The position numbers were made by a program, and so were the translations under genes. Of a stretch of DNA of 64,000 nucleotides, positions 1 to 64,000 are shown piece after piece. The notes below the pieces were generated by a model. That model searched no databases, was not told where the DNA came from, and worked only from the letters and a program-made list of their open reading frames with translations. The DNA is from Gemmatimonadales bacterium (GTDB lineage Bacteria > Gemmatimonadota > Gemmatimonadetes > Gemmatimonadales > GWC2-71-9), in the NCBI GenBank assembly GCA_036397755.1, contig DASWII010000009.1, positions 22,233-86,232 on the forward strand, in the 5' to 3' direction. Positions within the stretch are counted from its first letter, which is position 1. Every line of letters starts with the position of its first letter.

Positions 1-1
1 A

Positions 2-331
2 ATGGCGAGCGGCCGGGCCACGGCCGCCGGGGTGCGTGAGGAGCGCATCGTGCTGGATCCTGGTCTGGGGTTTGCCAAGACTCCGGAGCAGAGCGTGCTC
101 GCGCTGCAGTCCGTTGGTGCGATGGTCGCGCTGGGGCGACCGGTCATGCTGGGGCCCTCGCGCAAGCGGTTCCTTGGCGCGCTCACGGGGCGGGATGTGG
201 AGGATCGCGACGTCGCCACGGCCGTGGCGTGTGCCGCCGGGTTCGCCCTTGGGGCGCGTCTGTTCCGGGTCCACGCGCCGGGCCCCACGCGTGATGCGCT
301 GGCGGTGGCACGCGCGGTGTGGGGGGCGTGA
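2..331 (+). CDS. folP: dihydropteroate synthase, C-terminal fragment (5' end lies outside the window)
   Basis: The ORF is open to the window edge. 'LDPGLGFAKT', 'GPSRKRFLG' and 'FRVH' match the conserved C-terminal part of the DHPS barrel. Confidence 0.85.
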   Translation: MASGRATAAGVREERIVLDPGLGFAKTPEQSVLALQSVGAMVALGRPVMLGPSRKRFLGALTGRDVEDRDVATAVACAAGFALGARLFRVHAPGPTRDALAVARAVWGA

Positions 332-1134
332 TGTCATTCGAGCAGCTGCGGTTCTTGATCCCCGGCGCGTGGGATCTCGTCGAGATCCTCATTGTGGCGT
401 ACGTGATTTACCGGTTGCTGCTGTTCCTGGCCGGCACGCGGGCGCTGCAGATTCTCGTGGGACTAGTGATTCTGGGAGTCGTGTACTTCGGGGCGGTGCT
501 GCTGCGGTTCACGATGATCACCACGCTGCTCGGGTTTGTGTTTGCCTACGGGGTGTTTGCGGCGATCGTCGTCTTCCAGCCGGAGCTAAGACATGCGCTC
601 GCCCGGCTCGGACGGTCGCGCTTCGTGCGGCTGTTCGCGACCGCCGGCCAGGATGCCGTCGCGGATGCGGTGGCCGACGCGGTCGGCCGTCTGTCGCGCG
701 ACGGCAACGGCGCGATCCTCGTCGTCGAAGGTGAGATGACACTCGGGGATTATCTCGAGACCGGTACGGAGATGCGGGCGGGAGTCTCGTCGGACCTGCT
801 GGCGACGATCTTCACTCCGTACTCGCCCTTGCACGACGGGGCGGTGATCATCCGCGGCGATCAGATCATCGGCGCCGGCTGCGTGCTTCCACTCACGCAA
901 TTCCCGGTGACCGACAAATCCCTGGGGACTCGGCACCGCGCCGCGCTCGGGCTCTCCGAAGAAACGGACGCCACCATCGTCGTCGTGTCCGAAGAAACCA
1001 CGCAGATCTCCGTGGCGTTCCGCGGGATGCTGCGTCGTGCCGTGACGCCGGACCAGGTTCGGGAAATGCTGGTGCGTCGGCAGATCGCAGACCTTGCGCT
1101 CGCGCCGATGAGTGACGAGCCTTCTCCCGCCTGA
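331..1134 (+). CDS. cdaA: diadenylate cyclase (c-di-AMP synthase), CdaA/DacA type
   Basis: N-terminal hydrophobic helices, then DAC-domain motifs 'PLHDGAVII' and 'GTRHRAALGLSEETDATIVVVSEET'. ATG 331 overlaps the folP stop (TGATG). The ORF track starts at GTG 319. Confidence 0.88.
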   Translation: MSFEQLRFLIPGAWDLVEILIVAYVIYRLLLFLAGTRALQILVGLVILGVVYFGAVLLRFTMITTLLGFVFAYGVFAAIVVFQPELRHALARLGRSRFVRLFATAGQDAVADAVADAVGRLSRDGNGAILVVEGEMTLGDYLETGTEMRAGVSSDLLATIFTPYSPLHDGAVIIRGDQIIGAGCVLPLTQFPVTDKSLGTRHRAALGLSEETDATIVVVSEETTQISVAFRGMLRRAVTPDQVREMLVRRQIADLALAPMSDEPSPA

Positions 1135-1142
1135 AACAGGAC

Positions 1143-3638
1143 GTGCCGGCGTCAATGGAACGTGGAGTGACCATGTCGGCGGGTGGGCAACAGCGCCTCG
1201 AGTTTCGCGTGGCGCTGTTCGTGTTTGCCGTCGTGCTGGGCGGCTACCTCTGGACGCTGGCGCCATCCGTCACGTTCTGGGATGCCGGCGAGTTGATCGC
1301 GGCCACCAAGATCCTCGGTGTTCCGCACCCGCCGGGTACCCCCTTATTCGTGCTGATCGGCCACGTGTGGGGCACCCTGGTCCCGCTGGGCGAGTTCGCA
1401 TTTCGGACGAACCTGATGACGGCGATCTTCAGCGCCGGGGCCGCCACGCTGTTCTTCCTGTTGGTGGCGCAGGCGCTCCGCGGCGGTCCCGAGCATGCCC
1501 GCGACGACGGAGAAGTCGATCGCACGTTCGTTCTTGGTGGGGCCGCAGCCGCCGCCGTGATGTCGGCGTTCGCGTTCACGGTGTGGCAGAATTCCAACGA
1601 AACCGAAGTCTACATGGTGGCGACGCTGTCGATCGCCGGCGTGTCGTGGCTGGCCTGGCTCTGGCGGCGGGCGCGGGGGACGGAACGCGCGGCACACATT
1701 CTCCTGCTCATCGTGTACGTCGCCGCGCTGTCGATCGGCAACCACCTGCTGACGCTGTTGGTCGGGCCCGCGCTGCTGGGCTTCATGTGGCACGTGTTGC
1801 GGTCTGCGCCCCTGGCCAGTGAGCAGGATCGGCGGGTTGAATGGGGGCAGTGGCTCGTGGTCACGGCGGTGTGGGTCCTGCTGATCGGCGTCGGGTTGGG
1901 CAAGGTGCCGATGATCGTGGGCGGGTTGCTGTTTCTGGTGGCGACCGCGTACGCGCTGTCGGTGGGCGCCGGGACGTTCGCCCTCACGGTACTGGCCATC
2001 GCGTTCGTCGGGGCGTCGACGTACTTCTTCCTGTTCCTGCGTGCGCATGCCGGCCCGATGATCAACGAGGCCGACCCGTCTACGTGGGAGAACCTGCTGA
2101 GTGTGGTGTGGCGCGAGCAGTATCCCCCGCGCTCTCCGATCGACAACCCGATCTACACGACCCGCGATACGGACGCGATCGAGCGTATCGGCGCGTTCAT
2201 CACCTGCTTACCGCGATTCGTCGACGGTCCCGTACCTTCGCGGGAATCGATGATCGGCATCCCACCGTGCTACACGGTGCGCAGCATCCCGCTGATGCTG
2301 CGGCAGATCCAGAACTACCTGCAATATTTCGATTGGCAGTGGTCCAGTGGACTCGCCCCGACGCAGCCCGTATTCGCCGCGGTGCGACTGCCCATCACGG
2401 TCGCCTTCATTTCGCTGGGGGTGTACGGCGGGGCGGTGCTGAAGCGGCGCGATGCCTCGGTGTTCTGGCTGCTCGTGTTGCTGTTCCTCATCACTGGCCC
2501 CGGGCTCGTGGGTTACATGAACTTCAAGCCGGGGTTTTCGCTGGCGTGGGACAAGTTCCCCACCATAAGCATGCATGAGGTGCGCGAGCGGGATTACTTC
2601 TTTACGGTGTCGTTTCAGGTGTGGGGACTGTTGGTGGGCATCGGTGCGGCTGGGCTCTACCGGATGTTGCGCGCGCGCGCTGTTCCGCTGGCCGCCTCAC
2701 GCGCCGTGTTTGCGGTGGCGGCCATCCCGTTCGTGCTCAACTGGAATGCCGCTAGTCGCCGCCACGGCCCCGACGCGCTGCTCGCGCGCGACTTTGCCTA
2801 TGACCTGCTGCAGTCAGCGGAGCCCTATGGGATCATCTTCACGAACGGTGATAATGACACGTTCCCCCTCTGGTATCTCCAGGAGGTCGAGGAAGTACGG
2901 CAGGACGTCGCCGTGGTCAACCTCTCCCTCGGGAACACCGACTGGTATCTGAGGCAATTGCGCGACAACCCGCCGCGGGCCTTCGATCCAGCGCAGGCGC
3001 CGTGGTACGCCGACGGGGCCCCGGCGATGCCGACCGCTCCGCTGCACAGTATGACGGATGAACAAATCGGCGGGCTGACCGCGCGTCTGCTCCAGCGCCC
3101 CCTCGCGGTGCGGTTTGGCGAGGTTTCGATCGACCTGCCGGCCAACACGCCGTTGTATGTCAAGGATTTCCTGGTCCTCCGACTCATCCAGGAGAACTGG
3201 AACCGCCGCCCGATCTATTTCAGCATGACGGCTGGGAGCGACAACTGGCTCGGGACCGCACCGTATCTCACGCAACAAGGGTTGACGTTCCGCTTGCACG
3301 CGGACGCTCCGCCCGACTCGTCACGGCTCGCGCCCGGCTTGTTCGGTGTGCCGATGGATCTCCCGCGCACCGACTCGCTGGTGTGGCACGTGTTCCGCTA
3401 CGCCGATCTCCTGAGTCAGGACACCCTGACCTTGGATCCGACCAGCCGCAACATCGCCATCAACCTGAGTTACCCTTTCTACGCACTCGGCAACGTGTAT
3501 GAACTGACCGGCGATCGCACGCGCGCGATCGAAAACCTGCGGCGTGGGCATCTGCTGCAGCCGAATCAGCAGATGCTGGATTTGCTGCGCAGTCTCGAAA
3601 ACAGTCTCGCCCCCGCGCCGGATACCGTCATCCCCTGA
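1143..3638 (+). CDS. DUF2723/TMEM260-like polytopic membrane glycosyltransferase-family protein with a TPR-like C-terminus
   Basis: 831 aa with many hydrophobic helices. The N-terminal 'PSVTFWDAGELIAA..GVPHPPGTPLF' motif is typical of DUF2723. The soluble C-terminal part has the TPR-like 'YALGNVYELTGDRTRAIENL'. Confidence 0.72.
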   Translation: MPASMERGVTMSAGGQQRLEFRVALFVFAVVLGGYLWTLAPSVTFWDAGELIAATKILGVPHPPGTPLFVLIGHVWGTLVPLGEFAFRTNLMTAIFSAGAATLFFLLVAQALRGGPEHARDDGEVDRTFVLGGAAAAAVMSAFAFTVWQNSNETEVYMVATLSIAGVSWLAWLWRRARGTERAAHILLLIVYVAALSIGNHLLTLLVGPALLGFMWHVLRSAPLASEQDRRVEWGQWLVVTAVWVLLIGVGLGKVPMIVGGLLFLVATAYALSVGAGTFALTVLAIAFVGASTYFFLFLRAHAGPMINEADPSTWENLLSVVWREQYPPRSPIDNPIYTTRDTDAIERIGAFITCLPRFVDGPVPSRESMIGIPPCYTVRSIPLMLRQIQNYLQYFDWQWSSGLAPTQPVFAAVRLPITVAFISLGVYGGAVLKRRDASVFWLLVLLFLITGPGLVGYMNFKPGFSLAWDKFPTISMHEVRERDYFFTVSFQVWGLLVGIGAAGLYRMLRARAVPLAASRAVFAVAAIPFVLNWNAASRRHGPDALLARDFAYDLLQSAEPYGIIFTNGDNDTFPLWYLQEVEEVRQDVAVVNLSLGNTDWYLRQLRDNPPRAFDPAQAPWYADGAPAMPTAPLHSMTDEQIGGLTARLLQRPLAVRFGEVSIDLPANTPLYVKDFLVLRLIQENWNRRPIYFSMTAGSDNWLGTAPYLTQQGLTFRLHADAPPDSSRLAPGLFGVPMDLPRTDSLVWHVFRYADLLSQDTLTLDPTSRNIAINLSYPFYALGNVYELTGDRTRAIENLRRGHLLQPNQQMLDLLRSLENSLAPAPDTVIP

Positions 3639-3652
3639 CCTTCACCGCGTCA

Positions 3653-3681
3653 TTGTAGGCTCCGAGAGCACGCGCTAACTT
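3653..3681 (+). promoter_or_regulatory. possible promoter of yggS (TTGTAG-17-TAACTT)
   Basis: 51-nt gap after the DUF2723 gene. The -10 ends 8 nt before ATG 3690, with no SD. Confidence 0.25.
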
Positions 3682-3689
3682 TACAAGCT

Positions 3690-4385
3690 ATGAGTTTCCA
3701 GGACCTCGCGGAGCGGATCGGGCGAGTGCGCGATGATATCGCCGCCATCCAGCGCCGCGAGGGACTTGCGGGTGCGGTGCGGATCGTCGCCGTGACCAAG
3801 GGACATCCGCCCGCCGCGGTGGCGGCCGTGGCGGCGGCGGGCATTCCCGATGTCGGTGAGAATCGGGTGCACGAAGCGCTCCACAAGCAGGAGCAACTCA
3901 CGGGGTTGACCGTGCAGTGGCACTTGATCGGTCATGTGCAGACGAACAAGGCCAAGCTGGTTCCGGGTCGGTTCGCGCTCGTGCACTCGGTGGATTCGAC
4001 GCGCCTGGGAGCGGCACTGGCCAAGGCGGCGGTGGCGCACGCGCCGGGTGGTCGGCTCGCGGTGCTCGTGCAGGTCAACGTCGCGCGGGAGGATCAGAAG
4101 AGCGGTTGCGCACCGGAGTCGCTCGGCGACGTGCTTGGCGAGCTTGGCACGCACGGGAATCTCGACGTGTGCGGCCTGATGACAATGGCACCGTTCACCG
4201 ACGACGAGCAGGTGCAGCGTCGGGTATTCGCGGCGCTGCGGGAGTTACGGGACCGGCACCAAACGCCGACCTGTTCGCTGCCGGAGCTTTCGATGGGGAT
4301 GTCGGGTGACTATCCAGCCGCGGTGGCGGAGGGGGCCACGCTGCTGCGGCTTGGAACCGTGCTGCTTGGAGAACGACCGCAATGA
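3690..4385 (+). CDS. yggS: YggS/YlmE-family pyridoxal-phosphate homeostasis protein
   Basis: 'VAVTKGHP', 'DVGENRVHEA', 'WHLIGHVQTNK' and 'LSMGMSGDY' are YggS-family motifs. Confidence 0.9.
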   Translation: MSFQDLAERIGRVRDDIAAIQRREGLAGAVRIVAVTKGHPPAAVAAVAAAGIPDVGENRVHEALHKQEQLTGLTVQWHLIGHVQTNKAKLVPGRFALVHSVDSTRLGAALAKAAVAHAPGGRLAVLVQVNVAREDQKSGCAPESLGDVLGELGTHGNLDVCGLMTMAPFTDDEQVQRRVFAALRELRDRHQTPTCSLPELSMGMSGDYPAAVAEGATLLRLGTVLLGERPQ

Positions 4386-4882
4386 ACGACGAGGCGTTTC
4401 GGCTGACACCGGCCGACATTCGACAACAGGAGTTCCGCAAAGCCTTCACGGGGTATGATCACGCCGTCGTCGAAGAGTTCCGCCAACGCGTTGCCGACGA
4501 ACTCGAGCGCGTGCTCATGGAACGGGCGCAACTGGAGGAGCGGATCCAAGGCCTGCGGGAGCAACTCAAGTCGTTCCGCGAACGGGAAAAGGCGCTGAAC
4601 GATGCGGTCGTGGTTGCGCAGCAGCTCAGAGAGGAGACGGCCCAGGCCGCCCAGCGCGAGCGTGAGGTCGTGCTGCGCGAGGCCAAGTTGCAGGCCGAGG
4701 GCCTGCTCGGGGAGGCACGGAAGGCGGAGGCGGAGGTGCGGGTCGATATCGCAGCGGCGCAGCGTCAGTTCACGGGGTATGTGGCGGCGTTCCGGCAACT
4801 CCTGCTGCGGAGGCTGGCGGAGCTCGACGCCTTGGCCGAGCACGAGAGCGACGGCAGCGCTCCCGATGGGAGCCACGCGTGA
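4382..4882 (+). CDS. divIVA: DivIVA-domain cell-division/polarity protein
   Basis: N-terminal 'LTPADIRQQEFRKAFTGYDHAVVEEF' followed by a long coiled coil. ATGA overlap with yggS. Confidence 0.85.
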   Translation: MNDEAFRLTPADIRQQEFRKAFTGYDHAVVEEFRQRVADELERVLMERAQLEERIQGLREQLKSFREREKALNDAVVVAQQLREETAQAAQREREVVLREAKLQAEGLLGEARKAEAEVRVDIAAAQRQFTGYVAAFRQLLLRRLAELDALAEHESDGSAPDGSHA

Positions 4883-5706
4883 CCGGGGAGCGCGCGTCGG
4901 TCGCGGACGCCGTGCGAGCCGTGCGATCGCTGACCGACTGGGAGCCGGAGGTCGCCCTCGTGCTGGGGACGGGGTTGGGGGCGCTCGCGGAAGAGATCGA
5001 GACGGTGGCGGAACTCGCCTACGCCGCGATTCCCGGCTTTCCCGAGCCGACGGTCGAGAGTCATGCGGGTCGACTGCTGCTGGGCACATTGGGCGGTCGC
5101 CGCGTCGTGGCGATGCAGGGAAGATTCCATCGCTACGAAGGCTACCGCCTCGATCAGGTGACGTTTCCGGTCCGGGTCATGCGCGCCTTGGGCGCGCGCG
5201 TCCTCGTCGTATCGGGGGCGTGTGGGGGGATGCATCCGCTGTGGCAGCCGGGCGATTTGGTGCTGATCGCGGATCACATCAACCTGCTCGGTGACAATCC
5301 GCTCATCGGACCGAACGACGACAACCTCGGGCCGCGCTTTCCGGACATGTCGCGGCCGTACGATGACGACCTGCGCCGACTGGCCCGCGAGGCAGCGCGC
5401 GCGCGTGGCCAGGTGCTGCGTGAAGGCGTGTACGTGGCCGTGACCGGCCCGAGCCTCGAAACGCCGGCGGAGTACCGCATGCTTCGGGCGACCGGTGCGG
5501 ATGTCGTCGGGATGTCAACCGTGCCGGAGGTGATCGTTGCGGTGCACGCGGGGATGCGGGTGCTTGGGATCACGATCATCACCGACCAGTGCCTACCTGA
5601 CGCGCTGGAGCCCGCCGACGTGGCGACGATCATCGCCACGGCGCGGCGCGCCGAGCCTGGGCTCACAGCACTCGTGACGGACGTGCTGCGGCGGATTCCG
5701 GCGTGA
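4879..5706 (+). CDS. punA: purine nucleoside phosphorylase (trimeric PNP/MTAP family)
   Basis: 'GRLLLGTLGGRRVVAMQGRFHRYEGY' and 'VGMSTVPEVIVA'. GTGA overlap with divIVA. Confidence 0.85.
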   Translation: MTGERASVADAVRAVRSLTDWEPEVALVLGTGLGALAEEIETVAELAYAAIPGFPEPTVESHAGRLLLGTLGGRRVVAMQGRFHRYEGYRLDQVTFPVRVMRALGARVLVVSGACGGMHPLWQPGDLVLIADHINLLGDNPLIGPNDDNLGPRFPDMSRPYDDDLRRLAREAARARGQVLREGVYVAVTGPSLETPAEYRMLRATGADVVGMSTVPEVIVAVHAGMRVLGITIITDQCLPDALEPADVATIIATARRAEPGLTALVTDVLRRIPA

Positions 5707-8700
5707 CCTTCCCTCCACTTCCGACCGGGTCAGCGGTCGAACTGGAGTTGCAGGTGCTCGCGCAGTGGAAGGCCGAGGACCTGTTCCAACGCACGTTGCA
5801 CGCGACACGGGACGGCGAGCCTTTCGTCTTCTACGAGGGCCCCCCGACGGCAAACGGCCGGCCGGGCATCCATCACGTGTTCGCGCGGACGCTCAAGGAC
5901 ATGGTGTGTCGCTTTCGTGCGATGCACGGGCGGGCCGTCACGCGCATCGCGGGCTGGGATACGCATGGGTTACCTGTCGAGATCGAGGTCGAGAAGGCGC
6001 TGGCGATCGCCGGCAAGGCGGACATCGAGGCGTTGGGCGTGGCTGAGTTCAACCGCCGATGCCGTGAGAGCGTGTTCCGGTACAAGACGGATTGGGAGAA
6101 CCTGTCGGAACGAATCGGGTATTGGCTCGACTATTCGAAACCGTACGTCACCTATTCCAACGAGTACATCGAGAGCGTGTGGTGGCTCCTCCGCCAGCTC
6201 GCCGAGCGCGGTCTCCTCTATCGGGGCCACAAGGTGTTGCCCTATTGCCCACGATGCGGTACGGCGCTGTCGAGCCACGAGCTCGCGCTCGGCTACGCGC
6301 CGCATCGATCGCCGTCGATTTACGTCTTGTTCCGGCTGATTGACGATGAGGAGCGTTCCCTCCTCGTGTGGACGACGACCCCGTGGACGCTGCCGTCGAA
6401 CATCGCGATCGCCGTCCATCCCGACTTTCGCTACGGAGAATACGAGGTGGACGGGCGGCGGGTGATCGTGGAGGAGACCATCGCCGCCACGCTCACGGTG
6501 CCGGGTGCCACGCACGGGGAACCGATCGGGACCTTCCCGCGGGTCGGGGTATGGCGCGGACGGGAACTCGTGGGACGTCGCTACGCGCAGCTGCTGGATG
6601 CGGTGCCGGTCAATCCCGAGCGGGCGTTTCGCGTCGTGGCGGGAGAGTTCGTCACGCGGGAAGAAGGGAGTGGGCTCGTCCACATGGCGCCGGCGTTCGG
6701 GGCGGACGACTACGCGACGATCCGGCGAGACGAGCTCGCGTTCGTCAACCCCGTGGATACGGCCGGGCGGTTTACCGACACGGGCTGGGATGCCATCAAT
6801 GGGGTCTCGGTGTTCGATGCGAACCCGATCATCGCGGAGCGCCTCGGCGCCGAGCAGAAGCTGTTCGGTCGGTATCAACCGGACGGCCACGAGCACTCGT
6901 ATCCGTTCTGCTGGCGCTGCGATGCACCGCTGATCTACTACGCACGCGAATCCTGGTTCGTGCGGACGACGGCATTCCGGGATCAGATGATGGCGCACAA
7001 CGACGCCGTGGACTGGAACCCGGCCGAGGTCGGGACCGGTCGGTTCGGTGAATGGCTCGAGAACAACGTGGACTGGGCGCTCTCGCGAGATCGCTATTGG
7101 GGTACGCCCATGCCGGTGTGGGTGTGCGATGCCCATGAGGAGCACCACGAGGTCGTGGGGTCCTATGCCCGGCTCGCCGAGCGATGGGGACAGCCGCTGG
7201 CGGACGACTTCGACGCGCACAAGCCGTTCATCGACGAGATCGTGTTCCCGTGCGACGTTGCCGGCTGCCGGGGCACGATGCGGCGCGTACCGGAGGTGAT
7301 CGATGCCTGGTTCGACTCCGGCGCCATGCCCGCCGCGCAATGGCACTATCCGTTCGAGAACCGCGAGGAGTTCACGCGACACTTTCCGGCGGACTACGTC
7401 TGCGAAGGCCTGGATCAGACGCGCGGGTGGTTCTACTCGTTGCTTGCCATCGCGGTCGGCGTGTTCGACCGCACGGCCTACCGGCATGTCATCGTCAACG
7501 GCCTGCTCTTGGACAAGGACGGACGCAAGATGTCCAAGCGGCTGGGCAATGCCGTCGACCCGTGGGAGGTGGTGGAGGAGTTCGGTGCGGATGCGGTTCG
7601 CCTCTACCTGCTCGCGTCGAGTCAAGTGTGGTTGCCGAAGCGGTTCGACCGCTCGACCATCCCGGAAGCGGCCGGGGGGTTCCTGAATCGCTTGCGCAAC
7701 ACCTATGGGTTCTTCGCCCTCTATGCCGGTGCGTGGGACCCCGGGACCTCGGTACCGCTGGAGCACCGTCCCCTCGTGGATCGCTGGCTGGCGACGCGAT
7801 TGGGCGCGGTGGTGCGCGCGGTGCATGACGCCTGGGACGCCTACGATATGACGACCGGCGTCCGTGCATTGATGGACTTCTGTGACCACGACCTGTCCAA
7901 CTGGTACGTGCGCATCAATCGCTCGCGGTTCTGGGCGCCCGATGCCGATGCGGACCCGGCGGCGCTCGCGACGCTGTATGAGGCGATGCACGTCGTGAGC
8001 CGCCTCTTGGCGCCGGCGGCCCCGTTCCTGAGCGACGCCTTGTTTCGCCGCCTGACCGGTGACTCCGTTCACCTCGCGTCGTTCCCGCGACCGCGAGGGC
8101 CGGCCGACCCAGCCCTGGAGCCCGCGATGGACGCTGTGCGCCGGCTGGCCACGTTGGCCCGGGCCGCCCGCGAGCGCGCGGGGTTGCGGGTGCGCCAGCC
8201 GCTCGGCGCGATGAAGGTGGCGGTGCCCGCTGCGGTGCGGGGTCCCGCGTTCGACGAGTTTGTCGGACTCCTGAGCCGCGAAGTGAACGTGAAGTCGATC
8301 GAGGTGACGGGCTCCGATACGGAACTCGTGGAGCTGCGGGGCAGGCCGAACTTCCGCTCGTTGGGCAAGGTGTACGGCAAATCCACCCCCGCCGCGGCAG
8401 CGGCGACGAAGGAGCTCCGTGCGGACCACCTGCGACAACTCGAGGGCGGGACCGCGGTGGTGATCGCCGCCGCCGACGGGGTCACCTACTCCTACCAGCC
8501 CGAGGACGTGGTGGTGGAACGCGCAGTGCTCACGGACTGGTTGGTGCAGAGCGATGGTCCATTCGTCATAGCCCTGGATCCGACCGTGACGCCCGCGCTC
8601 GCGTCGGAAGGTGTCGCGCGGGAAATCGTCAATCGGGTGCAAAGGCTGCGCAAAGACGCCGGATACGATTACAATACGCGGATTGCGGTGAGCTTCTCCG

Positions 8701-8900
8701 GGCCGGACGAGGTCCTGCAGGCCGCCGTGACGCACGAAGGATTCATTGCCCGTGAAACACTCGCGCGGCGTGTCGCGATCGGGGAGGACCTCGGATCCTT
8801 TGACGCGCGCCAGGTGGTGGAAGTCCAGGGCCAAACCGTAGCGATTGCCGTGCAGCGCGTGACCGACGCCGAGGCGGCCGAATCTGAGATGGAGCTATGA
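5703..8900 (+). CDS. ileS: isoleucine--tRNA ligase (long, type-2-like)
   Basis: 1065 aa with HIGH region 'PPTANGRPGIHHV' and 'KMSKRLGN'. GTGA overlap with the upstream gene. Confidence 0.97.
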   Translation: MTFPPLPTGSAVELELQVLAQWKAEDLFQRTLHATRDGEPFVFYEGPPTANGRPGIHHVFARTLKDMVCRFRAMHGRAVTRIAGWDTHGLPVEIEVEKALAIAGKADIEALGVAEFNRRCRESVFRYKTDWENLSERIGYWLDYSKPYVTYSNEYIESVWWLLRQLAERGLLYRGHKVLPYCPRCGTALSSHELALGYAPHRSPSIYVLFRLIDDEERSLLVWTTTPWTLPSNIAIAVHPDFRYGEYEVDGRRVIVEETIAATLTVPGATHGEPIGTFPRVGVWRGRELVGRRYAQLLDAVPVNPERAFRVVAGEFVTREEGSGLVHMAPAFGADDYATIRRDELAFVNPVDTAGRFTDTGWDAINGVSVFDANPIIAERLGAEQKLFGRYQPDGHEHSYPFCWRCDAPLIYYARESWFVRTTAFRDQMMAHNDAVDWNPAEVGTGRFGEWLENNVDWALSRDRYWGTPMPVWVCDAHEEHHEVVGSYARLAERWGQPLADDFDAHKPFIDEIVFPCDVAGCRGTMRRVPEVIDAWFDSGAMPAAQWHYPFENREEFTRHFPADYVCEGLDQTRGWFYSLLAIAVGVFDRTAYRHVIVNGLLLDKDGRKMSKRLGNAVDPWEVVEEFGADAVRLYLLASSQVWLPKRFDRSTIPEAAGGFLNRLRNTYGFFALYAGAWDPGTSVPLEHRPLVDRWLATRLGAVVRAVHDAWDAYDMTTGVRALMDFCDHDLSNWYVRINRSRFWAPDADADPAALATLYEAMHVVSRLLAPAAPFLSDALFRRLTGDSVHLASFPRPRGPADPALEPAMDAVRRLATLARAARERAGLRVRQPLGAMKVAVPAAVRGPAFDEFVGLLSREVNVKSIEVTGSDTELVELRGRPNFRSLGKVYGKSTPAAAAATKELRADHLRQLEGGTAVVIAAADGVTYSYQPEDVVVERAVLTDWLVQSDGPFVIALDPTVTPALASEGVAREIVNRVQRLRKDAGYDYNTRIAVSFSGPDEVLQAAVTHEGFIARETLARRVAIGEDLGSFDARQVVEVQGQTVAIAVQRVTDAEAAESEMEL

Positions 8901-9280
8901 ACAAGAAGAAGCTGGCACACTTGGAAAAGCGACTGCTGGAGGAGCGGGCCCGCGTGATCAAGGAGCTCGGTCATTACGACGAGCAGTTCAACGGGACCCT
9001 GCAGGCGTCGGACGGCGACCTTTCCTCCTACTCGTTCCACATGGCCGATCAGGGCACGGATGCCATGGAGCGAGAGAAGCAGTTCCTGTTCGCGTCCAAG
9101 GAGGGACGATACCTCTGGCACGTGAACGAAGCCTTGCGACGCCTGTATCAGGCGCCCGAGCAGTTCGGGACATGTCAGGAGTGCGGAGAAGAGATCGGAT
9201 TCGAGCGGCTCGACGCGCTTCCCCACGCGCGCCTCTGCATCAACTGCAAGGCGAAGGAAGAGGATGACAAGCGGAGCTAG
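8897..9280 (+). CDS. DksA/TraR-family C4 zinc-finger protein (YlyA-like position)
   Basis: 'CQECGEEIGFERLDALPHARLCINCK' is a C4 zinc finger. ATGA overlap with ileS. Lies between ileS and lspA, as ylyA does in Bacillus. Confidence 0.8.
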   Translation: MNKKKLAHLEKRLLEERARVIKELGHYDEQFNGTLQASDGDLSSYSFHMADQGTDAMEREKQFLFASKEGRYLWHVNEALRRLYQAPEQFGTCQECGEEIGFERLDALPHARLCINCKAKEEDDKRS

Positions 9281-9806
9281 GCGCCCGGTGTTCTGGGCGA
9301 TTCTCGCGTCGGTCGTCGTCTCGGACTTCATCACCAAACAAATCGCCGTCGCCGCGCTGACGGGGCGTCCGCCGGTGCATATCGCCGGAGACTGGCTGCT
9401 GTTTCGACTGGTGTACAATCCCGGGGCGGCGTTTGGCGTGAACGTCGGGGAGCATTCGCGGTGGGTGTTCATGCTGCTGGCGCTGGTGGCCTTGGCCGTA
9501 CTCGGGTCGATGGTGCACCGGACCCTCCAGGCGCAATGGGTACGCCTCGTGGCGCTCGGATTGGTGTGTGGTGGGGCGCTGGGCAATCTGATCGACCGCG
9601 TCCGAAGCGCGCGCGGCGTGGTCGATTTCATCGACGTGTATATCGGCCCCCTGCACTGGCCGACCTTCAACGTGGCCGACATGTCGGTCTCCTGTGGTGC
9701 CGTCGCGCTTGCCGTGATCCTCTGGCAGGAGGGTCATCATCCCGAGACGGCGGCGGTCGTCGACCCTGAGAGGTCGGAGAGTCTGGGGCACGCCTCCGAG
9801 GCCTGA
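9264..9806 (+). CDS. lspA: lipoprotein signal peptidase (SPase II)
   Basis: 'YNPGAAFG', 'GNLIDR' and 'FNVADMS' with four hydrophobic segments. The start could instead be GTG 9288. Confidence 0.9.
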   Translation: MTSGARRPVFWAILASVVVSDFITKQIAVAALTGRPPVHIAGDWLLFRLVYNPGAAFGVNVGEHSRWVFMLLALVALAVLGSMVHRTLQAQWVRLVALGLVCGGALGNLIDRVRSARGVVDFIDVYIGPLHWPTFNVADMSVSCGAVALAVILWQEGHHPETAAVVDPERSESLGHASEA

Positions 9807-9817
9807 CGATTCCGACG

Positions 9818-10810
9818 GTGCGATTGCAGGTCACATCGGCGATCACCGAGCGCATCGATCGGTTCCTCGCCGAACAACTCGCGCTGTCGCGAACCGTCGT
9901 CGGCCGGCTGATCGCCGGCAACGCCGTCACGGTGAATGGGGAAGGGGCGCGGGCGTCGCGGCGGTTGAGCCGCGGTGATCTCATCCAGGTCGTGATCCCT
10001 GAAGCGCCGCCGCCCCGCACACTGGTTCCGTCACACCGGCCGCTGGACGTCGTGTTCGAAGACGAGCACCTACTGGTCGTGGACAAGCCTGCCGGCCTCG
10101 TGGTGCATCCCGCGCCCGGACACTGGGACGACACGTTGCTCAACGCGCTGGTGGGACGCGGGACCCGCCTGTCGCAGGCGGTTGGACGCCCGGGAATCCT
10201 CCATCGGCTCGATCGTGATACGTCGGGATTGATGATCGTGACCAAGACCGATGCGGCGCACCGTGCCCTGGCCCGGGATCTCGCGAGTCGAAGGGTGCTG
10301 CGGACGTACGCGGCGCTCGTGTGGGGGCATCTCGACGGTGCCGTCGAGGTCGATGCGTCCGTGGCCCGCCATCCGCGCGATCGCAAACGGATGGCGGTGC
10401 TCGCCACGGGACGGGCCGCCCGGACGCACTTCTCGGTGGTGGCGCGGTTCGAGTCCTGTGACCTGGTGCGTGCACGACTGGAGAGCGGTCGCACCCACCA
10501 GATTCGGGTGCACTGCGAGTACATCGGCCATCCCGTCGTGGGCGATCGGGTGTACGGCGGCGGTGGGGCCAAACGCATCTCGGGTCAGCCACGGGCGCAT
10601 GCGGACGCGCTGGACCGTGCGACCGCCCGGCAGGCATTGCACGCCGCCCGCCTCGGGTTCCAGCACCCCGCGTCCGGACACGCGATGCGCTTCGGGAGCG
10701 ACTGGCCGGTCGATCTGCGCCCTGCCCTCGCTCTTGCGGGGGACGATCCGACGTTGCTTGATCGTCACGAAGCCCTGGCGTACCTTGGCTTCGACACCGG
10801 AGAGAGCTGA
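9818..10810 (+). CDS. rluD: 23S rRNA pseudouridine synthase, RluA/RluD family
   Basis: S4-like N-terminus, catalytic motif 'HRLDRDTSGLMIV', and 'GRTHQIRVH'. Confidence 0.9.
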   Translation: MRLQVTSAITERIDRFLAEQLALSRTVVGRLIAGNAVTVNGEGARASRRLSRGDLIQVVIPEAPPPRTLVPSHRPLDVVFEDEHLLVVDKPAGLVVHPAPGHWDDTLLNALVGRGTRLSQAVGRPGILHRLDRDTSGLMIVTKTDAAHRALARDLASRRVLRTYAALVWGHLDGAVEVDASVARHPRDRKRMAVLATGRAARTHFSVVARFESCDLVRARLESGRTHQIRVHCEYIGHPVVGDRVYGGGGAKRISGQPRAHADALDRATARQALHAARLGFQHPASGHAMRFGSDWPVDLRPALALAGDDPTLLDRHEALAYLGFDTGES

Positions 10811-10920
10811 TCGGGTGATGACGCCGGCACCCTGACGCCGATCAGGTCCGCCGCGGTGGTAACATCCTCCGCGAACCCCTCACATCCGTTGAGCCACCAC
10901 GTGCCCTTGGAGTTGGCGGG

Positions 10921-13578
10921 ATGACCAGATCGAGCATTGCGCAGCGTGACCGTGCGGCGCTCGAGGCCCTGGAACGGCGGCTCGATGGCCACGACGCCGG
11001 TGCCATGAACAACGTGGGAGTGGTCTACTTCCAGCATGGCCTGCTTGAAGATGCGGTGCGGTGCTTCTCCGGGGCGTGCCAGGCCGACCCGACCATGGCC
11101 GTGGCCCAGGCCAACCTCGAACGCGCCAGCCGCGAAAGCGGCATCTACGATCGTCGAGTGGCGGGACTCCGGCAGCGGCTCGCGGCGGCGCCCGACGATC
11201 TGGAGGCGCGCTGGGCGCTGGCGACCGTCTACCGCGCGCTGGGGCAGCACGGCGCCGCGCGCAGCGAATTCGCCGAGCTGGTCAGCGCTGCGCCCGACCA
11301 CGTCGAGGCCCTGCTGGCGCTCGCGCTGTGCGAGCGTCAACTGGGGGATATGGACGCCTCGGTGCGATGGCTGCGCCAGGCGGAGCAGACCGCCCCCGAG
11401 CGGGCCGACCTCGCTCTCTACCTCGGGCAGGCGCTGTACCTCCAGGGCAGGAGCGACGCAGCGGCCGACCTCTTGGGTGCGGCGGCCGTTCGCTATCCCG
11501 AGCACTCGGATCTCCAATACCACCTCGGCGTCGTGCTTGGGGATCTGGGCCGCCACCAGGAGGCGCGGGAAGCGACCCACCGTGCCATCGAACTCAACCC
11601 GGCGCTCGGTCGCGCTGATCAGGTCGTGTCGCTCAGCAGTTTTCCCTTGATCCCCGTGAGTGCGCATACCGCTGCCGCGGGGGACGAGTCGAACCTTCAA
11701 CACTACGGTCTGGCGCGCTCCTTCCGCCATCAGGGGCTGTTGGCGGAGGCCCTGCGCGAGTACCGCCTGGCGCTCGATCGCGGCGAGGATCGGCTTCGGG
11801 TGATGCGCGGGATGGCCGAGACGCTGCTGCTGCGACGGGAACCGGCGGCGGCGCTCGAGCTGTACGATCCGCTGATGCGGGAGCAGCCGACGGCACAGGT
11901 GGCGAACGAACGCGGCGTCGCCCTGCATCAGCTGGGACGGTTGGAAGAAGCGCTCGAGGCATTTCACGACGCGCTGACGCGTGCCGCCGACGACGCGCTC
12001 GCGCGGAACAACCTCGCGATCACACTGGCCCAACTCGGGCGACACGAGGAAGCCGCCGGGCAGTTGGCGGAAGCGGTGCGCTGTCGACCACAGCTGGTTG
12101 TGCCGCGGGTGAATCTGGGCTTGCTGCTCCACAGCATGGGACGGGAACGACACGCGCTGCAGGCGTTCCGCCAGGTCGTGGAGGTCGCGCCGCAAACCGC
12201 TGCAGCATGGAATGGCATTGGACTGGTGCTGGTCGGGGCCGACCGTGTCGCCGACGCCCGCAACGCGTTCGTTCGGGCCGTCGAGGCGGATGCGGGATCT
12301 GCGGAGGCGCATTACAACTTGAGCTTCGCCCTGTCGCACCTCGGAGACTTCGATGGCGCGCTCCGCGCGGTGACCCGCGCGCAGACGCTGGACCCGTACT
12401 TCGTCCCACAGAAGTTCCGCTTCATCATTGCGGCGCAGCTCGAGGAGCAAGGCGTGGGCTTGCCCGAGATCTCGGCGGACGTGCCGGCGGACGTCGGCGC
12501 ACAAGGCCTCGTGCTGGACACCCGACAGTTCGAGGAACTGTTCGGCGCCCTCGAGCGGGAGGCGACCGTCAGCGCCGCTCCGGCGGAGGATCTCCTGACG
12601 CTCGCGCGCGACTATCGCGCACGCGGCATGCACGACCTTGCGGTCGCCGAGGTCGGTCGAGCCGTCGCGCGCGGCGCGGACCGTGTGGAAGCCGCTGTCC
12701 TGGTGGGAGAGATCTTCGAGGAACGGGGACTGCATGGCGAGGCGCTGGAGCGGTTCGAGAGCGCACTTGCGATCGATCCGGCACGACGGGAGGCCCAGCT
12801 TGGCGAACTTCGGGCAATCCTCGCCCTCGGTCGGCCACGCGACGGGGTGGCGCGCGCTCGGGCGGTGGCGCTGGAGCGCCCGAGTGACGTCGAGGCGCTC
12901 GGCACACTCGCCAGGTTCGAGTACGCCACGGGAGATCCCATCGTGGCGCTGGCCGTGCTGCAGCGCGCGCGCGCGCGCGCGCCGCAGCGTGCCGACCTCC
13001 TGCGGCTCGAAGGCGACATCGCGCTGGCGCTCGCGAAGCCGCAAATGGCGCGGGAAGCGTTTGAGCAGGCGCTCGAGTTCGAGCCCGATGATATCGAGAC
13101 CCGTGTGGCGCTCGGGGGCGCGTATCAGGCGCTCGATGAGGACGAACGGGCGGCCGCCTCGTATGAACAGGTGCTGGCGACCGCGCCCGGAGCAGAGCCC
13201 GCGGCCATCGCCTTGGCCGAAGTGTATCAGCGGGCGGGAGACGGTCCGCGCGCGGTCAACGTGCTCGTCGATCTCCTGTTGATCGATCCCACCGCACTCG
13301 GGGCGCTCACCCGGCTCGCGTACGCCCTGTTCGAGGTTGGGAGGGTTGCTCCGGCGGCCCAGGCCCTGGAGCGCGTGCTGGCACGTGATCCCGACAATGT
13401 GGACGCGCTGTGGTTGCAGGCACGGCTTTGGGCGCGCGCGCGGCGGTTCGACGATGCGGTGCAGTGTTGGGAGCGGGTCGTGGCCTTGGTGCCTGGTACC
13501 GAGCAGGCACGCCGCGCTCGACAGCACATCCGTACCGCGGGCGACCTCCGGCAAATCCTCACCACTGAGGCGGCGTAG
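10921..13578 (+). CDS. large cytoplasmic multi-TPR scaffold protein (first gene of the MglA locus)
   Basis: 885 aa of repeated A/L/G-rich TPR-like helical pairs (e.g. 'AEAHYNLSFALSHLGDFDGALRAVTRAQTLDP'). No signal peptide. GGAG lies 9 nt upstream of the ATG. Confidence 0.8.
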   Translation: MTRSSIAQRDRAALEALERRLDGHDAGAMNNVGVVYFQHGLLEDAVRCFSGACQADPTMAVAQANLERASRESGIYDRRVAGLRQRLAAAPDDLEARWALATVYRALGQHGAARSEFAELVSAAPDHVEALLALALCERQLGDMDASVRWLRQAEQTAPERADLALYLGQALYLQGRSDAAADLLGAAAVRYPEHSDLQYHLGVVLGDLGRHQEAREATHRAIELNPALGRADQVVSLSSFPLIPVSAHTAAAGDESNLQHYGLARSFRHQGLLAEALREYRLALDRGEDRLRVMRGMAETLLLRREPAAALELYDPLMREQPTAQVANERGVALHQLGRLEEALEAFHDALTRAADDALARNNLAITLAQLGRHEEAAGQLAEAVRCRPQLVVPRVNLGLLLHSMGRERHALQAFRQVVEVAPQTAAAWNGIGLVLVGADRVADARNAFVRAVEADAGSAEAHYNLSFALSHLGDFDGALRAVTRAQTLDPYFVPQKFRFIIAAQLEEQGVGLPEISADVPADVGAQGLVLDTRQFEELFGALEREATVSAAPAEDLLTLARDYRARGMHDLAVAEVGRAVARGADRVEAAVLVGEIFEERGLHGEALERFESALAIDPARREAQLGELRAILALGRPRDGVARARAVALERPSDVEALGTLARFEYATGDPIVALAVLQRARARAPQRADLLRLEGDIALALAKPQMAREAFEQALEFEPDDIETRVALGGAYQALDEDERAAASYEQVLATAPGAEPAAIALAEVYQRAGDGPRAVNVLVDLLLIDPTALGALTRLAYALFEVGRVAPAAQALERVLARDPDNVDALWLQARLWARARRFDDAVQCWERVVALVPGTEQARRARQHIRTAGDLRQILTTEAA

Positions 13579-14721
13579 ATGGCGATCGAGGGCCCCCTAC
13601 GCGAACTCGGCATCCACGATGTCTTTCAGCTCCTCGATCTGAGCCGGAAGACCGGTGTGCTCACGGTGGCATCCGGGCTGCGGCGCAATCGTGGGCAGGT
13701 GTATTTCGAAGATGGGGCGATCATCTACGCCAGCATTCAGACGAACCCGCATCCGCTGGGTAGTCTGCTGGTGCGGACGGGCCGGTTGTCAGCCGCTGAT
13801 GTCAGGCGGGCCCGGGACATGCAGCGCGCGGGCGACGGCCGCCGGCTCGGTGAGATCCTCGTCGCGATCGGTGCGGTTTCGCCCGGCGAGCTGGAGCGTC
13901 AGGTCCGCTCCCAGGTTGAGGAAGTCGTGTTCGAGGTGATGAGTTGGGATGAAGGGCACTTCTCGTTCGTCGAGGGCCCACTCGAGGACGTCGGTGCCGA
14001 TGCGACGACGGTGCGCGTCCCCACGAGCTCGCTGCTCCTCGAGGGGGCGAGGCGCATTGATGAATGGTCGCGGATCGAGAAGACCATTCCGCACGTCGGG
14101 GTAATCCCGGTACTGGCGGTCCCGAACGGAGATGGAGGGTTGGTGGAGTTGCAGTCGACGGATTGGAAGGTCCTGGCGTTGACCGACGGGGTGCGGTCGA
14201 TTCGGACGATCGCGCAGCAACTTGGAACGTCCGAATTCGATGTGGCGAAGACGGTATTCGGGTTGCACGCGGCCGGCCTGGTCGGTCTGCAGTTGCGCCC
14301 GAGCGACGCGGAGGAGGGGGCGGGTGAGGGCAACGAGGTACAGGATCTCTTGGCGGACGCGGCAAAGGCGCTGCAAGAGGGGGACGAGGATCGGGCGTGG
14401 CGTCGGGTCGAGGCCGCCCGGCGGCACACGGCCGAGTCGCCGGAGGTCGATGTGTTTCTGGGCGAACTTGAGCTGCGTCGTGGACGGCCGGCGACTGCCG
14501 AGGAAGCCCTACGCCGCGCGCTGCGGTACGATCCCATGCTCACGACCGCGCACCGGCTGCTCGGCGAGGCGGTCGCGAGGCAGGGACGCATCGGGGAGGC
14601 GGTCGACTGGTGGCAGCGCTGGTTATCCGTGAACGAGGAGCTCGTCGAGCCCGAGGACAGCAAGGTCGTGCGGGAGGCTATTCGGGCGGCCCTCACGCTC
14701 CAGAGTTTCCTGTATGAGTAG
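13579..14721 (+). CDS. DUF4388/PATAN-like domain protein with C-terminal TPRs
   Basis: N-terminus 'GPLRELGIHDVFQLLDLSRKTGVLTV...GQVYFEDGAIIYA...LGSLLV..G..S...LGEILV' fits the DUF4388 pattern, with a TPR tail. The ATG directly abuts the upstream TAG. Paralogue of 18865-20481. Confidence 0.72.
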   Translation: MAIEGPLRELGIHDVFQLLDLSRKTGVLTVASGLRRNRGQVYFEDGAIIYASIQTNPHPLGSLLVRTGRLSAADVRRARDMQRAGDGRRLGEILVAIGAVSPGELERQVRSQVEEVVFEVMSWDEGHFSFVEGPLEDVGADATTVRVPTSSLLLEGARRIDEWSRIEKTIPHVGVIPVLAVPNGDGGLVELQSTDWKVLALTDGVRSIRTIAQQLGTSEFDVAKTVFGLHAAGLVGLQLRPSDAEEGAGEGNEVQDLLADAAKALQEGDEDRAWRRVEAARRHTAESPEVDVFLGELELRRGRPATAEEALRRALRYDPMLTTAHRLLGEAVARQGRIGEAVDWWQRWLSVNEELVEPEDSKVVREAIRAALTLQSFLYE

Positions 14722-14724
14722 CCG

Positions 14725-15486
14725 ATGACGGAACGACGGCCGCGAGCACCGTGGGATCCGCACAGCCTTGATGCAGCAGAACGGCTGCGACGTCAGGGCG
14801 ACCTCGAGGCCGCCGCGCGGGTGGCCATTGATCGGCTGGAGCACGCACCCGGCGACGCCGCGGCCCACGACTTGTATGCCCGCGTGCTCGCGGACATGGG
14901 CAATCTGCCCGGGGCTGAATCCGAGTGGCAGGAGGTCCTCGGTCAACTTCCGCGGCACGCCGGTGCGCACAAGGGGCTGGGTTTCATTCGCTTCCGCGAG
15001 GGCCGGTTGGACGACGCGCTGGACCACTTGGAGATCGCGCTGGCGAGCGCTCCCGGCGATCCGGCCGTGGTGCAAGCGATGCGGACGGTGCGCGCGGCCT
15101 TACAACGCGAGGCGTCGCCGCCCCGCGATCGAGTATTCGAGGGACTCGAAGGGGCCGGGCGGGGGTTGTTGTTGGTGGATGCGCGCGGAGGCGTCTTGGG
15201 TGGGGCGGTGCGGGATGCGGACGGGTTTGACCGATCGGAACTCGTCGGCGGGTACGCCGCGGATCTCGTGCATGAGGCCCGCCGCACGACGGCGATGTTG
15301 CACCTCGGGTCGTGGGAGTGGGTGGTGGTCGAGGGAAGCGAGGGGAGCACGTACCTCGCCGCGCCGACCGACGAGGCCGTGTTGTGTATTCTGCGCGATC
15401 GTGGCGTGCCGGCCGCACGCCTCACGTTGCTGGCTGAACCGGCACTCGCCGCGGCGCGCGAGTGGCTCCACGAGCAGACCCTGTGA
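14725..15486 (+). CDS. TPR-Roadblock/LC7 fusion protein
   Basis: The N-terminal ~125 aa are TPR-like ('HKGLGFIRFREGRLDDALDHLEIALASAP'). The C-terminal ~110 aa resemble Roadblock ('RGLLLVDARGGVLGGAV...WEWVVVEGSEGSTYLA'). Confidence 0.65.
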   Translation: MTERRPRAPWDPHSLDAAERLRRQGDLEAAARVAIDRLEHAPGDAAAHDLYARVLADMGNLPGAESEWQEVLGQLPRHAGAHKGLGFIRFREGRLDDALDHLEIALASAPGDPAVVQAMRTVRAALQREASPPRDRVFEGLEGAGRGLLLVDARGGVLGGAVRDADGFDRSELVGGYAADLVHEARRTTAMLHLGSWEWVVVEGSEGSTYLAAPTDEAVLCILRDRGVPAARLTLLAEPALAAAREWLHEQTL

Positions 15487-15833
15487 GCGCGCACGTCCGC
15501 CGAGCGCTCGAGGAGATCACGCGCATTCGTGGGGTTCGCGGCGCCGTGCTCGCCGATCGAACCGAGGGCATCGTCGTGGCGGAGTCGGCGATGCTGGGGG
15601 TACGGCGTGAAGCCATCGCTGCCCTGGGCGCGAGCTTGGTGCGCCGCTGCGGGGTACTCTTGGAAGGCGGCGGGCTGGGCGTACCGAGACACGTGCTGCT
15701 CCAGGGACGGGAGGGAACCCTCGTGGCGGTGCCCGTCACCGACGAGTTGCTCCTCCTGGCCGTTGGGGATGCGGCGGTGAACGTGGGCCTTGTCCGTGCC
15801 GAGCTGCAGCGGGTCGCGCGGGAACTCCGATGA
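15483..15833 (+). CDS. Roadblock/LC7-domain protein (MglC-like size)
   Basis: 'ITRIRGVRGAVLADRTEGIVVAES....AALGASL...LLQGREGTLVAVPVTDELLLLAVG' fits the Roadblock pattern. The GTG overlaps the upstream stop (GTGA). The ORF track offers ATG 15462 as an alternative start. Confidence 0.72.
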   Translation: MSAHVRRALEEITRIRGVRGAVLADRTEGIVVAESAMLGVRREAIAALGASLVRRCGVLLEGGGLGVPRHVLLQGREGTLVAVPVTDELLLLAVGDAAVNVGLVRAELQRVARELR

Positions 15834-16300
15834 GAAACACGCGCGCGGTGGAGGCGTGGACGATCGGTCCGCTCGAGCATTTCGTCGGGCAAGCCGGAGC
15901 ACGCTTGGTGCTGATCATGACGCCGGCCGGTCAGGTGATGGCGCAGTACGGCTTCGCGCGCGCCGTCGATGTCATGACGGCGGCGGCGCTTGGCGCCGGC
16001 ATTGTGGCGTCGAGCAGCGAGATCGCCTCTATGCTCGGGCAGCCGCCGTTCGCTGCGCTCGGTCACCGTGGCACCCATCACGGGATCGTGCTGTCGTCCT
16101 TCGATTCCCCGCGCGGTCGCTTGCTCGTGCTGGTAGTTTACGGGGTGGAGACGTCTCTCGGACTCGTGCAGCTGTTCCTCGGGACGCTCGTGGACGATCT
16201 GGCCGCGGCCTGTCCGGTTCCCGAGTCGCGCGGCCCGGTCCTGGCCGTGAACTTCGAGAACGAACTCAACCGCAGCCTCGACGCTCTGTTCGGACAGTAA
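15830..16300 (+). CDS. mglB: MglB-like Roadblock/LC7 protein (GTPase-activating partner of MglA)
   Basis: 156 aa. '[27 protein letters not shown]' and the C-terminal 'LDALFGQ' resemble Myxococcus MglB as I recall it ('VVLVVIFDNRTSLGLVRLRIK', 'IDNLFSE'). Sits directly upstream of mglA. ATGA overlap. Confidence 0.78.
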
Positions 16301-16301
16301 C

Positions 16302-16901
16302 GTGCCGCTCATCAACTTCACCACCCGAGAGATTACCTGCAAGATCGTCTACTACGGGCCTGGCCGGTCGGGAAAGACAACCAACCTGCAGTACATCTTC
16401 GACCGCGTGCCGGAAGGCCGCCGTGGGCGGATGGTGTCGCTGGCCACGCGCGCGGACCGCACGCTTTTCTTCGATTTTCTGCCGCTTGACCTCGGACAGA
16501 TCTCGGGATTCGCCACGCGGTTTCAGCTGTACACGGTTCCTGGGCAGGTGTACTACGACGCGACGCGCCGACTGGTGCTGCAGGGAGCGGACGGCGTCGT
16601 GTTCGTGGCGGACAGCCAGGCCCGCCAGCTCGATGAGAACATCGAAAGTCTGCAGAACCTCCAGGCCAATCTCCTCGGTCAAGGCGTCGATGTCCGCGGG
16701 CTCCCGATGGTCATCCAATACAACAAGCAGGACCTCCCGCCCGACCTCGTGCTCGCGCCCGCCGAGTTGGATCGTGCCCTCAACTTCCGCGGGGTGCCGA
16801 CGGTATCCGCCGACGCGCTGGTGGGACGCGGGGTGTTCGAGACGCTGAAGGCGGTGTCCGGTCTCGTACTCAAGCGGCTGAGCGAGGATTCCACGGCGTG
16901 A
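16302..16901 (+). CDS. mglA: MglA-family Ras-like small GTPase
   Basis: '[32 protein letters not shown]', '[10 protein letters not shown]', '[11 protein letters not shown]' and 'YNKQDLP' are near-identical in pattern to M. xanthus MglA (P-loop, intrinsic Arg, switch-2 Gln, NKxD). Confidence 0.93.
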
Positions 16902-18865
16902 CCGCCGAGATCAACCCGCGGTGTACGTTCGACACCTTCGTCGAAGGTTCGGAGAACCAGATGGCGTGTTCCGCGGCGCGCGCGGCGGCCGGCGCGCTCG
17001 GTGCGCGGTACAACCCGCTCTGCATCATCGGCGCCAGCGGACTCGGCAAGACGCACCTCCTCATGGCGGTCGGGCACGAGGTCAAGGCGGTCCAGCCAGA
17101 CGTCAGCATGATTTACTGTTCGGCGGAGGAGTTCGCGAAGGAGTTTCACGCGGCGGTCGCTGCCGGTGAGGGGCCGAGTTTTCGCGCTCGGTACGAGGCG
17201 CTGGATCTGTTGTTGCTGGACGACGCGCAGGCGCTCACGTTTCAACCCGAGATCCAAAGCGAACTGCTGCGGTTGCTCGATCGGCTGCTGCAAGATGGGC
17301 GGCAGATGATGCTCAGTTGCGATCTCTCCCCCTCCGAGTTCGAGGCCTTGGACGAGCAGTTGGCTCAGCGATTGGCTGGAGGCTTGGTGGTGGAGGTGAC
17401 GCTCCCGGACTACGAGACGCGGCTCGCCATTCTGCGCCGCCGGGCGGCGGATCGATCGACGCAGTTCGGAGAGGGGATTCTGGAAGAGGCCGCTCGGGGG
17501 GAGTACCGCAACGTTCGCGAGCTGCTCGCGGCGCTGCATCGCCTCGCCGCCCTGCAGGCGATGCAGGGCACGCCGCTCACGCTCTCGGAAGCCCGCCTTG
17601 GTGTGTCGAGCGAGGCGGTGCGGATGGGTGGGAGGGTCGCCCAGGCACCAGCCAGGGGTGTCGCGGTCGCGACGCCGGCCGACGCGAACGAGTTCTCGAC
17701 GTTTCTGGCGGACGTGAGTCACGCCGTGGAGGAGCAGGTCGATCACTGGCGTGAGGCCGTGGCGCGGGCCGTGATGGTGTGGGAACCCGAGGGGTATCGC
17801 ACCGCACGGCTCGAGCAGGCCCTTGAAGGGAACCTCCTCGGTCCGGTCGAACGTATTGTCGCGCGGTTCGAGGCCGACGTCCGGCGCCTGCGGCGATTGC
17901 AGGAGGCGGTCGGTGAGGTCGCCCCGGAGCGCGCCAGCGATCCGGTGTTTTTCGACCCGGACCGCACGGCCGAGGCCGAACTCCTTCTCAAGGACGTGAT
18001 GGCCGCCGTGCGTCCCCTCCCGGTGCCTTCCGACCGGTGGGGTGAGGGGAGCTTCATCGAGACGGACTGCAGTCGCGCGGCGGTGTCGGCCGTCGCGACG
18101 GTTGCCGGCGAGCCCGGCAGACGCTACAACCCGCTGGTCTTGGTGGGATCACCCGGGGTGGGGAAGTCGCACTTGCTGCATGTCGCGGCTCACCGGTTGA
18201 GTAACCAGGGCGTGACGGTTGCGTGTTTGTCGGCCCACCACTTTGTGGACGAACTCACGGAAGCCCTGATGCGCGAAACGGAGGACCGCTTTCGCGCCTG
18301 GCTCGGCCGGGCCGGGGCGCTCCTCCTGGACGATCTCCAGCTGGTTGGCCAGCGCGCCGCGGCGGCAGACGAACTGGTGTATCTCATCGACCGGTTCTTG
18401 GCAGGTGAACGGCAGCTCGTCTTTGCGTTGAGCGGTGAGCGTCACGCGATCGAGGGCCTCGATCCGCGCATCGTGTCCCGTCTCGAGGGCGGACTCACCG
18501 TGGCGATCGATCGCCCCGATCGCGAGCTGCGGCGCCAGCTCACGATCGCGAAGCTGGAGGAGCACTACGGTGCGGCCGAACTCGAGCTGGTCGATTACCT
18601 GGCCGCGCAGCCCGCGCAGTCGGCGCGGTCCGTGATCGGGCTCGTTCAGCGAATCCTGAATGCGGCCGAAGCCCGGGGCGAACCCCCCAGCGGCGGGTTG
18701 GCGCGCGACCTGCTCGAGGGCGTGCGGCCGGCGGCGTCCCGCCGATCGGTGCGCGTACGCACGAGCGGAGTGGCCGGGCCGGCCACGGCACCCACGAGTC
18801 GCGAGAAGACGGTGTGGGCCTGGCCCGATCTGCTCGATCGGATCGTCGATGAGGAGGCGGGCTAA
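16898..18865 (+). CDS. tandem DnaA-type (domain III) AAA+ ATPase lacking DnaA domains I and IV
   Basis: Module 1 has '[15 protein letters not shown]...[18 protein letters not shown]', Walker B 'LLLLDDAQ', '[23 protein letters not shown]' and 'NVRELLAAL'. Module 2 has '[18 protein letters not shown]', 'LLLDDLQ', '[19 protein letters not shown]' and '[13 protein letters not shown]'. No C-terminal HTH is visible. The GTG overlaps the mglA stop. Confidence 0.75.
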
Positions 18866-20481
18866 TGGCGGTCCGTGGCAATCTCGCGGAAGTCTCGCTT
18901 CCCGATGTCCTGCAGCTGTTGGCCCTTGGGCGTAAAACGGGCAGCCTGACCGTTACGGACCGTGCCAACGTCGGGTACATCTACTTGGATGATGGACGCA
19001 TCTCGTTCGCTTCCATTGTGAATCGCCGAGATCGGCTTGGCGACCTGTTGGTCAAACGCGGACGGATTACCCTGGAGCAGCTCGAGCAGGCCGTGGAGCG
19101 CCAAGGACGCGAGCGCGACCGCCGTCTCGGAGACATCCTCGTGGAGGACGGGGTGATCGACCGGGAAGAGTTGCATCGCTACGTGCGGGTGCAGATCGAG
19201 GAGGCTGTGTATTTCCTGTTTACCTGGGCGCGTGGGACGTTCCGCTTCGACAGCGATGCGCGCCCTGAGGAGCAGGACTTTCTCGTATCGATCAATCCCG
19301 AGAGCCTGCTGCTCGAGGGCGCGCGGCGGGTGGATGAATGGAGCATCATCGCCAAGCGGATTCCGTCATTCGACATCATCTTCGAGGTCGATACGGAGCG
19401 CATTGCCCACGCCGGCGTCCAGCTCTCGGCGGTCCAGGATCGCGTGTTGCCGTATCTCGACGGGACGCACGATGTGACGGCGATTGCCGACCAGACCGGC
19501 TTATCGGAGTTCGAAACGGGCAAGGCGCTGTTTGGACTGCTTTCGGCCGGGTTCCTCAAGCGCGTCGGTCGCTCACGGCCCGGCCCATCGGGAAGTCACA
19601 TCGCCCCGGTGGAGGAGCATCGCAACCTCGGGGTCGCGTTCTACCGTACCGACATGCTGGAGGAGTCGTTGCGGGAATTCCGGCAACTGGTCGAGTTACG
19701 GCCCACGGATGCGGAGGCGCTCTACTACCTGGGTCTCATCGCGTTACGACAAGCACGCTGGGACGAGGCGGTGGCGCGCCTCCGCGCAGCGATGGACTGC
19801 GGTGGTGGGCGGCCGGTAGTGCGGTATCACTACGCGCTCGCGTTGGAATCTGGTGGGTATCTCACGGAGGCGGATGCTGCCTACCGTGAGGCGCTCGCGC
19901 ATGCGCCGCATGATTGGCGCTTTCTGCAGGGATGGGGGATCGTGACCCTCTTGCGCGGTGATCATGACAGCGCGGCACAACGACTCGATCGCGCGCGGGA
20001 GGTGGCGGCGGACGAGCCTCTCGGAGCCCTATGGTACTGGGCGCGGGCGCTCTGCGCGACCGCCGCCGGTGACCTCGAGGCCGCCGAACGCTATCTCCGG
20101 CTCGGTCTCGCGGCCGTACCGGAGAACCCGGCGCTGCGGAACAACTTGGCCGTGGTGCTCGAGAGCCAAAACCGCCTCGCCGAAGCCGAGTCGTTGCTGG
20201 TGCACGCGATCGCGGAGGACCCGTGGCTGCCCCATCTGTCCAAGAACCTCGGGGATGTGCACTACCGGAACGCGAAGTACGACGAAGCGTGGGACGCCTA
20301 CCAGCGGGTCATTCGCCTGCGCCCGGAGTTCGGCGACGATGTGTATTTCCGATTGGGGAACATCGCCTATCGACGCATGGATCGGGAGTCGGCTGTCGCG
20401 CTGTGGCGTCAGGCGCTCGCGCTCAATCCGGGACACGAGTTGGCGCGCACGAATCTCGATACCTTGGAAGCACTGACGTAG
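18865..20481 (+). CDS. DUF4388/PATAN-like domain protein with a long C-terminal TPR array
   Basis: 'GNLAEVSLPDVLQLLALGRKTGSLTV...GYIYLDDGRISFA...LGDLLV..G.I....LGDILV' can be aligned by eye to 13579-14721, and TPRs fill the rest. The ATG overlaps the upstream TAA (TAATG). Confidence 0.72.
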   Translation: MAVRGNLAEVSLPDVLQLLALGRKTGSLTVTDRANVGYIYLDDGRISFASIVNRRDRLGDLLVKRGRITLEQLEQAVERQGRERDRRLGDILVEDGVIDREELHRYVRVQIEEAVYFLFTWARGTFRFDSDARPEEQDFLVSINPESLLLEGARRVDEWSIIAKRIPSFDIIFEVDTERIAHAGVQLSAVQDRVLPYLDGTHDVTAIADQTGLSEFETGKALFGLLSAGFLKRVGRSRPGPSGSHIAPVEEHRNLGVAFYRTDMLEESLREFRQLVELRPTDAEALYYLGLIALRQARWDEAVARLRAAMDCGGGRPVVRYHYALALESGGYLTEADAAYREALAHAPHDWRFLQGWGIVTLLRGDHDSAAQRLDRAREVAADEPLGALWYWARALCATAAGDLEAAERYLRLGLAAVPENPALRNNLAVVLESQNRLAEAESLLVHAIAEDPWLPHLSKNLGDVHYRNAKYDEAWDAYQRVIRLRPEFGDDVYFRLGNIAYRRMDRESAVALWRQALALNPGHELARTNLDTLEALT

Positions 20482-20509
20482 CGGGCCTGCGCGGAGGGAG
20501 GGCGGTCGT

Positions 20510-21370
20510 ATGACGGATGCGTTGATCCAACAGCTGCGGGCGCAGTATGAGTCGATTTCCGAGCGTCTCGACGGTGTGGAGTCCGTCGCGGATCGCGAGG
20601 CGATCAAGCGCGCCATCATCGAACTCTTCAAGACCGTCGACCTGTCCATCAACGATCTCGCGGCCCTGAAGGAGGAGATTCGTGGACTGGTGGATCGGTA
20701 CAAGCAGATCGCCGAGCACCAAAGCGGCGAGCCAACGCCCCAGTTTGCCGCGGAGGCCCCCGTCATCCACGCGGATCACATCGGGGCGTCCACCTTCATG
20801 GAAAAGGGTTGGAGCCTCATCTCGCTCGGTGACTATCCGGGTGCGATCCAGGCGTTGACCAAGGCGCTGCAACTCTCGCCGGGAGAGGTGCGGGCGGAGT
20901 CGCTCCTCGGTTGGGCGCAGATGCTCCACGCCGACTACGACGCGGCACTCGAGACCCTCAGCGGCGTGTTGCAGAGGGATCCGACCAATTCCCTGGCCCG
21001 TATCAACGTGGGCTACGTGTGCCTCAAGAAGCAGATGTTCGGAGAAGCGATCGAGCACCTTTCCAAGGCCATCCGCCTCGACAACGACAAGAAAGCGACC
21101 CTGTACGCGCACTTCTACATCGGGCTGGTGTACTTCCAACGGGAGATGTACGAGGAGGCACAGACGTTCTTCGAGAAGACGCTGCGGTTGGGGCCCAATC
21201 TGCTCGAGGCCTATTACGAGCTGGGGCGGGCGCTGTGGTTCGGGGGCGACAAGGACGGGGCCCGTTCCGCGTGGGAGCAGGGGTTCGCGGCGAACAAGTT
21301 CAACCCGTGGGGCAAGCGGTGTGGGGAAGTGCTGGACGCCGTCTCGCAGGGACAGGAGCCGCCACGCTGA
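20510..21370 (+). CDS. coiled-coil plus TPR protein
   Basis: N-terminal heptad-like region, then TPRs ('AHFYIGLVYFQREMYEEAQTFFEKTLRLGPN'). GGAGGGA lies upstream of the ATG. Confidence 0.75.
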   Translation: MTDALIQQLRAQYESISERLDGVESVADREAIKRAIIELFKTVDLSINDLAALKEEIRGLVDRYKQIAEHQSGEPTPQFAAEAPVIHADHIGASTFMEKGWSLISLGDYPGAIQALTKALQLSPGEVRAESLLGWAQMLHADYDAALETLSGVLQRDPTNSLARINVGYVCLKKQMFGEAIEHLSKAIRLDNDKKATLYAHFYIGLVYFQREMYEEAQTFFEKTLRLGPNLLEAYYELGRALWFGGDKDGARSAWEQGFAANKFNPWGKRCGEVLDAVSQGQEPPR

Positions 21371-22239
21371 TCGCGCTACTTCCCCTGGTCGTTTGGGTCC
21401 AGATGGCGGTGGTGCAGGTTGGGCGGGTCACCGCGGTGTACTGGCCGGGTGACGAGGTGCTCGCCACGGGCCTAGCCGAGTTTGCCGATGCCCAGAGCCG
21501 ATGGCCCGGATTACCCGCCCCACCTGCGCGTCCGGTGCGCCTCATCGTGACGCCGGATGACAGCGCCTTTGATTCCATCGTGGGTGGTCGGGTGCCGGAA
21601 TGGGGGGCGGCCGTGGCCATGCCGGCATCCAACAGCATCGTGATCCGGGCGTCGGACGGCGTGCCCGCTGTGCGGCAGCACCTGCGCCACGAACTTGCGC
21701 ACCTGGCATTGCGCGAGGCGGTGCCGCGGGGGGTGCCCCGCTGGCTCGACGAGGGATACGCGGTGGTCGCGGCGAACGAGTGGGACGGCACGGATGTCCT
21801 GCGGGTCAACTGGGCCATGGTGCGGGGGGTGCGGCCGTCGCTTCGTGACGTCGATCGCGCCCTGCAGGAGCCGTCGGCCACCAACGCCGCCGGAGCCTAC
21901 GCGTTCGCCGCGACCGCCGCAAGCATGTTGAAGCGGCTGGGGCGGGAGCGGGGGTTCGAGCCGATCTTCTCCGGACTACGCGCGGCTGGGGATCTTGACG
22001 CGGCCCTGCGAGCGACACACCAGATGACGATTGGCCAATTCGAGGAGCAATGGCAGCGGGACCTTCGGCGGAGGTACGGGTGGATGACATTACTCGGTTC
22101 GGCAACCGTGTTCTGGGCGTTCGCCGCCCTGATTCTGTCGGCTTTGTGGTCGCGAAGTCGCATGCGATATGACGCCCGGCGGGCGGCGTTGGACGAGGGT
22201 TGGACGGTGGCTGCAAGTGACGCCGGGACCGATGCTTGA
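21319..22239 (+). CDS. HEXXH (peptidase MA-like) protein with N- and C-terminal hydrophobic anchors
   Basis: 'HELAHLALRE' followed by 'WLDEGYAVV'. C-terminal TM 'WMTLLGSATVFWAFAALILSALW'. GTG 21319 gives an RR-plus-hydrophobic N-terminus; ATG 21403 is the alternative start. The part of the track ORF upstream of 21319 is judged a frame artefact. Confidence 0.55.
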   Translation: MWGSAGRRLAGTGAATLIALLPLVVWVQMAVVQVGRVTAVYWPGDEVLATGLAEFADAQSRWPGLPAPPARPVRLIVTPDDSAFDSIVGGRVPEWGAAVAMPASNSIVIRASDGVPAVRQHLRHELAHLALREAVPRGVPRWLDEGYAVVAANEWDGTDVLRVNWAMVRGVRPSLRDVDRALQEPSATNAAGAYAFAATAASMLKRLGRERGFEPIFSGLRAAGDLDAALRATHQMTIGQFEEQWQRDLRRRYGWMTLLGSATVFWAFAALILSALWSRSRMRYDARRAALDEGWTVAASDAGTDA

Positions 22240-22266
22240 CGCCTATGGAACCTGCCGTTAGCGTGA

Positions 22267-22458
22267 GTGTCTATGTCTGACAGGGCAGGTTCGCCCGCGC
22301 GACTGCAGTTCCGTCCGCGCAACGTAACGTTGCTCGCGGCGGCGCTGATATCGGTTGGTGTCGGCTACGCGCTGTTGGCGCGCGGCGATACCACGGTGGC
22401 ACCGATCTTGTTGGTGCTGGGCTACTGTGTGTTGTTTCCACTGGGGCTCGGCCTGTAG
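22267..22458 (+). CDS. small two-helix membrane protein (hypothetical)
   Basis: 63 aa with two hydrophobic helices ('VTLLAAALISVGVGYALLA', 'VAPILLVLGYCVLFPLGLGL'). It fills the gap before tRNA-Val. No homolog recognised. Confidence 0.4.
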   Translation: MSMSDRAGSPARLQFRPRNVTLLAAALISVGVGYALLARGDTTVAPILLVLGYCVLFPLGLGL

Positions 22459-22467
22459 CGGTCGCGG

Positions 22468-22541
22468 GGGCGAATAGCTCAGGGGTCCAGAGCGCCTGCC
22501 TTACAAGCAGGATGTCGGGGGTTCGAATCCCTCTTCGCCCA
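22468..22541 (+). tRNA. tRNA-Val (anticodon TAC)
   Basis: Cloverleaf folded by hand: acceptor GGGCGAA/TTCGCCC, D stem GCTC/GAGC, anticodon stem CCTGC/GCAGG with loop CTTACAA, T arm GGGGG-TTCGAAT-CCCTC. CCA is not encoded. Confidence 0.9.
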
Positions 22542-22563
22542 CTGTCGGAGGTGCGCGGGCTTG

Positions 22564-24381
22564 ATGCTCGGTTACGAAATGCAGAGTGACTCACGGAGGA
22601 TTGGTGTGATACTCACACGGTTGGTGCGCGTGCTGAGCCTGGTCACGGTGGCGGTCGTGGGGCTTGAGGCGACGGAAGAGCTCCACGCCCAGCGATCGAT
22701 GGAGCGTGTTCTCATGCTCGCCCCGGCGCCGTCCGCTGGTGTATCGCCGGACTTCGCCATCGCGTTCGCCGACGAGGCGCGGAAGCGGATGAACAGCAAG
22801 TTCCGCAACCGGCTCACGGTGATTCCCACCGACGACATCTGTGAATTGCTCAGGCAATCGGCGTTCGACTGTGAAGTGATCCTGAACGATCAGGACGCGG
22901 AACGGCTCGCGCGGGCCATGCGTGCGGACCTCTACATCGTGGGCACCGTGTGGTACGACGACGCCGCCCCCCAGGGGAGGTTTCACCTGATCGACATCGG
23001 ACGGTCGGGTGTCTCGGGGTGGATGGAGGTGAAGGGTGCGCCGGGCGACGCGCCTCGGCGGTACGCGGATATCCTGGCCGACTCGCTCGAGAATCAGGTA
23101 CGCGCCGGCGAGCTGGCGCGCGAATGCGTGGAGAAACGCGACGGTAACGACTACGATGCGGCGCTCCAGCGCGCGAGGCGGGTCTTTGAGGTCTACCCCA
23201 ACCATCCGGCAGCAGCGCAATGCGCCGCCTACGCCGTCGAGGCGATGGGACAGCCGGCCGACAGTCAGATCCCGTATTACGAGCGCATGGTGCGCGGCGA
23301 CTCCCTGCAGGAGCGCGCATGGCAGCAGTTGGGGCGGTTGCACCAGGAAAAAGGTGACTCCCTCAAGGCGCTCGAGGCGTTTCGCCGGCAGCTCTATCTC
23401 ACCCCCGGCGATCGCCAGCGGTGGCGAGGAATCGTCGCCGGGTACATGATGGTGGGAGAACACGCACAGGCGCGTGATCTGGCGGACGAGTGGTTGGCGG
23501 ACAACAGCGATGACGTCGAGTTCATCCAGTTGAAGACGCGCGCCTGCTTCGAGGGAGCACTGTGGGGGTGCGCTGTCCAAGGGCTGGCGGCGCAGTACGG
23601 GCGAGATAGCGCGCTGATCGGCGACAGCCTGTTCTACCAGCAGATCATTGCGGCGGCGCAGGCCGACGAGGACACGGACGCGCTGCTGCGGTGGACGTCC
23701 GAGGCGATTCGGTGGGTGCCGCACAATACGACGTTCTGGCGGGCGCATGCGGACGCGCTGAGCGAGGCCGGGATGGCCGACTCGGCGGTGGCGGTTTACG
23801 AGCACGTCGTGTTTCAGGACCCGACGGACATCGCCACGGCCCTGCTACTCTCCCGCCGCCTCATCGAGGGGTTGAGCATCGACACGGTGAGCCCCGTGGA
23901 CACGACGGCGTTGCTGGAAGCGGGAGAGTATCTCGATCTGGTGGTGTCGCAGAGCCAGGACACGTCCGTGCTGATGAACGCGGCGGTGCTGTTCTATCAG
24001 CCCGCGCAGCAGCTTGTCCAGACGCGACAGGCGCTGCCGATAGCCGTCAGCTTTCTCGAGAAGTCCCTCGAGGCCGACGTGCTGAATCGACTGGGTGACC
24101 GTGCGAGTTTCTTCTTGGCGTGGGGACTGTTGTACAGTGTCTACGACTTCGATCCCCAGATCGTGCAGTATGCGGAGCGAATCCAGAATCTGAGCGCGGC
24201 GGAGCGCGCCGACGCTTGTATCTTGGTGGGTCAGGAAGAACAGATGGTTCAACGAGGCCTGGAAGCCATTGCCGCGGGCGCGTCGGTGTCGGCGGCCGCG
24301 GCACAGGACTTTGCCTCGCGGTTCGCCAACTTCCGACAGCGAATCCCGACGCTGCGCGAGGCGTTTGAATGTAGGCGGTAG
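22564..24381 (+). CDS. secreted/periplasmic TPR-like repeat protein (hypothetical)
   Basis: N-terminal signal-like 'LVRVLSLVTVAVVGLEA', then helical repeats ('AWQQLGRLHQEKGDSLKALEAFRRQLYLTP'). GGAGG lies 12 nt upstream of ATG 22564. The track starts at TTG 22561. Confidence 0.6.
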   Translation: MLGYEMQSDSRRIGVILTRLVRVLSLVTVAVVGLEATEELHAQRSMERVLMLAPAPSAGVSPDFAIAFADEARKRMNSKFRNRLTVIPTDDICELLRQSAFDCEVILNDQDAERLARAMRADLYIVGTVWYDDAAPQGRFHLIDIGRSGVSGWMEVKGAPGDAPRRYADILADSLENQVRAGELARECVEKRDGNDYDAALQRARRVFEVYPNHPAAAQCAAYAVEAMGQPADSQIPYYERMVRGDSLQERAWQQLGRLHQEKGDSLKALEAFRRQLYLTPGDRQRWRGIVAGYMMVGEHAQARDLADEWLADNSDDVEFIQLKTRACFEGALWGCAVQGLAAQYGRDSALIGDSLFYQQIIAAAQADEDTDALLRWTSEAIRWVPHNTTFWRAHADALSEAGMADSAVAVYEHVVFQDPTDIATALLLSRRLIEGLSIDTVSPVDTTALLEAGEYLDLVVSQSQDTSVLMNAAVLFYQPAQQLVQTRQALPIAVSFLEKSLEADVLNRLGDRASFFLAWGLLYSVYDFDPQIVQYAERIQNLSAAERADACILVGQEEQMVQRGLEAIAAGASVSAAAAQDFASRFANFRQRIPTLREAFECRR

Positions 24382-24431
24382 TCACTTGTACGGCGGACGG
24401 TATCGGCCTACATTTGCCGGCTGTCTCATCG

Positions 24432-24505
24432 GGGGCTGTAGCTCAGTTGGTTAGAGTGCCGGTCTGTCACACCGGAGGCCGCGGGTTCAAGTCCCGTCAG
24501 CCCCG
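24432..24505 (+). tRNA. tRNA-Asp (anticodon GTC)
   Basis: Acceptor GGGGCTG/CAGCCCC, D stem GCTC/GAGT, anticodon stem CCGGT/ACCGG with loop CTGTCAC, T arm GCGGG-TTCAAGT-CCCGT. CCA is not encoded. Confidence 0.9.
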
Positions 24506-24524
24506 CTTGCCGTCCAAACCATGA

Positions 24525-25481
24525 GTGGATGACCGGTCCCGGAGGCGATCCTCCGGGACCGCTTTGCATGGGGGCCCCGTGGCTGGTGATCATGAGCCGG
24601 TGCTGGCAGAAGAAGTTCTCCGCTTCGCCCAGGATGCCAGCCGCGCCGCCGACCTCACGGTGGGTGGGGGAGGTCATGCGAGCCGCCTCGCGGCGTGCGG
24701 CATCGATGTGCTGGCCTTCGATCGGGATCCGCGGGCGGTCGCCCGCGTGCGCGAACGGTTCCCGGAGGTCGAGGCGCACGTTGGCGCCTTTGCTGAGACC
24801 GACGTCATCGCGGCCGTCCAGCGATTCCGGCCGGACTTCGTCCTGTTCGACTTGGGTGTCTCCTCGCACCAACTCGACGATCACACCCGCGGGTTCTCGT
24901 TCCGCCGCGATGTCCCCCTGGACATGCGGATGGACGCGCGCGGTCGGACGGCTGCGGATTACCTCAATACCGTCGACGTCACGGAGCTCGCCCAGGCCTT
25001 CAGGGACTACGGAGACGAACGGCGGGCTGCCGCCTTGGCCCGCGCGGTAGCGCGTCGCCGGGTCAGGGAACCGCTCCGGGTGAGTGACGACCTGGTGAAC
25101 GCGATTCGCGAAGTGCTCGGTGCGCGTGCTGGACCGCGGGTGTTCGCCCGCGTGTTTCAGGCCGTGCGAATCGCCCTGAACGAGGAGCTCGAGCAGCTTG
25201 CGGCGGCCCTGCCGGCCTACCGAGACGTACTCGCCCCCGGTGGGGTGCTTGCGGTGATAGGCTATCATTCAGGCGAGGATCGAATCGTCAAACACGCGTT
25301 TCGCGAGTGGACGCGCGCGTGCGTGTGTCCGAGGGAGCAGCCGGCCTGCACCTGCCGTGGGCGTTCCCTGGGGACGCTGCTGACGCGCCGACCCATCCGA
25401 CCGGAGGTCGAAGAAATGGAGCGAAACCCGCGGGCGCGGAGCGCTCGGTTGCGAGCCTTCAGGGTCGATGCGAGCGCCTAG
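24525..25481 (+). CDS. rsmH: 16S rRNA (cytosine1402-N4)-methyltransferase
   Basis: 'HEPVLAEEVL', 'DLTVGGGGHA', 'FDLGVSSHQLD' and 'SGEDRIVK'. The start is uncertain (GTG 24525 or GTG 24579). Confidence 0.92.
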   Translation: MDDRSRRRSSGTALHGGPVAGDHEPVLAEEVLRFAQDASRAADLTVGGGGHASRLAACGIDVLAFDRDPRAVARVRERFPEVEAHVGAFAETDVIAAVQRFRPDFVLFDLGVSSHQLDDHTRGFSFRRDVPLDMRMDARGRTAADYLNTVDVTELAQAFRDYGDERRAAALARAVARRRVREPLRVSDDLVNAIREVLGARAGPRVFARVFQAVRIALNEELEQLAAALPAYRDVLAPGGVLAVIGYHSGEDRIVKHAFREWTRACVCPREQPACTCRGRSLGTLLTRRPIRPEVEEMERNPRARSARLRAFRVDASA

Positions 25482-25752
25482 GGGTCGATTCTGGATCGGC
25501 GTCTGGCTCGTGTTCGGGCTCAGCGTGCTGCTCCTCGTGGTTGCTCGACAAACGTCCGGGTTCGTTGCTGTGCGCCACCTCGATGAGCTACGGGGAGAAC
25601 GCGCGGCGTTGGAGGCGGAACGCGCCGCGTTCCAGCAGCAGGTTCGTGAGGCTGAGAGTAGACGGGTGCTTGTGCCGCGTGCGGAATCGCTGGGGCTTCG
25701 CGCACCAGCCGATTCGGAGATCCGCATTCTGCGCGTTCCCGGAGCGCACTAG
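25468..25752 (+). CDS. ftsL: cell division protein FtsL
   Basis: 94 aa with a single TM ('FWIGVWLVFGLSVLLLVV') followed by a coiled coil. It occupies the canonical position between rsmH and ftsI. Confidence 0.8.
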   Translation: MRAPRGRFWIGVWLVFGLSVLLLVVARQTSGFVAVRHLDELRGERAALEAERAAFQQQVREAESRRVLVPRAESLGLRAPADSEIRILRVPGAH

Positions 25753-25754
25753 CG

Positions 25755-27689
25755 ATGGCTCGGCCGATGCTGCGGCTCGGGGCCGTGCGACTCTCGTTCG
25801 CGCTCGGTGTGCTGCTGATTCTGGGACGCGCGGCGCAGGTCCAGTTGGTGAACGGCTCGGAGCACGCCGCCGCGGCGACCGCGCAGAGGACGGAGCGGAC
25901 CAGGATTCAGGCGCCGCGGGGTGGTATCTACGATCGCAACGGCGTGTCCCTCGCGCTCACACAGCCGGTGTTCGAAGTTGGGGTTGCGCCCAATGAACTC
26001 CGGGATATGCAGCGCGATGTGGCCCTGATTGCGGACCGGCTCGACCTGCCCACCACAATCGTCCAGCGAGCCATGCGGCGGCGCTACGCGTATTTCCGCG
26101 GACCATTCTCGTCGGCTCAGGTGCGGGACCTGCGACAGGTCCGGGGCGTTCATCTGACGGCGTCGCTCCGCAGATTCTACCCGCGACCCAACCTGGCGCG
26201 CCCACTGATCGGACTCCCCGCGGCGGATGGGCGGCCGGCGAGCGGTCTGGAGCGGACCTTCGACGACGTGCTGACCGGCACGGACGGAAGTGCCGTGGTG
26301 CTACGAGATCGCGCGGGCATCGCGTATGCGGCGCCGTCCGGGCTCGATGAATTCCCGATTCCCGGCAACGATCTGTATCTGACGATCGACGTCGAACTCC
26401 AGGAGATCGTCGAGCAGGCACTGGCCGACGCAATCGAGGCGCTTCCCGCGGCGGGTGGCGACGTCGTCGTGCTCGCGCCCCGCACCGGAGAGATCCTCGC
26501 GGTGGCATCGCAGCGGCGCGACGGGCCGACGGCCGCGGCGTTCCTGTCGGCCTTCGAGCCGGGGTCGACCGCGAAGCTCTTTGCCGCCGCCGCCCTGCTG
26601 GCGGAGTCGATCGCCGTTCCCACCGAGCGCGTGTTCGTCGAAGGCGGGCGTTATGAGTTCGATGGCCGGGTCATTGAGGATGACCATCCCGCTGACTGGC
26701 TGTCGTTTCAGGAAGTGATCGAACGGTCCAGCAACATTGGCATGGTCAAGCTCGCCTCGCGGCTCGAGCCCGAGCGACAGTACGAGATGCTGCGGGCCTT
26801 CGGATTTGGGACGCCGACGGGTGTGGAGTTCCCAGTGGAGTCGCCCGGGATCCTCCGACTTCCCCATCGCTGGAGCGGCACCTCGGCGGCAAGCCTGGCG
26901 ATGGGCTACGAGGTTGCCGTGTCGCCCATCCAGTTGGCGCAGGCCTATGCGGCCATCGCGAACGACGGGGTCCTCGTGCAGCCCACCCTGGTGAGAGAAA
27001 TCCGAACCACTGACGGGACACTCGTCCGCCGGCACGGGCCGACTCCCGTGCGACGGGCGATTCGCCCAGACGTCGCCCGCACACTGAAATCCATGCTGCG
27101 GGGGGTGGTCTACCGCGGCGGAACCGGGGAGGCAGCGGCGCTCTCCACATACGAAGTCGCGGGCAAGACCGGAACGGCCCGGCGTGCCGGTCCGGGGGGC
27201 TACGTGCGAGGCTCCTACATCGCGAGCTTCGCCTCGCTGTTCCCGGCGGACGATCCACAGTTGGTGATGGTGGTCAAGCTGGATGACCCGCGCCTGGGCT
27301 ATGCGAGCACATCGGCGGCCCCCGTTACTCGTGCCGTGCTCGAGCAGCTGCTTGCCTCGCGAACGTCGGTGCTGGACCGCGGGGCGCTCGGCAAGTTGAA
27401 TCCCGTGCTTGCGCGATCCCCCACCGCTGAGCCGGACGTTCCCGGCCCCCGCTTCGTGACGAACTGGCCGGCAGCCCAACGCACGAGCCCGACCGACTCG
27501 ATGGTGATCGTGCCCGACGTGAGCGGGCTTTCCGTGCGTCGGGCGGCGGAGCGTCTGCATCGTGCTGGTCTACGCGCTGGCGCGGAGCGGCCCGGCGCGG
27601 TACGCGCCACGGACCCTGTGGCGGGCGACACGGTTCCGCGGGGGAGCGTCATTCAGCTCCGCTTGGCGGAAGGGAGTCACCGGCGGTGA
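25755..27689 (+). CDS. ftsI: peptidoglycan D,D-transpeptidase FtsI (class B PBP) with a C-terminal PASTA-like domain
   Basis: N-terminal TM, 'EPGSTAKLF' (SxxK), 'SSN', 'KTGTA', and a C-terminal 'VPDVSGLSVRRAAERLHRAGLRA...VAGDTVPRGSVIQLRL'. Confidence 0.93.
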   Translation: MARPMLRLGAVRLSFALGVLLILGRAAQVQLVNGSEHAAAATAQRTERTRIQAPRGGIYDRNGVSLALTQPVFEVGVAPNELRDMQRDVALIADRLDLPTTIVQRAMRRRYAYFRGPFSSAQVRDLRQVRGVHLTASLRRFYPRPNLARPLIGLPAADGRPASGLERTFDDVLTGTDGSAVVLRDRAGIAYAAPSGLDEFPIPGNDLYLTIDVELQEIVEQALADAIEALPAAGGDVVVLAPRTGEILAVASQRRDGPTAAAFLSAFEPGSTAKLFAAAALLAESIAVPTERVFVEGGRYEFDGRVIEDDHPADWLSFQEVIERSSNIGMVKLASRLEPERQYEMLRAFGFGTPTGVEFPVESPGILRLPHRWSGTSAASLAMGYEVAVSPIQLAQAYAAIANDGVLVQPTLVREIRTTDGTLVRRHGPTPVRRAIRPDVARTLKSMLRGVVYRGGTGEAAALSTYEVAGKTGTARRAGPGGYVRGSYIASFASLFPADDPQLVMVVKLDDPRLGYASTSAAPVTRAVLEQLLASRTSVLDRGALGKLNPVLARSPTAEPDVPGPRFVTNWPAAQRTSPTDSMVIVPDVSGLSVRRAAERLHRAGLRAGAERPGAVRATDPVAGDTVPRGSVIQLRLAEGSHRR

Positions 27690-29143
27690 CGTCGCTTGAC
27701 GAGATCGTCCAGGCGCTGGCCGCCCACGATATCCTCGTGTCGGCTCCGAGTGAGTTGCCGGCCATCACCGGGTTGTCGGACGACTCGCGGGAGGTGCGCC
27801 CGGGGTACTTGTTCTGCGCGCACGGGGGAACCGTCAGCGACGGTCATCGGTTTGTCGGCGACGCGGTGGACCGGGGGGCCGCGGCAGTGTTGGTGGCGCG
27901 GGAAGTGCCAGCTGCCGTGCCGCGGATTGTGGTGCGGGAGAGCCGGGACGCGGTCACGGTGGCCGCGGCGGCGTGGTACGGCCACCCGGCCGGGTCGCTG
28001 CGTTTCGTGGCCGTGACGGGCACCAACGGCAAGACGACGTCTGTCTCGCTGGTAAGGCATCTGCTTAACGACGAGGGTGTGGTGGGGCGTATCGGAACGC
28101 TCGGCGCGGTCGATGGTTTGGATCGCGGGGTTCCGGGGCACCACCACCTTACGACGCCCGGAGCGGTGGCACTCCAGGCGGTCCTGGCCCACCTGCGAAA
28201 TGCCGGAGTGCGCGATGTGGTGATGGAGGCCTCGTCGCATGCGCTGGACCAAGGGAGGCTGGCGGGCCTCTCGCTGGACGCTGCTCTCTTCACCAACCTG
28301 ACCCACGAACATCTCGACTACCACGGCTCGCTCGACCGCTATCGATCAAGCAAGCTCCGCCTGCTCGATCTGCTCACCGCCGACGGTGTCGCCGTGCTCA
28401 ACGCGGACGACCCAGCGTGGGCCAACGTGCAGCCCAGCGGCGCGCGCCGGACCGTGCGGTTCGGCCGAACGGGGGACGTGCGCGTCGCGCCGCTTCGGGC
28501 AGACGCGCTCGGGACCGAGATCGAGCTTGTCTGCGAGAGCCGAAGGCTCCAGGCGCGCGTCCCGCTTCCGGGAGCGTTCAACGTGGATAACGCCGCCGGC
28601 GCGATGGCGACCGCCTGGGCGCTCGGCGTGCCACTGGACCACGTGGTCGAACGGCTCGCCTCGGCACCGCAGGTGCTTGGCCGGATGGAGCGGCTCGTGG
28701 AGCGGGAATCCACCGTGGTTCTGCGAGACTACGCGCACACGCCCGATGCCCTGCGGCGGCTGCTGGAGGCGCTCCGGCCGGTGACCTCCGGTCGCCTGAT
28801 CGTACTGTTCGGCGCCGGGGGCGACCGCGACCGGACCAAACGTCCGGAGATGGGTGCCATCGCCGAGCGAATGGCTGATGCCGTCGTCCTCACGTCAGAC
28901 AACCCGCGGCACGAGGACGGCGACGCCATCCTCGATGATATCGAGCGAGGCATGCGTGGCTCAGGACACCGGCGCGTTGTGGATCGAGAAAAAGCCATCC
29001 TGGAGACGCTGGCGCAGCTCGCCGATGGCGACTGCTTGGTGTTGGCCGGCAAGGGTCACGAGACCTATCAGATCATCGGAGACGAACGAACCCCCTTCGA
29101 CGAGCGCGCGATTGTGCGTGGGTACTTCGGATTGCCGCAATGA
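27686..29143 (+). CDS. murE: UDP-N-acetylmuramoyl-L-alanyl-D-glutamate--2,6-diaminopimelate ligase
   Basis: 'VTGTNGKTT' and the 'TSDNPRHED' (DNPR) motif. GTGA overlap with ftsI. Confidence 0.95.
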   Translation: MTSLDEIVQALAAHDILVSAPSELPAITGLSDDSREVRPGYLFCAHGGTVSDGHRFVGDAVDRGAAAVLVAREVPAAVPRIVVRESRDAVTVAAAAWYGHPAGSLRFVAVTGTNGKTTSVSLVRHLLNDEGVVGRIGTLGAVDGLDRGVPGHHHLTTPGAVALQAVLAHLRNAGVRDVVMEASSHALDQGRLAGLSLDAALFTNLTHEHLDYHGSLDRYRSSKLRLLDLLTADGVAVLNADDPAWANVQPSGARRTVRFGRTGDVRVAPLRADALGTEIELVCESRRLQARVPLPGAFNVDNAAGAMATAWALGVPLDHVVERLASAPQVLGRMERLVERESTVVLRDYAHTPDALRRLLEALRPVTSGRLIVLFGAGGDRDRTKRPEMGAIAERMADAVVLTSDNPRHEDGDAILDDIERGMRGSGHRRVVDREKAILETLAQLADGDCLVLAGKGHETYQIIGDERTPFDERAIVRGYFGLPQ

Positions 29144-30489
29144 GGGCGTGGTCGACGGGAGACGTGGACGCCGCGCTCGGACTCGCGCCGGGCGCCGCGC
29201 AGCGCTCGTTCAGCGGCATCAGCACCGATAGCCGCAGCGTGGAGCGCGGTGCGCTCTTCGTCGCGCTTCGCGGTGAACGGTTTGACGGCCATCGCTTTGT
29301 GGCGATGGCGCACGAGCGAGGAGCCAGTGGCGCGGTGGTCGAGCGCGGCGCTCCCGTCCCCGAGGGCATGGTGGCGTTCGAAGTCGACGACACGCTCGTG
29401 GCGTTAGGTCGACTCGCCCGTGCGTGCCGGCGGCATGTCACGGGGCCCGTCATCGGCGTGACGGGAACGAACGGCAAGACGTCGACCAAGGAGATGCTCG
29501 CGCACACCCTAGGGATCCGGTGGGCAGTGCACGCGACGAGGGTGAATCGCAATAATCTCGTGGGTGTTCCGCTCACGATTCTGGAGGCGCCGGAGAACGC
29601 GGACTCGTTGGTGGTCGAGGTGGGAGCCAGCGCTCCGGGCGAGGTGGCGCGTCTCCGGGACGTCATTGCCCCGACTCTCGGTGTCGTGACCAACGTGTCC
29701 GCTGGTCACCTCGAAGGTTTCGGCTCCATGCGCGGGATCATGCAGGAGAAGGTGTCGCTCCTCGTGGGCGTCGAGCACGCGGTCGTCGGTGGAGAGCCAG
29801 CCGATCTGGGCGACGCGGCGCGGCGGGTCGCTCCGCGCGTCACGGTGGCGGGAACATCCGGGCACGCGGACGTGGCGCCAACCTCCGTGACAATGGGCGG
29901 CGACGGTCGGGCGGAGATCGTCTACCGGGAACGCCGCGTGCGCTTGGCGGTGAGTGGAGTGCACCAAGTGGAAAACGCGATGATCGCCCTGGCCGTGGCG
30001 GACGTGCTCGGCATCGAGCTGGACGCCGCGGTTGACGTCCTCCGGAGGGTCGAGGTGCCGGGTGGTCGCTGTCGCGTGTTGCGTTCCGATCGGCTCACCG
30101 TGATCGACGACACGTACAACGCGAACCCGGCGTCCTTGGCGGCCGCTCTCCGGACGGCGGAGTCGATGGCGGGTGGGCGCCCGCTGGTGATCGGGCTCGG
30201 CAGCATGCTGGAGCTCGGGCCGGAGGAAACCGCGCTGCACGCCGAGATGGCTGCGCACGTGCTGAAGTCGCAGCCCGCCCTGGTGGCTGTCACCGGTGCG
30301 TTCGCGCCGGCGTTCGACCCGTGGCGCACGGAACTCGGTGACCGGTTGATCGTTTCGCCCGACGCCGACACTTTGGGTGCAGCGCTCGCTCAGCGGCTCA
30401 CGGGCGGCGAACTGGTGCTACTCAAGGCATCGCACGGGGTGCATCTGGAGTGCGCCATTCCGCACCTCATCGGGGATGAAACTGCCTAG
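29140..30489 (+). CDS. murF: UDP-N-acetylmuramoyl-tripeptide--D-alanyl-D-alanine ligase
   Basis: 'GVTGTNGKTSTKEM' and 'DDTYNANP'. ATGA overlap with murE. Confidence 0.95.
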   Translation: MRAWSTGDVDAALGLAPGAAQRSFSGISTDSRSVERGALFVALRGERFDGHRFVAMAHERGASGAVVERGAPVPEGMVAFEVDDTLVALGRLARACRRHVTGPVIGVTGTNGKTSTKEMLAHTLGIRWAVHATRVNRNNLVGVPLTILEAPENADSLVVEVGASAPGEVARLRDVIAPTLGVVTNVSAGHLEGFGSMRGIMQEKVSLLVGVEHAVVGGEPADLGDAARRVAPRVTVAGTSGHADVAPTSVTMGGDGRAEIVYRERRVRLAVSGVHQVENAMIALAVADVLGIELDAAVDVLRRVEVPGGRCRVLRSDRLTVIDDTYNANPASLAAALRTAESMAGGRPLVIGLGSMLELGPEETALHAEMAAHVLKSQPALVAVTGAFAPAFDPWRTELGDRLIVSPDADTLGAALAQRLTGGELVLLKASHGVHLECAIPHLIGDETA

Positions 30490-31610
30490 TGTTCTACCAT
30501 CTGCTCGCTCCATTCGCCGAACGCCACATCGTGTTCAACCTGTTCGCGTACATCACGTTCAGGACCGCTGGGGCCGGCGTCACGGCCATCCTGCTCTCGT
30601 TCGTCATCGGGCCGTTTATCATTCGGCGGTTGCAGGAGAAGAAGGTGGGGCAGGTGATCCGTGCGGAGGGTCCCCGGTCGCACCAGGGCAAGCAGGGCAC
30701 GCCGACCATGGGTGGTATCATCGTGCTGATCTGCACCCTGGTGCCGACGCTGTTGTGGGCGCAGCTCTCCAATCGCTACGTGATCGTGGCGGCTCTGGCG
30801 ACGCTCTGGATGGGGTGCATCGGATTCCTCGACGACTACCTCAAGTTCGTCGAGGGCAAGTCCCGCGGGCTCGTGGCGAAGTACAAGCTGGTCGGTCAGC
30901 TCACCTTTGGGCTGGGACTGGCCATGTACCTGCTGGTCTGGCCCCTCGCGCCGACGGTCGCGGCCAACACGGTCACACTGCCGTTCTTCAAATACGTCTT
31001 GATCCCTTTGCCGCCGGTGCTGTACCTGGCGTTCGTCACGTTCGTGACGGCGGGAGCGAGCAACGCCGTCAATCTGACGGACGGACTCGACGGACTCGCA
31101 ACGGGGCTTACGGCGATCGCCGCGGCCACCCTGGGGATCTTCGCGTACTTGTTCGGCCGGGTGGATACTGCGGAGTATCTCCTGGTCCCGTACCTGGCCG
31201 GTGCGGGGGAACTCACCGTGTTTTGCGTCAGTCTTGCGGGGGCGGCCCTCGGTTTTCTGTGGTACAACGCGCACCCGGCGCAGGTCTTCATGGGTGACAC
31301 GGGCAGTCTCGCGATCGGCGGCGCATTCGGAACGGTCGCGATCCTGCTCAAGTCGGAGTTTCTCCTTCTCATCGTTGCCGGAGTGTTCGTCGCCGAGGCC
31401 GCGTCGGTGATTCTGCAGACGTCCGTGTATCGGTGGCGCAAACGCCGCCGTGGGAAGAGCTATGCCGACCAGCATCGGCTCTTTCGGATGGCACCGCTCC
31501 ATCATCATTTCGAGCAACTCGGCTGGCCCGAGTCGCGTATCGTGACGCGGTTCTATATCATCGGCATTCTGTGCGCGTTGTTCGCCCTCTCCACCCTGAA
31601 GATCAGATGA
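30489..31610 (+). CDS. mraY: phospho-N-acetylmuramoyl-pentapeptide transferase
   Basis: 'GTPTMGG', 'NAVNLTDGLDGLA' and 'FMGDTGSLAIGG'. The GTG overlaps the murF TAG by 1 nt. Confidence 0.96.
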   Translation: MFYHLLAPFAERHIVFNLFAYITFRTAGAGVTAILLSFVIGPFIIRRLQEKKVGQVIRAEGPRSHQGKQGTPTMGGIIVLICTLVPTLLWAQLSNRYVIVAALATLWMGCIGFLDDYLKFVEGKSRGLVAKYKLVGQLTFGLGLAMYLLVWPLAPTVAANTVTLPFFKYVLIPLPPVLYLAFVTFVTAGASNAVNLTDGLDGLATGLTAIAAATLGIFAYLFGRVDTAEYLLVPYLAGAGELTVFCVSLAGAALGFLWYNAHPAQVFMGDTGSLAIGGAFGTVAILLKSEFLLLIVAGVFVAEAASVILQTSVYRWRKRRRGKSYADQHRLFRMAPLHHHFEQLGWPESRIVTRFYIIGILCALFALSTLKIR

Positions 31611-32950
31611 TCCCAGCCCGGTGGCGTGACGGGGAGGTGGCAGTGATTGGGTTGGGTCGGAGCGGCCGGGCGGCCTCCGCGTGGCTGGCGGCGCACGGTT
31701 GTGCGGTCTATGCCTCGGACCGGTCCGACGATGAGGCTGTGCGCGCCGGCGCGGCGGCGCTCCGCGCCGTCGGGTGCGTCGTCGATACGGGATCCCACGA
31801 CACGAACCGCGTCGCCCGGGCGGTCGTCGCCATCGTGTCGCCGGGAGTCGCGCCGGATGCGCCGCCCGTCGCGGCGGCACGCGCCGCGGGGGTCGAGGTG
31901 CTCGCCGAGCTGGATCTCGGAGTGCTGGCCCTGGATGGCGTGCCCGTGGTGGCCGTCACCGGGACCAACGGCAAGACGACAACCACGGCATGCATCGCGC
32001 ACCTCCTCGTGGCGGCCGGCGTCCGGGCTGTTGCGGGTGGCAATATCGGTCGTCCGTTGGTGGACGTCGCCACCGATCCGCAGCGGCCCGAATGGGTGGT
32101 GGTCGAGACGTCATCGTTCCAATTGCATGATGCACCCCACCTTGATCCCGCGGTTGGGGTTGTCACCAACCTCGCGGCCGATCACCTCGATCGCTATCCG
32201 ACGCTCGAGGCGTACTACGAAGACAAGCGCTTGCTCTTTCGCAATGCGACGCCACAGTCCATCTGGGTGCTCAACGCCGATGACGCGGTGGTGGAGACTC
32301 TCTGTGAGGGTCGGCCGGGCTCGCGCAAGCGGTTCAGCACCGCGAAGCCGAGCGACGCTTGGTACGACCGCGAACGCGGGGAACTTGTCGTGGGCGCGAC
32401 GGCGGTGCTGCGACGGGCGGAACTCCAGCTCTTCGGAGATCACAATGTGGCGAACGTGCTCGCGGCAGCGCTCGCCGCGCAGGCCGTGGGCGTCGGACCC
32501 GAGCAATTGACCGAGGGCCTACGCTCCTTCCGACCGCTGCCGCACCGCCTCGAGCCCGTCACGGAACGGGATGGCATCCTGTGGATCAATGATTCGAAGG
32601 CGACCAACGTCGCCTCGGCCATCGTGGCGTTGCGAGCGATGAACCGGCCGTACGTGCTCGTGCTCGGCGGGCGCGACAAGGGAGACGATTTTGCCAAACT
32701 CAACAGCGCCCTGGAGAGATGTCGGCGCGCGGTGGCGTATGGTGAGGCGGGCGCGGCGGTGGCGGCGGCGATACGGTCGCGCGTGAAGGTGGACGTCGTG
32801 GAGCTCTTCGATGCGGCCGTGCGCACGGCGGAGGGAGCGGCCCGGTCGGGTGACGCCCTGCTCCTGTCGCCGGCCTGCGCGAGCTTCGATCAATTCAGCA
32901 ACTATGAGGAGCGCGGGCTGCGGTTCCGGCATCTCGCGGGCGCGCCATGA
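31607..32950 (+). CDS. murD: UDP-N-acetylmuramoylalanine--D-glutamate ligase
   Basis: 'VIGLGRSGRAA', 'VTGTNGKTTT' and 'NDSKATN'. ATGA overlap with mraY. I discard the 58-codon upstream extension in the ORF track. Confidence 0.94.
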   Translation: MIPARWRDGEVAVIGLGRSGRAASAWLAAHGCAVYASDRSDDEAVRAGAAALRAVGCVVDTGSHDTNRVARAVVAIVSPGVAPDAPPVAAARAAGVEVLAELDLGVLALDGVPVVAVTGTNGKTTTTACIAHLLVAAGVRAVAGGNIGRPLVDVATDPQRPEWVVVETSSFQLHDAPHLDPAVGVVTNLAADHLDRYPTLEAYYEDKRLLFRNATPQSIWVLNADDAVVETLCEGRPGSRKRFSTAKPSDAWYDRERGELVVGATAVLRRAELQLFGDHNVANVLAAALAAQAVGVGPEQLTEGLRSFRPLPHRLEPVTERDGILWINDSKATNVASAIVALRAMNRPYVLVLGGRDKGDDFAKLNSALERCRRAVAYGEAGAAVAAAIRSRVKVDVVELFDAAVRTAEGAARSGDALLLSPACASFDQFSNYEERGLRFRHLAGAP

Positions 32951-34074
32951 CCCCGGCGAACGGTACGCCGCTCGAGTGGGAGGGGCGGTTGTTGGGTGTG
33001 GTCACGGCCGTGCTCGTGGCCTTTGGTGTCGCGGCCGTCTACGGCGCGTCGTCCGTTTGGGCGGTACAGAGCGGCCAGCCGGGCCAGTTCTTCGCGCTGC
33101 GCCAGCTGGGTGGGGCCGTCGCTGGCGTTCTGCTGCTCGTGGTCGCCGCCCGGGTGGATTACCAGTGGTGGCGTCGGCTTGCCTGGCCGCTCCTGGGGCT
33201 CACCGTCGTGCTCCTGCTTATCCCGCTACTCCCGTTCGCGCGTGGGATCGCCCCGGAGATCAACGGAGCGCGACGGTGGGTGCAGCTCGGTCCAGCGTCG
33301 ATCCAACCATCTGAGTTCGCGAAGTTCACCGTTGTGGTGTGGGTGGCGATGCTCGCGGCCAAAAAGGGAGACCTGGTCCGCGAGTTCAAGCGCGGCCTGC
33401 TCCCCTTCCTGATCGTGACTCTGCCGGTCGTTGGGCTGATCGTCCTGGAGCCCGACCTGTCCTCCGGCACCGTGGTGCTCCTGCTGGCCGGCATCGTGGT
33501 GTTCACGGCCGGCGCCAAGATCGGTCATTTTCTCGTGATCGGTGTCATGGCGCTGCCCCTGGTGTGGCACGAAGTGGCCACGGTGCAATACCGGTTGCAA
33601 CGCATGGTCAGCTTCTTGAGTTCCGGGGACGACCTGGCCGAGGCGAGTTGGCAGATCCAGCAGTCCCTCGTGGGATTCGGCGCTGGGGAGTTCCTTGGGA
33701 CGGGGTTCGGCCAGGGATTACAAAAGCTCGGCTATCTGCCGTACGCGTATTCGGACTTCATCTTCAGCACCATCGGCGAGGAGTGGGGGTTCTTGGGCGT
33801 GGTGGTGCTCGTGGGGCTGTTTGCCGTCTACCTCATCCTCGGGTTTCGCATCGCGCGGACGGCGCCGGATCTGTTCGGCACGCTGCTCGCGACCGGGCTG
33901 ACGTCGGCAATCGGCATCGCGGCCATCCTGCACATGGCGGTCACCCTGCACCTCGTGCCGACGACGGGTATCAGCTTGCCGTTCATCTCCTATGGACGCT
34001 CGAGTCTCCTCGTGTCGCTGCTGGCCACCGGCGTGCTCATCGGCATCGGGTCGCGCCGCGGGTCTGCGCGATGA
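32947..34074 (+). CDS. ftsW: SEDS-family peptidoglycan glycosyltransferase FtsW
   Basis: 'IQPSEFAKF', 'LPYAYSDFIFSTIGEEWGFLG' and 10 TM-like segments. ATGA overlap. Confidence 0.93.
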   Translation: MTPANGTPLEWEGRLLGVVTAVLVAFGVAAVYGASSVWAVQSGQPGQFFALRQLGGAVAGVLLLVVAARVDYQWWRRLAWPLLGLTVVLLLIPLLPFARGIAPEINGARRWVQLGPASIQPSEFAKFTVVVWVAMLAAKKGDLVREFKRGLLPFLIVTLPVVGLIVLEPDLSSGTVVLLLAGIVVFTAGAKIGHFLVIGVMALPLVWHEVATVQYRLQRMVSFLSSGDDLAEASWQIQQSLVGFGAGEFLGTGFGQGLQKLGYLPYAYSDFIFSTIGEEWGFLGVVVLVGLFAVYLILGFRIARTAPDLFGTLLATGLTSAIGIAAILHMAVTLHLVPTTGISLPFISYGRSSLLVSLLATGVLIGIGSRRGSAR

Positions 34075-35165
34075 GGTCCATTCTTATTGCAGGCGGGGGG
34101 ACCGGTGGTCATCTCATGCCGGCCCTCGCCATCGCTGACGCGCTCGTGCGCCTCGACGCAGACGTCGAGCCGGTGTTGGTCGGCGCCCGCAGAGGGGTGG
34201 AGGCACGGATCCTTCCGACTCGACCGTACCGGTATTACCTCCTCCCGACCGAGCCCATCTACCGGACGCAGTGGTGGCGCAACCTGCGGTGGCCGGTCCT
34301 GGCGGCTCGTGTGCTGTCGCTCGCGCGCGAGATCGTCCGTTGGGAGCAGCCCGTCGTGGCGGTCGGGACCGGTGGGTATGCCGCGGGACCGCCGCTCGTC
34401 GCGGCAGCACGCGCCCGAGTTCCCCTCGTGCTTCAAGAGCAGAACGCCTATCCGGGATTCACGACCCGCAGGTTGTCGCCCCGGGCAGCGCAGGTCCACC
34501 TGGGCTTTCCCGAAGCTCGCCAACACCTGCGGGTAGCCCCGGGCACGGCGGTGCACATGTTCGGCAACCCCGTCGTGCCACCGCCGGATCCGAGGCCCAC
34601 CCCCACGCAGGCCAAGACGGCACTGGGAATCGATCCAGCCCGGCCGGCGCTGCTCGTGTTCGGTGGCAGCCAAGGAGCCCGCGCACTCAACGCGGTGGTG
34701 TCGGCAGCTGTCGCGCAGCGGCTGTTCGACCATGTTGCCCTGCTGTGGGGTACCGGACCCGCGGCGTTTGACCGGTATCGACACTTACACGCTCCGCCCG
34801 CGCGGGTGATCCGAGCGTTCTGGGACCCCATCGCCGAGGCCTACGCGGCCGCCGATCTGGTGCTGTCCCGGTCCGGTGCCATGACGACTGCCGAAGTGTG
34901 TGTGTGGGGTCGGCCGGCGGTCTACGTGCCGCTGCCAACCGCCGCGGGCGACCATCAGACGGCGAACGCGCGTGCCTTGGCGGACGGTGGCGCGGCGATG
35001 CTCGTCCCTGAGGTGGAATTGCGGCCTGAGTCCCTCGGGGCGTTGGTTCGGGATTTGTTCGCTTCTGGGAATCGGCTGGAATCGATGGGGGCGGCAGCGG
35101 CATCGCGTGGACACCCGAAAGCAGCCGAAAGCATAGCTAGAACCGTTCTCACGTTAGTGGCCTAA
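34071..35165 (+). CDS. murG: UDP-N-acetylglucosamine--N-acetylmuramyl-(pentapeptide) pyrophosphoryl-undecaprenol GlcNAc transferase
   Basis: 'IAGGGTGGHLMPALAIA' and 'LVFGGSQGA'. ATGA overlap with ftsW. I discard the 244-codon upstream extension in the ORF track. Confidence 0.94.
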   Translation: MRSILIAGGGTGGHLMPALAIADALVRLDADVEPVLVGARRGVEARILPTRPYRYYLLPTEPIYRTQWWRNLRWPVLAARVLSLAREIVRWEQPVVAVGTGGYAAGPPLVAAARARVPLVLQEQNAYPGFTTRRLSPRAAQVHLGFPEARQHLRVAPGTAVHMFGNPVVPPPDPRPTPTQAKTALGIDPARPALLVFGGSQGARALNAVVSAAVAQRLFDHVALLWGTGPAAFDRYRHLHAPPARVIRAFWDPIAEAYAAADLVLSRSGAMTTAEVCVWGRPAVYVPLPTAAGDHQTANARALADGGAAMLVPEVELRPESLGALVRDLFASGNRLESMGAAAASRGHPKAAESIARTVLTLVA

Positions 35166-35176
35166 GTCTAAAGCCT

Positions 35177-35204
35177 TTCGCAACTTCCCTGATGTCTTTA
35201 TATT
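35177..35204 (+). promoter_or_regulatory. possible internal dcw promoter upstream of murC (TTCGCA-16-TATATT)
   Basis: This is the only AT-rich gap (51 nt) in the dcw cluster. The -10 TATATT lies at 35199-204, and ATG 35217 follows with no SD. Confidence 0.3.
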
Positions 35205-35216
35205 GTCTGCCCACCA

Positions 35217-36596
35217 ATGCTCCTGTTCACCCCCGAGGATCCTCGACCCATCCATTTCATGGGGGTAGCCGGCGCTGGAATGAGTGCGTTGGCGCTCATG
35301 GCCACGCGGCGAGGGCTGCGCGTAACCGGATGTGACACCCACCCCCAGGCGGCGGCCGACGTGTTGGAGGCCGGCGCCACGATCTTCGAGGGCCATTCAC
35401 AGGACCACGTGGAAGGAGCACGCGCCGTGGTGTATACGGCCGCCGTGCCACCTGAGCATCCGGAACTCGAAGCGGCCCGCCGGGCCGGGATCCCGGTCGT
35501 GCGCCGGGCCGATGCATTGGGATCGCTTGTGAACGGACGCACGCTCGTGGCCGTTGCGGGGACGCATGGCAAGACCACCACCACCGCCATGGTCACCGAG
35601 GCGTTTGTGGCGGCTGGCAGCGATCCGACGGCTCTTGTCGGAGGGCGCGTGGCGAGTTGGAACGGGAACGCGCGACTCGGTGGGAACGATCTATATGTGG
35701 TCGAGGCGGACGAGTTCGACCGAGCGTTCCTGTCGTTGCGGCCGACGGTTGCGATTGTGAACAACGTCGAGGCTGATCACCTCGAGTGCTACGGCTCACT
35801 CGAGCACCTGGAGGAAGCGTTCGTGACCTTCGCATCGCACGCGGAGCGAGTCCTCGTTGGTGCGGACGATCGCGGTGCGGTGCGGATTGGGGACGCGATT
35901 GGGAGTCGCGTATGGCGGGTTGGGACGAACCCCGCCGCGCAGGTCTGCGTATCGGGACTGCGTGCCACACCGCGCGGGACGAGGGCGCGAGCCCGTTTTC
36001 CCGATGGGGAGACGGTGAAGTTCGTCGTGGCCGTTCCCGGAGTGCACAACGTGCGTAACGCCGCCATGGCGCTTGCGGCAGCCCGCGCGCTGGACCTGGA
36101 CGTGACGTCCGCGGCCAAGGGCCTGGCCGCGTTCGGCGGGGTCGGGCGGAGGTTCGACGTGCTCGGCACGTTCCGCGGGGTCACGGTCGTGGATGATTAC
36201 GCCCACCATCCATCGGAGATCGCGGCGACGATCGGTGCGGCCCGGCAGCGGTATCCCAAAGGTCGCATCGTCGCGGTATTTCAGCCCCACCTCTACTCGC
36301 GCACCAAAGCTCTCGCGCAGCAGTTCGGCATCACGCTCTCGGTGGCGGACCACGTGGTGGTGACGGAGATCTACCCTGCTCGGGAGGCACCTGTACCCGG
36401 CGTTTCGGGGGAACAGGTTGCCGCGGCGGCACGTCAGGCGGGTGCAACCGTCGATTGGGTGCCCGACCGCGACGCGCTGGCCGCCCACGTGTTTGACCTG
36501 GTGATTGGTGGCGATGTGGTGGTCGTGATGGGAGCGGGAGACGTCACGGAGGTTGGCCACGCGCTGACCGCGCGGATGCGGGGAGCCGCCGCATGA
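35217..36596 (+). CDS. murC: UDP-N-acetylmuramate--L-alanine ligase
   Basis: 'IHFMGVAGAGMSALA', 'GTHGKTTTTAM' and 'DDYAHHPSEI'. Confidence 0.95.
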   Translation: MLLFTPEDPRPIHFMGVAGAGMSALALMATRRGLRVTGCDTHPQAAADVLEAGATIFEGHSQDHVEGARAVVYTAAVPPEHPELEAARRAGIPVVRRADALGSLVNGRTLVAVAGTHGKTTTTAMVTEAFVAAGSDPTALVGGRVASWNGNARLGGNDLYVVEADEFDRAFLSLRPTVAIVNNVEADHLECYGSLEHLEEAFVTFASHAERVLVGADDRGAVRIGDAIGSRVWRVGTNPAAQVCVSGLRATPRGTRARARFPDGETVKFVVAVPGVHNVRNAAMALAAARALDLDVTSAAKGLAAFGGVGRRFDVLGTFRGVTVVDDYAHHPSEIAATIGAARQRYPKGRIVAVFQPHLYSRTKALAQQFGITLSVADHVVVTEIYPAREAPVPGVSGEQVAAAARQAGATVDWVPDRDALAAHVFDLVIGGDVVVVMGAGDVTEVGHALTARMRGAAA

Positions 36597-37264
36597 CGCG
36601 ACGGCGCCGGGCATTCTGGTTTGCGGCGGCGTTGCTGGCTGGAGCCTTCACGGTTTACGGTATTCGGTTCGTTCCGTTCTTCGAGGTGCGACGGGTGGAG
36701 GTGCACGGGCTCCGGTATCTCGATCCGCTCGCGGTCGTCGAGTCCCTCGGCATCGAACCCAACCGGAACCTGTTTGCCCCGCTCGGTGCTCTGCAAGCGC
36801 GAGCGGTGGCGCTTCCCGGTGTCGCAAGTGCCGAGGTGCGGCGCAGGTTGCCGGGTACGCTGAGCTTCGTGATACGCGAGCGTGTCCCCGTGGCGCTGCT
36901 CGCCGGGGCCGACGGTCTCGTGCCGCTGGCCGCCGACGCCGCGACGCTGCCGTTCGACCCGCTCGTGAGCGGCTTGTCGCTGCCGCTGGTGGTGGTGGCC
37001 GATACGACCGTGCTGCGCGTCCTGTCGCTCGTGCGGGCGCTGGACTCCACGCTGTTCACGATGATCGACGCGGCGGAGCCAGCGGGTCGTGCGGTCGTGC
37101 TGACGGCGGGATCCCGCCGGGTGACGCTGCATGCCGACCTCGGATCGAGTGACTTCGTCGGTCTCCAGGCGGTACGACGCGACTTGACCGAGCGGGCCGA
37201 GTCGTTCGAGGAAATCGACACACGCTTCGACGGGTGGGTTGTGGTGCGACGGGAAGGCACATGA
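36593..37264 (+). CDS. ftsQ: cell division protein FtsQ (POTRA)
   Basis: N-terminal TM plus POTRA-like 'VRRVEVHGLRYLDPLAV'. It occupies the canonical position. ATGA overlap. Confidence 0.82.
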   Translation: MTRRRRAFWFAAALLAGAFTVYGIRFVPFFEVRRVEVHGLRYLDPLAVVESLGIEPNRNLFAPLGALQARAVALPGVASAEVRRRLPGTLSFVIRERVPVALLAGADGLVPLAADAATLPFDPLVSGLSLPLVVVADTTVLRVLSLVRALDSTLFTMIDAAEPAGRAVVLTAGSRRVTLHADLGSSDFVGLQAVRRDLTERAESFEEIDTRFDGWVVVRREGT

Positions 37265-38496
37265 AGCGCGGGGCGCTCATCGCGGGGCTCGACTTGGGAA
37301 GCACCAAGACGTGTGCCGTCATCGGTGAGGTGAGGGCCGAGACCGGTGACCTCAGGGTGCGGGTGCTGGGGGTCGGCACGGCGCGCGCGACGGGGGTCAA
37401 GCGCGGCCTCGTACGAGACATCGAGGAGACCACGCAGTCGGTGGTGCGGGCGATCCGGGACGCCGAGCGGATGGCGGGCGTGAAGGTCTCGGCCGTGTTC
37501 TGCGGCATCGCCGGCGATCACGTCCGCACGCAGATGTCCACTGGGCTGGCGTCGGTCACCGGGGACGAGATTCGTCGCCAGGATACGGATCGCGTCGACG
37601 ATGTCGCCCGGGCGGTCAGCTTGGGCGATGGATACGAACTCCTGCACTCGATTCCTCAGGAGTACAAGGTCGACAGCCAGCGGGGAATCAGTGATCCGGT
37701 GGGGATGACGGGGTTGCGCCTGGAGGTCGAGATGTGCTTGATCGCCACGCAGGCCCAGGCTGCCCAGAATCTCCGCAAGGCGGTGCAGCGTGGGGGCTAC
37801 GGGGTCGGTGAACTGGTGCTCGAGCCCCTTGCGGGGGCGCTTGCCGTGCTGACGGACGAGGAGCGCGAGCTCGGCTGCGCGTTGGTGGACCTGGGTGGTG
37901 GCTCCACGACGGTGGCCGTGTTCCACGACGGCAAGCTCCGGCATCTCGCGTCGCTGCCCTACGCCGGGTCTCACGTGACGAACGATCTCGTGCAAGGATT
38001 GGGGGTGACGCAGGCCGACGCGGAGCGTCTCAAGGAGCGTTGGGGGGTCGCCTACAACACGGAGAACGTGAATCCGGAGGAGCTGGTGGAGCTCCCGGCG
38101 CCCCCAGGTCACCAAGCGAGGCAGGCAAAACGGGAGCTTCTGACACATATTATACAGGAGCGCCTCGACGAGATCTTCGGTCTCGTCCTCGAACACGTAG
38201 AAGCAGCGGGATATGTCGGTCGCCTTCCGTCCGGTATCATCCTCACCGGCGGCGGTGCCCAGTTGACGAACATCGTGGAGCTTGGCCGCGAGGTATTCGC
38301 GATGCCGGTGCGTACTGGTGTGCCGGGACGCGGCATCACGGGGTTGGTGGACAGCGTCCAAGAGCCACGGTTCGCGGTGCCTGTAGGACTCGTGTTGTAC
38401 GGAGCTCGACGGCGGGCGCATGGCGAGCTGTTCGGTGGGACGGGTGCGGGACGGTGGGTTGCGCCGGTCAAGCGGTGGTTGCAGGATTTCTTCTAG
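37261..38496 (+). CDS. ftsA: cell division protein FtsA
   Basis: Actin-fold motifs 'GLDLGSTKTCAVIGE', 'VDLGGGSTTVAVF' and 'ILTGGGAQL'. ATGA overlap with ftsQ. Confidence 0.95.
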   Translation: MKRGALIAGLDLGSTKTCAVIGEVRAETGDLRVRVLGVGTARATGVKRGLVRDIEETTQSVVRAIRDAERMAGVKVSAVFCGIAGDHVRTQMSTGLASVTGDEIRRQDTDRVDDVARAVSLGDGYELLHSIPQEYKVDSQRGISDPVGMTGLRLEVEMCLIATQAQAAQNLRKAVQRGGYGVGELVLEPLAGALAVLTDEERELGCALVDLGGGSTTVAVFHDGKLRHLASLPYAGSHVTNDLVQGLGVTQADAERLKERWGVAYNTENVNPEELVELPAPPGHQARQAKRELLTHIIQERLDEIFGLVLEHVEAAGYVGRLPSGIILTGGGAQLTNIVELGREVFAMPVRTGVPGRGITGLVDSVQEPRFAVPVGLVLYGARRRAHGELFGGTGAGRWVAPVKRWLQDFF

Positions 38497-38515
38497 CGGA
38501 GCGTACGAGGGGGCC

Positions 38516-39676
38516 ATGGTCTTCGAGCTCGAAGAAGCGGTGTCACAGAGCGCACGCATGAGGGTGGTCGGCGTTGGCGGCGGTGGGGGCAACGCCGTCA
38601 ACCGCATGATCGCCGAACGGCTGAGCGGCGTCGAGTTCGTGTCGGTGAACACCGACGCGCAGGCACTCGTGCACAACAACGCGGACGTCAAGGTGCAGAT
38701 CGGCAAGCGGCTGACGCGCGGGCTCGGCGCGGGCGCGCGTCCCGAAATCGGCCGGCAGGCGATCGAAGAGAACCGCGACGACGTGCTGCGTGTACTCGAA
38801 GGATCCGACCTCGTATTCGTGACCTGTGGCATGGGCGGAGGGACGGGAACCGGGGCCGCACCCATCATCGCCCAGCTTGCACGGGACGTGGGCGCCCTGA
38901 CGGTCGGGATCGTGACCCGGCCGTTTCTCTTCGAGGGCCGCAAGCGGATGCGCCAGGCGGATATCGGAATCGCTGAACTGCGCAAGCAGGTCGACACGAT
39001 GATCATCGTGCCGAATGAGCGCTTGCTCGCCGTGGTGGGACGCGAAGTTCCGTTCCAAGACGCGTTGAAGAAGGCGGACGAAGTGTTGCTCCACGCCACG
39101 CAGGGCATCTCGACGCTGATCAGCGTGACCGGGTTGGTCAATGTCGACTTCGCCGATGTGCGGACGGTGATGCAGAATGGCGGATCGGCGCTCATGGGTA
39201 CGGGCGTCGGGCGTGGGGAGGACCGGGCGGTTGCCGCGGCCCAGCAGGCCATCGCCAGCCCGTTGCTCGACGACATCTCTATCGCGGGATCGACCGGTGT
39301 GCTCGTGAACATCGCCGGCGGTCAGGACCTCACCATGGGAGACGTGACCCAGGTGAGTGAGATCATCCACGAGGCCGCGGGTGATCAGGCCGAGATCATC
39401 TTCGGCACCGTGCATGACCCCGCGCTCGACGGCGAGATTCGCATCACCGTCATTGCGACCGGGTTCGACAAGCAGACGATGACCCATGAGAGTCCATTCG
39501 GGCGCTCGGCGGCCGCGGGGGTATTGCCGTTCCCCCAGCGCGCAGGTCGCGCGTCGGGGGCGGCCCGATCGTCCTCCACGACGGCCCCGCGGCCCGCCGC
39601 GCCCCCTAAGCCCGCTGAGCTTGCCGACATGCCTGAGATGGAGATCCCGACCTTCATCCGGCGCCAAATGGACTGA
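38516..39676 (+). CDS. ftsZ: cell division GTPase FtsZ
   Basis: 'VVGVGGGGGNAVNRM', 'GMGGGTGTGAAP' and 'NVDFADV'. GAGGGGG lies upstream of ATG 38516. Confidence 0.97.
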   Translation: MVFELEEAVSQSARMRVVGVGGGGGNAVNRMIAERLSGVEFVSVNTDAQALVHNNADVKVQIGKRLTRGLGAGARPEIGRQAIEENRDDVLRVLEGSDLVFVTCGMGGGTGTGAAPIIAQLARDVGALTVGIVTRPFLFEGRKRMRQADIGIAELRKQVDTMIIVPNERLLAVVGREVPFQDALKKADEVLLHATQGISTLISVTGLVNVDFADVRTVMQNGGSALMGTGVGRGEDRAVAAAQQAIASPLLDDISIAGSTGVLVNIAGGQDLTMGDVTQVSEIIHEAAGDQAEIIFGTVHDPALDGEIRITVIATGFDKQTMTHESPFGRSAAAGVLPFPQRAGRASGAARSSSTTAPRPAAPPKPAELADMPEMEIPTFIRRQMD

Positions 39677-40938
39677 TGGCGGGCCTCCGCGCGGCCCGTG
39701 TCGCGGCCGTCGCCGCGACCATGGTGGGAGCGTGGCTGGCGGCCCGCTCACTGTGGTTCAGCCAACGCATTCCCATTGCGCCACCGATCGTCGTGTCGCA
39801 AGCGTACGCGTTTCAGCTGGACACGCTGCGCCGCGACGAGACCCTGTCGCACCTGTTCGCCCGTCACGGCATCAGTGGACAGGATCTCCTTGATTTCCTC
39901 GGCACGGCCGAGGTGCTCGATCCTCGGCGTACCAGAGCCGGACAGGTCTTCGAGTTCCGCAGCCCGCTGTTCGCCGACCGCGCGGATCGCGTCCGGGTGC
40001 GACTCGGCGATGTGATCCTCCTGGCGTCCCGCGACAGCCTCGGCGCGTGGGATGCCGCTGCCGAGGAGGTCGTGTGGTCGCCACAGGTAGCGCGGGCGTC
40101 GGGTACGATTCAGTCGACGCTCGAAGCGACCGTGCGCCAGATGATCCCAGACTCGATGCTGCCGGAGCGCGAGCGCACACGATTGACGTTGAATATCGCG
40201 GACGGTGTGTTCGGCTGGGTAATCGATTTCACCCGCGACATCTATCCCGACGATCGGATCGCCGTCGTGTTCGAGCGGGAGGAATCCTCCGCCGGCGACG
40301 TACGCGTGGGGAGGGTGCTTGCGGTCCAGCTCGAGAGTCGCGGCCGTGCCAACCAGGCGTTTCTGCTCGAGGACGGTGCGGGACGTCAGTTCTACTACGA
40401 CGAGCAAGGGCAGTCCCTTCGCCGAGCCTTCCGTCGGTATCCCGTGGAATATGACAGAATCACGTCGGGGTTCTCTCGCCGGCGTCTGCATCCGGTGCTG
40501 CAGCGGTATCGCGCGCATCGGGGCGTCGACTTCTCCGCGCCGACCGGGACACCCATCTTGGCCACCGCCGACGGCACGGTGAGCCGCGCGGGGTCGTGGG
40601 GCACGTATGGCATCGCCGTGGGAATCCGTCACGCGCGCGGCGTCGAGACCCGGTACGCGCACATGAGCCGTGTGGCGCGTGGTATTCGGGCGGGCGTGCG
40701 CGTCGTGCAGGGCCAGGTGATCGGGTACTCGGGCATGACGGGACTCGCGAGTGGTCCGCACGTTCACTACGAGTTCCTCCAGAACGGGCGGCACGTGAAT
40801 CCGTCCACCGCCGTGCAGTACGGCATGGGGGATCCCGTGCCACGCGCTCGCCGAGACGAATTCGACGAGCTCCGCGACCGATACCTCGCCATGCTGACGA
40901 CGCCCGCGCAGGAAACGGCAGCCGCCGACGGCGACTGA
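39676..40938 (+). CDS. M23-family peptidoglycan endopeptidase (MepM/EnvC-like)
   Basis: 'HRGVDFSAPTGTPILATADGTV' and 'GPHVHYEF'. N-terminal TM. The ATG overlaps the ftsZ TGA (TGATG). Confidence 0.88.
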   Translation: MAGLRAARVAAVAATMVGAWLAARSLWFSQRIPIAPPIVVSQAYAFQLDTLRRDETLSHLFARHGISGQDLLDFLGTAEVLDPRRTRAGQVFEFRSPLFADRADRVRVRLGDVILLASRDSLGAWDAAAEEVVWSPQVARASGTIQSTLEATVRQMIPDSMLPERERTRLTLNIADGVFGWVIDFTRDIYPDDRIAVVFEREESSAGDVRVGRVLAVQLESRGRANQAFLLEDGAGRQFYYDEQGQSLRRAFRRYPVEYDRITSGFSRRRLHPVLQRYRAHRGVDFSAPTGTPILATADGTVSRAGSWGTYGIAVGIRHARGVETRYAHMSRVARGIRAGVRVVQGQVIGYSGMTGLASGPHVHYEFLQNGRHVNPSTAVQYGMGDPVPRARRDEFDELRDRYLAMLTTPAQETAAADGD

Positions 40939-40956
40939 CCCCCCGGGACCTTCTGG

Positions 40957-41646
40957 GTGGACCTCTTCCCCGCTCTTGACATCCAGCGCGGGCGTTTGGC
41001 GCGCGCGACGGACTCGCACGCGACGGATCCGATGGCGGCGGCGCAGGCGCTTGCCACCCAGGGTGCGGCATGGATTCACGTCGTCGATATGGACCGCGCG
41101 CTTCAGACCGGAGGTGACAACACCGATCTCGTGTGCCGCCTGTGTGCGATCGACGACGTCGCCGTCCAGGTCGGCGGGAACCCCATCGACCCTGAGCTCG
41201 TGGGTCGGTACGCCACGGCCGGAGCTCGGCGCGTGGTATTGGGTGCAGGTGTCGTGTGCGATCCGGATCGAGCGGCGGCCTGCCTCGCCGCCGTCGCGCG
41301 ACATCGCAGCGCCGTGGCCCTCGAGGTCCAGGATGGCCGGCTGATCTCGCGATCGGGGACGGACCTTCCGCTCACGCTGTCGGAAGCGATCGAAAACGTG
41401 ACGTCGCTGGGGATCCCGCGGGTCGTGTATCGACACCTGGGCCGTGACGGTCAACTCGGCGGTCTGGATCTCACCGGCGCCAGCGCCGTGCTCGGCGCCG
41501 GTGTTTCCGTGATCGTGGCCGGAGGGACGGCGACGCTGGACGAGCTGGCGCAGGCGCGGGCCATGGGGTTTGCCGGAGTCATCGTCGGTCGGGCGCTGCT
41601 GGATGGAGCGTTCACCCTGCGAGAGGCCCTCGCATGTTGTGGGTGA
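40957..41646 (+). CDS. hisA: HisA-like (beta/alpha)8 ProFAR isomerase family protein
   Basis: '[14 protein letters not shown]', 'VQVGGN', 'GRDGQLGG', and '[20 protein letters not shown]' (compare E. coli HisA '[20 protein letters not shown]', from memory). Confidence 0.72.
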   Translation: [229 protein letters not shown]

Positions 41647-43460
41647 TCGTGGCTGGGAGCGTTGGCGCCGTGGGCGCGTCCGTCGTGTACTACTGGCGCG
41701 AGCGGCTCGGTCGCGGCGCCACAGTACCCATTGCGCTGCGGACGCTTGCGCTTGCCGCGCTCGTGCTGCTCATCGTGAATCCCCGGATCACGACGCCGGT
41801 GGAAGGGGGAACGCCCCTGGTCCTCGTCGATGCCTCGCTGAGCATGGGCGTGGCCGGTGGGGCATGGAGCCGCGCGCTCGATACCGCGCGCGCGTTGACC
41901 CGCGACGGTGGTACGATCCGCCGGTTCGCCCCGGACGTGGCGCCCTGGGATTCCCAGCCGCCGCAGGGCGGCGTATCCCGCATAGATGCCGCGCTTGCCG
42001 CCGCTCACGCGGCTCGCGGGCCGACCGTCATCGTGACGGATGGCGAAATCGCGGATGCGCCCTCGGGTGGCCAGCCGTCGGGTGTGCGGCTCATCGTGCT
42101 GCCGCGCGACACGGTCGCCAATGCGGCTCTGGTGAGCGTTGAGGTTCCGACGCGTGCTATGCGTCGCGACACAGTGCAGTTGGTGGTATCAGTCGGCACG
42201 TGGGGTCCCATCGAGGCTCGGGAGGCGGTCCTCGAGGTGACGGGCGCTGCGCGGTTGTTGGCACGCCAACGGATCAGGCTCGCGCCGCCGCCCGGCATGG
42301 TGTCGGTGACCGTGCCCGTCGTGTTGCGGGAGGTCCCTGTAGGCGACCATGTGCTGCGAATTCGCGTGGTTGCTGCCGGAGATCGCGAACCGGCGGATGA
42401 CGAGCGGGTGCGCATCACGACGGTGACCGAGCAACCCGCGGTGGTCGTGCTGATCGACCCCGTCGATTGGGAGGGGCGGTTCCTGGCCGCGACGATTGCG
42501 GAGGTCGTCCAAGCGCCCGTTCTGGCGTTCGCCCGTGTGGCTTCGGAACGCTGGGTCGAACTCGCGAGCCAGCGGGCGGTCACCACCGAGCACGTTGCGA
42601 GCGCTGCCGCGCGCGCCGCCGCGGTCGTGATACGGGGTGGTGGGGGCATGCACGTCACCACGCCTCGGCGATGGATTTGGCCGGCGGGGACCGATGACGA
42701 TCCGGCCTTCAGCACCGGCGACTGGTATGTCGCGCCCGAGCTTCCCACGTCGCCGATCGCTGGAGCCCTGGCGCGGACGGGCTGGGCCAGCATGCCACCC
42801 GCGACAGGGTTGCAGTTCGGACCAACAGAGGATTCAATGGCCGCGGGATCCTGGGTGGCGCTGGAAGCGCGGCGGAGCCGTCGTGGCCCGGCGCGGCCGC
42901 TGTTGGTGCTCGCTGACTCGGCAGGTGCCCGGCGGCTCACGACGCGGGCCACCGGATTGTGGCGTTGGGCGCTGCGGGGTGGCGCGGCTCTCGAAGCGTA
43001 TCGCACACTCGTGGCGGCCGGTGCCGACTGGCTGCTGGCCGACGGGCCCCTCGAGCGGGACGCGCCGCTCTCAGCGGACCCGGTCACACCCCGCGGCGTT
43101 CCGGTCCTATTCGCGTGGCACGGTACCGTCCGGCCCGACTCGTTGCTCCTACATTTTGCGTGGGGGGATACGGCCTTTCAACGAACCGTGCGATTCGACG
43201 CAGCGTCTCGGGCGCTCGTCCCGCTCGATACGGGGGTATACCGGTGGGAGGCGCCGCAGTACGCAGCGTCGGGGACGCTGGCGGTCGAGCCGTTCTCGCC
43301 GGAGTTCCTGCCGGGCCACACGACGCTGCGGTCCGACGATGGCACACCGCTGGAACGCGGGACGGAGATCCCCGCCCGTGCGCGATGGGGATGGTTCTTG
43401 CTCGCCGGAGGTGCGTTGGTGGGTGAATGGGCGTGGCGCAAGCGTCACGGCTTGTCGTGA
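41634..43460 (+). CDS. membrane protein with BatA-like N-terminus and a possible vWA (DxSxS) module
   Basis: Two N-terminal TM helices, 'LVLVDASLSM' (DxSxS), 'VIVTDGEIAD', and a C-terminal TM 'WGWFLLAGGALVGEWAW'. Confidence 0.5.
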   Translation: MLWVIVAGSVGAVGASVVYYWRERLGRGATVPIALRTLALAALVLLIVNPRITTPVEGGTPLVLVDASLSMGVAGGAWSRALDTARALTRDGGTIRRFAPDVAPWDSQPPQGGVSRIDAALAAAHAARGPTVIVTDGEIADAPSGGQPSGVRLIVLPRDTVANAALVSVEVPTRAMRRDTVQLVVSVGTWGPIEAREAVLEVTGAARLLARQRIRLAPPPGMVSVTVPVVLREVPVGDHVLRIRVVAAGDREPADDERVRITTVTEQPAVVVLIDPVDWEGRFLAATIAEVVQAPVLAFARVASERWVELASQRAVTTEHVASAAARAAAVVIRGGGGMHVTTPRRWIWPAGTDDDPAFSTGDWYVAPELPTSPIAGALARTGWASMPPATGLQFGPTEDSMAAGSWVALEARRSRRGPARPLLVLADSAGARRLTTRATGLWRWALRGGAALEAYRTLVAAGADWLLADGPLERDAPLSADPVTPRGVPVLFAWHGTVRPDSLLLHFAWGDTAFQRTVRFDAASRALVPLDTGVYRWEAPQYAASGTLAVEPFSPEFLPGHTTLRSDDGTPLERGTEIPARARWGWFLLAGGALVGEWAWRKRHGLS

Positions 43461-43464
43461 GAGC

Positions 43465-44376
43465 GTGACGTTGCAGCGTGGACTCTGGGGTCGGCTCAAG
43501 CGTGTCGCCTTTACCGACGTGCGGGTGCTCATGCGAGGAGTGGACGAGCGCGCGCTCGGGCAGGTCGAGCGCGTGCTTGTGGAGGCCGATTTTGGGTCGG
43601 TCGCTCTCGAACTGACGGAACGGCTGGAAGACGAGTTGCGGCGGCGTCGCTTGCGCTCTGAAATGGCGCTCCGTGACTGGCTCGAAGCAACCCTGCTCGA
43701 GTACCTCGCGGACGCGAGCGACGGCCGGGGGGCGGGCGAGTTGCGGCTCGGGCAGGGTGACGGCCCGGGCGTGCTGCTCCTTTTCGGAGTGAACGGTGTG
43801 GGCAAGACGACGACCGTCGCCAAGATCGCGGCGAAGCTCCAGGCGGAGGGAACGTCGGTGGCCCTGGCCGCGGCGGATACCTACCGCGCCGGAGCGGCGG
43901 AGCAGCTCGCCCAGTGGGCGGCCCGCCTTGGGGTGCCGTGCTTCACCGGCAGTGCCGGCGCCGATCCCGCCGCCGTGACGTTCGACGCGATCGAAGCAGT
44001 GCGTGCGCGAGGTACCGACGCGGTGATCGTCGATACGGCTGGTCGCCTGCATACGCACGGCGATCTGATGGACGAACTGCGCAAGGTGGTCCGGGTCGCG
44101 GCGCGGCGGAGCGCCGGCGCGCCGCACGAGAGTCTCCTGGTCCTCGACGGAACGGTGGGCCAGAACGCGTTGCAGCAAGGCAAGATGTTCGCGGCGGCGG
44201 TGCCGATCACGGGGATCGTCGTGACCAAGCTCGACGGAACAGCCAAGGGGGGGGCCGTCGTGCGCTTACGCCGCGAGCTGGCGTTACCGATTCGGTTTGT
44301 CGGCACCGGAGAGCAGGTGGGCGACCTGGAGCCGTTCGACTCGCGGGCGTTCGTGCGCACGTTGCTGGGCGACTGA
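43465..44376 (+). CDS. ftsY: signal recognition particle receptor FtsY (short; NG domain only)
   Basis: 'LLFGVNGVGKTTTVAKIA', 'DTAGRLH' and 'TKLDGTAKGG'. GTG 43465 is chosen just after the upstream stop. I discard the long upstream extension in the ORF track. Confidence 0.92.
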   Translation: MTLQRGLWGRLKRVAFTDVRVLMRGVDERALGQVERVLVEADFGSVALELTERLEDELRRRRLRSEMALRDWLEATLLEYLADASDGRGAGELRLGQGDGPGVLLLFGVNGVGKTTTVAKIAAKLQAEGTSVALAAADTYRAGAAEQLAQWAARLGVPCFTGSAGADPAAVTFDAIEAVRARGTDAVIVDTAGRLHTHGDLMDELRKVVRVAARRSAGAPHESLLVLDGTVGQNALQQGKMFAAAVPITGIVVTKLDGTAKGGAVVRLRRELALPIRFVGTGEQVGDLEPFDSRAFVRTLLGD

Positions 44377-46451
44377 TGCCGCTCGCCCTTGACACTGCCG
44401 TACAGTTTCTCCGTGGCGTCGGACCGCGGCGCGCCGAGGCGTTCGGTCGCATGGGCGTGCGCACGGCGGAGGATCTGCTCTACCATGTGCCACACCGCTA
44501 CCTGGACGCGACGACCGTAACGCCGATCGCGCGCGCCACGGTAGGGGCGGAGGTCACGGTCGTGGGCCGCGTGGTGTCCAAGGCGGTCGTCCCCACGCGA
44601 CGACGGTTGCGGATCTTTCGTGCGGTGTTGCGCGACGACAGCGGCGTGGTGGAGTGCGCCTGGCCGGGGCAGGCATTCCTCGACCGCACGATCCGGCAGG
44701 GTCAGCAGCTGTTGGTCACAGGACCCGTACGGTTCTACCACGGTCGCCAACTCGTGCCGCGGGAGTACGTGATTCTGGCGGACGAGGGCGATGAGCCGGA
44801 GCACGACGGAGCCGAGGGTCTGATCCTCCCCGTCTATCCCGCGACGGAAGGGCTGAGCCATCGCGTCATCCGGCGTATCGTCGCGGATCACCTCGACGCG
44901 CTGGTGGCACGGGTGGAGGACGACATGCCCGCGCGGCTACGCGAGGAAGCAGGTGTGCCGACGCTGGCCGTGGCGCTACGGATGGTCCATCGTCCGGAGA
45001 CGCGACGCGAGCAAACGACGGGGCGCCGCCGACTCGCGCTCGACGAGTTGTTGGACTTGCAATTGGTCGTTGCCCGGGCGCGTCATCTGGCGAAGCACCG
45101 GCGGAGTGGCATCACGTTCACGGTACGGCGTGAGCTAACCACCAGATTGAAGGACGGGCTGCCGTTTCGGCTCACCGCGGGACAGCGACAGGCGATTCGG
45201 GAAATCATGGCCGACATGACGGGCGAGGACCGCATGCACCGCCTGCTGATGGGTGACGTCGGCACCGGCAAGACGGTCGTCGCGCTCTTTGCCATGCTGC
45301 TCGCGGTCGAGAACGACTATCAGGCCGTATTCATGGCGCCAACCGAACTGTTGGCCGAGCAACACGCGCGAACGATCAGTGCGTTGCTCGCGCCGCTCGG
45401 GCAGATGCCGGAGGTCTTGCTGGGGAGGTTGTCGGCTGGGGAGAAATCGGCGATTCGCCGCCGTCTCGCGCAGGGGAATTCCCCGATCGTCGTGGGGACG
45501 CACGCGCTGATACAGGAGACGACCGCGTTCGAGCGACTGGGGTTGGTCGTGATTGACGAACAGCATCGGTTCGGGGTGGAACAGCGCGCGGCCCTGATCG
45601 CGAAAGGCGAGCAGCCCGACGTACTGTTGTTGTCCGCAACGCCGATTCCCAGAACGCTGGCGCTGACCTTGTACGGGGACTTGGACATTTCCACGCTGAC
45701 CGAGCGGCCGGCGGGTCGTGGAAACGTGGAGACCTCGTTCCGGGCTGGGAGTGAGCGCCGGGCCCTGTACGCGTTGCTACGCGACCGATGCGCGGCCGGA
45801 CAGCAGGCATACGTGGTGTACCCCGTGATCGAAGAATCGGAACGCGTCGATCTCAAGGCGGCCACGACCATGGCGGCGGAGTTGGCGAAGCGGCTTGTCC
45901 CCGTTTCGGTTGGGCTCGTGCATGGTCGGATGAAACCGGAGGAGCGAGACCGCGTCATGCGGTCGTTTCGCGATGGCAAGACCGGCGTGTTGGTCGCCAC
46001 GACGGTCATCGAGGTGGGCATCGACGTCCCCAATGCGACGGTCATGGTGATCGAGCATCCCGAACGATTCGGACTGGCCCAGTTGCACCAGCTCCGTGGT
46101 CGCGTGGGTCGGGGCGACCAGCCCAGTCAATGTATTCTGGTGACCGAGGGCACGGGGGGGTCGTACGCCAGACTCGAAGCGTTCGCGAAAACTTCGGATG
46201 GCTTCAAGATTGCGGAACTCGACCTCCGCGAGCGCGGCATGGGAGAACTCGTCGGCACCAGGCAGTCCGGGGGCTTCTATTTGCGGTTTGCTGACCTCGC
46301 CGCGGACGCGGACCTGGTCATCTTGGCTCGTCGAGAGGCCATGCGCATGATCGAGGAGGACCCCCTCCTCGAATCCGCGGTACATCTCCCGCTCCGGCGC
46401 CGGCTCGAGCGGCGCTACGAGCGCGGCATGGAGCTGTTCCGAGTGGGCTAA
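44376..46451 (+). CDS. recG: ATP-dependent DNA helicase RecG
   Basis: Wedge-domain N-terminus, 'LMGDVGTGKTVVA', 'DEQHRFGV' and 'QLHQLRGRVGRG'. The ATG overlaps the ftsY TGA. Confidence 0.95.
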   Translation: MPLALDTAVQFLRGVGPRRAEAFGRMGVRTAEDLLYHVPHRYLDATTVTPIARATVGAEVTVVGRVVSKAVVPTRRRLRIFRAVLRDDSGVVECAWPGQAFLDRTIRQGQQLLVTGPVRFYHGRQLVPREYVILADEGDEPEHDGAEGLILPVYPATEGLSHRVIRRIVADHLDALVARVEDDMPARLREEAGVPTLAVALRMVHRPETRREQTTGRRRLALDELLDLQLVVARARHLAKHRRSGITFTVRRELTTRLKDGLPFRLTAGQRQAIREIMADMTGEDRMHRLLMGDVGTGKTVVALFAMLLAVENDYQAVFMAPTELLAEQHARTISALLAPLGQMPEVLLGRLSAGEKSAIRRRLAQGNSPIVVGTHALIQETTAFERLGLVVIDEQHRFGVEQRAALIAKGEQPDVLLLSATPIPRTLALTLYGDLDISTLTERPAGRGNVETSFRAGSERRALYALLRDRCAAGQQAYVVYPVIEESERVDLKAATTMAAELAKRLVPVSVGLVHGRMKPEERDRVMRSFRDGKTGVLVATTVIEVGIDVPNATVMVIEHPERFGLAQLHQLRGRVGRGDQPSQCILVTEGTGGSYARLEAFAKTSDGFKIAELDLRERGMGELVGTRQSGGFYLRFADLAADADLVILARREAMRMIEEDPLLESAVHLPLRRRLERRYERGMELFRVG

Positions 46452-46792
46452 GCGGCGGCGGTGTTGGCGGCGTCGATCTTCGCCGCCAAGACGAAATCAC
46501 TCTCCGTCAGCCCGTCGATCTTGTGCGTCCAGATGCTCACCTCCACGCTGCCCCAGGCCAGTGCGATATTCGGGTGGTGTCCCTCTGCTTCCGCGATCGA
46601 TCCGATCGCATTCGTGAAGGCGAGTGCCCCCGCGAAATCGGGAAACGCAAACGCTTTGGCCAAGTGATGCTCGTCGACGATCTGCCAGTCGCCGCCGAGC
46701 TGCCGGGCCACCGCGGCCAGGGCTTCGCCGCGCAGGGGAGGCACGCCTCCCCGACAGGGTACGCAGTGTCGCTGTGCCAGTTCACTCGTCAT
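46448..46792 (-). CDS. pterin-4-alpha-carbinolamine dehydratase (PCD/DCoH)
   Basis: 'EGHHPNIALAWGSVEVSIWTHKIDGLTESDF' is the PCD signature. I prefer the start at the Met of 'MTSELAQRHCVPC'; the ORF track extends to 46837. Confidence 0.85.
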   Translation of the reverse strand: MTSELAQRHCVPCRGGVPPLRGEALAAVARQLGGDWQIVDEHHLAKAFAFPDFAGALAFTNAIGSIAEAEGHHPNIALAWGSVEVSIWTHKIDGLTESDFVLAAKIDAANTAAA

Positions 46793-46875
46793 CGTGTCGC
46801 TCGCCGTGTGCGGGAGGTGGTGTCCGGATGCTGCCATCGCAATCTAGTGGCGATCTGCCCGTGACGAGAATCGCG

Positions 46876-46904
46876 TTGACACCCTTCGAGCGCTCGGCTA
46901 CGAT
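46876..46904 (+). promoter_or_regulatory. sigma70-like promoter of asnS (TTGACA-17-TACGAT) ending 9 nt before the ATG
   Basis: Perfect -35 TTGACA at 46876-81, a 17-nt spacer, and TACGAT at 46899-904. No purine-rich SD precedes ATG 46914. Confidence 0.4.
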
Positions 46905-46913
46905 TCCCGCCCC

Positions 46914-48212
46914 ATGACAGCCTTCGCGTATATCGAGGACCTTCCCGCATGCATCGGCAAGGACGTGACCGTGCGCGGGTGGGTCATGACGACGCGCTCG
47001 AGCGGCAAGATCGCGTTCGTCGTGGTGCGCGATGGAACCGGGTACGTGCAGTGCGTGCTCGGGCGGCAAGACGCGTCCACGGAGGTGTGGGAGCGCGCAC
47101 GGAGTCTCACCCAGGAAACGTCCGTCGCCGTGACGGGAACCGTGCGGGACGACCCGCGCTCGCCGGGTGGCGTCGAGTTGGGGGTGACGGGTCTTGACGT
47201 CGTCGGACCGAGCGACGAGTTCCCGATCACCCCAAAGGAGCATGGAACGGGGTTCCTGTTCGCACACCGCCACCTGTGGCTGCGGAGCCGGCGGCAGGTC
47301 GCCGTGATGCGCGTGCGGCACGAGGTGATCCAGTCCATTCGGGACTTTCTTTACGAGCGCCGCTTCGTGTTGGTGGACACCCCGATCCTGACCGGCTCCA
47401 TCGGGGAATCCGCGGGCACGCTCTTCTCGACCGAATACTTCGACTTCGGCGCGGCGTACCTCGCGCAGACGGGCCAGCTCTATCTCGAAGCGGCGGCGGC
47501 GGCACTCGGGCGGGTGTATTGCTTTGGCCCGACGTTCCGCGCGGAGAAGTCCAAGACGCGACGTCACCTGGCGGAGTTCTGGATGATCGAACCCGAGATG
47601 GCGTGGTTCGACTCGGACGACAACATGCGGTTGCAGGAGACGCTCATCGCGTACGTCGTCGAACGCTGTTTGGATCGCCGCGCGGAGGACCTGAAGGAGC
47701 TTGAACGCGACACCAAACTGCTCGAACGCGTGACGCCCCCGTTTGACCGGTTGACCTACGGGGACGCTATCGAGTTTTTGCGGGGGCGGGGCAAGGATGT
47801 CAAATGGGGGAGCGATCTGGGCGCGGACGAAGAGACTGAGATCGCGGCGTCACACGACCGACCCGTGTTCGTGTACAACTATCCCAAGGCGGTTCGGGCG
47901 TTCTACATGAAGGAGCATCCCGAGCATCCGGAACTCGTTCTCAACAACGATCTGCTCGCGCCGGAGGGGTATGGCGAGATCATTGGTGGCAGCCAGCGCG
48001 AGGATGACTATGACCGGCTGGTGCGCCGCATTCGGGAGAACGATCTTCCGGAAGACGCCTACGAGTGGTATCTGGACCTGCGGCGCTACGGCACGTTCAC
48101 GCACTCTGGCTTCGGGCTCGGTGTGGAGCGTACGGTCGCCTGGGTTTGCGGACTCAGCCACATCCGGGAGGCCATCGCCTTCCCGCGCATGATGACGAAA
48201 CTCTATCCCTGA
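46914..48212 (+). CDS. asnS: asparagine--tRNA ligase
   Basis: 432 aa class IIb synthetase with an OB-fold N-terminus. 'FRAEKSKTRRHLAEFWMIEPEMA' is AsnRS-type, and 'GFGLGVERT' is present. Confidence 0.9.
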   Translation: MTAFAYIEDLPACIGKDVTVRGWVMTTRSSGKIAFVVVRDGTGYVQCVLGRQDASTEVWERARSLTQETSVAVTGTVRDDPRSPGGVELGVTGLDVVGPSDEFPITPKEHGTGFLFAHRHLWLRSRRQVAVMRVRHEVIQSIRDFLYERRFVLVDTPILTGSIGESAGTLFSTEYFDFGAAYLAQTGQLYLEAAAAALGRVYCFGPTFRAEKSKTRRHLAEFWMIEPEMAWFDSDDNMRLQETLIAYVVERCLDRRAEDLKELERDTKLLERVTPPFDRLTYGDAIEFLRGRGKDVKWGSDLGADEETEIAASHDRPVFVYNYPKAVRAFYMKEHPEHPELVLNNDLLAPEGYGEIIGGSQREDDYDRLVRRIRENDLPEDAYEWYLDLRRYGTFTHSGFGLGVERTVAWVCGLSHIREAIAFPRMMTKLYP

Positions 48213-49009
48213 GTTGGCGAGCCGGGCGGCAGCACGTCGCCCCGCAGCTTCACCTCGTCCCACAACGCATCGAGCGTCTCGAGATCGGCGCTCCCCAGTG
48301 GAATGCCACGTGCCTCGGCGAGTGCCTCGAGCATGCGGAACCGGGTCTCGAACTTCACGTTGGCGCGTTCCAGCGCGCTGCGGGGATCCACGGCGAGCTT
48401 GCGAGCGAGATTGACCAACGCGAAGAGGGCGTCGCCGACCTCCTCCAGCACCCGCCCGTCCCCCTGCGCGATGGCGGTATCCAGTTCTTCGAGCTCCTCG
48501 GTGATCTTGCGGCGAGGCCCGGACGCGTCCGGCCAATCGAATCCGACGCCGGCCGCGCGTTCCTGCAGCCGCAACGCGTGCACCAACGCGGGGAGTCCGG
48601 GCGGGAGGCCGGCGAGGACACTGCGTCCCGACAGCGGCTCGCGGAGCTTGGTGCGTTCCCACGACTGCGGACCCGCCGCGGTGGCGGGCGCTTGATCGGG
48701 GAAGAGGTGGGGATGCCGACGCCACATCTTCTGCTCGACTGCCCGTGCGAGGTCCTCGGCGCCAAAGCGGCCGGCCTCCTCGGCGAGCACCACCTGAAAG
48801 GCGACGTGGAGGAGCACGTCCCCCAGTTCCACGAGGAGCGCACGATCGTCGTCTTGCCCGATGGCGTGGTCGAGTTCCATCACTTCTTCCACGAGGTACG
48901 GTCGGAGCGACGCGGGTGTCTGTGCCGCGTCCCAGGGGCAACGCGCGCGGAGATCGCGCACGAGGTCGACGATGCGTCCAAGCGCTGATGGTTCTTGCAT
49001 TTGCGTCAT
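48203..49009 (-). CDS. mazG: MazG nucleoside triphosphate pyrophosphohydrolase
   Basis: 'RCPWDAAQT', 'EEVMELDHAI' and 'ELGDVLLHVAF', with a second EExxE/D repeat ('EELEELDTAI'). The start is taken at 'MTQMQEP'; I discard the track's upstream extension. Confidence 0.88.
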   Translation of the reverse strand: MTQMQEPSALGRIVDLVRDLRARCPWDAAQTPASLRPYLVEEVMELDHAIGQDDDRALLVELGDVLLHVAFQVVLAEEAGRFGAEDLARAVEQKMWRRHPHLFPDQAPATAAGPQSWERTKLREPLSGRSVLAGLPPGLPALVHALRLQERAAGVGFDWPDASGPRRKITEELEELDTAIAQGDGRVLEEVGDALFALVNLARKLAVDPRSALERANVKFETRFRMLEALAEARGIPLGSADLETLDALWDEVKLRGDVLPPGSPTQG

Positions 49010-49023
49010 GTGGCCGGTACAAT
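48995..49023 (+). promoter_or_regulatory. sigma70-like promoter of alr (TTGCAT-17-TACAAT), partly inside the mazG 5' coding region on the other strand
   Basis: TTGCAT at 48995-49000, a 17-nt spacer, and TACAAT at 49018-23. GTG 49036 is 12 nt downstream, with no SD. Confidence 0.35.
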
Positions 49024-49035
49024 ACCCGTCCTTTC

Positions 49036-50112
49036 GTGACGGTGTCAACGAGCCTGCCTGACCAACGCGCGTGGGTGGACGTCCACCTGGGCCACCTGCT
49101 TGCCAACGCCCGGACGATCCTGTCGGTCGCTCGTGGTGCCTCCCTGTTACCCATGGTGAAAGCCAACGCGTACGGGCTCGGTGCCGCCCGTGTGGCGGAA
49201 GCGCTCCAGACACTCGAGCCGTGGGGGCACGGCGTTGCGACGCTCGACGAGGGGGTCGAGCTCCGCCGGACGGTGGCTGAGTGGCCTATTCTGGTGTTCA
49301 CGCCGGCGAGCGCCGATCTCCAGGACGCGTTCCGCGAGCACCGCCTGCGGGCGGTGCTCGAGCAGCCCGTCGTGGCGGCCACATGGGACGCGCCGTTTCA
49401 TATCGAGGTGGATACCGGAATGGGCCGCTGCGGGGTGCGCTGGGACGATCGAGAGACGCTGGCGGCCTGCGCGATGCCGCAACTCGAAGGCGCGTTCACT
49501 CATTTCCACTCGGCGGACAAGGATCCGGAGAGCGTCGCGTTGCAGTGGAAGCGGTTTGCAACGGCGCTTGCCGCGCTGCCCGTCCGGCCGTCGCTGGTGC
49601 ATGCAGCCAACAGCGCGGGCGCGTGGCGGCTGCAACGGCGCCTCGATCTCGTCCGACCCGGCATCTTTCTCTACGGGGGACGGCACGCGCCCGATCTGCC
49701 CGCGCCCCTGCCCGTGGCGCAGGTGCGAGCGCGTGTGGTCAGCTTGCGAGTGGTGCCCCCGGGTGACAGCGTGAGCTACGGCGGCGAGTGGACCGCCGAG
49801 CGCGAGACGACGGTGGCAACGCTGGGGATTGGATACGCGGACGGCGTTCCCCGTACCCTCGGTGGAAGTGGCGCGCACGTGCTGCTCGGTGGTCGGCCCC
49901 GCCCGATCATCGGCAGGGTGACCATGGACTTCATCATGGTCGCGCTCCAGCCGGACGACCGGGTGCGGCTGGGCGACGTCGCGACGGTGATAGGCCTGGA
50001 GGGTAGGGAGGCCATCACCTTGGACCAGTTCGCGGCGTGGGGGTCGACGAACAGTTACGAAGTTCTCACGCGGCTCGGGAATCGCCTCCCGCGGCGGTAC
50101 GACGACCCATGA
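49036..50112 (+). CDS. alr: alanine racemase
   Basis: 'AWVDVHLGHLLANA', PLP-lysine motif 'VKANAYGLGA', and 'GYADG'. The start is GTG 49036 (or 49042). I discard the upstream extension, which overlaps mazG. Confidence 0.9.
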   Translation: MTVSTSLPDQRAWVDVHLGHLLANARTILSVARGASLLPMVKANAYGLGAARVAEALQTLEPWGHGVATLDEGVELRRTVAEWPILVFTPASADLQDAFREHRLRAVLEQPVVAATWDAPFHIEVDTGMGRCGVRWDDRETLAACAMPQLEGAFTHFHSADKDPESVALQWKRFATALAALPVRPSLVHAANSAGAWRLQRRLDLVRPGIFLYGGRHAPDLPAPLPVAQVRARVVSLRVVPPGDSVSYGGEWTAERETTVATLGIGYADGVPRTLGGSGAHVLLGGRPRPIIGRVTMDFIMVALQPDDRVRLGDVATVIGLEGREAITLDQFAAWGSTNSYEVLTRLGNRLPRRYDDP

Positions 50113-51293
50113 CGGGCCGTGTCCGCGGGCGGGTGGCGCTGATCGTCCTCGATGGTGTCGGTATCGGCGACGCTCCCGATCAGCGCCGTTACGGTGATGC
50201 CGGCAGCGACACGTTGGGGAATGTGGCGCGGGCCGTGGGCGGGTTTCGGCTACCGTTCCTCGAGGCGTTGGGGCTCGGTTGCTGCCGGCCACTGCAGGGC
50301 GTGGCGTGCCGCGAGCCCGCGGCCGCGCACGGGGTCGCGCTGCCCGCCTCGGCGGGTAAGGACAGCACGACCGGACACTGGGAGATGTGCGGCCTCCTGC
50401 TTCCGCGACCGTTTCCGACCTATGCGGAGGGGTTCCCCCCGGCGGTCGTGCAGGGGTTCGCCGAGCGCACGGGGAGAGGCGTGTTGGGCAACGTCGTCGC
50501 GTCCGGTACCAGGATCATCGAGCAATACGCCGTGCAGCACCGCGCGACCGGCGATTGGATTCTGTACACCTCGGCCGACAGCGTTTTCCAGGTGGCGGCG
50601 CATGAGGACACCGTGCCGCTCGAGGAGCTGTACCGAGCGTGCGAGGTAGCCCGCGACGAGGTCCTGGTCGGGGAGCACGCCGTCGCGCGTGTGATCGCCA
50701 GGCCGTTTTCCGGGCGACCCGGTACATTTCGGCGCACGGCGAACCGACGGGACTTTTCGATCGATCCGCCCGGTGCGACCTTGCTCGATCGGCTCGAGGC
50801 GCATGGCGTTCCTCGAGTGGGGGTGGGCAAGGTCGACGATCTGTTCGCTGGGCGGGGCATCCGGAGCACCCATCCACCCGACAACGCGGCTGCCTACGAC
50901 GCCATCGAGCGGGAGCTGGACCAGTTGGAGACAGGATTGCTGTTCGCGAACGTCATTGAGTTCGATCAATCGTGGGGGCACCGTAACGACGTTGCGGGGT
51001 TCTACTCGGGGCTGGAGATGTTGGATCGGCGTCTCCAGGACCTCGTTGAGCGGTTGCGGGGTCCGGATCTGATGATCCTCACCGCGGATCACGGGAACGA
51101 CCCCACAACGGCGTCGACGGATCACTCGCGGGAGGCGGTACCGGTTCTCTGTGTCGGCCCGGAGATCCGGCCGGCGCCGTTGGGGGAGCGCGAGACCTTC
51201 GCGGACATCGGCGCGACGGTGGCCGACTATTTTGACTGTGCCTTGGATGCCGGTCGGTCGTTTCTTGGGGAGATCGCGCCCTGGACGGGTTGA
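50109..51293 (+). CDS. deoB: phosphopentomutase
   Basis: '[15 protein letters not shown]', '[10 protein letters not shown]' and 'TADHGNDPT'. ATGA overlap with alr. Confidence 0.92.
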
Positions 51294-51670
51294 TCCAGGC
51301 GGCACGGGATGCGCGGGGGCAGGCGTACGCGCCGTACAGCACGTTCCGCGTCGGTGCGGCGCTCGAGGCGGAGGACGGGCGCGTGTTTGTCGGCGCGAAT
51401 GTCGAGAACGCCTCGTACGGTTTGACTATGTGTGCGGAGCGGGTGGCCGTGGGGGCCGCGGTGGCGGCGGGCGCGACCAGGTTTCGCCGGCTTGTCGTGG
51501 TCACCGACACCGCCAATCCTGTCCCTCCCTGCGGGGGGTGCCGCCAGGTGCTTGCGGAGTTTGGAGACGGGCTCGTGGTGGAATCGGTGGGGAGGGAGGG
51601 AAGACAACGTTGGCGGATCGGAGAATTGTTGCCTGATGGTTTCGGACCACAAGATCTGGCAGGGAAGTAG
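51290..51670 (+). CDS. cdd: cytidine deaminase
   Basis: 'CAERVAV' and '[12 protein letters not shown]' zinc-binding motifs. The TTG start overlaps the deoB stop (TTGA). Confidence 0.9.
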
Positions 51671-52850
51671 CTCGCGCTGGCGGGCGGTGCGCCGTGGGGC
51701 GTGGATCGTGCTCGCGGTGGCGGCGTGCGTCGAGAGGATCACGGCGCCCGGCGCCTGTCCGGACTATTGCCCCGCCGAAGACATCGTGGCGATCGACACG
51801 GTGCTGACGTCCGTGGTGGTTGGTGACAGCTCGTTTCGAGGGTACCGCAATCAGTTCGCGGCGGGGTCGCTGCATCTGGTTCCCATTGGCACGCCCCACC
51901 AGGCCGTTGGTGTCGTGCGATTCTCGACGTTTCTTGCCCGCCTCGATGGCAATGGTGACACGGTCTTGGTGCAGGACTCGTTCGGACTCACCGTGACCGT
52001 GCGGCGGCGGGCGCCGGGCGCGACGGGCTTGGAGCTCGCGGTCTATCGCCTTCCCGATTGGGCGGACTCCACGGTCACGCTTACCCAGCTGCTTCCGTGG
52101 TTCGACGACAGCACGTTGCTCGCGGTAGCCGCGGTGCCGGACACCCTGTCGGATGGCCAGAACCTCCATGTGACGATGGACTCGCTCGCGCTGCTTCCGG
52201 AGATCCGAGCCAGGCAGGCGCCGGTTCTGGGTCTGGCCCTGCGCGCGCCGGGCGAGACTTTCTTGAACGTTGGATCGATCGAGGCGGCGAGTACCGCAAC
52301 GCTGGCACGGTACGTCGAGTCCGATTCGACCAGCGCGATCGTGGACGGCGCGACGGCAACCTTCGATACGTTTGTGATCGACGATCCGCCGGCGTTGACA
52401 GCCGACGTGTTGACGATCGGTGGTGTCCCATCGGCGCGCGCCGTGCTTCGCATGGACCTGCCCCGTTCCATCATCGATTCGGCCGAGATCTCGCGGGCGA
52501 CACTGATTCTCGTGCCCAGTGAGCCTATCGACGGTGTCCTGTCCGACAGCATCGAGCTGCGTGCTGCACCGGTCTTCACCGATGTCGGGCGAAAGTCGCC
52601 GGCCATCGATCAGCTGGCGACCCGGTTGGGCCAGCTTGCGTTGGATGCCGGATCGGCCGACTCGGTGTTTCTGGAGATCACCGAGATTCTCCGTCAGTGG
52701 CGCGTGGCGCCGGAGCTGCCCCGCACCCTCGTGCTGTGGGTAAGCCCGGAGGCGTCGGGCACGCTCCAGGTGCGGTTCTGGTCGAGCCAGGGCCTGAGCG
52801 CACCTGGTCTGCGGCTGACGTATATACCACCGGTGAGGTCGGGACAATGA
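51636..52850 (+). CDS. putative lipoprotein (hypothetical)
   Basis: N-terminus '[13 protein letters not shown]' contains a lipobox-like VAAC. The rest is beta-rich and Ser/Thr/Asp-rich. The start is uncertain (ATG 51636 overlaps cdd by 35 nt). Confidence 0.55.
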
Positions 52851-53977
52851 GGATCGTTGCGGCAGTGTCATTGATGGCGATGACGTTCGCGCCGCTGGTG
52901 GAGGCGCAAACCTCGGTGTATGGCGTCTCGGGGTTGGGGTATCCGTCCAGTGCATGGAGCGCGCGCTCGCGTGCCCTGGGTGGCAGTACGGGGGTGTTGG
53001 ACCAAACGTCCGCGGTGAATCCGGCCAGCGCGGCGGGGTTCCGCGTCCTCGGTATGTCGCTCGCGGGGGGTTCTCAATTCCGCAGCTACGAGATTGACGG
53101 AACTTCGGTCGAGGGACTGCGCTCCACCAGGATCTCGCTGGCCATTCTCGGGGGCCCGATGGGCGGGTCGCCGATCGCATTCTCGCTGAGCTTCGCGTCG
53201 TATCTCGATCGGACCTACGATGTTGCCACGACGGACACGATCGTGTTGCGCGGCGACAGCGTGGGTATTGCGGACCGCCGCATTTCCGACGGCGGGATTG
53301 CCGACGTGCGTGGTGCGGTGGGGTGGTATCTGTCGGATCGACTGTGGATCGGTGCGGGGCTGCATCTGCTTTCCGGTTCCACCCGAGAGATTCAGGCCCG
53401 GACCTACGACACCGATCTCTATGCGAACATGATCCGAACGGGAGACATCGCGTACCGCGGCATCGGGTTTTCGGCGGGGGTCATGGCCTCGCCGGCGTCG
53501 TGGCTGCAGACCGGCGTGAGTGTTCGCGCGGCGGGAAGCCTGAGCGCGTCGACGCGCGCCGCCGACATTGCGACCAGCCCCATGCCGCGAGAGATCAACT
53601 TCGGACTGACGCTGGCGCCCGCACGGACGGTCCGCGTGAGCGGTGCGGTTGCGCACCGCACGTGGTCTCGTGCATCCGGCGGCCTCTTCGCGCCGGGAGT
53701 ACAGGCGTTCGACACCTGGGAAGTCGGCACGGGCGTCGAGCTGCCCCCCTTGGTCGGATCCGTCTTGCCGCTGCGGCTGGGATTCCGCTACACCCAGCTA
53801 CCGTTCAGTCCGGCCACGGACCAGCCGCGGGAAATCGTGTTCGCGGGTGGAACAGGATTCGATTTCGCCGCCGGTCGGGCGACCATGGACCTGACCCTCG
53901 AGCGCGTCGCGCGCGACGGGGCGGGCGCGGCAGAACGGGCCTGGCAATGGCAGGTGGAGCTGCGCGTCCGCCCGTGA
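52847..53977 (+). CDS. outer-membrane beta-barrel protein, FadL/PorV-like
   Basis: Signal peptide 'AAVSLMAMTFAPLVEAQ'. 'ARSRALGGSTGVLDQTSAVNPASAA' resembles the N-terminal hatch motif of FadL/PorV-type barrels, and alternating beta-strand patterns follow. ATGA overlap. Confidence 0.6.
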   Translation: MRIVAAVSLMAMTFAPLVEAQTSVYGVSGLGYPSSAWSARSRALGGSTGVLDQTSAVNPASAAGFRVLGMSLAGGSQFRSYEIDGTSVEGLRSTRISLAILGGPMGGSPIAFSLSFASYLDRTYDVATTDTIVLRGDSVGIADRRISDGGIADVRGAVGWYLSDRLWIGAGLHLLSGSTREIQARTYDTDLYANMIRTGDIAYRGIGFSAGVMASPASWLQTGVSVRAAGSLSASTRAADIATSPMPREINFGLTLAPARTVRVSGAVAHRTWSRASGGLFAPGVQAFDTWEVGTGVELPPLVGSVLPLRLGFRYTQLPFSPATDQPREIVFAGGTGFDFAAGRATMDLTLERVARDGAGAAERAWQWQVELRVRP

Positions 53978-55233
53978 AACGGGTTTTCATCCACACGTTC
54001 GGTTGTAAGGCTAACCAGTACGACAGCGAGGTCGTCCGTCAGGCCCTCGAGGGCGCGGGTGTGATGGTCACCGACGATCCCGCCGTTGCGGATGGCGCCG
54101 TAATCAATACCTGCACGGTGACCCACGTGAGTGAGACGAAGTTGCGCAGCTTCGTCCGCCGCGTTGCGCGCCGCGGGCCGCGGATCAAGACCGTGTTGAT
54201 GGGTTGCGCGGCCGCGGTCGACCGCGGCGCCCTGCGCGCCCTGCCCGGGGTCGTCGATGTCGTGCCCGGTGCCGACCCTCGACCGGTACTCGCGGCGTTG
54301 GGCATTGGGGACGCGGCCGTCGATCCGATCCTGCGCGCCTGCACGTTCGGTACGCGGGCGTGGTTGAAGATCCAGGATGGCTGCGACGAACACTGCACGT
54401 TCTGTGCGACGCGGGTCGCCCGGGGTGGGAATCGATCCCGCCCGGTCGAGGAGATCGTCGAGGAAGCGCGCGCGCTGGCGGAGCGGCATGCGGAGATCGT
54501 GTTGACCGGCGTGCATATCGGGTCCTACGGGATAGACCGGCCTCCTTGGTCGTTGGGGCGGCTGGTGGAAATGCTGGTTGGGCGGGTGGAGACCGTGCGG
54601 TTCCGTCTGTCGTCGGTCGAGGCCACCGAGGTGTGCGAGCGGCTTGCCACCCTCATGCGTGACGCGCCGCGCCGGCTCGCTCCGCATGTGCACGCGCCGC
54701 TGCAGTCGGGGTCGGATCGGGTATTGCGTCGGATGGGCCGGCACTGGTACGACGCGGGGACCTACCGCAGGCGCGTCGAGCAGCTCGCGGCCGGTCTCCC
54801 GGTGATGGGGCTCGGCGCGGACGTGATTGTCGGGTTTCCGGACGAGCGCGCGGAAGACCATGAGGCGACTGTCGCGCTCCTCCGAGCGCTGCCGTTCACC
54901 TACCTCCATGTGTTCCCGTATTCTCCGCGTCCCGATGCGCCGGCGCGCAGGCTCGGCGCCGTGGTATCGCCGGAAACGGTCGCCGATCGGTCGCGGCAAC
55001 TGCGGACCATCGCGGCCACGCTCGAGGTGGAGCGCCGACGCGCCCGTGCGGGGGAGACGGCGGACGTGGTCGTGCTCACCCAGCGTGGGGGGTACGTCGA
55101 GGGCCTGACGGAGGACTATCTCACCGTCTATCTCCCCCCGGCGACCGACCTCCCAAAGCGGGCCCAGGCGGTACTCGCCGTCGACGAGTTGGGTCGGCTC
55201 CGCGCGACGATCCCCGGTGGAGCCGCCGCATGA
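53974..55233 (+). CDS. mtaB: radical-SAM methylthiotransferase, MtaB-like
   Basis: 'VFIHTFGCKANQYDSE' and the 'GCDEHCTFCATRVARG' (CxxxCxxC) motif. GTGA overlap with the upstream gene. Confidence 0.82.
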   Translation: MKRVFIHTFGCKANQYDSEVVRQALEGAGVMVTDDPAVADGAVINTCTVTHVSETKLRSFVRRVARRGPRIKTVLMGCAAAVDRGALRALPGVVDVVPGADPRPVLAALGIGDAAVDPILRACTFGTRAWLKIQDGCDEHCTFCATRVARGGNRSRPVEEIVEEARALAERHAEIVLTGVHIGSYGIDRPPWSLGRLVEMLVGRVETVRFRLSSVEATEVCERLATLMRDAPRRLAPHVHAPLQSGSDRVLRRMGRHWYDAGTYRRRVEQLAAGLPVMGLGADVIVGFPDERAEDHEATVALLRALPFTYLHVFPYSPRPDAPARRLGAVVSPETVADRSRQLRTIAATLEVERRRARAGETADVVVLTQRGGYVEGLTEDYLTVYLPPATDLPKRAQAVLAVDELGRLRATIPGGAAA

Positions 55234-56552
55234 AACGCGTCTATCTGGAGACGTACGGGTGCCAGATGAACGTGGCGGATTCGGAAACCGTCCTGGGCGT
55301 GCTCCGGACTGAGGGGTACGAGCGCGCCGACCTGCCCGAGCACGCGGACGTCCTGCTCGTGAACACGTGTGCTGTGCGGGAGAATGCGGAGCAACGCGTG
55401 ATCGGGCGGATGGGTGAACTCAAACGTCACAAGCGCCCGGGCGTGGTGCTGGGTGTCCTTGGGTGTATGGCCCAGCGCCTGGGCGCGCGTTTGCTGTCGC
55501 AAGTCCCCCAGGTCGATCTGGTGGTGGGGCCCGATGGGTATCGGGGTCTGCCCGACCTGATCGACCGGGCGACCCAGGGTGTGCGCGCCGCCGCAGTGGA
55601 CTTCAAGAGTTGGGAGCACTACGAGGACATCCCAGCCGAGCGTACGGGGGGAGGTGCGAGCGCCTTCGTGACGGTGCAACGCGGCTGCGATTATCGGTGC
55701 ACCTTCTGCGTTGTTCCGATGACACGCGGGCGCGAGCGGAGTCGCAGTTTGGACGACGTCGTCCGAGAGGTGCGGGCACTCGCCGGGAAGGGCGTTACCG
55801 AAGTGACGTTGCTCGGGCAGACGGTGAACAGCTACCGCGAAGGTGAGCACGATTTCGGTGATCTACTCCGCGCCGTCGGGGCCGTCGACGGCATCCGCCG
55901 CGTGCGCTTCACGAGCCCATATCCCACCGACTTCTCGGACGGGGTCATCGCGGCGATGGCGGAGGTCCCCGCCGTGTGCGAGCACGTGCACCTGCCGGTC
56001 CAAAGCGGCTCCACGGGCTTGCTCAGGCGCATGGGCCGCCGCTACACCAGAGAGGAATACCTCGGCTGCGTCGATCGTTTGCGCGCGGCCGTGCCGGACC
56101 TCGCGATCACGACCGACATCATTGTCGGGTTTCCGGGCGAGACCGATCAAGACTTCGAAGACACGATCGCGCTGGTCCGCGCCGTGGCGTACGACGACGC
56201 CTATACGTTCCGGTTCTCGCCTCGCGAAGGCACCGGAGCGCTGCGGCTCCCGGACCCCGTCCCCGACGACGTGGCGGCGGAACGGCTCGATCGGCTCATC
56301 GAGGTGGTGCGGGACGGCGCCCGGCGGCGCAATGTGGGGCTGGTGGGACAGCAGTGTGAAGTGCTGGTGGAAAAGGTCGCGCGGCGGGGCGGGCTGTTGC
56401 AGACCCGTACGCGCACGAACAAGATCGTCCTGGTGGATGGACCGCGCGTGTGGATCGGCACCTACCTCACCGTGCGTCTCACGGGAACCACGGGGGCCAC
56501 GTTCACCGGAGTTCCCGATCGGCCGGTCCGCACCTTGGCTGTGGTGTTGTAA
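55230..56552 (+). CDS. miaB: tRNA-2-methylthio-N6-dimethylallyladenosine synthase
   Basis: 'VYLETYGCQMNVADSE', 'GCDYRCTFCVVPMTRG', and a C-terminal TRAM-like 'GTYLTVRLTG'. ATGA overlap with mtaB. Confidence 0.92.
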   Translation: MKRVYLETYGCQMNVADSETVLGVLRTEGYERADLPEHADVLLVNTCAVRENAEQRVIGRMGELKRHKRPGVVLGVLGCMAQRLGARLLSQVPQVDLVVGPDGYRGLPDLIDRATQGVRAAAVDFKSWEHYEDIPAERTGGGASAFVTVQRGCDYRCTFCVVPMTRGRERSRSLDDVVREVRALAGKGVTEVTLLGQTVNSYREGEHDFGDLLRAVGAVDGIRRVRFTSPYPTDFSDGVIAAMAEVPAVCEHVHLPVQSGSTGLLRRMGRRYTREEYLGCVDRLRAAVPDLAITTDIIVGFPGETDQDFEDTIALVRAVAYDDAYTFRFSPREGTGALRLPDPVPDDVAAERLDRLIEVVRDGARRRNVGLVGQQCEVLVEKVARRGGLLQTRTRTNKIVLVDGPRVWIGTYLTVRLTGTTGATFTGVPDRPVRTLAVVL

Positions 56553-56576
56553 CAGGCGCGATCGCCGGCGGGACGG

Positions 56577-58895
56577 GTGAGCCGCGTGCGCACCGTCCCG
56601 CGCTTTCCCCTTCTGGTTCTTGGATATGTCGGCGGGCTGGTGGCGGGTCAGTCGCTCGACTCCGCGTCGTTGATGTTGCTGGCCGCTGCCTGCGGGTGCG
56701 CCGCACTCGCCTGGCACCGAACTTCGCTGATCCTCCCGGCGGCCGTCCTGGTGGGTGTGGTCGGGGGATCCGTCAGCGGGACCGCGCGGGCGCGGTCGTG
56801 CGCGATACGGTGGCCGGAGGGTGCGCGGGTGAGTTTCATCGCCGACGTGCACGACGCGCCCGCGCTCCGGCCGACCACGACCGCCTCCGTGTGGCATGCG
56901 CGCGAGGGCTGCGACGGGCAGATCCGCCTGCGGCTGGTGGACTCGATCCCGGCCGGGGCGCGCGCCATTGTGGTGGGAGACCACCAGGCAAACGGGGTCG
57001 TGCGCGTCCTCCGGGTGCGGGTACTCGGTGCGCCGCGCCATTGGCGGTTCCGCGTGCGCGAGGGCGTGGCGCGCCGGATTCGACACTTGTATGGGGCGCG
57101 GGCGCCGCTCATCGAGGCCATGGTCATCGGCAGGCGTGACGATCTCGCCAGCGAGTCGCGGCAGGCATTCGCCGCCGCCGGCCTCGCCCACCTCCTCGCG
57201 ATCTCCGGGCTCCATGTTGGGATCTTCGCCGTTTGGGTCACCCTGGCGGGGCGAACGTTGGGGTTGGGCACGGCCGCCCCCATCGTCGGGATCCCGGTCG
57301 TGTGGGGCTACGTGGTGCTGCTGGGGTTTCCGGCGCCCGCTACCCGCGCGGCTGCATTCGTCACGGCGCTAGCGCTCGCAAGGCGCCTGCAGCGCCACCC
57401 GCCTCCCTCGGCGATCCTGGCGCTCGGCGTCGCCGCGGTCGCCACGATCGACCCCGACGCGGTGCGGTCGGTGGGCGCGTGGCTGTCCGTGTCGGCGGTC
57501 TGGGGTGTGGCGGCGGCCGCCCGCACCTGCCGTGGCTATCGGGGCCGCGCGCAGGACCTCGTGCGCTTGTTCGCGGCGTCGGTGGGCGCCACGCTCGCGA
57601 CGGCGCCGGTCTCCGCGCTCGTGTTCGGCCAAGTCGCGCCCGTGGGAATCCTGGCCAACATCGTGGGCGTCCCGCTTGCCGCCATGGCGGTTCCCGGGGT
57701 GCTCGTGAGTCTGGTAGTCGGCAGGACGTTCGCGGCCGGCGTGGCCGTGCTGCTCACTGGGCTCGAACGATGGGTCGAGCTGATGGCGCGTGTGCCGGGG
57801 GGAGCGGTGACGGGTGTGGCCGGCGTGTCGTTCGCGCTTCCGTGGGCGGCGCTTCTTGTCGGCGCGGTGTGGATGGTGCGCGAGCGCGTCGTGCGGATCG
57901 CTCGACTCATTCTGGGGTTGGGTGCGCTGGCTGCCTGGGTGCCGGTCGGATTGGTGCTGGCGCGGCGGGACGTGGAATCTGCGCCGCTCGCCATCCACCT
58001 GCTGGATGTGGGTCAGGGTGACGCGATCGCACTGCGCACACCGGCGGGGAAGTGGGTGCTCGTGGATGCGGGACCACGCATCGGGGCGGCGGACGCTGGC
58101 CGGCGCGTCGTCGTGCCGTTCTTCAGGCGGCGCGGTGTGACACGCCTCGCGGCGATGTTCGTCTCGCACGGCGACGCGGACCACGTGGGTGGCGCACCGG
58201 CGGTGTTGCGCGAAATCCCGGCGGACCTGGTGGTCGAACCCGGCGTGCCGCTGCCGAGCCCGATCTACCGGGAGTTCCTTGCCGCGGTCGATGCCGGCGG
58301 TATGCGGTGGCAGCCCGGCCGGCGGGGCGACTCCCTGATGATCGACGGCGTGGCGATGACATTGTTGCATCCAACGGAGGCCTGGCTGCGGCGGGAGGCC
58401 CGTCCCAACGAGGGGTCGCTGGTGATGCACGTGCGCTTCGGGTGCTTCGACGCCCTGTTGACCGGTGACGCCGGGCTCCCCGTGGAGGACGCCGTCGGCG
58501 ACGGCTGGGAAGTCGTCGAGGTGTTGAAGGTCGGGCATCACGGCTCCCGGACCGCGACGGGGAAAGCCTTCCTCCGGCGCGTGCGTCCGCAGGTCGCGCT
58601 CATCAGCGTCGGGACCAACCGCTATGGCCACCCGTCGGCTCCCGTCGTGGCGCGCCTGGAGGCAAGCGGCGCGCACGTGCTCCGCACCGACCGGGACGGC
58701 GCGGTGACGATCCGCACGGACGGTCGCTATCTTGAGGTCGATGCGAGCCAGCGGCTTACAACGGGGGGGTGGCTGACGTGTCTCCAACACTGGTTACGAT
58801 CGAGCGATTCATCCTCGAGCAGGAGCGGATGCACGAGGAGGCCACGGGTGAACTTACCAATCTGCTCTACGACATCGCCCTCGCGTCCAAGGTGA
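56577..58895 (+). CDS. comEC: DNA internalization-related competence protein ComEC/Rec2
   Basis: Polytopic competence domain plus a metallo-beta-lactamase module: '[12 protein letters not shown]', '[10 protein letters not shown]' and 'KVGHHGS'. Confidence 0.9.
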
Positions 58896-59793
58896 TATCC
58901 GGCAACGTGCGGCGCGCCGGCCTGGTCGATGTCCTGGGCTCGGCCGGCAGAACCAACGTGCAGGGGGAGCTGCAGCAAAAGCTGGACGTGCTGGCCAATG
59001 AGACGATGAGGCAGGCCATCGCGCACACGGGTCGCGTCTGCGTGATGGCGTCCGAGGAGGAAGACGACCCGGTTCCCGTCGATGGGTCGTTCGGACACGG
59101 GAAGTACGTGCTGCTTTACGATCCGTTGGATGGGTCGTCCAACATCGACGTCAACGTGTCGATCGGGACGATCTTTTCCGTCCATCGCCGCCTGACCGCC
59201 GATGGGCCCGGAACGCTCCAGGACCTCCTGCAGCCGGGTTTGCGGCAGGTGGCCGCCGGCTACATCATCTACGGGTCGAGTACGGTGCTGGTGTATTGCG
59301 CGGGCCATGGCGTGCACTTGTTCACGCTCGACCCGACGATCGGGGAGTATCGGCTGCATCAGACCAACATCTGCACGCCGGAGATCGGGAGGTTCTACTC
59401 GATCAACGAGAGCTATTACAGCAGGTGGTCGAACGGATACCGCGCGGTCGTGCGTGCCTTCAAGGGTGACGGTGATGACGGCTCACACCGGAAGAACGCG
59501 CGGTACATCGGGTCGCTGGTCGCGGATTTTCACCGCAATCTGCTCGCGGGCGGCGTGTTCATGTATCCGGCGGACACGAAGTCGCCCCAAGGGAAGCTGC
59601 GTCTGCTGTACGAAGCGGCGCCGCTCGCGTTCATCGCCGAACATGCGGGGGGGACCGCGAGCGATGGCTACCGGCGCATTCTCGCTATCGAGCCCACCGA
59701 ACTCCACCAACGCACGCCGCTGTTGATCGGGAGCCGCGACGACGTCGCGTTCGTCCAGGATACGATCCAGAGAATCGACGGGGCTGCGCCTGC

Positions 59794-59797
<4 letters not shown>
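58769..59797 (+). CDS. fbp: class 1 fructose-1,6-bisphosphatase
   Basis: '[19 protein letters not shown]', '[10 protein letters not shown]' and '[22 protein letters not shown]'. The conserved N-terminus requires the start at 58769, giving a 127-nt overlap with comEC. Confidence 0.92.
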
Positions 59798-61337
<1,540 letters not shown>

Positions 61338-61341
<4 letters not shown>

Positions 61342-61366
61342 CCCGCCTCCGGGGCGATCCTAGCTT
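61338..61366 (+). promoter_or_regulatory. possible promoter of the FmdB-argS unit (TTGACC-17-TAGCTT)
   Basis: The -35 overlaps the mutase stop codon. An AT-rich leader (TTCTGTTGTAAATAAGGAA) with a clear SD follows. Confidence 0.3.
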
Positions 61367-61398
61367 ACCTATTCTGTTGTAAATAAGGAACTTACGAG

Positions 61399-61734
61399 AT
61401 GCCGACGTACGCCTACGTGTGCCCGAAGTGCAAGCACGAGTACGACAGGTTGCAGAAGATGAGTGACCGGACCCGCGCGAAATGTCCGCAGTGCGGAACG
61501 CGCGGGGAGCGCCTGATCAGCGGTGGCGCGGGGCTCGTCTTCAAGGGCTCCGGGTTCTATATCACCGACTACAAGAATGCAGGCAAGAAGGTGGATTCCG
61601 AGGGAGGTGGCACCACGAGCGAGTCGGGCAAGAGCGAGTCAGGCAAGAGCGAGTCGGGCAAGAGCGAGTCGGGCGACAGCCGGAGCGACGGATCCAAAAA
61701 GACGCCCACGAGCACGAAGGGAGACGCGTCCTGA
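61399..61734 (+). CDS. FmdB-family zinc-ribbon protein with a C-terminal ESGKS repeat tail
   Basis: 'MPTYAYVCPKCKHEYD....KCPQCG' has two CxxC pairs. AAGGAA lies 8 nt upstream of the ATG. The tail is low-complexity 'SESGKSESGKSESGKSESG'. Confidence 0.85.
   Translation: MPTYAYVCPKCKHEYDRLQKMSDRTRAKCPQCGTRGERLISGGAGLVFKGSGFYITDYKNAGKKVDSEGGGTTSESGKSESGKSESGKSESGDSRSDGSKKTPTSTKGDAS
61621..61680 (+). repeat. 4 x 15-bp in-frame tandem repeat (GAGTCGGGCAAGAGC), encoding ESGKS units
   Basis: Units at 61621-35, 61636-50 (one G>A change), 61651-65 (identical to unit 1), and 61666-80 (degenerate: GAGTCGGGCGACAGC). Confidence 0.9.
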
Positions 61735-61751
61735 CTGACGGTACCACGCTG

Positions 61752-63380
61752 TTGAAGGCGGCACTCAGTCGGGCGGTCGCCACCCTCGGCGTCGCGGACG
61801 CCGACGTGCAGCTCGAGCGGCCTCGCGATCCCTCCCACGGGGACCTCGCGACGAACATTGCCATGACGCTCGCCAAGCCGTTACGGCGGCCGCCGCGGGC
61901 CATTGCGGAAGCAATCGTCGAAGCGCTGGATCCGCTGCAGAGCGTCGTCACAGCCGTCGAGATCGCCGGTCCAGGGTTCATCAACTTCCGCCTCGCGACG
62001 GAGGCCCTGACCACCGTGCTTCACCGCATCCTCGACGATCCGGATGGATACGGACGATCGGTGGTGGGGGCAGGACGGCGCGTGAACGTCGAATTCGTCT
62101 CGGCCAACCCGACGGGTCCGCTGCACGTTGGCCATGGTCGTGGGGCGGCGCTCGGGGACGCCATCGCATCGCTGCTGGCGGCGACGGGCTATACAGTGTC
62201 GCGCGAGTTTTACGTCAACGACGCCGGGGTGCAGATCGAGAAGTTGGCGTGCTCGCTCTGGGCACGCGTGCAGGAAGCCGCGGGCCGGGCGGCGGAGGTT
62301 CCGGAGGGTGGGTATCACGGGGCCTATCTCGTTGAGCTCGCGGAGCGCGTGGTCGCGGATGAAGGTCGTGCGTTTGCCGACCTCGACCACGCGGAGGGGA
62401 TCGCGCGGTGCCGGGAGATCGCGGTCCGTACGCAACGTGAGGAACAGGAGCGCGACCTCCGTGACTTTGGCGTGGCGATGGACGAGTATTTCCTCGAGTC
62501 CAAGCTCTATGATGGGGGACATCTGGTCGCCACCATCGAGGCGCTCGCGTCGGCGGGGCTGACGTACGAACGTGACGGCGCGTTGTGGTTGGCCACGACC
62601 CAGTTTGGCGACGCCAAGGACCGCGTGCTGCGGAAAGGGGACGGAACTTACACGTACTTCCTCCCCGACATCGCGTACCATCGCAGCAAGGCGGAGCGCG
62701 GGTTCGATTGGGCGATCGATGTGTGGGGCGCGGACCACCACGGGTACGTGCCCCGCATGCGGGCCGCGATGCAGGCGCTGGGGCGCCCCGAGTCGTTTTT
62801 CACGGCGGTGGTCGTGCAGCTCGTGCGCCTCGTGCGTGGAGCAACGGAGGTGCGCTTCTCAAAGCGCAGCGGGGAATTCGTCGCGCTGCGGGATCTGTTC
62901 GAGGAGACGGGTGCGGACGCCGCCCGTTACTTCTTCCTGATGCGCCGCGGTGATGCCCAGTTCACGTTCGACATCGAACTGGCGACCCGGCAGACCGACG
63001 AGAATCCGGTGTACTACGTGCAGTACGCCCACACGCGCATGGCCGGGATCTCCCGCAACGCGGCGGTCGATCCCGCCACCGTGACGGGTGCCTTCGGCAA
63101 TCTCGAGCTGCTCCGGGAGCCGGCCGAGCAGGAGCTGATCAAGCAGCTCGGCGATTATCCCATGGTGGTGGCGCGGGCGGCGGAGGCGCTGGAACCACAT
63201 CGGGTGACGGCCTATGCCGAGGAGGTTGCCCGTCTGGTGAATCAGTGGTACCACCACCACCGCGTGCTGGGGGTGCCCGACGACGTGAGCCGGGCACGGC
63301 TCGTTCTGGCACGCGGGGCGCAGATCGTGCTCCGCAATGCGCTCACGTTGCTTGGGGTCTCAGCCCCGGAACGGATGTGA
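61752..63380 (+). CDS. argS: arginine--tRNA ligase
   Basis: 'ERPRDPSHGDLATNIAM', 'SANPTGPLHVGHGRGAALGD' (HIGH) and 'YYVQYAHTR'. The start is uncertain: no ATG or GTG lies between the FmdB stop and the conserved N-terminus. Candidates are TTG 61752 and CTG 61731/61749. Confidence 0.88.
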   Translation: MKAALSRAVATLGVADADVQLERPRDPSHGDLATNIAMTLAKPLRRPPRAIAEAIVEALDPLQSVVTAVEIAGPGFINFRLATEALTTVLHRILDDPDGYGRSVVGAGRRVNVEFVSANPTGPLHVGHGRGAALGDAIASLLAATGYTVSREFYVNDAGVQIEKLACSLWARVQEAAGRAAEVPEGGYHGAYLVELAERVVADEGRAFADLDHAEGIARCREIAVRTQREEQERDLRDFGVAMDEYFLESKLYDGGHLVATIEALASAGLTYERDGALWLATTQFGDAKDRVLRKGDGTYTYFLPDIAYHRSKAERGFDWAIDVWGADHHGYVPRMRAAMQALGRPESFFTAVVVQLVRLVRGATEVRFSKRSGEFVALRDLFEETGADAARYFFLMRRGDAQFTFDIELATRQTDENPVYYVQYAHTRMAGISRNAAVDPATVTGAFGNLELLREPAEQELIKQLGDYPMVVARAAEALEPHRVTAYAEEVARLVNQWYHHHRVLGVPDDVSRARLVLARGAQIVLRNALTLLGVSAPERM

Positions 63381-63382
63381 CG

Positions 63383-64000
63383 ATGTCGCTCCTGGTGGTC
63401 GGCAGCATCGCATTGGACTCGGTTGAAACGCCCTTTGGAAGCACGGCTGATGCGCTCGGAGGCTCAGCGGTGTTCTTCAGCTATGCCGCCGCGTTGCTGC
63501 ATCCGGTCGAGGTGGTGGGGGTCGTCGGGAGTGACTACCCGATGGACGCTCTGCGACGGTTGGCGCGGCGCGGAGTGGACATCAGCGGGGTGGAGCAGGC
63601 GGAGGGGGAAAGTTTCCGGTGGCGGGGCAAGTACTCCTACGATCTACAGAGCCGAGAGACGCTCGAGACACGGCTCGGCGTGTTCGCGCAGTTCCAACCG
63701 CGCCTGCCGGCGGGGTACGGCGACGCACGGTACGTGTTTTTGGGCAACATCGATCCGGAACTGCAGTTGGGCGTTCTGGATCAGGTGGAGGCGCCGCGGC
63801 TCGTGGCCTGCGACACCATGAACTACTGGATCCACGGCAAGCGAGACGTGCTCCTGGAGCTCCTCGGGCGGATCGACGTGCTCATGGTCAACGACAGTGA
63901 GGCGCGTGAACTGTCGGGCGACTGGAATGTGTACCGCGCGGCGCGGTGGATCCTCGAGCGAGGGCCGTCCTCGGTCGTGATCAAGCAGGGGGTGTACGGC
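63383..64000 (+). CDS. PfkB-family sugar/nucleoside kinase, N-terminal fragment (runs off the window)
   Basis: Not in the ORF track because no stop is reached. My translation from ATG 63383 is 'MSLLVVGSIALDSVETPFG...GGSAVFFS...VFLGNIDPELQ...DVLMVNDSEAREL', a PfkB pattern. Confidence 0.75.
   Translation, partial: MSLLVVGSIALDSVETPFGSTADALGGSAVFFSYAAALLHPVEVVGVVGSDYPMDALRRLARRGVDISGVEQAEGESFRWRGKYSYDLQSRETLETRLGVFAQFQPRLPAGYGDARYVFLGNIDPELQLGVLDQVEAPRLVACDTMNYWIHGKRDVLLELLGRIDVLMVNDSEARELSGDWNVYRAARWILERGPSSVVIKQGVYG

Follow-up and report, generated by a model that had tools for sequence, protein, structure and literature searches.

An expanded MglA operon with a tandem DnaA-type ATPase across Gemmatimonadota: a che-less member and its possible role as a polarity switch

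Ten co-oriented open reading frames (g1 to g10) occupy the plus strand between positions 10921 and 22239 of the analysed window, a stretch of 64,000 nucleotides from a Gemmatimonadales bacterium (GCA_036397755.1 DASWII010000009.1:22233-86232). Gene calling carried out independently on the source, a Gemmatimonadota metagenome contig (ENA ERZ27256991 k141_507710; 191,917 bp), yielded the same ten genes, and these calls, together with a re-reading of the sequence, confirm the gene list and the junctions given in an earlier, sequence-only reading of the locus. Genes g1 and g2 abut directly (TAG/ATG at 13578/13579), g2 and g3 are 3 nt apart (14721/14725), the g3/g4 and g4/g5 junctions are GTGA and ATGA overlaps at 15483 and 15830, respectively, a single nucleotide separates g5 from g6 (16300/16302), GTGA and TAATG overlaps join g6 to g7 (16898) and g7 to g8 (18865), and the 28-nt gap between g8 and g9 carries GGAGGGA before the start codon at 20510. 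No terminator-like sites were found on the plus strand within the cluster, and its GC content is the same as that of the surroundings. Upstream, DivIVA is encoded 6 kb from the cluster (4382–4882), followed by pnp, ileS, a dksA-type gene, lspA and rluD; the downstream side is directly adjoined by rsmH/mraW, ftsI, murE, murF, mraY and murD (from 24525). No division or replication genes are present inside the operon.

Homology and signature residues identify g6 (16302–16901; 199 aa) as MglA, a Ras-like GTPase. The protein yields 247 bits to MglA of Myxococcus xanthus and 231 bits to that of Thermus thermophilus, carries a P-loop with the intrinsic Arg as well as the NKQD motif, and in its version of TxxGQ (LYTVPGQ) has Thr in place of Asp while keeping the catalytic Gln; median identity among relatives is 78%. 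The preceding gene, g5 (15830–16300; 156 aa; median identity in the phylum 59%), encodes an MglB-like Roadblock protein, the presumed GAP of MglA. Phmmer matches it to MglB of M. xanthus (6hjm/6h5b/6izw; E = 1.8e-8) and of Thermus (4e-4), but it scores below the curated cut-offs of both Pfam (Robl, 21 bits) and NCBIfam (MglB, 26 bits). Thus, the MglB homology originally asserted for this gene holds, whereas its description as canonical mglB does not, the product being a divergent homologue. Gene g4 (15483–15833; 116 aa) encodes a stand-alone Roadblock/LC7 protein (Pfam Robl_LC7, 26 bits against a cut-off of 23; profile E = 8.3e-13 to PDB 7f8m), and g3 (14725–15486; 253 aa) combines N-terminal TPRs (TPR_19/16) with a C-terminal Roadblock/LC7-like domain, which stays below the Pfam cut-off (Robl_LC7, 18 bits) and is matched in profile searches by 7f8m (E = 1.1e-5), Thermus MglB (5.7e-5) and g4 (hhalign, 89%). 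Profile searches upheld every domain assignment of the sequence-only reading, namely, Roadblock, MglB, MglA, TPR, DUF4388, DnaA-type and HEXXH.

The stop codon of mglA overlaps g7 (16898–18865; 655 aa), which encodes a tandem AAA+ ATPase of the DnaA domain III type, as assigned with Pfam and an AF2 model. The protein comprises a first module, D1 (residues ~1–235), a helical linker module (~262–372), a second module, D2 (~375–608), and a C-terminal tail that is disordered yet conserved (SREKxVWxWPD). Bac_DnaA is matched twice (Pfam, 242 bits) and Bac_DnaA_C not at all; DnaA domain I, the DNA-binding domain IV and an Hda-type clamp-binding N-terminus are lacking. D1 aligns with residues 111–328 of Bacillus subtilis DnaA, and the model (pLDDT 82) superposes on DnaA domain III (8bv3) with a TM of 0.94, its inter-domain geometry being unreliable (pTM 0.46). 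Among 72 orthologues, the Walker A Lys and the Walker B Asp-Asp are nearly invariant in both modules, the box VII arginines of D2 are kept in 65 and 67 sequences, and the sensor II Arg in 69 and 66; D2 lacks the sensor-I Asp and the arginine finger of D1 is variable. The ATP sites are mostly intact. In most orthologues, D2 also displays a DnaA-like ‘GKER(T/S)QEE’ after Walker B, equivalent to the stretch of Escherichia coli DnaA that contains the ssDNA-binding Arg245. Compared with domain III of B. subtilis DnaA, each module shows 36–44% identity in the majority of the orthologues examined, and D2 of the window's own protein 28%. With DnaA, Hda and DnaC, of the initiator clade of AAA+ ATPases, g7 shares the conserved Walker A/B, box VII and sensor II elements, but it differs from them in joining two modules in a single chain with a novel helical repeat module in between, in the missing domains and clamp-binding motif, and in being encoded within a GTPase operon. 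The JGI annotation of g7-type proteins as DnaA is a misannotation, and we do not regard g7 as a replication initiator.

Two paralogous proteins (E = 3e-46), g2 (13579–14721; 380 aa; DUF4388, 113 bits) and g8 (18865–20481; 538 aa; DUF4388, 130 bits), consist of a PATAN (DUF4388) domain and TPRs. The PATAN insertion of g8 is made up of two tandem MshEN-type motifs (residues 57–80 and 87–110) that score above the cut-off of the NCBIfam c-di-GMP_motif model (51.7 bits; cut-off 38) and are conserved in relatives at the motif residues; the best matches to its AF2 model are c-di-GMP-bound MshE (5HTL) and PilF GSPII-B (43% identity, rmsd 1.2 Å over 56 columns). The insertion of g2 holds one good 24-residue motif and one degenerate motif, the first of the two, in which Pro replaces the first Arg; its score of 34.8 bits is under the same cut-off. 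Judging from these motifs and the model, the PATAN proteins are probably c-di-GMP-binding. As in MshEN and PilF GSPII-B, g8 carries two tandem 24-residue motifs of the form RLGxxΦΦxxGΦΦxxxxLxxxΦxxQ with a short spacer, although in g2 and g8 the motifs constitute an insertion in the PATAN domain rather than the N-terminus of a secretion ATPase. A PATAN domain with a two-repeat helical insertion, location in a che-type operon (here in relatives) and a proposed link to a polar motor are also features of the cyanobacterial PatA-type PATAN-REC regulators of the Tax/Pix chemosensory systems (PixG, PixE, TaxP); here, by contrast, PATAN is fused to TPRs instead of a receiver domain, with CheY encoded on its own. 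PilB1 and PilC are bound by PATAN regulators, in which the insertion is similar to the N-terminal part of T2SS/T4P ATPases (bioRxiv 10.1101/2021.06.11.447907); PATAN genes are found near group 1/5 mglA genes (PMC4316618), and the proximity proteome of SgmX includes PATAN and TPR proteins (PMC11580455).

The cluster opens with g1 (10921–13578; 885 aa), which encodes an all-TPR cytoplasmic protein (Pfam TPR families) with no signal peptide found at its N-terminus; it was found in 60 loci, always as the first gene of the block (median identity 44%), and by analogy with SgmX and Bd2492 is a candidate scaffold or effector. Gene g9 (20510–21370; 286 aa; median identity 67%) specifies a cytoplasmic TPR protein with a conserved helical N-domain, for the 90 aa of which no PDB relative was found, and a conserved C-terminus (...KFNPWGKRC...GQEPPR, followed by the stop codon). 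The last of the ten genes, g10 (21367–22239), encodes a metallopeptidase-like protein of the MA clan (Peptidase_MA_2, 39.5 bits) with an HEXXH motif that is invariant among relatives as HELAH, a C-terminal transmembrane helix (residues 227–249) and a conserved Arg-rich tail (...ARRAALDEGW). Previously described as overlapping or abutting position 21370, the gene indeed has conserved in-frame codons specifying a hydrophobic stretch from the g9 stop onward, but the start assigned by the gene caller is ATG 21403; start and topology are ambiguous. On the same strand, an eleventh conserved gene, missing from the sequence-only reading, follows 3′ of g10 (22273–22458; called on the source contig) and encodes a protein of 61 aa that has two hydrophobic segments and weakly matches Pfam DUF3098. 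It is succeeded by tRNA-Val(TAC) (22468–22542, plus strand; ARAGORN and Rfam), which occupies the same position in 45 of 49 relatives and probably marks the end of the transcription unit, and by a gene for an exported TPR protein (d1; 22561–24381, plus strand; ~605 aa; TPR matches and signal peptide), with a hydrophobic N-terminus and an AxA-like site, as in its orthologues. The latter gene is located after g10 in 51 loci, and is thus syntenic, but with the tRNA in between, its membership of the system is uncertain.

The g10 product, the 61-aa protein and d1 could be taken as the visible parts of an envelope machine that the cytoplasmic GTPase/TPR/PATAN apparatus positions or activates, for example, to secrete or process an adhesin or polysaccharide at the pole. 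Besides its invariant HELAH and transmembrane helix, g10 has an N-terminal stretch that is hydrophobic, conserved and terminated by AxA-like sites, suggestive of a periplasmic domain; the 61-aa protein has a homologue between g10 and d1 in all 49 loci, d1 bears a signal peptide, and exopolysaccharide and adhesin output is often under the control of c-di-GMP receptors. However, the block encodes no secretion ATPase, glycosyltransferase or outer-membrane component, and the tRNA gene sets d1 apart from it. We consider such an envelope, secretion or adhesion module quite unlikely as an alternative; it overlaps with, and does not exclude, the polarity-switch reading favoured below.

Relatives were collected with the family-specific linker of g7 as the query, which recovered 252 species-level genomes. 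The best 80 of the 252 linker-bearing genomes are essentially all Gemmatimonadota and share the gene order, which is also kept in the more divergent linker-bearing members. The tight translational coupling noted in the window is borne out in these genomes: overlaps of 4 nt link g3 to g4 in 60 of 62 relatives, g4 to g5 in 49 of 63 and g6 to g7 in 60 of 69, the last substantiating the claim that mglA is coupled to a DnaA-type ATPase, and g7 and g8 share 1 nt in 58 of 65. Because order and overlaps recur in ~70 species-level genomes, the arrangement is not due to chance. The locus is a genuine, compact operon that occurs phylum-wide in Gemmatimonadota. Its g7, always in translational coupling between mglA and g8, is a previously undescribed, obligate neighbour of MglA; the neighbourhood being kept, the sequence-only proposal does not fail for want of conservation. 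The same synteny bears on the notion that an anti-phage or stress defence island of the ‘STAND/AAA+ + TPR + protease’ kind happens to lie next to mglBA. Although nSTAND, NACHT and Avs models hit g7 with weak, generic P-loop matches, and defence systems often include TPR and metallopeptidase-like proteins, PADLOC gave no match for seven of the ten and only weak generic ones for the others (best mad8, 35.8 bits; Avs2, 17.5 bits), the GC content equals that of the surroundings and the genes are translationally coupled to mglA. The single chromosomal position between housekeeping genes, fixed phylum-wide, effectively refutes a defence island, to which we assign a negligible probability.

In 65 of the 74 informative relatives, a complete, translationally coupled che set is interleaved with the cluster in the order rluD-cheW-cheY-cheA-cheC-[g1–g8]-cheR-cheD-cheB-cheW-cheW-[g9–g10]. 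According to Pfam, its products are CheW, CheY, CheA (Hpt-P2-dimer-HATPase-CheW), CheC, CheR, CheD, CheB and two further CheW proteins, a combination of CheC, CheD and P2-bearing CheA that looks closer to flagellar-type pathways than to Frz or Tfp types. The che junctions are equally tight, with 3 nt between cheC and g1, a 4-nt overlap of g8 and cheR in 48 of 51 cases and an overlap of 8, 4 or 1 nt between cheW and g9. The che-bearing loci lie behind the upstream flank known from the window; in the complete genome CP070666.1, divIVA-pnp-ileS-dksA-lspA-rluD precedes cheW-cheY-cheA-cheC, after which g1 and the later genes begin. The window belongs to a che-less minority, the members of which are scattered on the g7 tree and in two loci (L004 and L015) retain cheY or cheY plus cheC as remnants; che losses are repeated. 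No MCP gene was found in the operon, no RomR/RomX homologue was identified, and neither the window nor the 20-kb loci examined contain pilus, gliding or flagellar genes. Co-translation of the che set in most relatives points to taxis or polarity control as the family context, and persistence of the cluster after che loss indicates that its function cannot rest solely on the Che pathway.

The sequence-only reading had instead deduced from genome position, and from the lack of motility genes nearby, a role in division or budding rather than motility. If the module governed the cell cycle, budding or where the cell divides, with MglA acting on replication or division via the DnaA-type ATPase, the proximity of DivIVA upstream and of the rsmH-ftsI-mur genes downstream would be meaningful, as would the ~40% identity of each g7 module to DnaA domain III, the ‘GKER(T/S)QEE’ mostly kept in D2 and the survival of the cluster without che genes; moreover, PatA, the founding PATAN protein, has been reported at division sites, according to a citation within bioRxiv 10.1101/2021.06.11.447907. 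However, the flanks are the same with or without che genes, so that position alone carries no functional signal and the deduction is not supported. Together with the co-translated chemotaxis pathway of the relatives, the domains that g7 lacks and the absence of division or replication genes from the operon, this makes a division role unlikely; the operon most likely steers a polar behaviour or motility, not cell division.

Among known systems, MglA/MglB/MglC and Frz of M. xanthus share with the locus the MglA signature residues, the mglB-then-mglA order, extra Roadblock paralogues (cf. MglC), TPR (SgmX) and PATAN proteins around MglA and, in most Gemmatimonadota relatives, a dedicated Che-type pathway tied to the GTPase module. 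In Myxococcus, however, frz, mglBA, mglC and romR/romX reside at separate loci rather than in one translationally coupled operon, signalling involves FrzE/FrzX/FrzZ and RomR/RomX, the latter with no homologue found here, and there is no counterpart of the tandem DnaA-type ATPase or the membrane HEXXH protein; conversely, the relatives' Che set includes CheC, CheD and a stand-alone CheY instead of a CheA-REC hybrid, and the window has no che genes. The MglA systems of T. thermophilus, with a similar MglA and MglB as the Roadblock partner, and of Bdellovibrio bacteriovorus, with the TPR partner Bd2492, are two-gene or dispersed, with no adjoining DnaA-like ATPase, PATAN pair or extra Roadblocks described. 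A small GTPase with Roadblock partners also serves as a signalling platform in actinobacterial conservons (CvnA-D) and the eukaryotic Ragulator-Rag, but these involve other GTPase groups (MglA group 2 and Rag) and other partners (histidine kinase and LAMTOR). The entries for Gemmatimonas aurantiaca in a previous survey are only ‘MglB>MglA>’ and ‘PATAN>MglA>-PATAN>’ (Wuichet and Sogaard-Andersen, 2014), and, in keeping with the initial claim of novelty, our literature search found no publication on the complete ensemble or on any link between MglA and a DnaA-like protein.

On balance, we lean towards viewing the locus as the che-less form of a Gemmatimonadota-wide, expanded MglA polarity-switch operon, Frz–MglAB-like and integrated with Che and c-di-GMP signalling. 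By homology to Myxococcus and Thermus, MglA would cycle between GDP and GTP forms with g5 as its GAP, and g4 and the TPR-fused g3 may be MglC-like adaptor or platform subunits. Bdellovibrio MglA has a TPR partner (PMC3983030), and g1 and g9 could similarly scaffold effectors, like Bd2492 and the SgmX protein of Myxococcus. Through the MshEN-type motifs of their PATAN insertions, g2 and g8 would feed in c-di-GMP and, by analogy with the cyanobacterial PATAN regulators, might engage a polar machine at its motor or platform. We envision that g7 oligomerises in an ATP-dependent manner and serves as a scaffold or switch, either as an effector of MglA-GTP or as a regulator of MglA localisation. Its conserved disordered tail could plausibly dock with one of the TPR proteins, whereas g10, which appears to be membrane-anchored, and the 61-aa protein may represent the envelope end of the system. 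Frz acts on MglAB via response regulators (PMC3441718), and in the ancestral system chemosensory input would likewise have flipped or gated MglA polarity. The lineage of the window deleted both che blocks and retained all else, such that its switch is presumably driven by c-di-GMP and nucleotide state alone; type IV pili, a flagellum or another polar structure are candidates for the controlled output. In these bacteria, the MglA/MglB switch is joined to extra Roadblock, PATAN and TPR proteins and a double DnaA-like ATPase in one operon.

The MglB-MglA cluster constitutes a phylum-wide, translationally coupled operon of Gemmatimonadota, and in most of its members a complete Che pathway is encoded within it. 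The ten co-oriented genes of the window, g1–g10, and all junctions between them that had been claimed in the sequence-only reading were present in the sequence exactly as described. On the plus strand, the genes for the TPR protein g1 and the PATAN-TPR protein g2 meet as TAG directly followed by ATG (13578/13579), g2 is separated by 3 nt from the TPR-Roadblock gene g3 (14721/14725), and g3 is joined to the Roadblock gene g4 through GTGA (15483), g4 to the mglB-like g5 through ATGA (15830), g5 to mglA (g6) across a 1-nt gap (16300/16302), g6 to the tandem DnaA-type ATPase gene g7 through GTGA (16898) and g7 to the second PATAN-TPR gene, g8, through TAATG (18865). Between g8 and the TPR gene g9 there are 28 nt containing GGAGGGA, before position 20510, and the gene for the HEXXH protein g10 follows. 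Independent gene calls on the ENA contig ERZ27256991 k141_507710 (191,917 bp) yielded the same ten genes, with products of 885, 380, 253, 116, 156, 199, 655, 538, 286 and 278 aa from g1 to g10. GC content is uniform across the window (about 0.65–0.70), no plus-strand terminator-like site was found inside the g1–g10 block, and searches of the cluster produced neither a sigma-70-like promoter nor a riboswitch or other RNA element, the RNA search matching just two tRNAs. The flanking genes had also been named correctly on both sides: upstream lie TMEM260-like and yggS-like genes, divIVA (4382–4882), pnp, ileS, a dksA-type zinc finger gene, lspA and rluD, and downstream tRNA-Asp (24432–24506), rsmH/mraW (24525–25481, plus strand; 260 bits), ftsI, murE, murF, mraY and murD. 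A 280-aa minus-strand ORF called on the ERZ27256991 contig (24426–25268 in the window) overlaps both tRNA-Asp and rsmH/mraW and is almost certainly spurious.

Relatives of the operon were sought across GTDB, each species being represented by one genome; the query was the linker of g7, which is specific to this family, since the true dnaA would otherwise have been matched. Relatives of the linker occur in 252 species-level genomes, the best 80 of which belong to Gemmatimonadota, mostly to Gemmatimonadales, together with a single member of Longimicrobiaceae and a contig that carries the label Myxococcales. The latter was rejected as a sign of spread beyond the phylum: it groups with, and is near-identical to, a locus of Gemmatimonadales and is therefore probably mis-binned. 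Full-length g7 homologues are numerous, the named ones coming from Gemmatimonadales or Gemmatimonadota MAGs. When six-frame ORFs of these loci were searched with the window proteins, g1–g8 and then g9, g10, a 61-aa gene, tRNA-Val and the gene for the TPR protein d1 were found on one strand in essentially every sufficiently long locus among the best 80, and divergent members of the g7 family picked from an exhaustive profile search retain this arrangement. Median identity to the window proteins is 78% for MglA, 59% for g5, 54%–58% for g2 and g8, and 43%–46% for g1, g3, g4, g7 and g10. The overlaps recur as well, with −4 nt from g3 to g4 in 60/62 relatives, from g4 to g5 in 49/63 and from g6 to g7 in 60/69, and −1 nt from g7 to g8 in 58/65; this shared order and coupling decisively bears out the conserved neighbourhood on which the earlier proposal depended. 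In CP070716.1 the cluster stops after g1 and is followed by a 47-aa PATAN fragment and unrelated genes; we treat this locus as a rearrangement or misassembly and left it out of the evidence.

In most relatives, ~3.5 kb separate rluD from g1 and ~3.2 kb separate g8 from g9. By Pfam, the first insert encodes CheW, CheY, CheA (Hpt-P2-dimerisation-HATPase-CheW) and CheC, and the second CheR, CheD, CheB (REC plus methylesterase) and two CheW proteins. The che genes are present in 65 of 80 loci and absent from nine, the remaining six being too short, i.e. 65 of the 74 informative loci, and they are coupled translationally with the mgl genes: +3 nt from cheC to g1, −4 nt from g8 to cheR in 48/51 loci, and −8, −4 or −1 nt from cheW to g9. 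The complete genome CP070666.1 carries divIVA-pnp-ileS-dksA-lspA-rluD-cheW-cheY-cheA-cheC followed by g1 onward, so that its left flank is that of the window. Loci lacking che genes occupy at least four places on a neighbour-joining tree of g7, amid che-bearing lineages, and remnants persist in two of them, namely, cheY between rluD and g1 in L004, and cheY with cheC in L015. Because of this scatter and these remnants, che genes appear to have been lost more than once; the simplest history is an ancestral che-mgl operon from which they were lost repeatedly, the window carrying one such derivative. In the metagenomic locus L088, cheC is found upstream and nothing between g8 and g9; together with L004 and L015, it marks intermediate states of che loss, a natural deletion series. 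No MCP, pilus, gliding or flagellar genes were seen in any of the 20-kb loci examined. The position of the cluster between the divIVA and murein gene blocks had been read as a hint of a role in division or budding. This position is the same with or without che genes and, therefore, lends no support to a function deduced from it; a link to the cell cycle via g7 is conceivable. A defence-island reading of the cluster was rejected on the basis of a defence-system search and synteny.

The domain calls on which the initial description was built (Roadblock, DUF4388, DnaA-type, TPR and Peptidase_MA_2) were upheld by profile searches. Group 1 MglA proteins are defined by a GxxxxGK[ST] P-loop, a DxxGQ motif whose Asp is replaced by Thr (TxxGQ) and N/TKxD, and M. 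xanthus MglA has an intrinsic arginine finger, R53, and a catalytic glutamine, Q82. The g6 protein aligns over residues 1–194 with M. xanthus MglA (5ymx/6h17; 247 bits) and matches Thermus MglA at 231 bits; it contains the P-loop, TxxGQ, the intrinsic arginine finger, the catalytic Gln and NKQD, and these signature residues are ~90%–100% conserved among 70 orthologues. These signatures of a Ras-like G-domain are accompanied by an adjoining mglB-type gene, from which g6 is separated by 1 nt in the window and by 2–6 nt in 63/66 relatives. That gene, g5, had been called canonical mglB; the similarity to MglB is genuine (phmmer E=1.8e-8 over 109 residues to M. xanthus MglB, 4e-4 to Thermus MglB), but ‘canonical’ does not hold, since the scores fall below the cut-offs of both Pfam Robl_LC7 (21.1 versus 23) and the NCBIfam MglB model (26 versus 200). 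Judging from its sequence, g5 is a divergent MglB homologue. The small residues of M. xanthus MglB that face MglA are A64 and G68, and hand mapping, in which the alignment register is uncertain, places Ala and then an acidic residue at the equivalent positions of g5. The g4 protein exceeds the Robl_LC7 cut-off (26 bits versus 23), and its family profile matches 7f8m with E=8.3e-13, as well as dynein LC7, LAMTOR2 and MglB. In g3, the Roadblock domain is sub-threshold in a single-sequence Pfam search (18 bits); as a profile, its C-terminal half matches 7f8m (E=1.1e-5) and Thermus MglB 1j3w (5.7e-5) and aligns with g4 at 89% in hhalign, so that both g4 and the C-terminal half of g3 are Roadblock/LC7 domains by profile comparison. 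No chain named MglC was found among the PDB matches of the g4 and g3 profiles.

Both g2 and g8 contain a DUF4388/PATAN domain (PF14332; 113 and 130 bits, respectively) followed by TPR repeats. The domain covers profile positions 1–122 across ~160 residues and, hence, includes an insertion of ~40 residues, which is helical. No Response_reg match was found in either protein with Pfam, and a PatA-type response regulator was ruled out on the grounds that TPR rather than a REC receiver follows PATAN. An MshE-related c-di-GMP motif (NCBIfam NF053729, cut-off 38) was matched by g8 with a score of 51.7 and by g2 at a sub-threshold 34.8, the first Arg of motif 1 in g2 being replaced by Pro. In g8, motif 1 (residues 57–80, RLGDLLVKRGRITLEQLEQAVERQ) has one deviation from the MshEN pattern, motif 2 (residues 87–110, RLGDILVEDGVIDREELHRYVRVQ) matches it exactly, and a 6-residue spacer lies between the two, as in the tandem arrangement of 24-residue motifs defined for MshEN (PMC5013675). 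An AF2 model of g8 residues 1–180 (pLDDT 78, pTM 0.71) had its best Foldseek matches in c-di-GMP-bound MshE (5HTL) and Thermus PilF GSPII-B (8PDK), over 54–56 columns with an rmsd of 1.1–1.3 Å and 39%–43% identity. The likeness of the PATAN insertion to the N-termini of T2SS/T4P ATPases has already been reported (bioRxiv 10.1101/2021.06.11.447907); the motif and the model are consistent with g8 being a predicted c-di-GMP receptor of the MshEN type, which is no discovery in itself.

The most distinctive component of the operon is g7, in which Pfam Bac_DnaA was matched twice (242 bits). Its two modules, D1 and D2, each share 36%–44% identity with B. subtilis DnaA domain III in most orthologues examined, and 34%–39% with one another; D1 aligns with B. 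subtilis DnaA residues 111–328. The D2 of the window has diverged further, with 28% identity to DnaA (36%–41% in relatives) and 29% to D1. The AF2 model of g7 (pLDDT 82, pTM 0.46; domain packing unreliable) superimposes on DnaA domain III (8bv3) with a TM-score of 0.94 and an rmsd of 1.6 Å, and g7 has the features of that domain, i.e. of an initiator-clade AAA+ module. Counts over 72 orthologues indicate nearly complete retention of the ATPase motifs: the Walker A Lys is found in 70/70 D1 and 72/72 D2, the Walker B Asp-Asp pair in 70 and 69 D1 and in 72 and 71 D2, and the sensor II Arg in 69 D1 and 66 D2. Of the box VII arginines, the first is present in 66 D1 and the arginine finger in 56 (G, L or K elsewhere), with 65 and 67 for D2, and the sensor-I Asp is kept in D1 and absent from D2. 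After Walker B of D2, most orthologues have the DnaA-like GKER(T/S)QEE, the segment in which the ssDNA-binding Arg of E. coli DnaA is located. In the window (18296–18340), GQRAAAADE stands in its place, as it does in the 69%-identical homologue P0002.

Homologues of g7 bear the JGI name ‘chromosomal replication initiator protein DnaA’. However, g7 begins in the manner of DnaA domain III, no match to DnaA_N or Bac_DnaA_C was found with Pfam, so that domains I and IV are absent, and the TIGR00362 match is restricted to model positions 102–332 of 437. Accordingly, g7 was rejected as a chromosomal initiator: it has neither domain I nor domain IV, and its C-terminus is a predicted disordered tail of ~45 residues, which yet contains a conserved SREKxVWxWPD. 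Hda consists of a single DnaA-like AAA+ domain preceded by an N-terminal beta-clamp-binding motif of the QL[SP]LPL type. This identity was likewise discarded, given that g7 has two modules and no clamp motif and scores 142 against the Hda model, below the cut-off of 194.8.

The linker between D1 and D2 (17680–18015 in the window, residues ~262–372) is helical and family-specific, with no relative of this module in PDB or Pfam. When 1.84 billion representatives were searched exhaustively with its profile, 382 proteins were recovered at E≤1e-3, most of which are ~650-aa g7 orthologues or their fragments. The linker corresponds to a single unit of a helical repeat, W..EGY...RLE ... FE.D...L.EL ... 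DPD, found in 6–13 tandem copies in ~16 other long proteins of 851–3090 aa (for instance, P0243, P0244, P0250 and P0308, and in locus L087); one of these, P0244 (1248 aa), terminates in a single Bac_DnaA domain and another in a zinc ribbon. A fusion of the linker with PATAN (P0253) was dismissed as evidence of interaction between g7 and g8, as its long-read contig (ENA ERZ25039583 contig_46080) is riddled with frameshifts that split CheC, CheR and CheB; because g7 and g8 overlap by 1 nt, fusions of this type are to be expected as assembly artefacts.

Toward the envelope end of the operon, g1 and g9 were matched by Pfam TPR, and no signal peptide was found in g1, g2, g3, g8 or g9, d1 having one. 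The N-terminal helical domain of g9 has no PDB relative, and an identification as RomX-like, or as anything else, was dropped. The g10 protein matches PF13485 (Peptidase_MA_2; 39.5 versus a cut-off of 32.4) and ends in a C-terminal TM helix; HELAH is invariant and W(L/F)DEGYA conserved in 51 orthologues, a combination of HEXXH and a downstream Glu ligand that points to a putative MA-clan metallopeptidase. After g10, 49/49 loci encode a 61-aa protein that has two hydrophobic segments and a weak match to DUF3098 (22273–22458 in the window, just beyond the interval originally delimited), followed by tRNA-Val in 45/49. The start of g10 is ambiguous. The conserved C-terminus of g9, GQEPPR*, encodes an SD-like GGAG, and the spacer beyond it, which in the window runs from the end of g9 to the ATG called as the start of g10, looks coding (21368–21403 in the window; L004–L083 among relatives), being always hydrophobic with an AxA-like end and with indels in multiples of 3. 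Programmed −1 frameshifting, by which translation of g9 would run on into g10, would account for the frame of g10, which in 50/52 loci is shifted by −1 with respect to g9, for a distance between the g9 stop and the conserved g10 segment P.VV.VGRV that is always 2 mod 3 (29 to 47 nt) and differs by multiples of 3 throughout, and for the 15/49 orthologues that lack ATG, GTG and TTG codons ahead of the conserved N-terminus. However, no slippery heptamer was found at the g9–g10 junction, and GTG codons within the conserved VV.VGRV are possible starts. We do not claim such frameshifting; non-canonical initiation, recoding and a downstream GTG are all possible, and the topology of g10 is consequently ambiguous too.

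By analogy with characterized systems, g5 would be the GAP of MglA and g3 and g4 MglC-like Roadblock adaptors, in the sense of working like MglC, with g1 and g9 as probable TPR scaffolds, g2 and g8 as candidate PATAN adaptors that would sense c-di-GMP and connect to a motor or platform, CheY~P as the presumed ancestral input and g7 as a putative ATP-gated oligomer acting with MglA. In the relatives, a chemosensory pathway is genetically coupled to MglA/MglB within the same operon, the window itself lacking che genes; a Frz-like system would, in addition, signal from CheY to the Mgl proteins. The overall logic resembles that of Frz-MglAB but the parts differ, the Che set of the relatives including CheC, CheD and a P2-bearing CheA. 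At the speculative end, g7 might be the missing organizer of the switch, an ATP-driven DnaA-style oligomer whose assembly would be under, or exert, control over MglA-GTP, taking the place of RomR/RomX as polar landmark or exchange factor and, more radically, co-assembling with true DnaA or binding ssDNA or the nucleoid; we consider this improbable. If true, the linker of g7 would represent a new helical repeat module that recurs in 6–13 copies in other large proteins, and a link to DnaA, ssDNA or the nucleoid would mean that a Ras-like polarity GTPase, ancestrally together with chemosensory and c-di-GMP input, is wired to initiator-type AAA+ machinery.

No description of the ensemble was known at the outset, and our search of the literature on Gemmatimonas MglA, MglA with DnaA, MglA/MglB-CheA clusters and PATAN c-di-GMP, likewise, found no publication on this operon or on any association of MglA with a DnaA-like protein. 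A 2014 survey of prokaryotic small GTPases (PMC4316618) lists two group-1 MglA loci of G. aurantiaca, ‘MglB>MglA>’ and ‘PATAN>MglA>-PATAN>’, with GAU_1115 and GAU_1409 as the MglA entries in its supplementary table, and its comment is limited to occasional PATAN neighbours of MglA. There may be a second, smaller MglA-PATAN module in Gemmatimonadota. MglAB itself was known already, as were its association with PATAN proteins, its TPR partners, paralogous Roadblock proteins and the control of MglA by Che systems; new are the joining of all these in a single operon, a tandem DnaA-type ATPase as an obligate member, the tail of HEXXH and small membrane proteins, and the natural che-plus/che-minus series.

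MglA/MglB is the paradigm of bacterial Ras-like polarity control, and its mechanism is known almost wholly from Myxococcus, in which the parts are dispersed over the genome. The Gemmatimonadota operon looks like a whole parts list, comprising the GTPase with its presumed GAP and a further pair of Roadblock proteins, TPR scaffolds, a pair of PATAN proteins of the c-di-GMP type, a full Che pathway, a metallopeptidase-like membrane protein and a double DnaA-like ATPase, and thereby supplies candidate MglA partners. It also offers a natural experiment, in which lineages have repeatedly dispensed with the Che input and retained the switch. Finally, g7 introduces a new family of non-replicative DnaA-type ATPases, now misannotated as DnaA in metagenomes. 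If g7 talks to MglA, it would add a new type of partner for small GTPases.

Follow-up and report, generated by a model that had tools for sequence, protein, structure and literature searches.

DnaA domain III is, to our knowledge, regarded as a dedicated engine of replication initiation, and the derivatives of it that we know of (Hda, DnaC and IstB) all take part in DNA transactions. A 64,000-nucleotide stretch of DNA, analysed here as a whole and called 'the window', raises the question of what this domain might do when it is encoded twice within a single gene that is wedged into a cell polarity operon. The gene is an open reading frame (ORF) with a GTG start at positions 16898..18865 of the + strand, on which all other features described below also lie. 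Its translation is a 655-aa protein with two Bac_DnaA matches, which we name DnaA2x. An earlier note, made from the sequence alone, had described this ORF as a fusion of two DnaA-type AAA+ modules that is start-stop coupled to mglA and is not the replication initiator.

Both ends of the gene overlap its neighbours. The junction with mglA reads ggcGTGAccg, wherein four nucleotides (GTGA, 16898..16901, read directly from the sequence) are common to the mglA stop codon and the GTG start codon of DnaA2x. A 4-nt overlap of this type (ATGA or GTGA) is present in 73 of 79 related loci, and thus the coupling to mglA is real and is kept in relatives. It also extends further than the earlier note had proposed, in that the coupling to the downstream PATAN-TPR gene is equally tight. 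There, the stop codon of DnaA2x shares one nucleotide with the ATG of the next gene (TAATG, 18863..18867, likewise read directly), and the same 1-nt overlap occurs in 75 of 82 related loci.

Two DnaA-type modules in one polypeptide

The Pfam family Bac_DnaA matches DnaA2x in two stretches (E 4.9e-72 for the whole protein), and the NCBIfam DnaA model TIGR00362 aligns only through profile positions 102-335 of 437, which represent domain III. Each half was placed in a clade by its scores against curated family profiles. TIGR00362 gives 226 bits for aa 1-236 and 144 bits for aa 380-608, far above the values obtained for the two halves with the Hda model TIGR03420 (98 and 50 bits, below its cut-off of 194.8), the IstB model (54 and 45 bits, below its cut-off of 200), and the DnaC (18 bits) and DnaI (21-28 bits) models, which also remain under their family cut-offs. 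PADLOC defence models yielded weak, generic P-loop matches to DnaA2x (the best being mad8, 35.8 bits over 88 profile positions), and an anti-phage defence ATPase was rejected because none of these matches is significant.

Module 1 (aa 3-236, 16904..17605), as defined by TIGR00362, residue conservation and Foldseek, comprises an AAA+ core and lid with Walker A K51, Walker B D108/D109, sensor-1 D142, box-VII R158 and sensor-2 R207. Module 2 (aa 379-608, 18032..18721), as defined by TIGR00362, conservation and secondary structure, is a second and more diverged domain III that carries Walker A K423, Walker B D478/D479, box-VII R524/R528 and sensor-2 R577, and from which the sensor-1 'SDR' motif is gone. 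All motifs that the earlier note had quoted for the two copies are present where it placed them.

An AlphaFold2 model of DnaA2x has a mean pLDDT of 86.6, with a pTM of 0.49 that leaves the mutual placement of the two modules uncertain. Foldseek superimposes module 1 of this model on domain III of Bacillus subtilis DnaA (8bv3) with a TM of 0.95 and an rmsd of 1.5 A over 233 columns, and the secondary-structure pattern of modelled module 2 is identical to that of module 1. The model agrees with the profiles that two DnaA-type AAA+ modules reside in one chain. A search for the helical insert that is specific to initiators found a helix pair in both modules (76-88/92-100 and 446-458/462-470), located between beta2 and the Walker-B strand, and this predicted element is the initiator-specific motif. 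Module 1 of the window protein is 38.5% identical to B. subtilis DnaA over domain III, and the family means are 44% for module 1 and 36% for module 2. The two modules are 32% identical to each other, which is below the identity of either to canonical DnaA.

Across 121 sequences, the Walker A lysine, the Walker B Asp-Asp pair and the sensor-2 arginine are invariant in both modules, as are sensor-1 D142 of module 1 and both R524 and R528 of module 2. The residue at the position of R158 is arginine in 100 of these sequences. A basic residue is kept at R116 and at K/R486 in 118/121 sequences each, at what we take to be the counterpart of B. subtilis K222, the 'B-motif' through which DnaA touches single-stranded DNA (ssDNA). 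At the hydrophobic 'H-motif' position (I190 in B. subtilis), module 1 has His, Asn or Gln. In the window protein, four conserved basic residues of module 1 are gone (R116Q, R117P, R143L and R154Q), one of which is presumably the equivalent of Escherichia coli R281, a stabiliser of DnaA oligomers.

Domain content and context differ from those of an initiator

No match to DnaA domain I, domain IV or any other DNA-binding domain was found on DnaA2x with Pfam or NCBIfam. Nothing in the protein aligns with TIGR00362 profile positions 1-101 or 336-437, and the C-terminal 47 residues are disordered. Because domain IV is absent, recognition of DnaA boxes is not expected, and the 64-kb window contains 4 near-matches to the box compared with 2.6 expected, none of them near the gene. 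The immediate neighbours are mglA and the PATAN-TPR gene rather than dnaN, and the absence of both an adjacent dnaN and a DnaA-box cluster is borne out. No other DnaA-like gene was found in the window, and the N-terminal consensus of the family ('MTxxLNPxFRFDTFVVG') lacks a clamp-binding motif of the QL[SD]LF type.

The possibility that DnaA2x is nevertheless the replication initiator, or a degenerate copy of it, draws on its summed TIGR00362 score of 366 bits, which exceeds the equivalog cut-off of 343.9 bits, and on the label 'chromosomal replication initiator protein DnaA' that JGI has given to the family. However, this score arises by adding two domain-III matches that leave both ends of the profile uncovered, and the protein has neither the flanking domains nor the dnaN gene and box cluster of an initiator. 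The family is also under strong constraint (67% mean column identity) within a fixed operon that is not a replication operon. This reading is already contradicted by domain content and is extremely improbable. The conclusion that DnaA2x is not the initiator, which the earlier note had also reached, is well supported by domain content and genomic context together. The case exposes an annotation trap, in which two half-matches sum past the DnaA equivalog cut-off and the proteins come to be named as initiators, as has already happened at JGI.

A conserved polarity and chemosensory island

The first gene of the island in the window encodes a large TPR protein (885 aa, 10921..13578), identified by TPR families and by a position that is conserved in 71 loci. 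Next is a PATAN (DUF4388) and TPR protein (PATAN protein 1, 380 aa, 13579..14721, DUF4388 E 1e-32), whose MshE-type c-di-GMP motif scores 34.8 bits, just under the 38-bit cut-off. Three Roadblock-domain genes then precede mglA in an arrangement that is conserved. These encode a TPR and Roadblock fusion (253 aa, 14725..15486) that matches TPR families and, below the cut-off, Robl_LC7 at aa 146-223, a domain that its orthologues carry; a second Roadblock/LC7 protein (123 aa, 15462..15833, Robl_LC7 26 bits, above the cut-off); and an mglB-like Roadblock protein (156 aa, 15830..16300) that matches Robl_LC7 and, with E 2e-8, Myxococcus xanthus MglB structures. The Ras-like GTPase encoded directly upstream of DnaA2x (199 aa, 16302..16901) matches MglA of M. 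xanthus (E 9e-73) and of Thermus thermophilus (E 1e-67), and by these similarities is a true MglA. On the other side, the gene coupled to DnaA2x encodes a second PATAN (DUF4388) and TPR protein (PATAN2, 538 aa, 18865..20481, DUF4388 E 5e-38), with an MshE-type c-di-GMP-binding motif that scores 51.7 bits against the 38-bit cut-off. A gene for a TPR protein (286 aa, 20510..21370) lies directly 3ʹ of PATAN2 in the window, whereas in most relatives it comes after cheR-cheD-cheB-cheW-cheW.

More than 100 full-length homologues of DnaA2x were found (641-674 aa, 99-100% query coverage), and the best 80 genome matches are all full length and all from Gemmatimonadota. Wherever upstream sequence is available (79/79 loci), the gene immediately before that for DnaA2x is mglA, and the one immediately after it is a PATAN-TPR gene in 82/82. 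When the search was anchored on MglA, the tandem gene was present between mglA and PATAN2 in 21 of the 27 loci that have both; at MglA loci with 62% identity or less it was missing, with one exception. The genes cheY-cheA-cheC and cheR-cheD-cheB-cheW-cheW surround the island in 70 of 75 informative loci, and che genes are absent from the islands of the window and of five relatives. A link between this absence and the loss of basic residues from module 1 was considered and rejected, because other che-less loci retain the residues. The flanking che set includes three cheW genes together with cheA, cheR, cheB and cheD, and has no MCP gene. On one side of the island lies rluD and on the other the dcw cell-division cluster, and divIVA is found a few genes upstream.

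Thus, DnaA2x represents a conserved Gemmatimonadota family whose membership of a polarity and chemosensory island is well supported. The island is a cytoplasmic MglA, MglB, Roadblock, PATAN and TPR system in which DnaA2x is fixed and translationally coupled. Given this fixed place, the family looks like a replication-type ATPase that has been put to another use.

A helical repeat, a C-terminal peptide and reduced variants

The linker of about 160 aa between the modules, which the earlier note could not assign, can now be divided into a disordered, poorly conserved spacer (aa 240-263, 17615..17686, pLDDT <50, without conservation in the family alignment) and a helical domain (aa 264-372, 17687..18013, helices at pLDDT 78-94) that still lacks a match in Pfam or the PDB. 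The helical domain begins with a conserved 'EFxxFLxDV' helix (EF helix), followed by one repeat of about 95 aa with the pattern 'WxxEGY ... FExDV ... DPD'. A profile of the linker region matched 416 cluster representatives, among which are archaeal proteins with 7-18 copies of the repeat. In the reverse direction, an HMM built from archaeal repeats only matched aa 277-361 with E 5e-12, compared with 0/121 shuffled controls. The linker therefore defines a helical repeat that is missing from Pfam and the PDB and is common to giant archaeal proteins.

The C-terminal tail (aa 609-655, 18722..18862) is disordered (pLDDT <50) and ends in a conserved peptide, 'SREKxVWxWPDxxDRxxEE', whose version in the window is [21 protein letters not shown]. 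Residues S634, K637, W640, W642, P643 and R648 of the tail are invariant in 66 sequences, and the C-terminal motif is present in every reduced variant. These variants are encoded at the position of DnaA2x, between mglA and PATAN2, and carry the same motifs. Three (L128, L134 and L136) consist of one module, the EF helix, the repeat and the tail, and such single-module forms retain the arginine finger. Another (L130, 174 aa) comprises the EF helix, repeat and tail with no AAA+ module, and two mini-proteins of 74-81 aa (L121 and L127) have just the two motifs, 'EFADF[LM]ADxS' and a C-terminal 'WPNVVDRIIEE' or 'WSNVVDRMIEE', for which the consensus is EFxDFLxDV and C-terminal WPxxxDRxxEE. This natural deletion series (two modules, one module, linker only and two-motif mini-protein) offers ready experimental contrasts.

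A possible ATP-controlled adaptor

Our preferred reading, which we hold with middling confidence, is that DnaA2x is an adaptor for the MglA/PATAN module that is built on an ATP-dependent, DnaA-type self-assembling platform; the mechanism is one that we infer. DnaA2x would serve as an adaptor or scaffold of the GTPase polarity module, with the EF helix and the C-terminal peptide as its predicted partner-binding elements, and with MglA, the PATAN-TPR protein and other TPR proteins as candidate partners of these two short motifs. The DnaA-type modules would add ATP control to this adaptor. In their ATP-bound state they might associate head to tail via the box-VII arginines, as in DnaA domain III, with a multivalent, polymeric or gated adaptor as the outcome. 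Module 1 is likely to be a tight-binding, hydrolysing switch site because it keeps the DnaA-specific sensor-1 aspartate. Module 2, given that both of its box-VII arginines are invariant and its SDR motif is lost, would contribute the arginine finger, and its own nucleotide site would be looser and regulatory. Resetting of the assembly would fall to hydrolysis.

Retention of the EF helix and tail by reduced forms in the mglA-PATAN2 slot supports the proposed adaptor motifs. Support for ATP-dependent assembly comes from the invariant Walker and sensor-2 residues, the helix pair, the arginine finger of the single-module variants, and Thermoplasmata fusions of the same repeat to DnaA domain III. 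Variants that lack AAA+ modules show that some lineages can do without ATP control, and hence its role could be minor or different. Other observations run against the adaptor reading: the retention of R116 and K/R486 is no less compatible with binding of nucleic acids, the window protein has lost four basic residues of module 1 including the presumed R281 equivalent, and archaeal proteins that join the repeat to DnaA occur without MglA or Roadblock neighbours.

Conservation at the K222 position, together with an initiator-specific helix pair in both modules, could instead reflect an ATPase that forms an ATP-dependent spiral on ssDNA or binds the nucleoid, and that anchors or positions the MglA/Che complex relative to the chromosome. 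Precedents are provided by ATPases encoded in che operons and by nucleoid-scaffolded Frz arrays, and analogues for such positioning are the ParA-type PpfA/ParC proteins of chemosensory arrays and nucleoid-bound FrzCD in Myxococcus. Moreover, because the che set lacks an MCP gene, another scaffold for the array is conceivable. We nonetheless consider this reading unlikely, as a domain for binding double-stranded DNA is absent, the 'H-motif' position of module 1 is His, Asn or Gln, the window protein lacks R116, R117, R143 and R154, and lineages without AAA+ modules fill the slot with an EF-plus-tail mini-protein. Those same lineages argue against an ATPase acting on DnaA as the conserved core job of the family. 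An Hda-like regulator of this kind would dock on domain III of the true DnaA with its arginine finger, or cap DnaA filaments, and thereby couple initiation to polarity or the cell cycle. It would suit modules that are nearer to canonical DnaA (44% and 36%) than to each other (32%), the invariant module-2 arginine finger, and an island placed between rluD and dcw with divIVA nearby. However, it is rendered quite improbable by an N-terminus ('MTxxLNPxFRFDTF') without a clamp-binding motif, by Hda scores of 98 and 50 bits that fall far under 194.8, by tightly coupled neighbours that are all polarity or chemosensory proteins and include no replication protein, and by the occurrence of the homologous archaeal fusion in Thermoplasmata, which, as far as is known, use Orc1/Cdc6 and not DnaA.

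The earlier note had suggested that surplus Roadblock/LC7 proteins could act on the ATPase as well as on MglA, and in this reading they would directly control its cycle. The three conserved Roadblock-domain genes before mglA accord with this idea, as does the proposal, attributed in PMC4316618 to Koonin and Aravind (2000), that Roadblock proteins are general NTPase regulators. We give it little credence, since the reduced island without AAA+ modules at L121 retains its Roadblock genes and known MglA modules already account for additional Roadblock proteins. That of M. xanthus, for example, includes MglC and RomY.

A stronger version of the adaptor reading can be offered tentatively, although we think it doubtful. 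DnaA-type AAA+ modules might have left replication altogether to become an ATP-powered, self-assembling polarity scaffold under the control of a Ras-like GTPase and with chemosensory and c-di-GMP input, in which the 'WxxEGY' repeat would be a dedicated partner domain whose pairing with DnaA recurs in Thermoplasmata. In such a scaffold the DnaA fold would, for the first time, have a cytoskeleton-like function away from DNA. A phylum-wide DnaA-domain-III family wired into an MglA polarity, Che and c-di-GMP operon would represent a new use of the domain, and gives bacterial polarity modules an unforeseen component that is predicted to depend on ATP. We found no description in the literature of a DnaA-like protein with MglA, Roadblock or chemosensory genes, Gemmatimonadetes included.

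Comparison with known systems

With DnaA domain III, the modules of DnaA2x share the AAA+ core, the initiator-specific helix pair, the lid, Walker A and B, the box-VII arginine and the sensor-2 'NVRELL' motif, and module 1 also retains the DnaA-specific sensor-1 aspartate. Unlike DnaA, DnaA2x has two modules per chain, lacks domains I, II and IV, carries an extra helical repeat domain and a docking-type C-terminal peptide, and is encoded in a polarity and chemosensory operon rather than at oriC beside dnaN. Hda/HdaA is similar in being a DnaA-derived AAA+ protein without domain IV and with a conserved arginine finger (R528 in 121/121 and R158 in 100/121 sequences of the DnaA2x family). However, Hda consists of a single module with an N-terminal clamp-binding motif, features that DnaA2x does not have, and the genomic context of DnaA2x is unrelated to replication. 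Two AAA+ modules per polypeptide are also characteristic of the type II proteins p97, NSF and ClpB, but these belong to a different clade, form closed hexameric rings with pore loops, and gave no structural match to DnaA2x with Foldseek (rmsd 22-27 A, TMq 0.26-0.30). The modules of DnaA2x, in contrast, carry the initiator-specific wedge, which in DnaA enforces open spirals.

The uncharacterised 'WxxEGY'-repeat proteins of Thermoplasmata (e.g. P0147, P0138 and P0277) have the helical repeat of about 95 aa in common with DnaA2x, as detected by HMMs in both directions, and several carry a DnaA domain III without domain IV on the C-terminal side of the repeats. They differ in that the repeat occurs 7-18 times instead of once, the DnaA module is single and shares 64% identity with DnaA of B. 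subtilis, and double zinc ribbons are present at the C-terminus. In some, DUF835 (an inactivated KaiC) replaces the DnaA module, and MglA, Roadblock and PATAN neighbours are absent. Their N-terminal domain of about 115 aa was evaluated as a PATAN-like domain and rejected, because the hhalign match, which does align the expected region, is not significant (probability 0.9%, E 0.06). Such a domain, if real, would constitute a Rosetta-stone link to the PATAN gene downstream of DnaA2x.

A close parallel to the island is the polarity module of M. xanthus, which consists of MglA, MglB, MglC and RomR/RomX and is driven by the Frz chemosensory system. The two have in common MglA (about 60% identical), an MglB homologue and extra Roadblock proteins, the che genes around the island in most relatives suggest a possible che-type link, and by analogy with M. 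xanthus SgmX the TPR proteins of the island are plausible effectors. Unlike in M. xanthus, the components described here are gathered in one operon-like island, which in most relatives includes the che genes, and are joined by two PATAN proteins with c-di-GMP-type motifs and by a DnaA-type AAA+ protein, for which we know of no counterpart in Myxococcus. Earlier surveys (Makarova 2006 and Wuichet 2014, via PMC4316618) had already recorded PATAN genes, for regulators of the PatA and PixG type, next to mglA or mglB, and they mention no DnaA-like ATPase. Wuichet and Sogaard-Andersen (PMC4316618) likewise describe PATAN genes near mglA, as well as Group 1 MglA proteins in Gemmatimonadetes, but no DnaA-like gene. 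In the loci described here, by contrast, DnaA2x separates mglA from the PATAN gene, with translational coupling on either side.

A tandem DnaA domain III protein encoded next to mglA

The tandem DnaA-like protein, here called DnaA2x, is a 655-amino acid (aa) product of an open reading frame on the + strand (positions 16898-18865) of the window, whose G+C content is ~67%. Its GTG start codon overlaps the stop codon of the upstream mglA gene, and the sequence of the junction reads ggcGTGAccg, with 4 nt common to the start and the TGA stop. This overlap had been described in the earlier note, as had the presence of two DnaA domain III modules in one protein that carries neither domain I nor the C-terminal domain IV, and each of these observations is borne out by our analyses. 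The Pfam model Bac_DnaA matches the protein as two stretches (E 4.9e-72), and the alignment to the NCBIfam DnaA model TIGR00362 is confined to profile positions 102-335 of 437, which represent domain III. When the two halves (aa 1-236 and aa 380-608) were scanned separately, they scored 226 and 144 bits against DnaA, far above their scores against Hda (98 and 50 bits), IstB (54 and 45 bits) and DnaC/DnaI (28 bits or less). A sequence search of the PDB with module 1, the first of the two AAA+ units, retrieved DnaA domain III of B. subtilis, T. maritima and A. aeolicus with E-values from 1e-43 to 1e-30. Both modules thus belong to the DnaA clade of AAA+ proteins, as had been proposed from sequence motifs.

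Pfam and NCBIfam profiles reveal no domain I, domain IV or other DNA-binding domain in DnaA2x, and the linker and tail match no profile when scanned apart from the modules. As the earlier note had stated, there is no cluster of DnaA boxes, with 4 near-matches in 64 kb versus 2.6 expected and none close to the DnaA2x gene. No second DnaA-like gene was found within the window. DnaA2x is not a member of the DnaA, Hda, DnaC/IstB or type II AAA+ families because it lacks defining features of these families for which it was evaluated, and neither its domains nor its gene context are those of an initiator.

The family is also an annotation trap. The two domain III matches of DnaA2x sum to 366 bits against TIGR00362, which exceeds the 343.9-bit equivalog cut-off for DnaA. 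Family members are named 'DnaA/Hda family protein' by NCBI and 'chromosomal replication initiator protein DnaA' by JGI.

Structure model and conserved residues

An AlphaFold2 model of DnaA2x, computed from a 66-sequence family alignment, has a mean pLDDT of 86.6 and was matched by Foldseek to B. subtilis DnaA domain III (8bv3) with a TM-score of 0.95 and an rmsd of 1.5 Å over 233 columns, although its inter-domain geometry is uncertain (pTM 0.49). Module 1 (aa 3-236) is followed by a disordered spacer without conservation (aa 240-263), a helical domain (aa 264-372), module 2 (aa 379-608) and a disordered tail (aa 609-655) that has a conserved peptide at its end. In the model, each module carries a pair of helices between strand beta2 and the Walker B strand (76-88/92-100 in module 1 and 446-458/462-470 in module 2). 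This pair is the initiator-specific insertion, a feature that the earlier note had left to structural comparison.

Conservation was counted across 121 family sequences. The Walker A Lys and the sensor-2 Arg are invariant in both modules, and so is the Walker B Asp-Asp pair, save that the second Asp of module 2 is found in 120 of 121 sequences (D479; D478 is invariant). The modules differ at other positions. Module 1 has an invariant DnaA-type sensor-1 Asp (D142); module 2 has no 'SDR' motif there and keeps only Thr/Ser 510. For the box-VII arginines, R158 of module 1 is Arg in 100 sequences and Gly in 17, and R524 and R528 of module 2 are invariant. At the position of B. subtilis K222, 118/121 sequences keep a basic residue in each module (R116 in module 1, K/R486 in module 2), and the hydrophobic position that corresponds to B. 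subtilis I190 is occupied by His, Asn or Gln in module 1. Overall, nucleotide-binding residues are kept at both sites and the arginine fingers are conserved.

Mean identity to B. subtilis DnaA domain III is 44% for module 1 and 36% for module 2, and the two modules are on average 32% identical to each other. Therefore, either the duplication is old or the modules were recruited separately. Four basic residues of module 1 that are conserved elsewhere have been replaced (R116Q, R117P, R143L and R154Q) uniquely in the window protein and the two proteins most closely related to it (P0001 and P0002).

An obligate member of an MglA/Roadblock/PATAN/TPR island

Database searches yielded >100 full-length homologues of 641-674 aa that are 45-50% identical to DnaA2x, plus two closer ones (98% and 69%), and those with names derive from Gemmatimonadales or Gemmatimonadota. 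When one genome per species was scanned, 537 related stretches could be confirmed, and the best 80 of these are all full length, with 79 labelled Gemmatimonadota and one labelled only 'Bacterium HR33'. These 80 genome loci were compared together with L001 and L002, giving 82 loci. The gene immediately 5' is mglA in all 79 loci with upstream sequence, with an ATGA or GTGA overlap of 4 nt in 73 of them, such that the coupling to mglA first seen in the window is retained among relatives. Directly 3' lies a gene for a PATAN(DUF4388)-TPR protein in 82/82 loci, and stop and start codons overlap by 1 nt in 75 of these. The match to M. xanthus MglA (E 9e-73) identifies the product of the upstream gene as a true MglA, and in the window three genes lie before mglA, for an MglB homologue (E 2e-8), another Roadblock protein and a fusion of TPR and Roadblock domains. 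The conserved core order is large TPR, PATAN-TPR, TPR-Roadblock, Roadblock, MglB, MglA, tandem DnaA-like, PATAN-TPR and TPR. DnaA2x is an obligate, translationally coupled member of this island.

In both PATAN proteins of the window (PATAN1, 13579-14721; PATAN2, 18865-20481), the motif 'RLGxxLVxxGxIxxxxLxxAxxxQ' occurs twice in tandem within the helical insertion of the PATAN domain (aa 59-109 and aa 57-109, respectively). The NCBIfam model for the MshE-type c-di-GMP-binding motif (cut-off 38) gives 51.7 bits for PATAN2 and 34.8 bits, just below the cut-off, for PATAN1, which suggests that the module receives input from c-di-GMP.

In the window and in its relatives, the island resides between the same two housekeeping blocks. 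Upstream are genes for yggS-like, divIVA, a PNP-family phosphorylase, ileS, dksA/traR-like, lspA and rluD (3690-10810), and downstream is the dcw cluster with rsmH, ftsL-like and ftsI (24525-27689). In 70 of 75 informative loci (about 70 of the 82 overall, L169, L001 and L003 among them), the core is embedded in a complete set of che genes, the prevailing form in Gemmatimonadota. The full order in L169 (1-21989) begins at the rluD flank with cheW, cheY, cheA and cheC, continues with the core from the large TPR gene to the downstream PATAN-TPR gene, and proceeds through cheR, cheD, cheB, cheW and cheW to genes for a TPR protein, a membrane Peptidase_MA_2 protein, a 61-aa protein and another TPR protein before the rsmH flank of the dcw cluster. 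This che/island stretch includes three cheW genes but lacks an MCP gene, and hence any coding sequence for the substrate of CheR, CheB and CheD. A che-less minority comprises L002, L005, L008, L010 and the window (10811-24524), whose island occupies the same site between rluD and rsmH, with lspA, ileS and divIVA upstream, and either lost or never had all these che genes. Loss of the four module 1 basic residues does not track with che-gene loss in other lineages.

Two further genes always follow the island. The Peptidase_MA_2 protein (about 21397-22239) contains a HELAH motif and begins and ends with hydrophobic segments, and the 606-aa TPR protein (22561-24381) has a signal-peptide-like N-terminus. 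Both look membrane-bound or periplasmic and may lie outside the cytoplasmic module. Elsewhere in the window, 319-1134 encodes a c-di-AMP synthase with a DisA-type diadenylate cyclase (DAC) domain, which is unrelated to DnaA2x.

Natural deletions between mglA and the PATAN gene

A metagenome search anchored on the window MglA revealed that the tandem gene is almost always at the locus when MglA identity is at least 63%. Loci with MglA at or below 62% identity, presumably from other phyla, are without it, and the sole exception is L139. There, a tandem homologue with 38% identity (4657-6621) retains mglA (product 61% identical) upstream and a PATAN gene downstream, with a 66-nt gap after mglA rather than the 4-nt overlap, and the locus probably represents a more distant lineage.

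Among 27 metagenome loci with both mglA and the downstream PATAN gene, 21 carry the tandem form between them. Three encode proteins of about 390-470 aa with a single module, arginine finger kept, plus the 'EFxxFLxDV' (EF) helix that opens the linker domain, the linker repeat and the tail (L128, about 2769-3930; L134, about 4600-6015; L136, about 1396-2736). One has a 174-aa protein with EF helix, repeat and tail and no AAA+ module (L130, 627-1151). The remaining two encode mini-proteins of 81 aa (L121, 4609-4854; 'MAKEPQKTDEEEGGEFADFLADVSQEIAQRVE...GLIVEWPNVVDRIIEEIR') and 74 aa (L127, 3481-3705; '...GTEFADFMADISNEISERVG...GMILDWSNVVDRMIEEML') that still adjoin the PATAN gene and keep only an 'EFxDFLxDV' helix and a C-terminal 'WPxxxDRxxEE' peptide. 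Therefore, these two motifs, both located outside the AAA+ modules, are the part that is never lost from this position, onto which the AAA+ modules may have been layered by either addition or loss.

A linker repeat shared with archaeal proteins

The earlier note regarded the ~160-aa linker as unassignable, but a repeat can be recognized within it. We searched 1.84 billion cluster representatives with a profile of aa 258-392, which matched 416 proteins. These comprise the DnaA2x family and its fragments plus long proteins in which a ~95-aa helical 'WxxEGY' unit is repeated 7-18 times in tandem. For this unit, no Pfam model, PDB sequence match or Foldseek match was found. The archaeal consensus is '...IEEWKAEGYNVSRLEKLL...FEKFEEDIQRLKELEEKL...IRSKLKDPDRI...'. 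An HMM built from 45 archaeal repeats only matches 121/121 Gemmatimonadota proteins (window protein aa 277-361, E 5e-12) and 0/121 shuffled controls.

Three architectures occur among the long proteins. In one, an N-domain is followed by 7-8 repeats, then a DnaA domain III and finally a double zinc ribbon (P0138, P0147, P0177, P0218, P0275 and P0277, the last named 'Thermoplasmata archaeon'). Thermoplasmata proteins of this type at loci L083-L088 are 1250-1420 aa long, their N-domain of ~115 aa is of unrecognised type, and in L085 the next gene is a paralogue that lacks the ATPase. Another (P0176 and P0222, Thermoplasmata) places 7-8 repeats after DUF835, an inactivated KaiC that archaeal response regulators use as an output domain (PMC5847659). 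The third consists only of repeats and a zinc ribbon (P0134 and P0276). The DnaA module of the archaeal proteins shares 64% identity with B. subtilis DnaA, 40% with module 1 and 32% with module 2, which suggests that DnaA domain III was recruited separately beside the same repeat. No MglA or Roadblock neighbours were found at the archaeal genes. It is unexpected that these uncharacterised archaeal proteins carry a DnaA module of bacterial type.

Possible functions of DnaA2x

Our literature searches turned up no account of the DnaA2x architecture, nor of a DnaA-like protein that partners MglA. Given its place in the island, DnaA2x might serve as an ATP-dependent adaptor of the MglA/PATAN proteins, a proposal to which we assign an even chance, with most of the uncertainty in its mechanism. 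Binding to the nucleoid or to ssDNA as a positioning ATPase would be consistent with the retained basic residues and with a che set that has no MCP. However, this function is unlikely given that DnaA2x has no DNA-binding domain, that arginines have been lost in the window protein and that variants without any AAA+ module exist.

An Hda-like action on DnaA is more doubtful still, since there is no clamp motif, the gene context is not one of replication and a parallel exists in archaea. We likewise give little credence to DnaA2x as a putative ATPase regulated by the Roadblock proteins, and a role as the initiator is exceedingly improbable.

If DnaA2x is an adaptor, then the EF helix (aa 264-285) and the C-terminal peptide (aa 634-655) would tether partners, for which six TPR-containing proteins and MglA are candidates at hand. 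The conservation pattern suggests that the modules form an asymmetric pair. The sensor-1 Asp reportedly underlies the very tight binding of nucleotide by DnaA (Kawakami et al. 2006), and because this DnaA-specific residue is kept in module 1, we propose module 1 as the switch site. Module 2, with a looser nucleotide site, would donate the invariant arginine finger. Together, the modules could render the tether ATP-dependent by assembling head-to-tail, as domain III of DnaA does.
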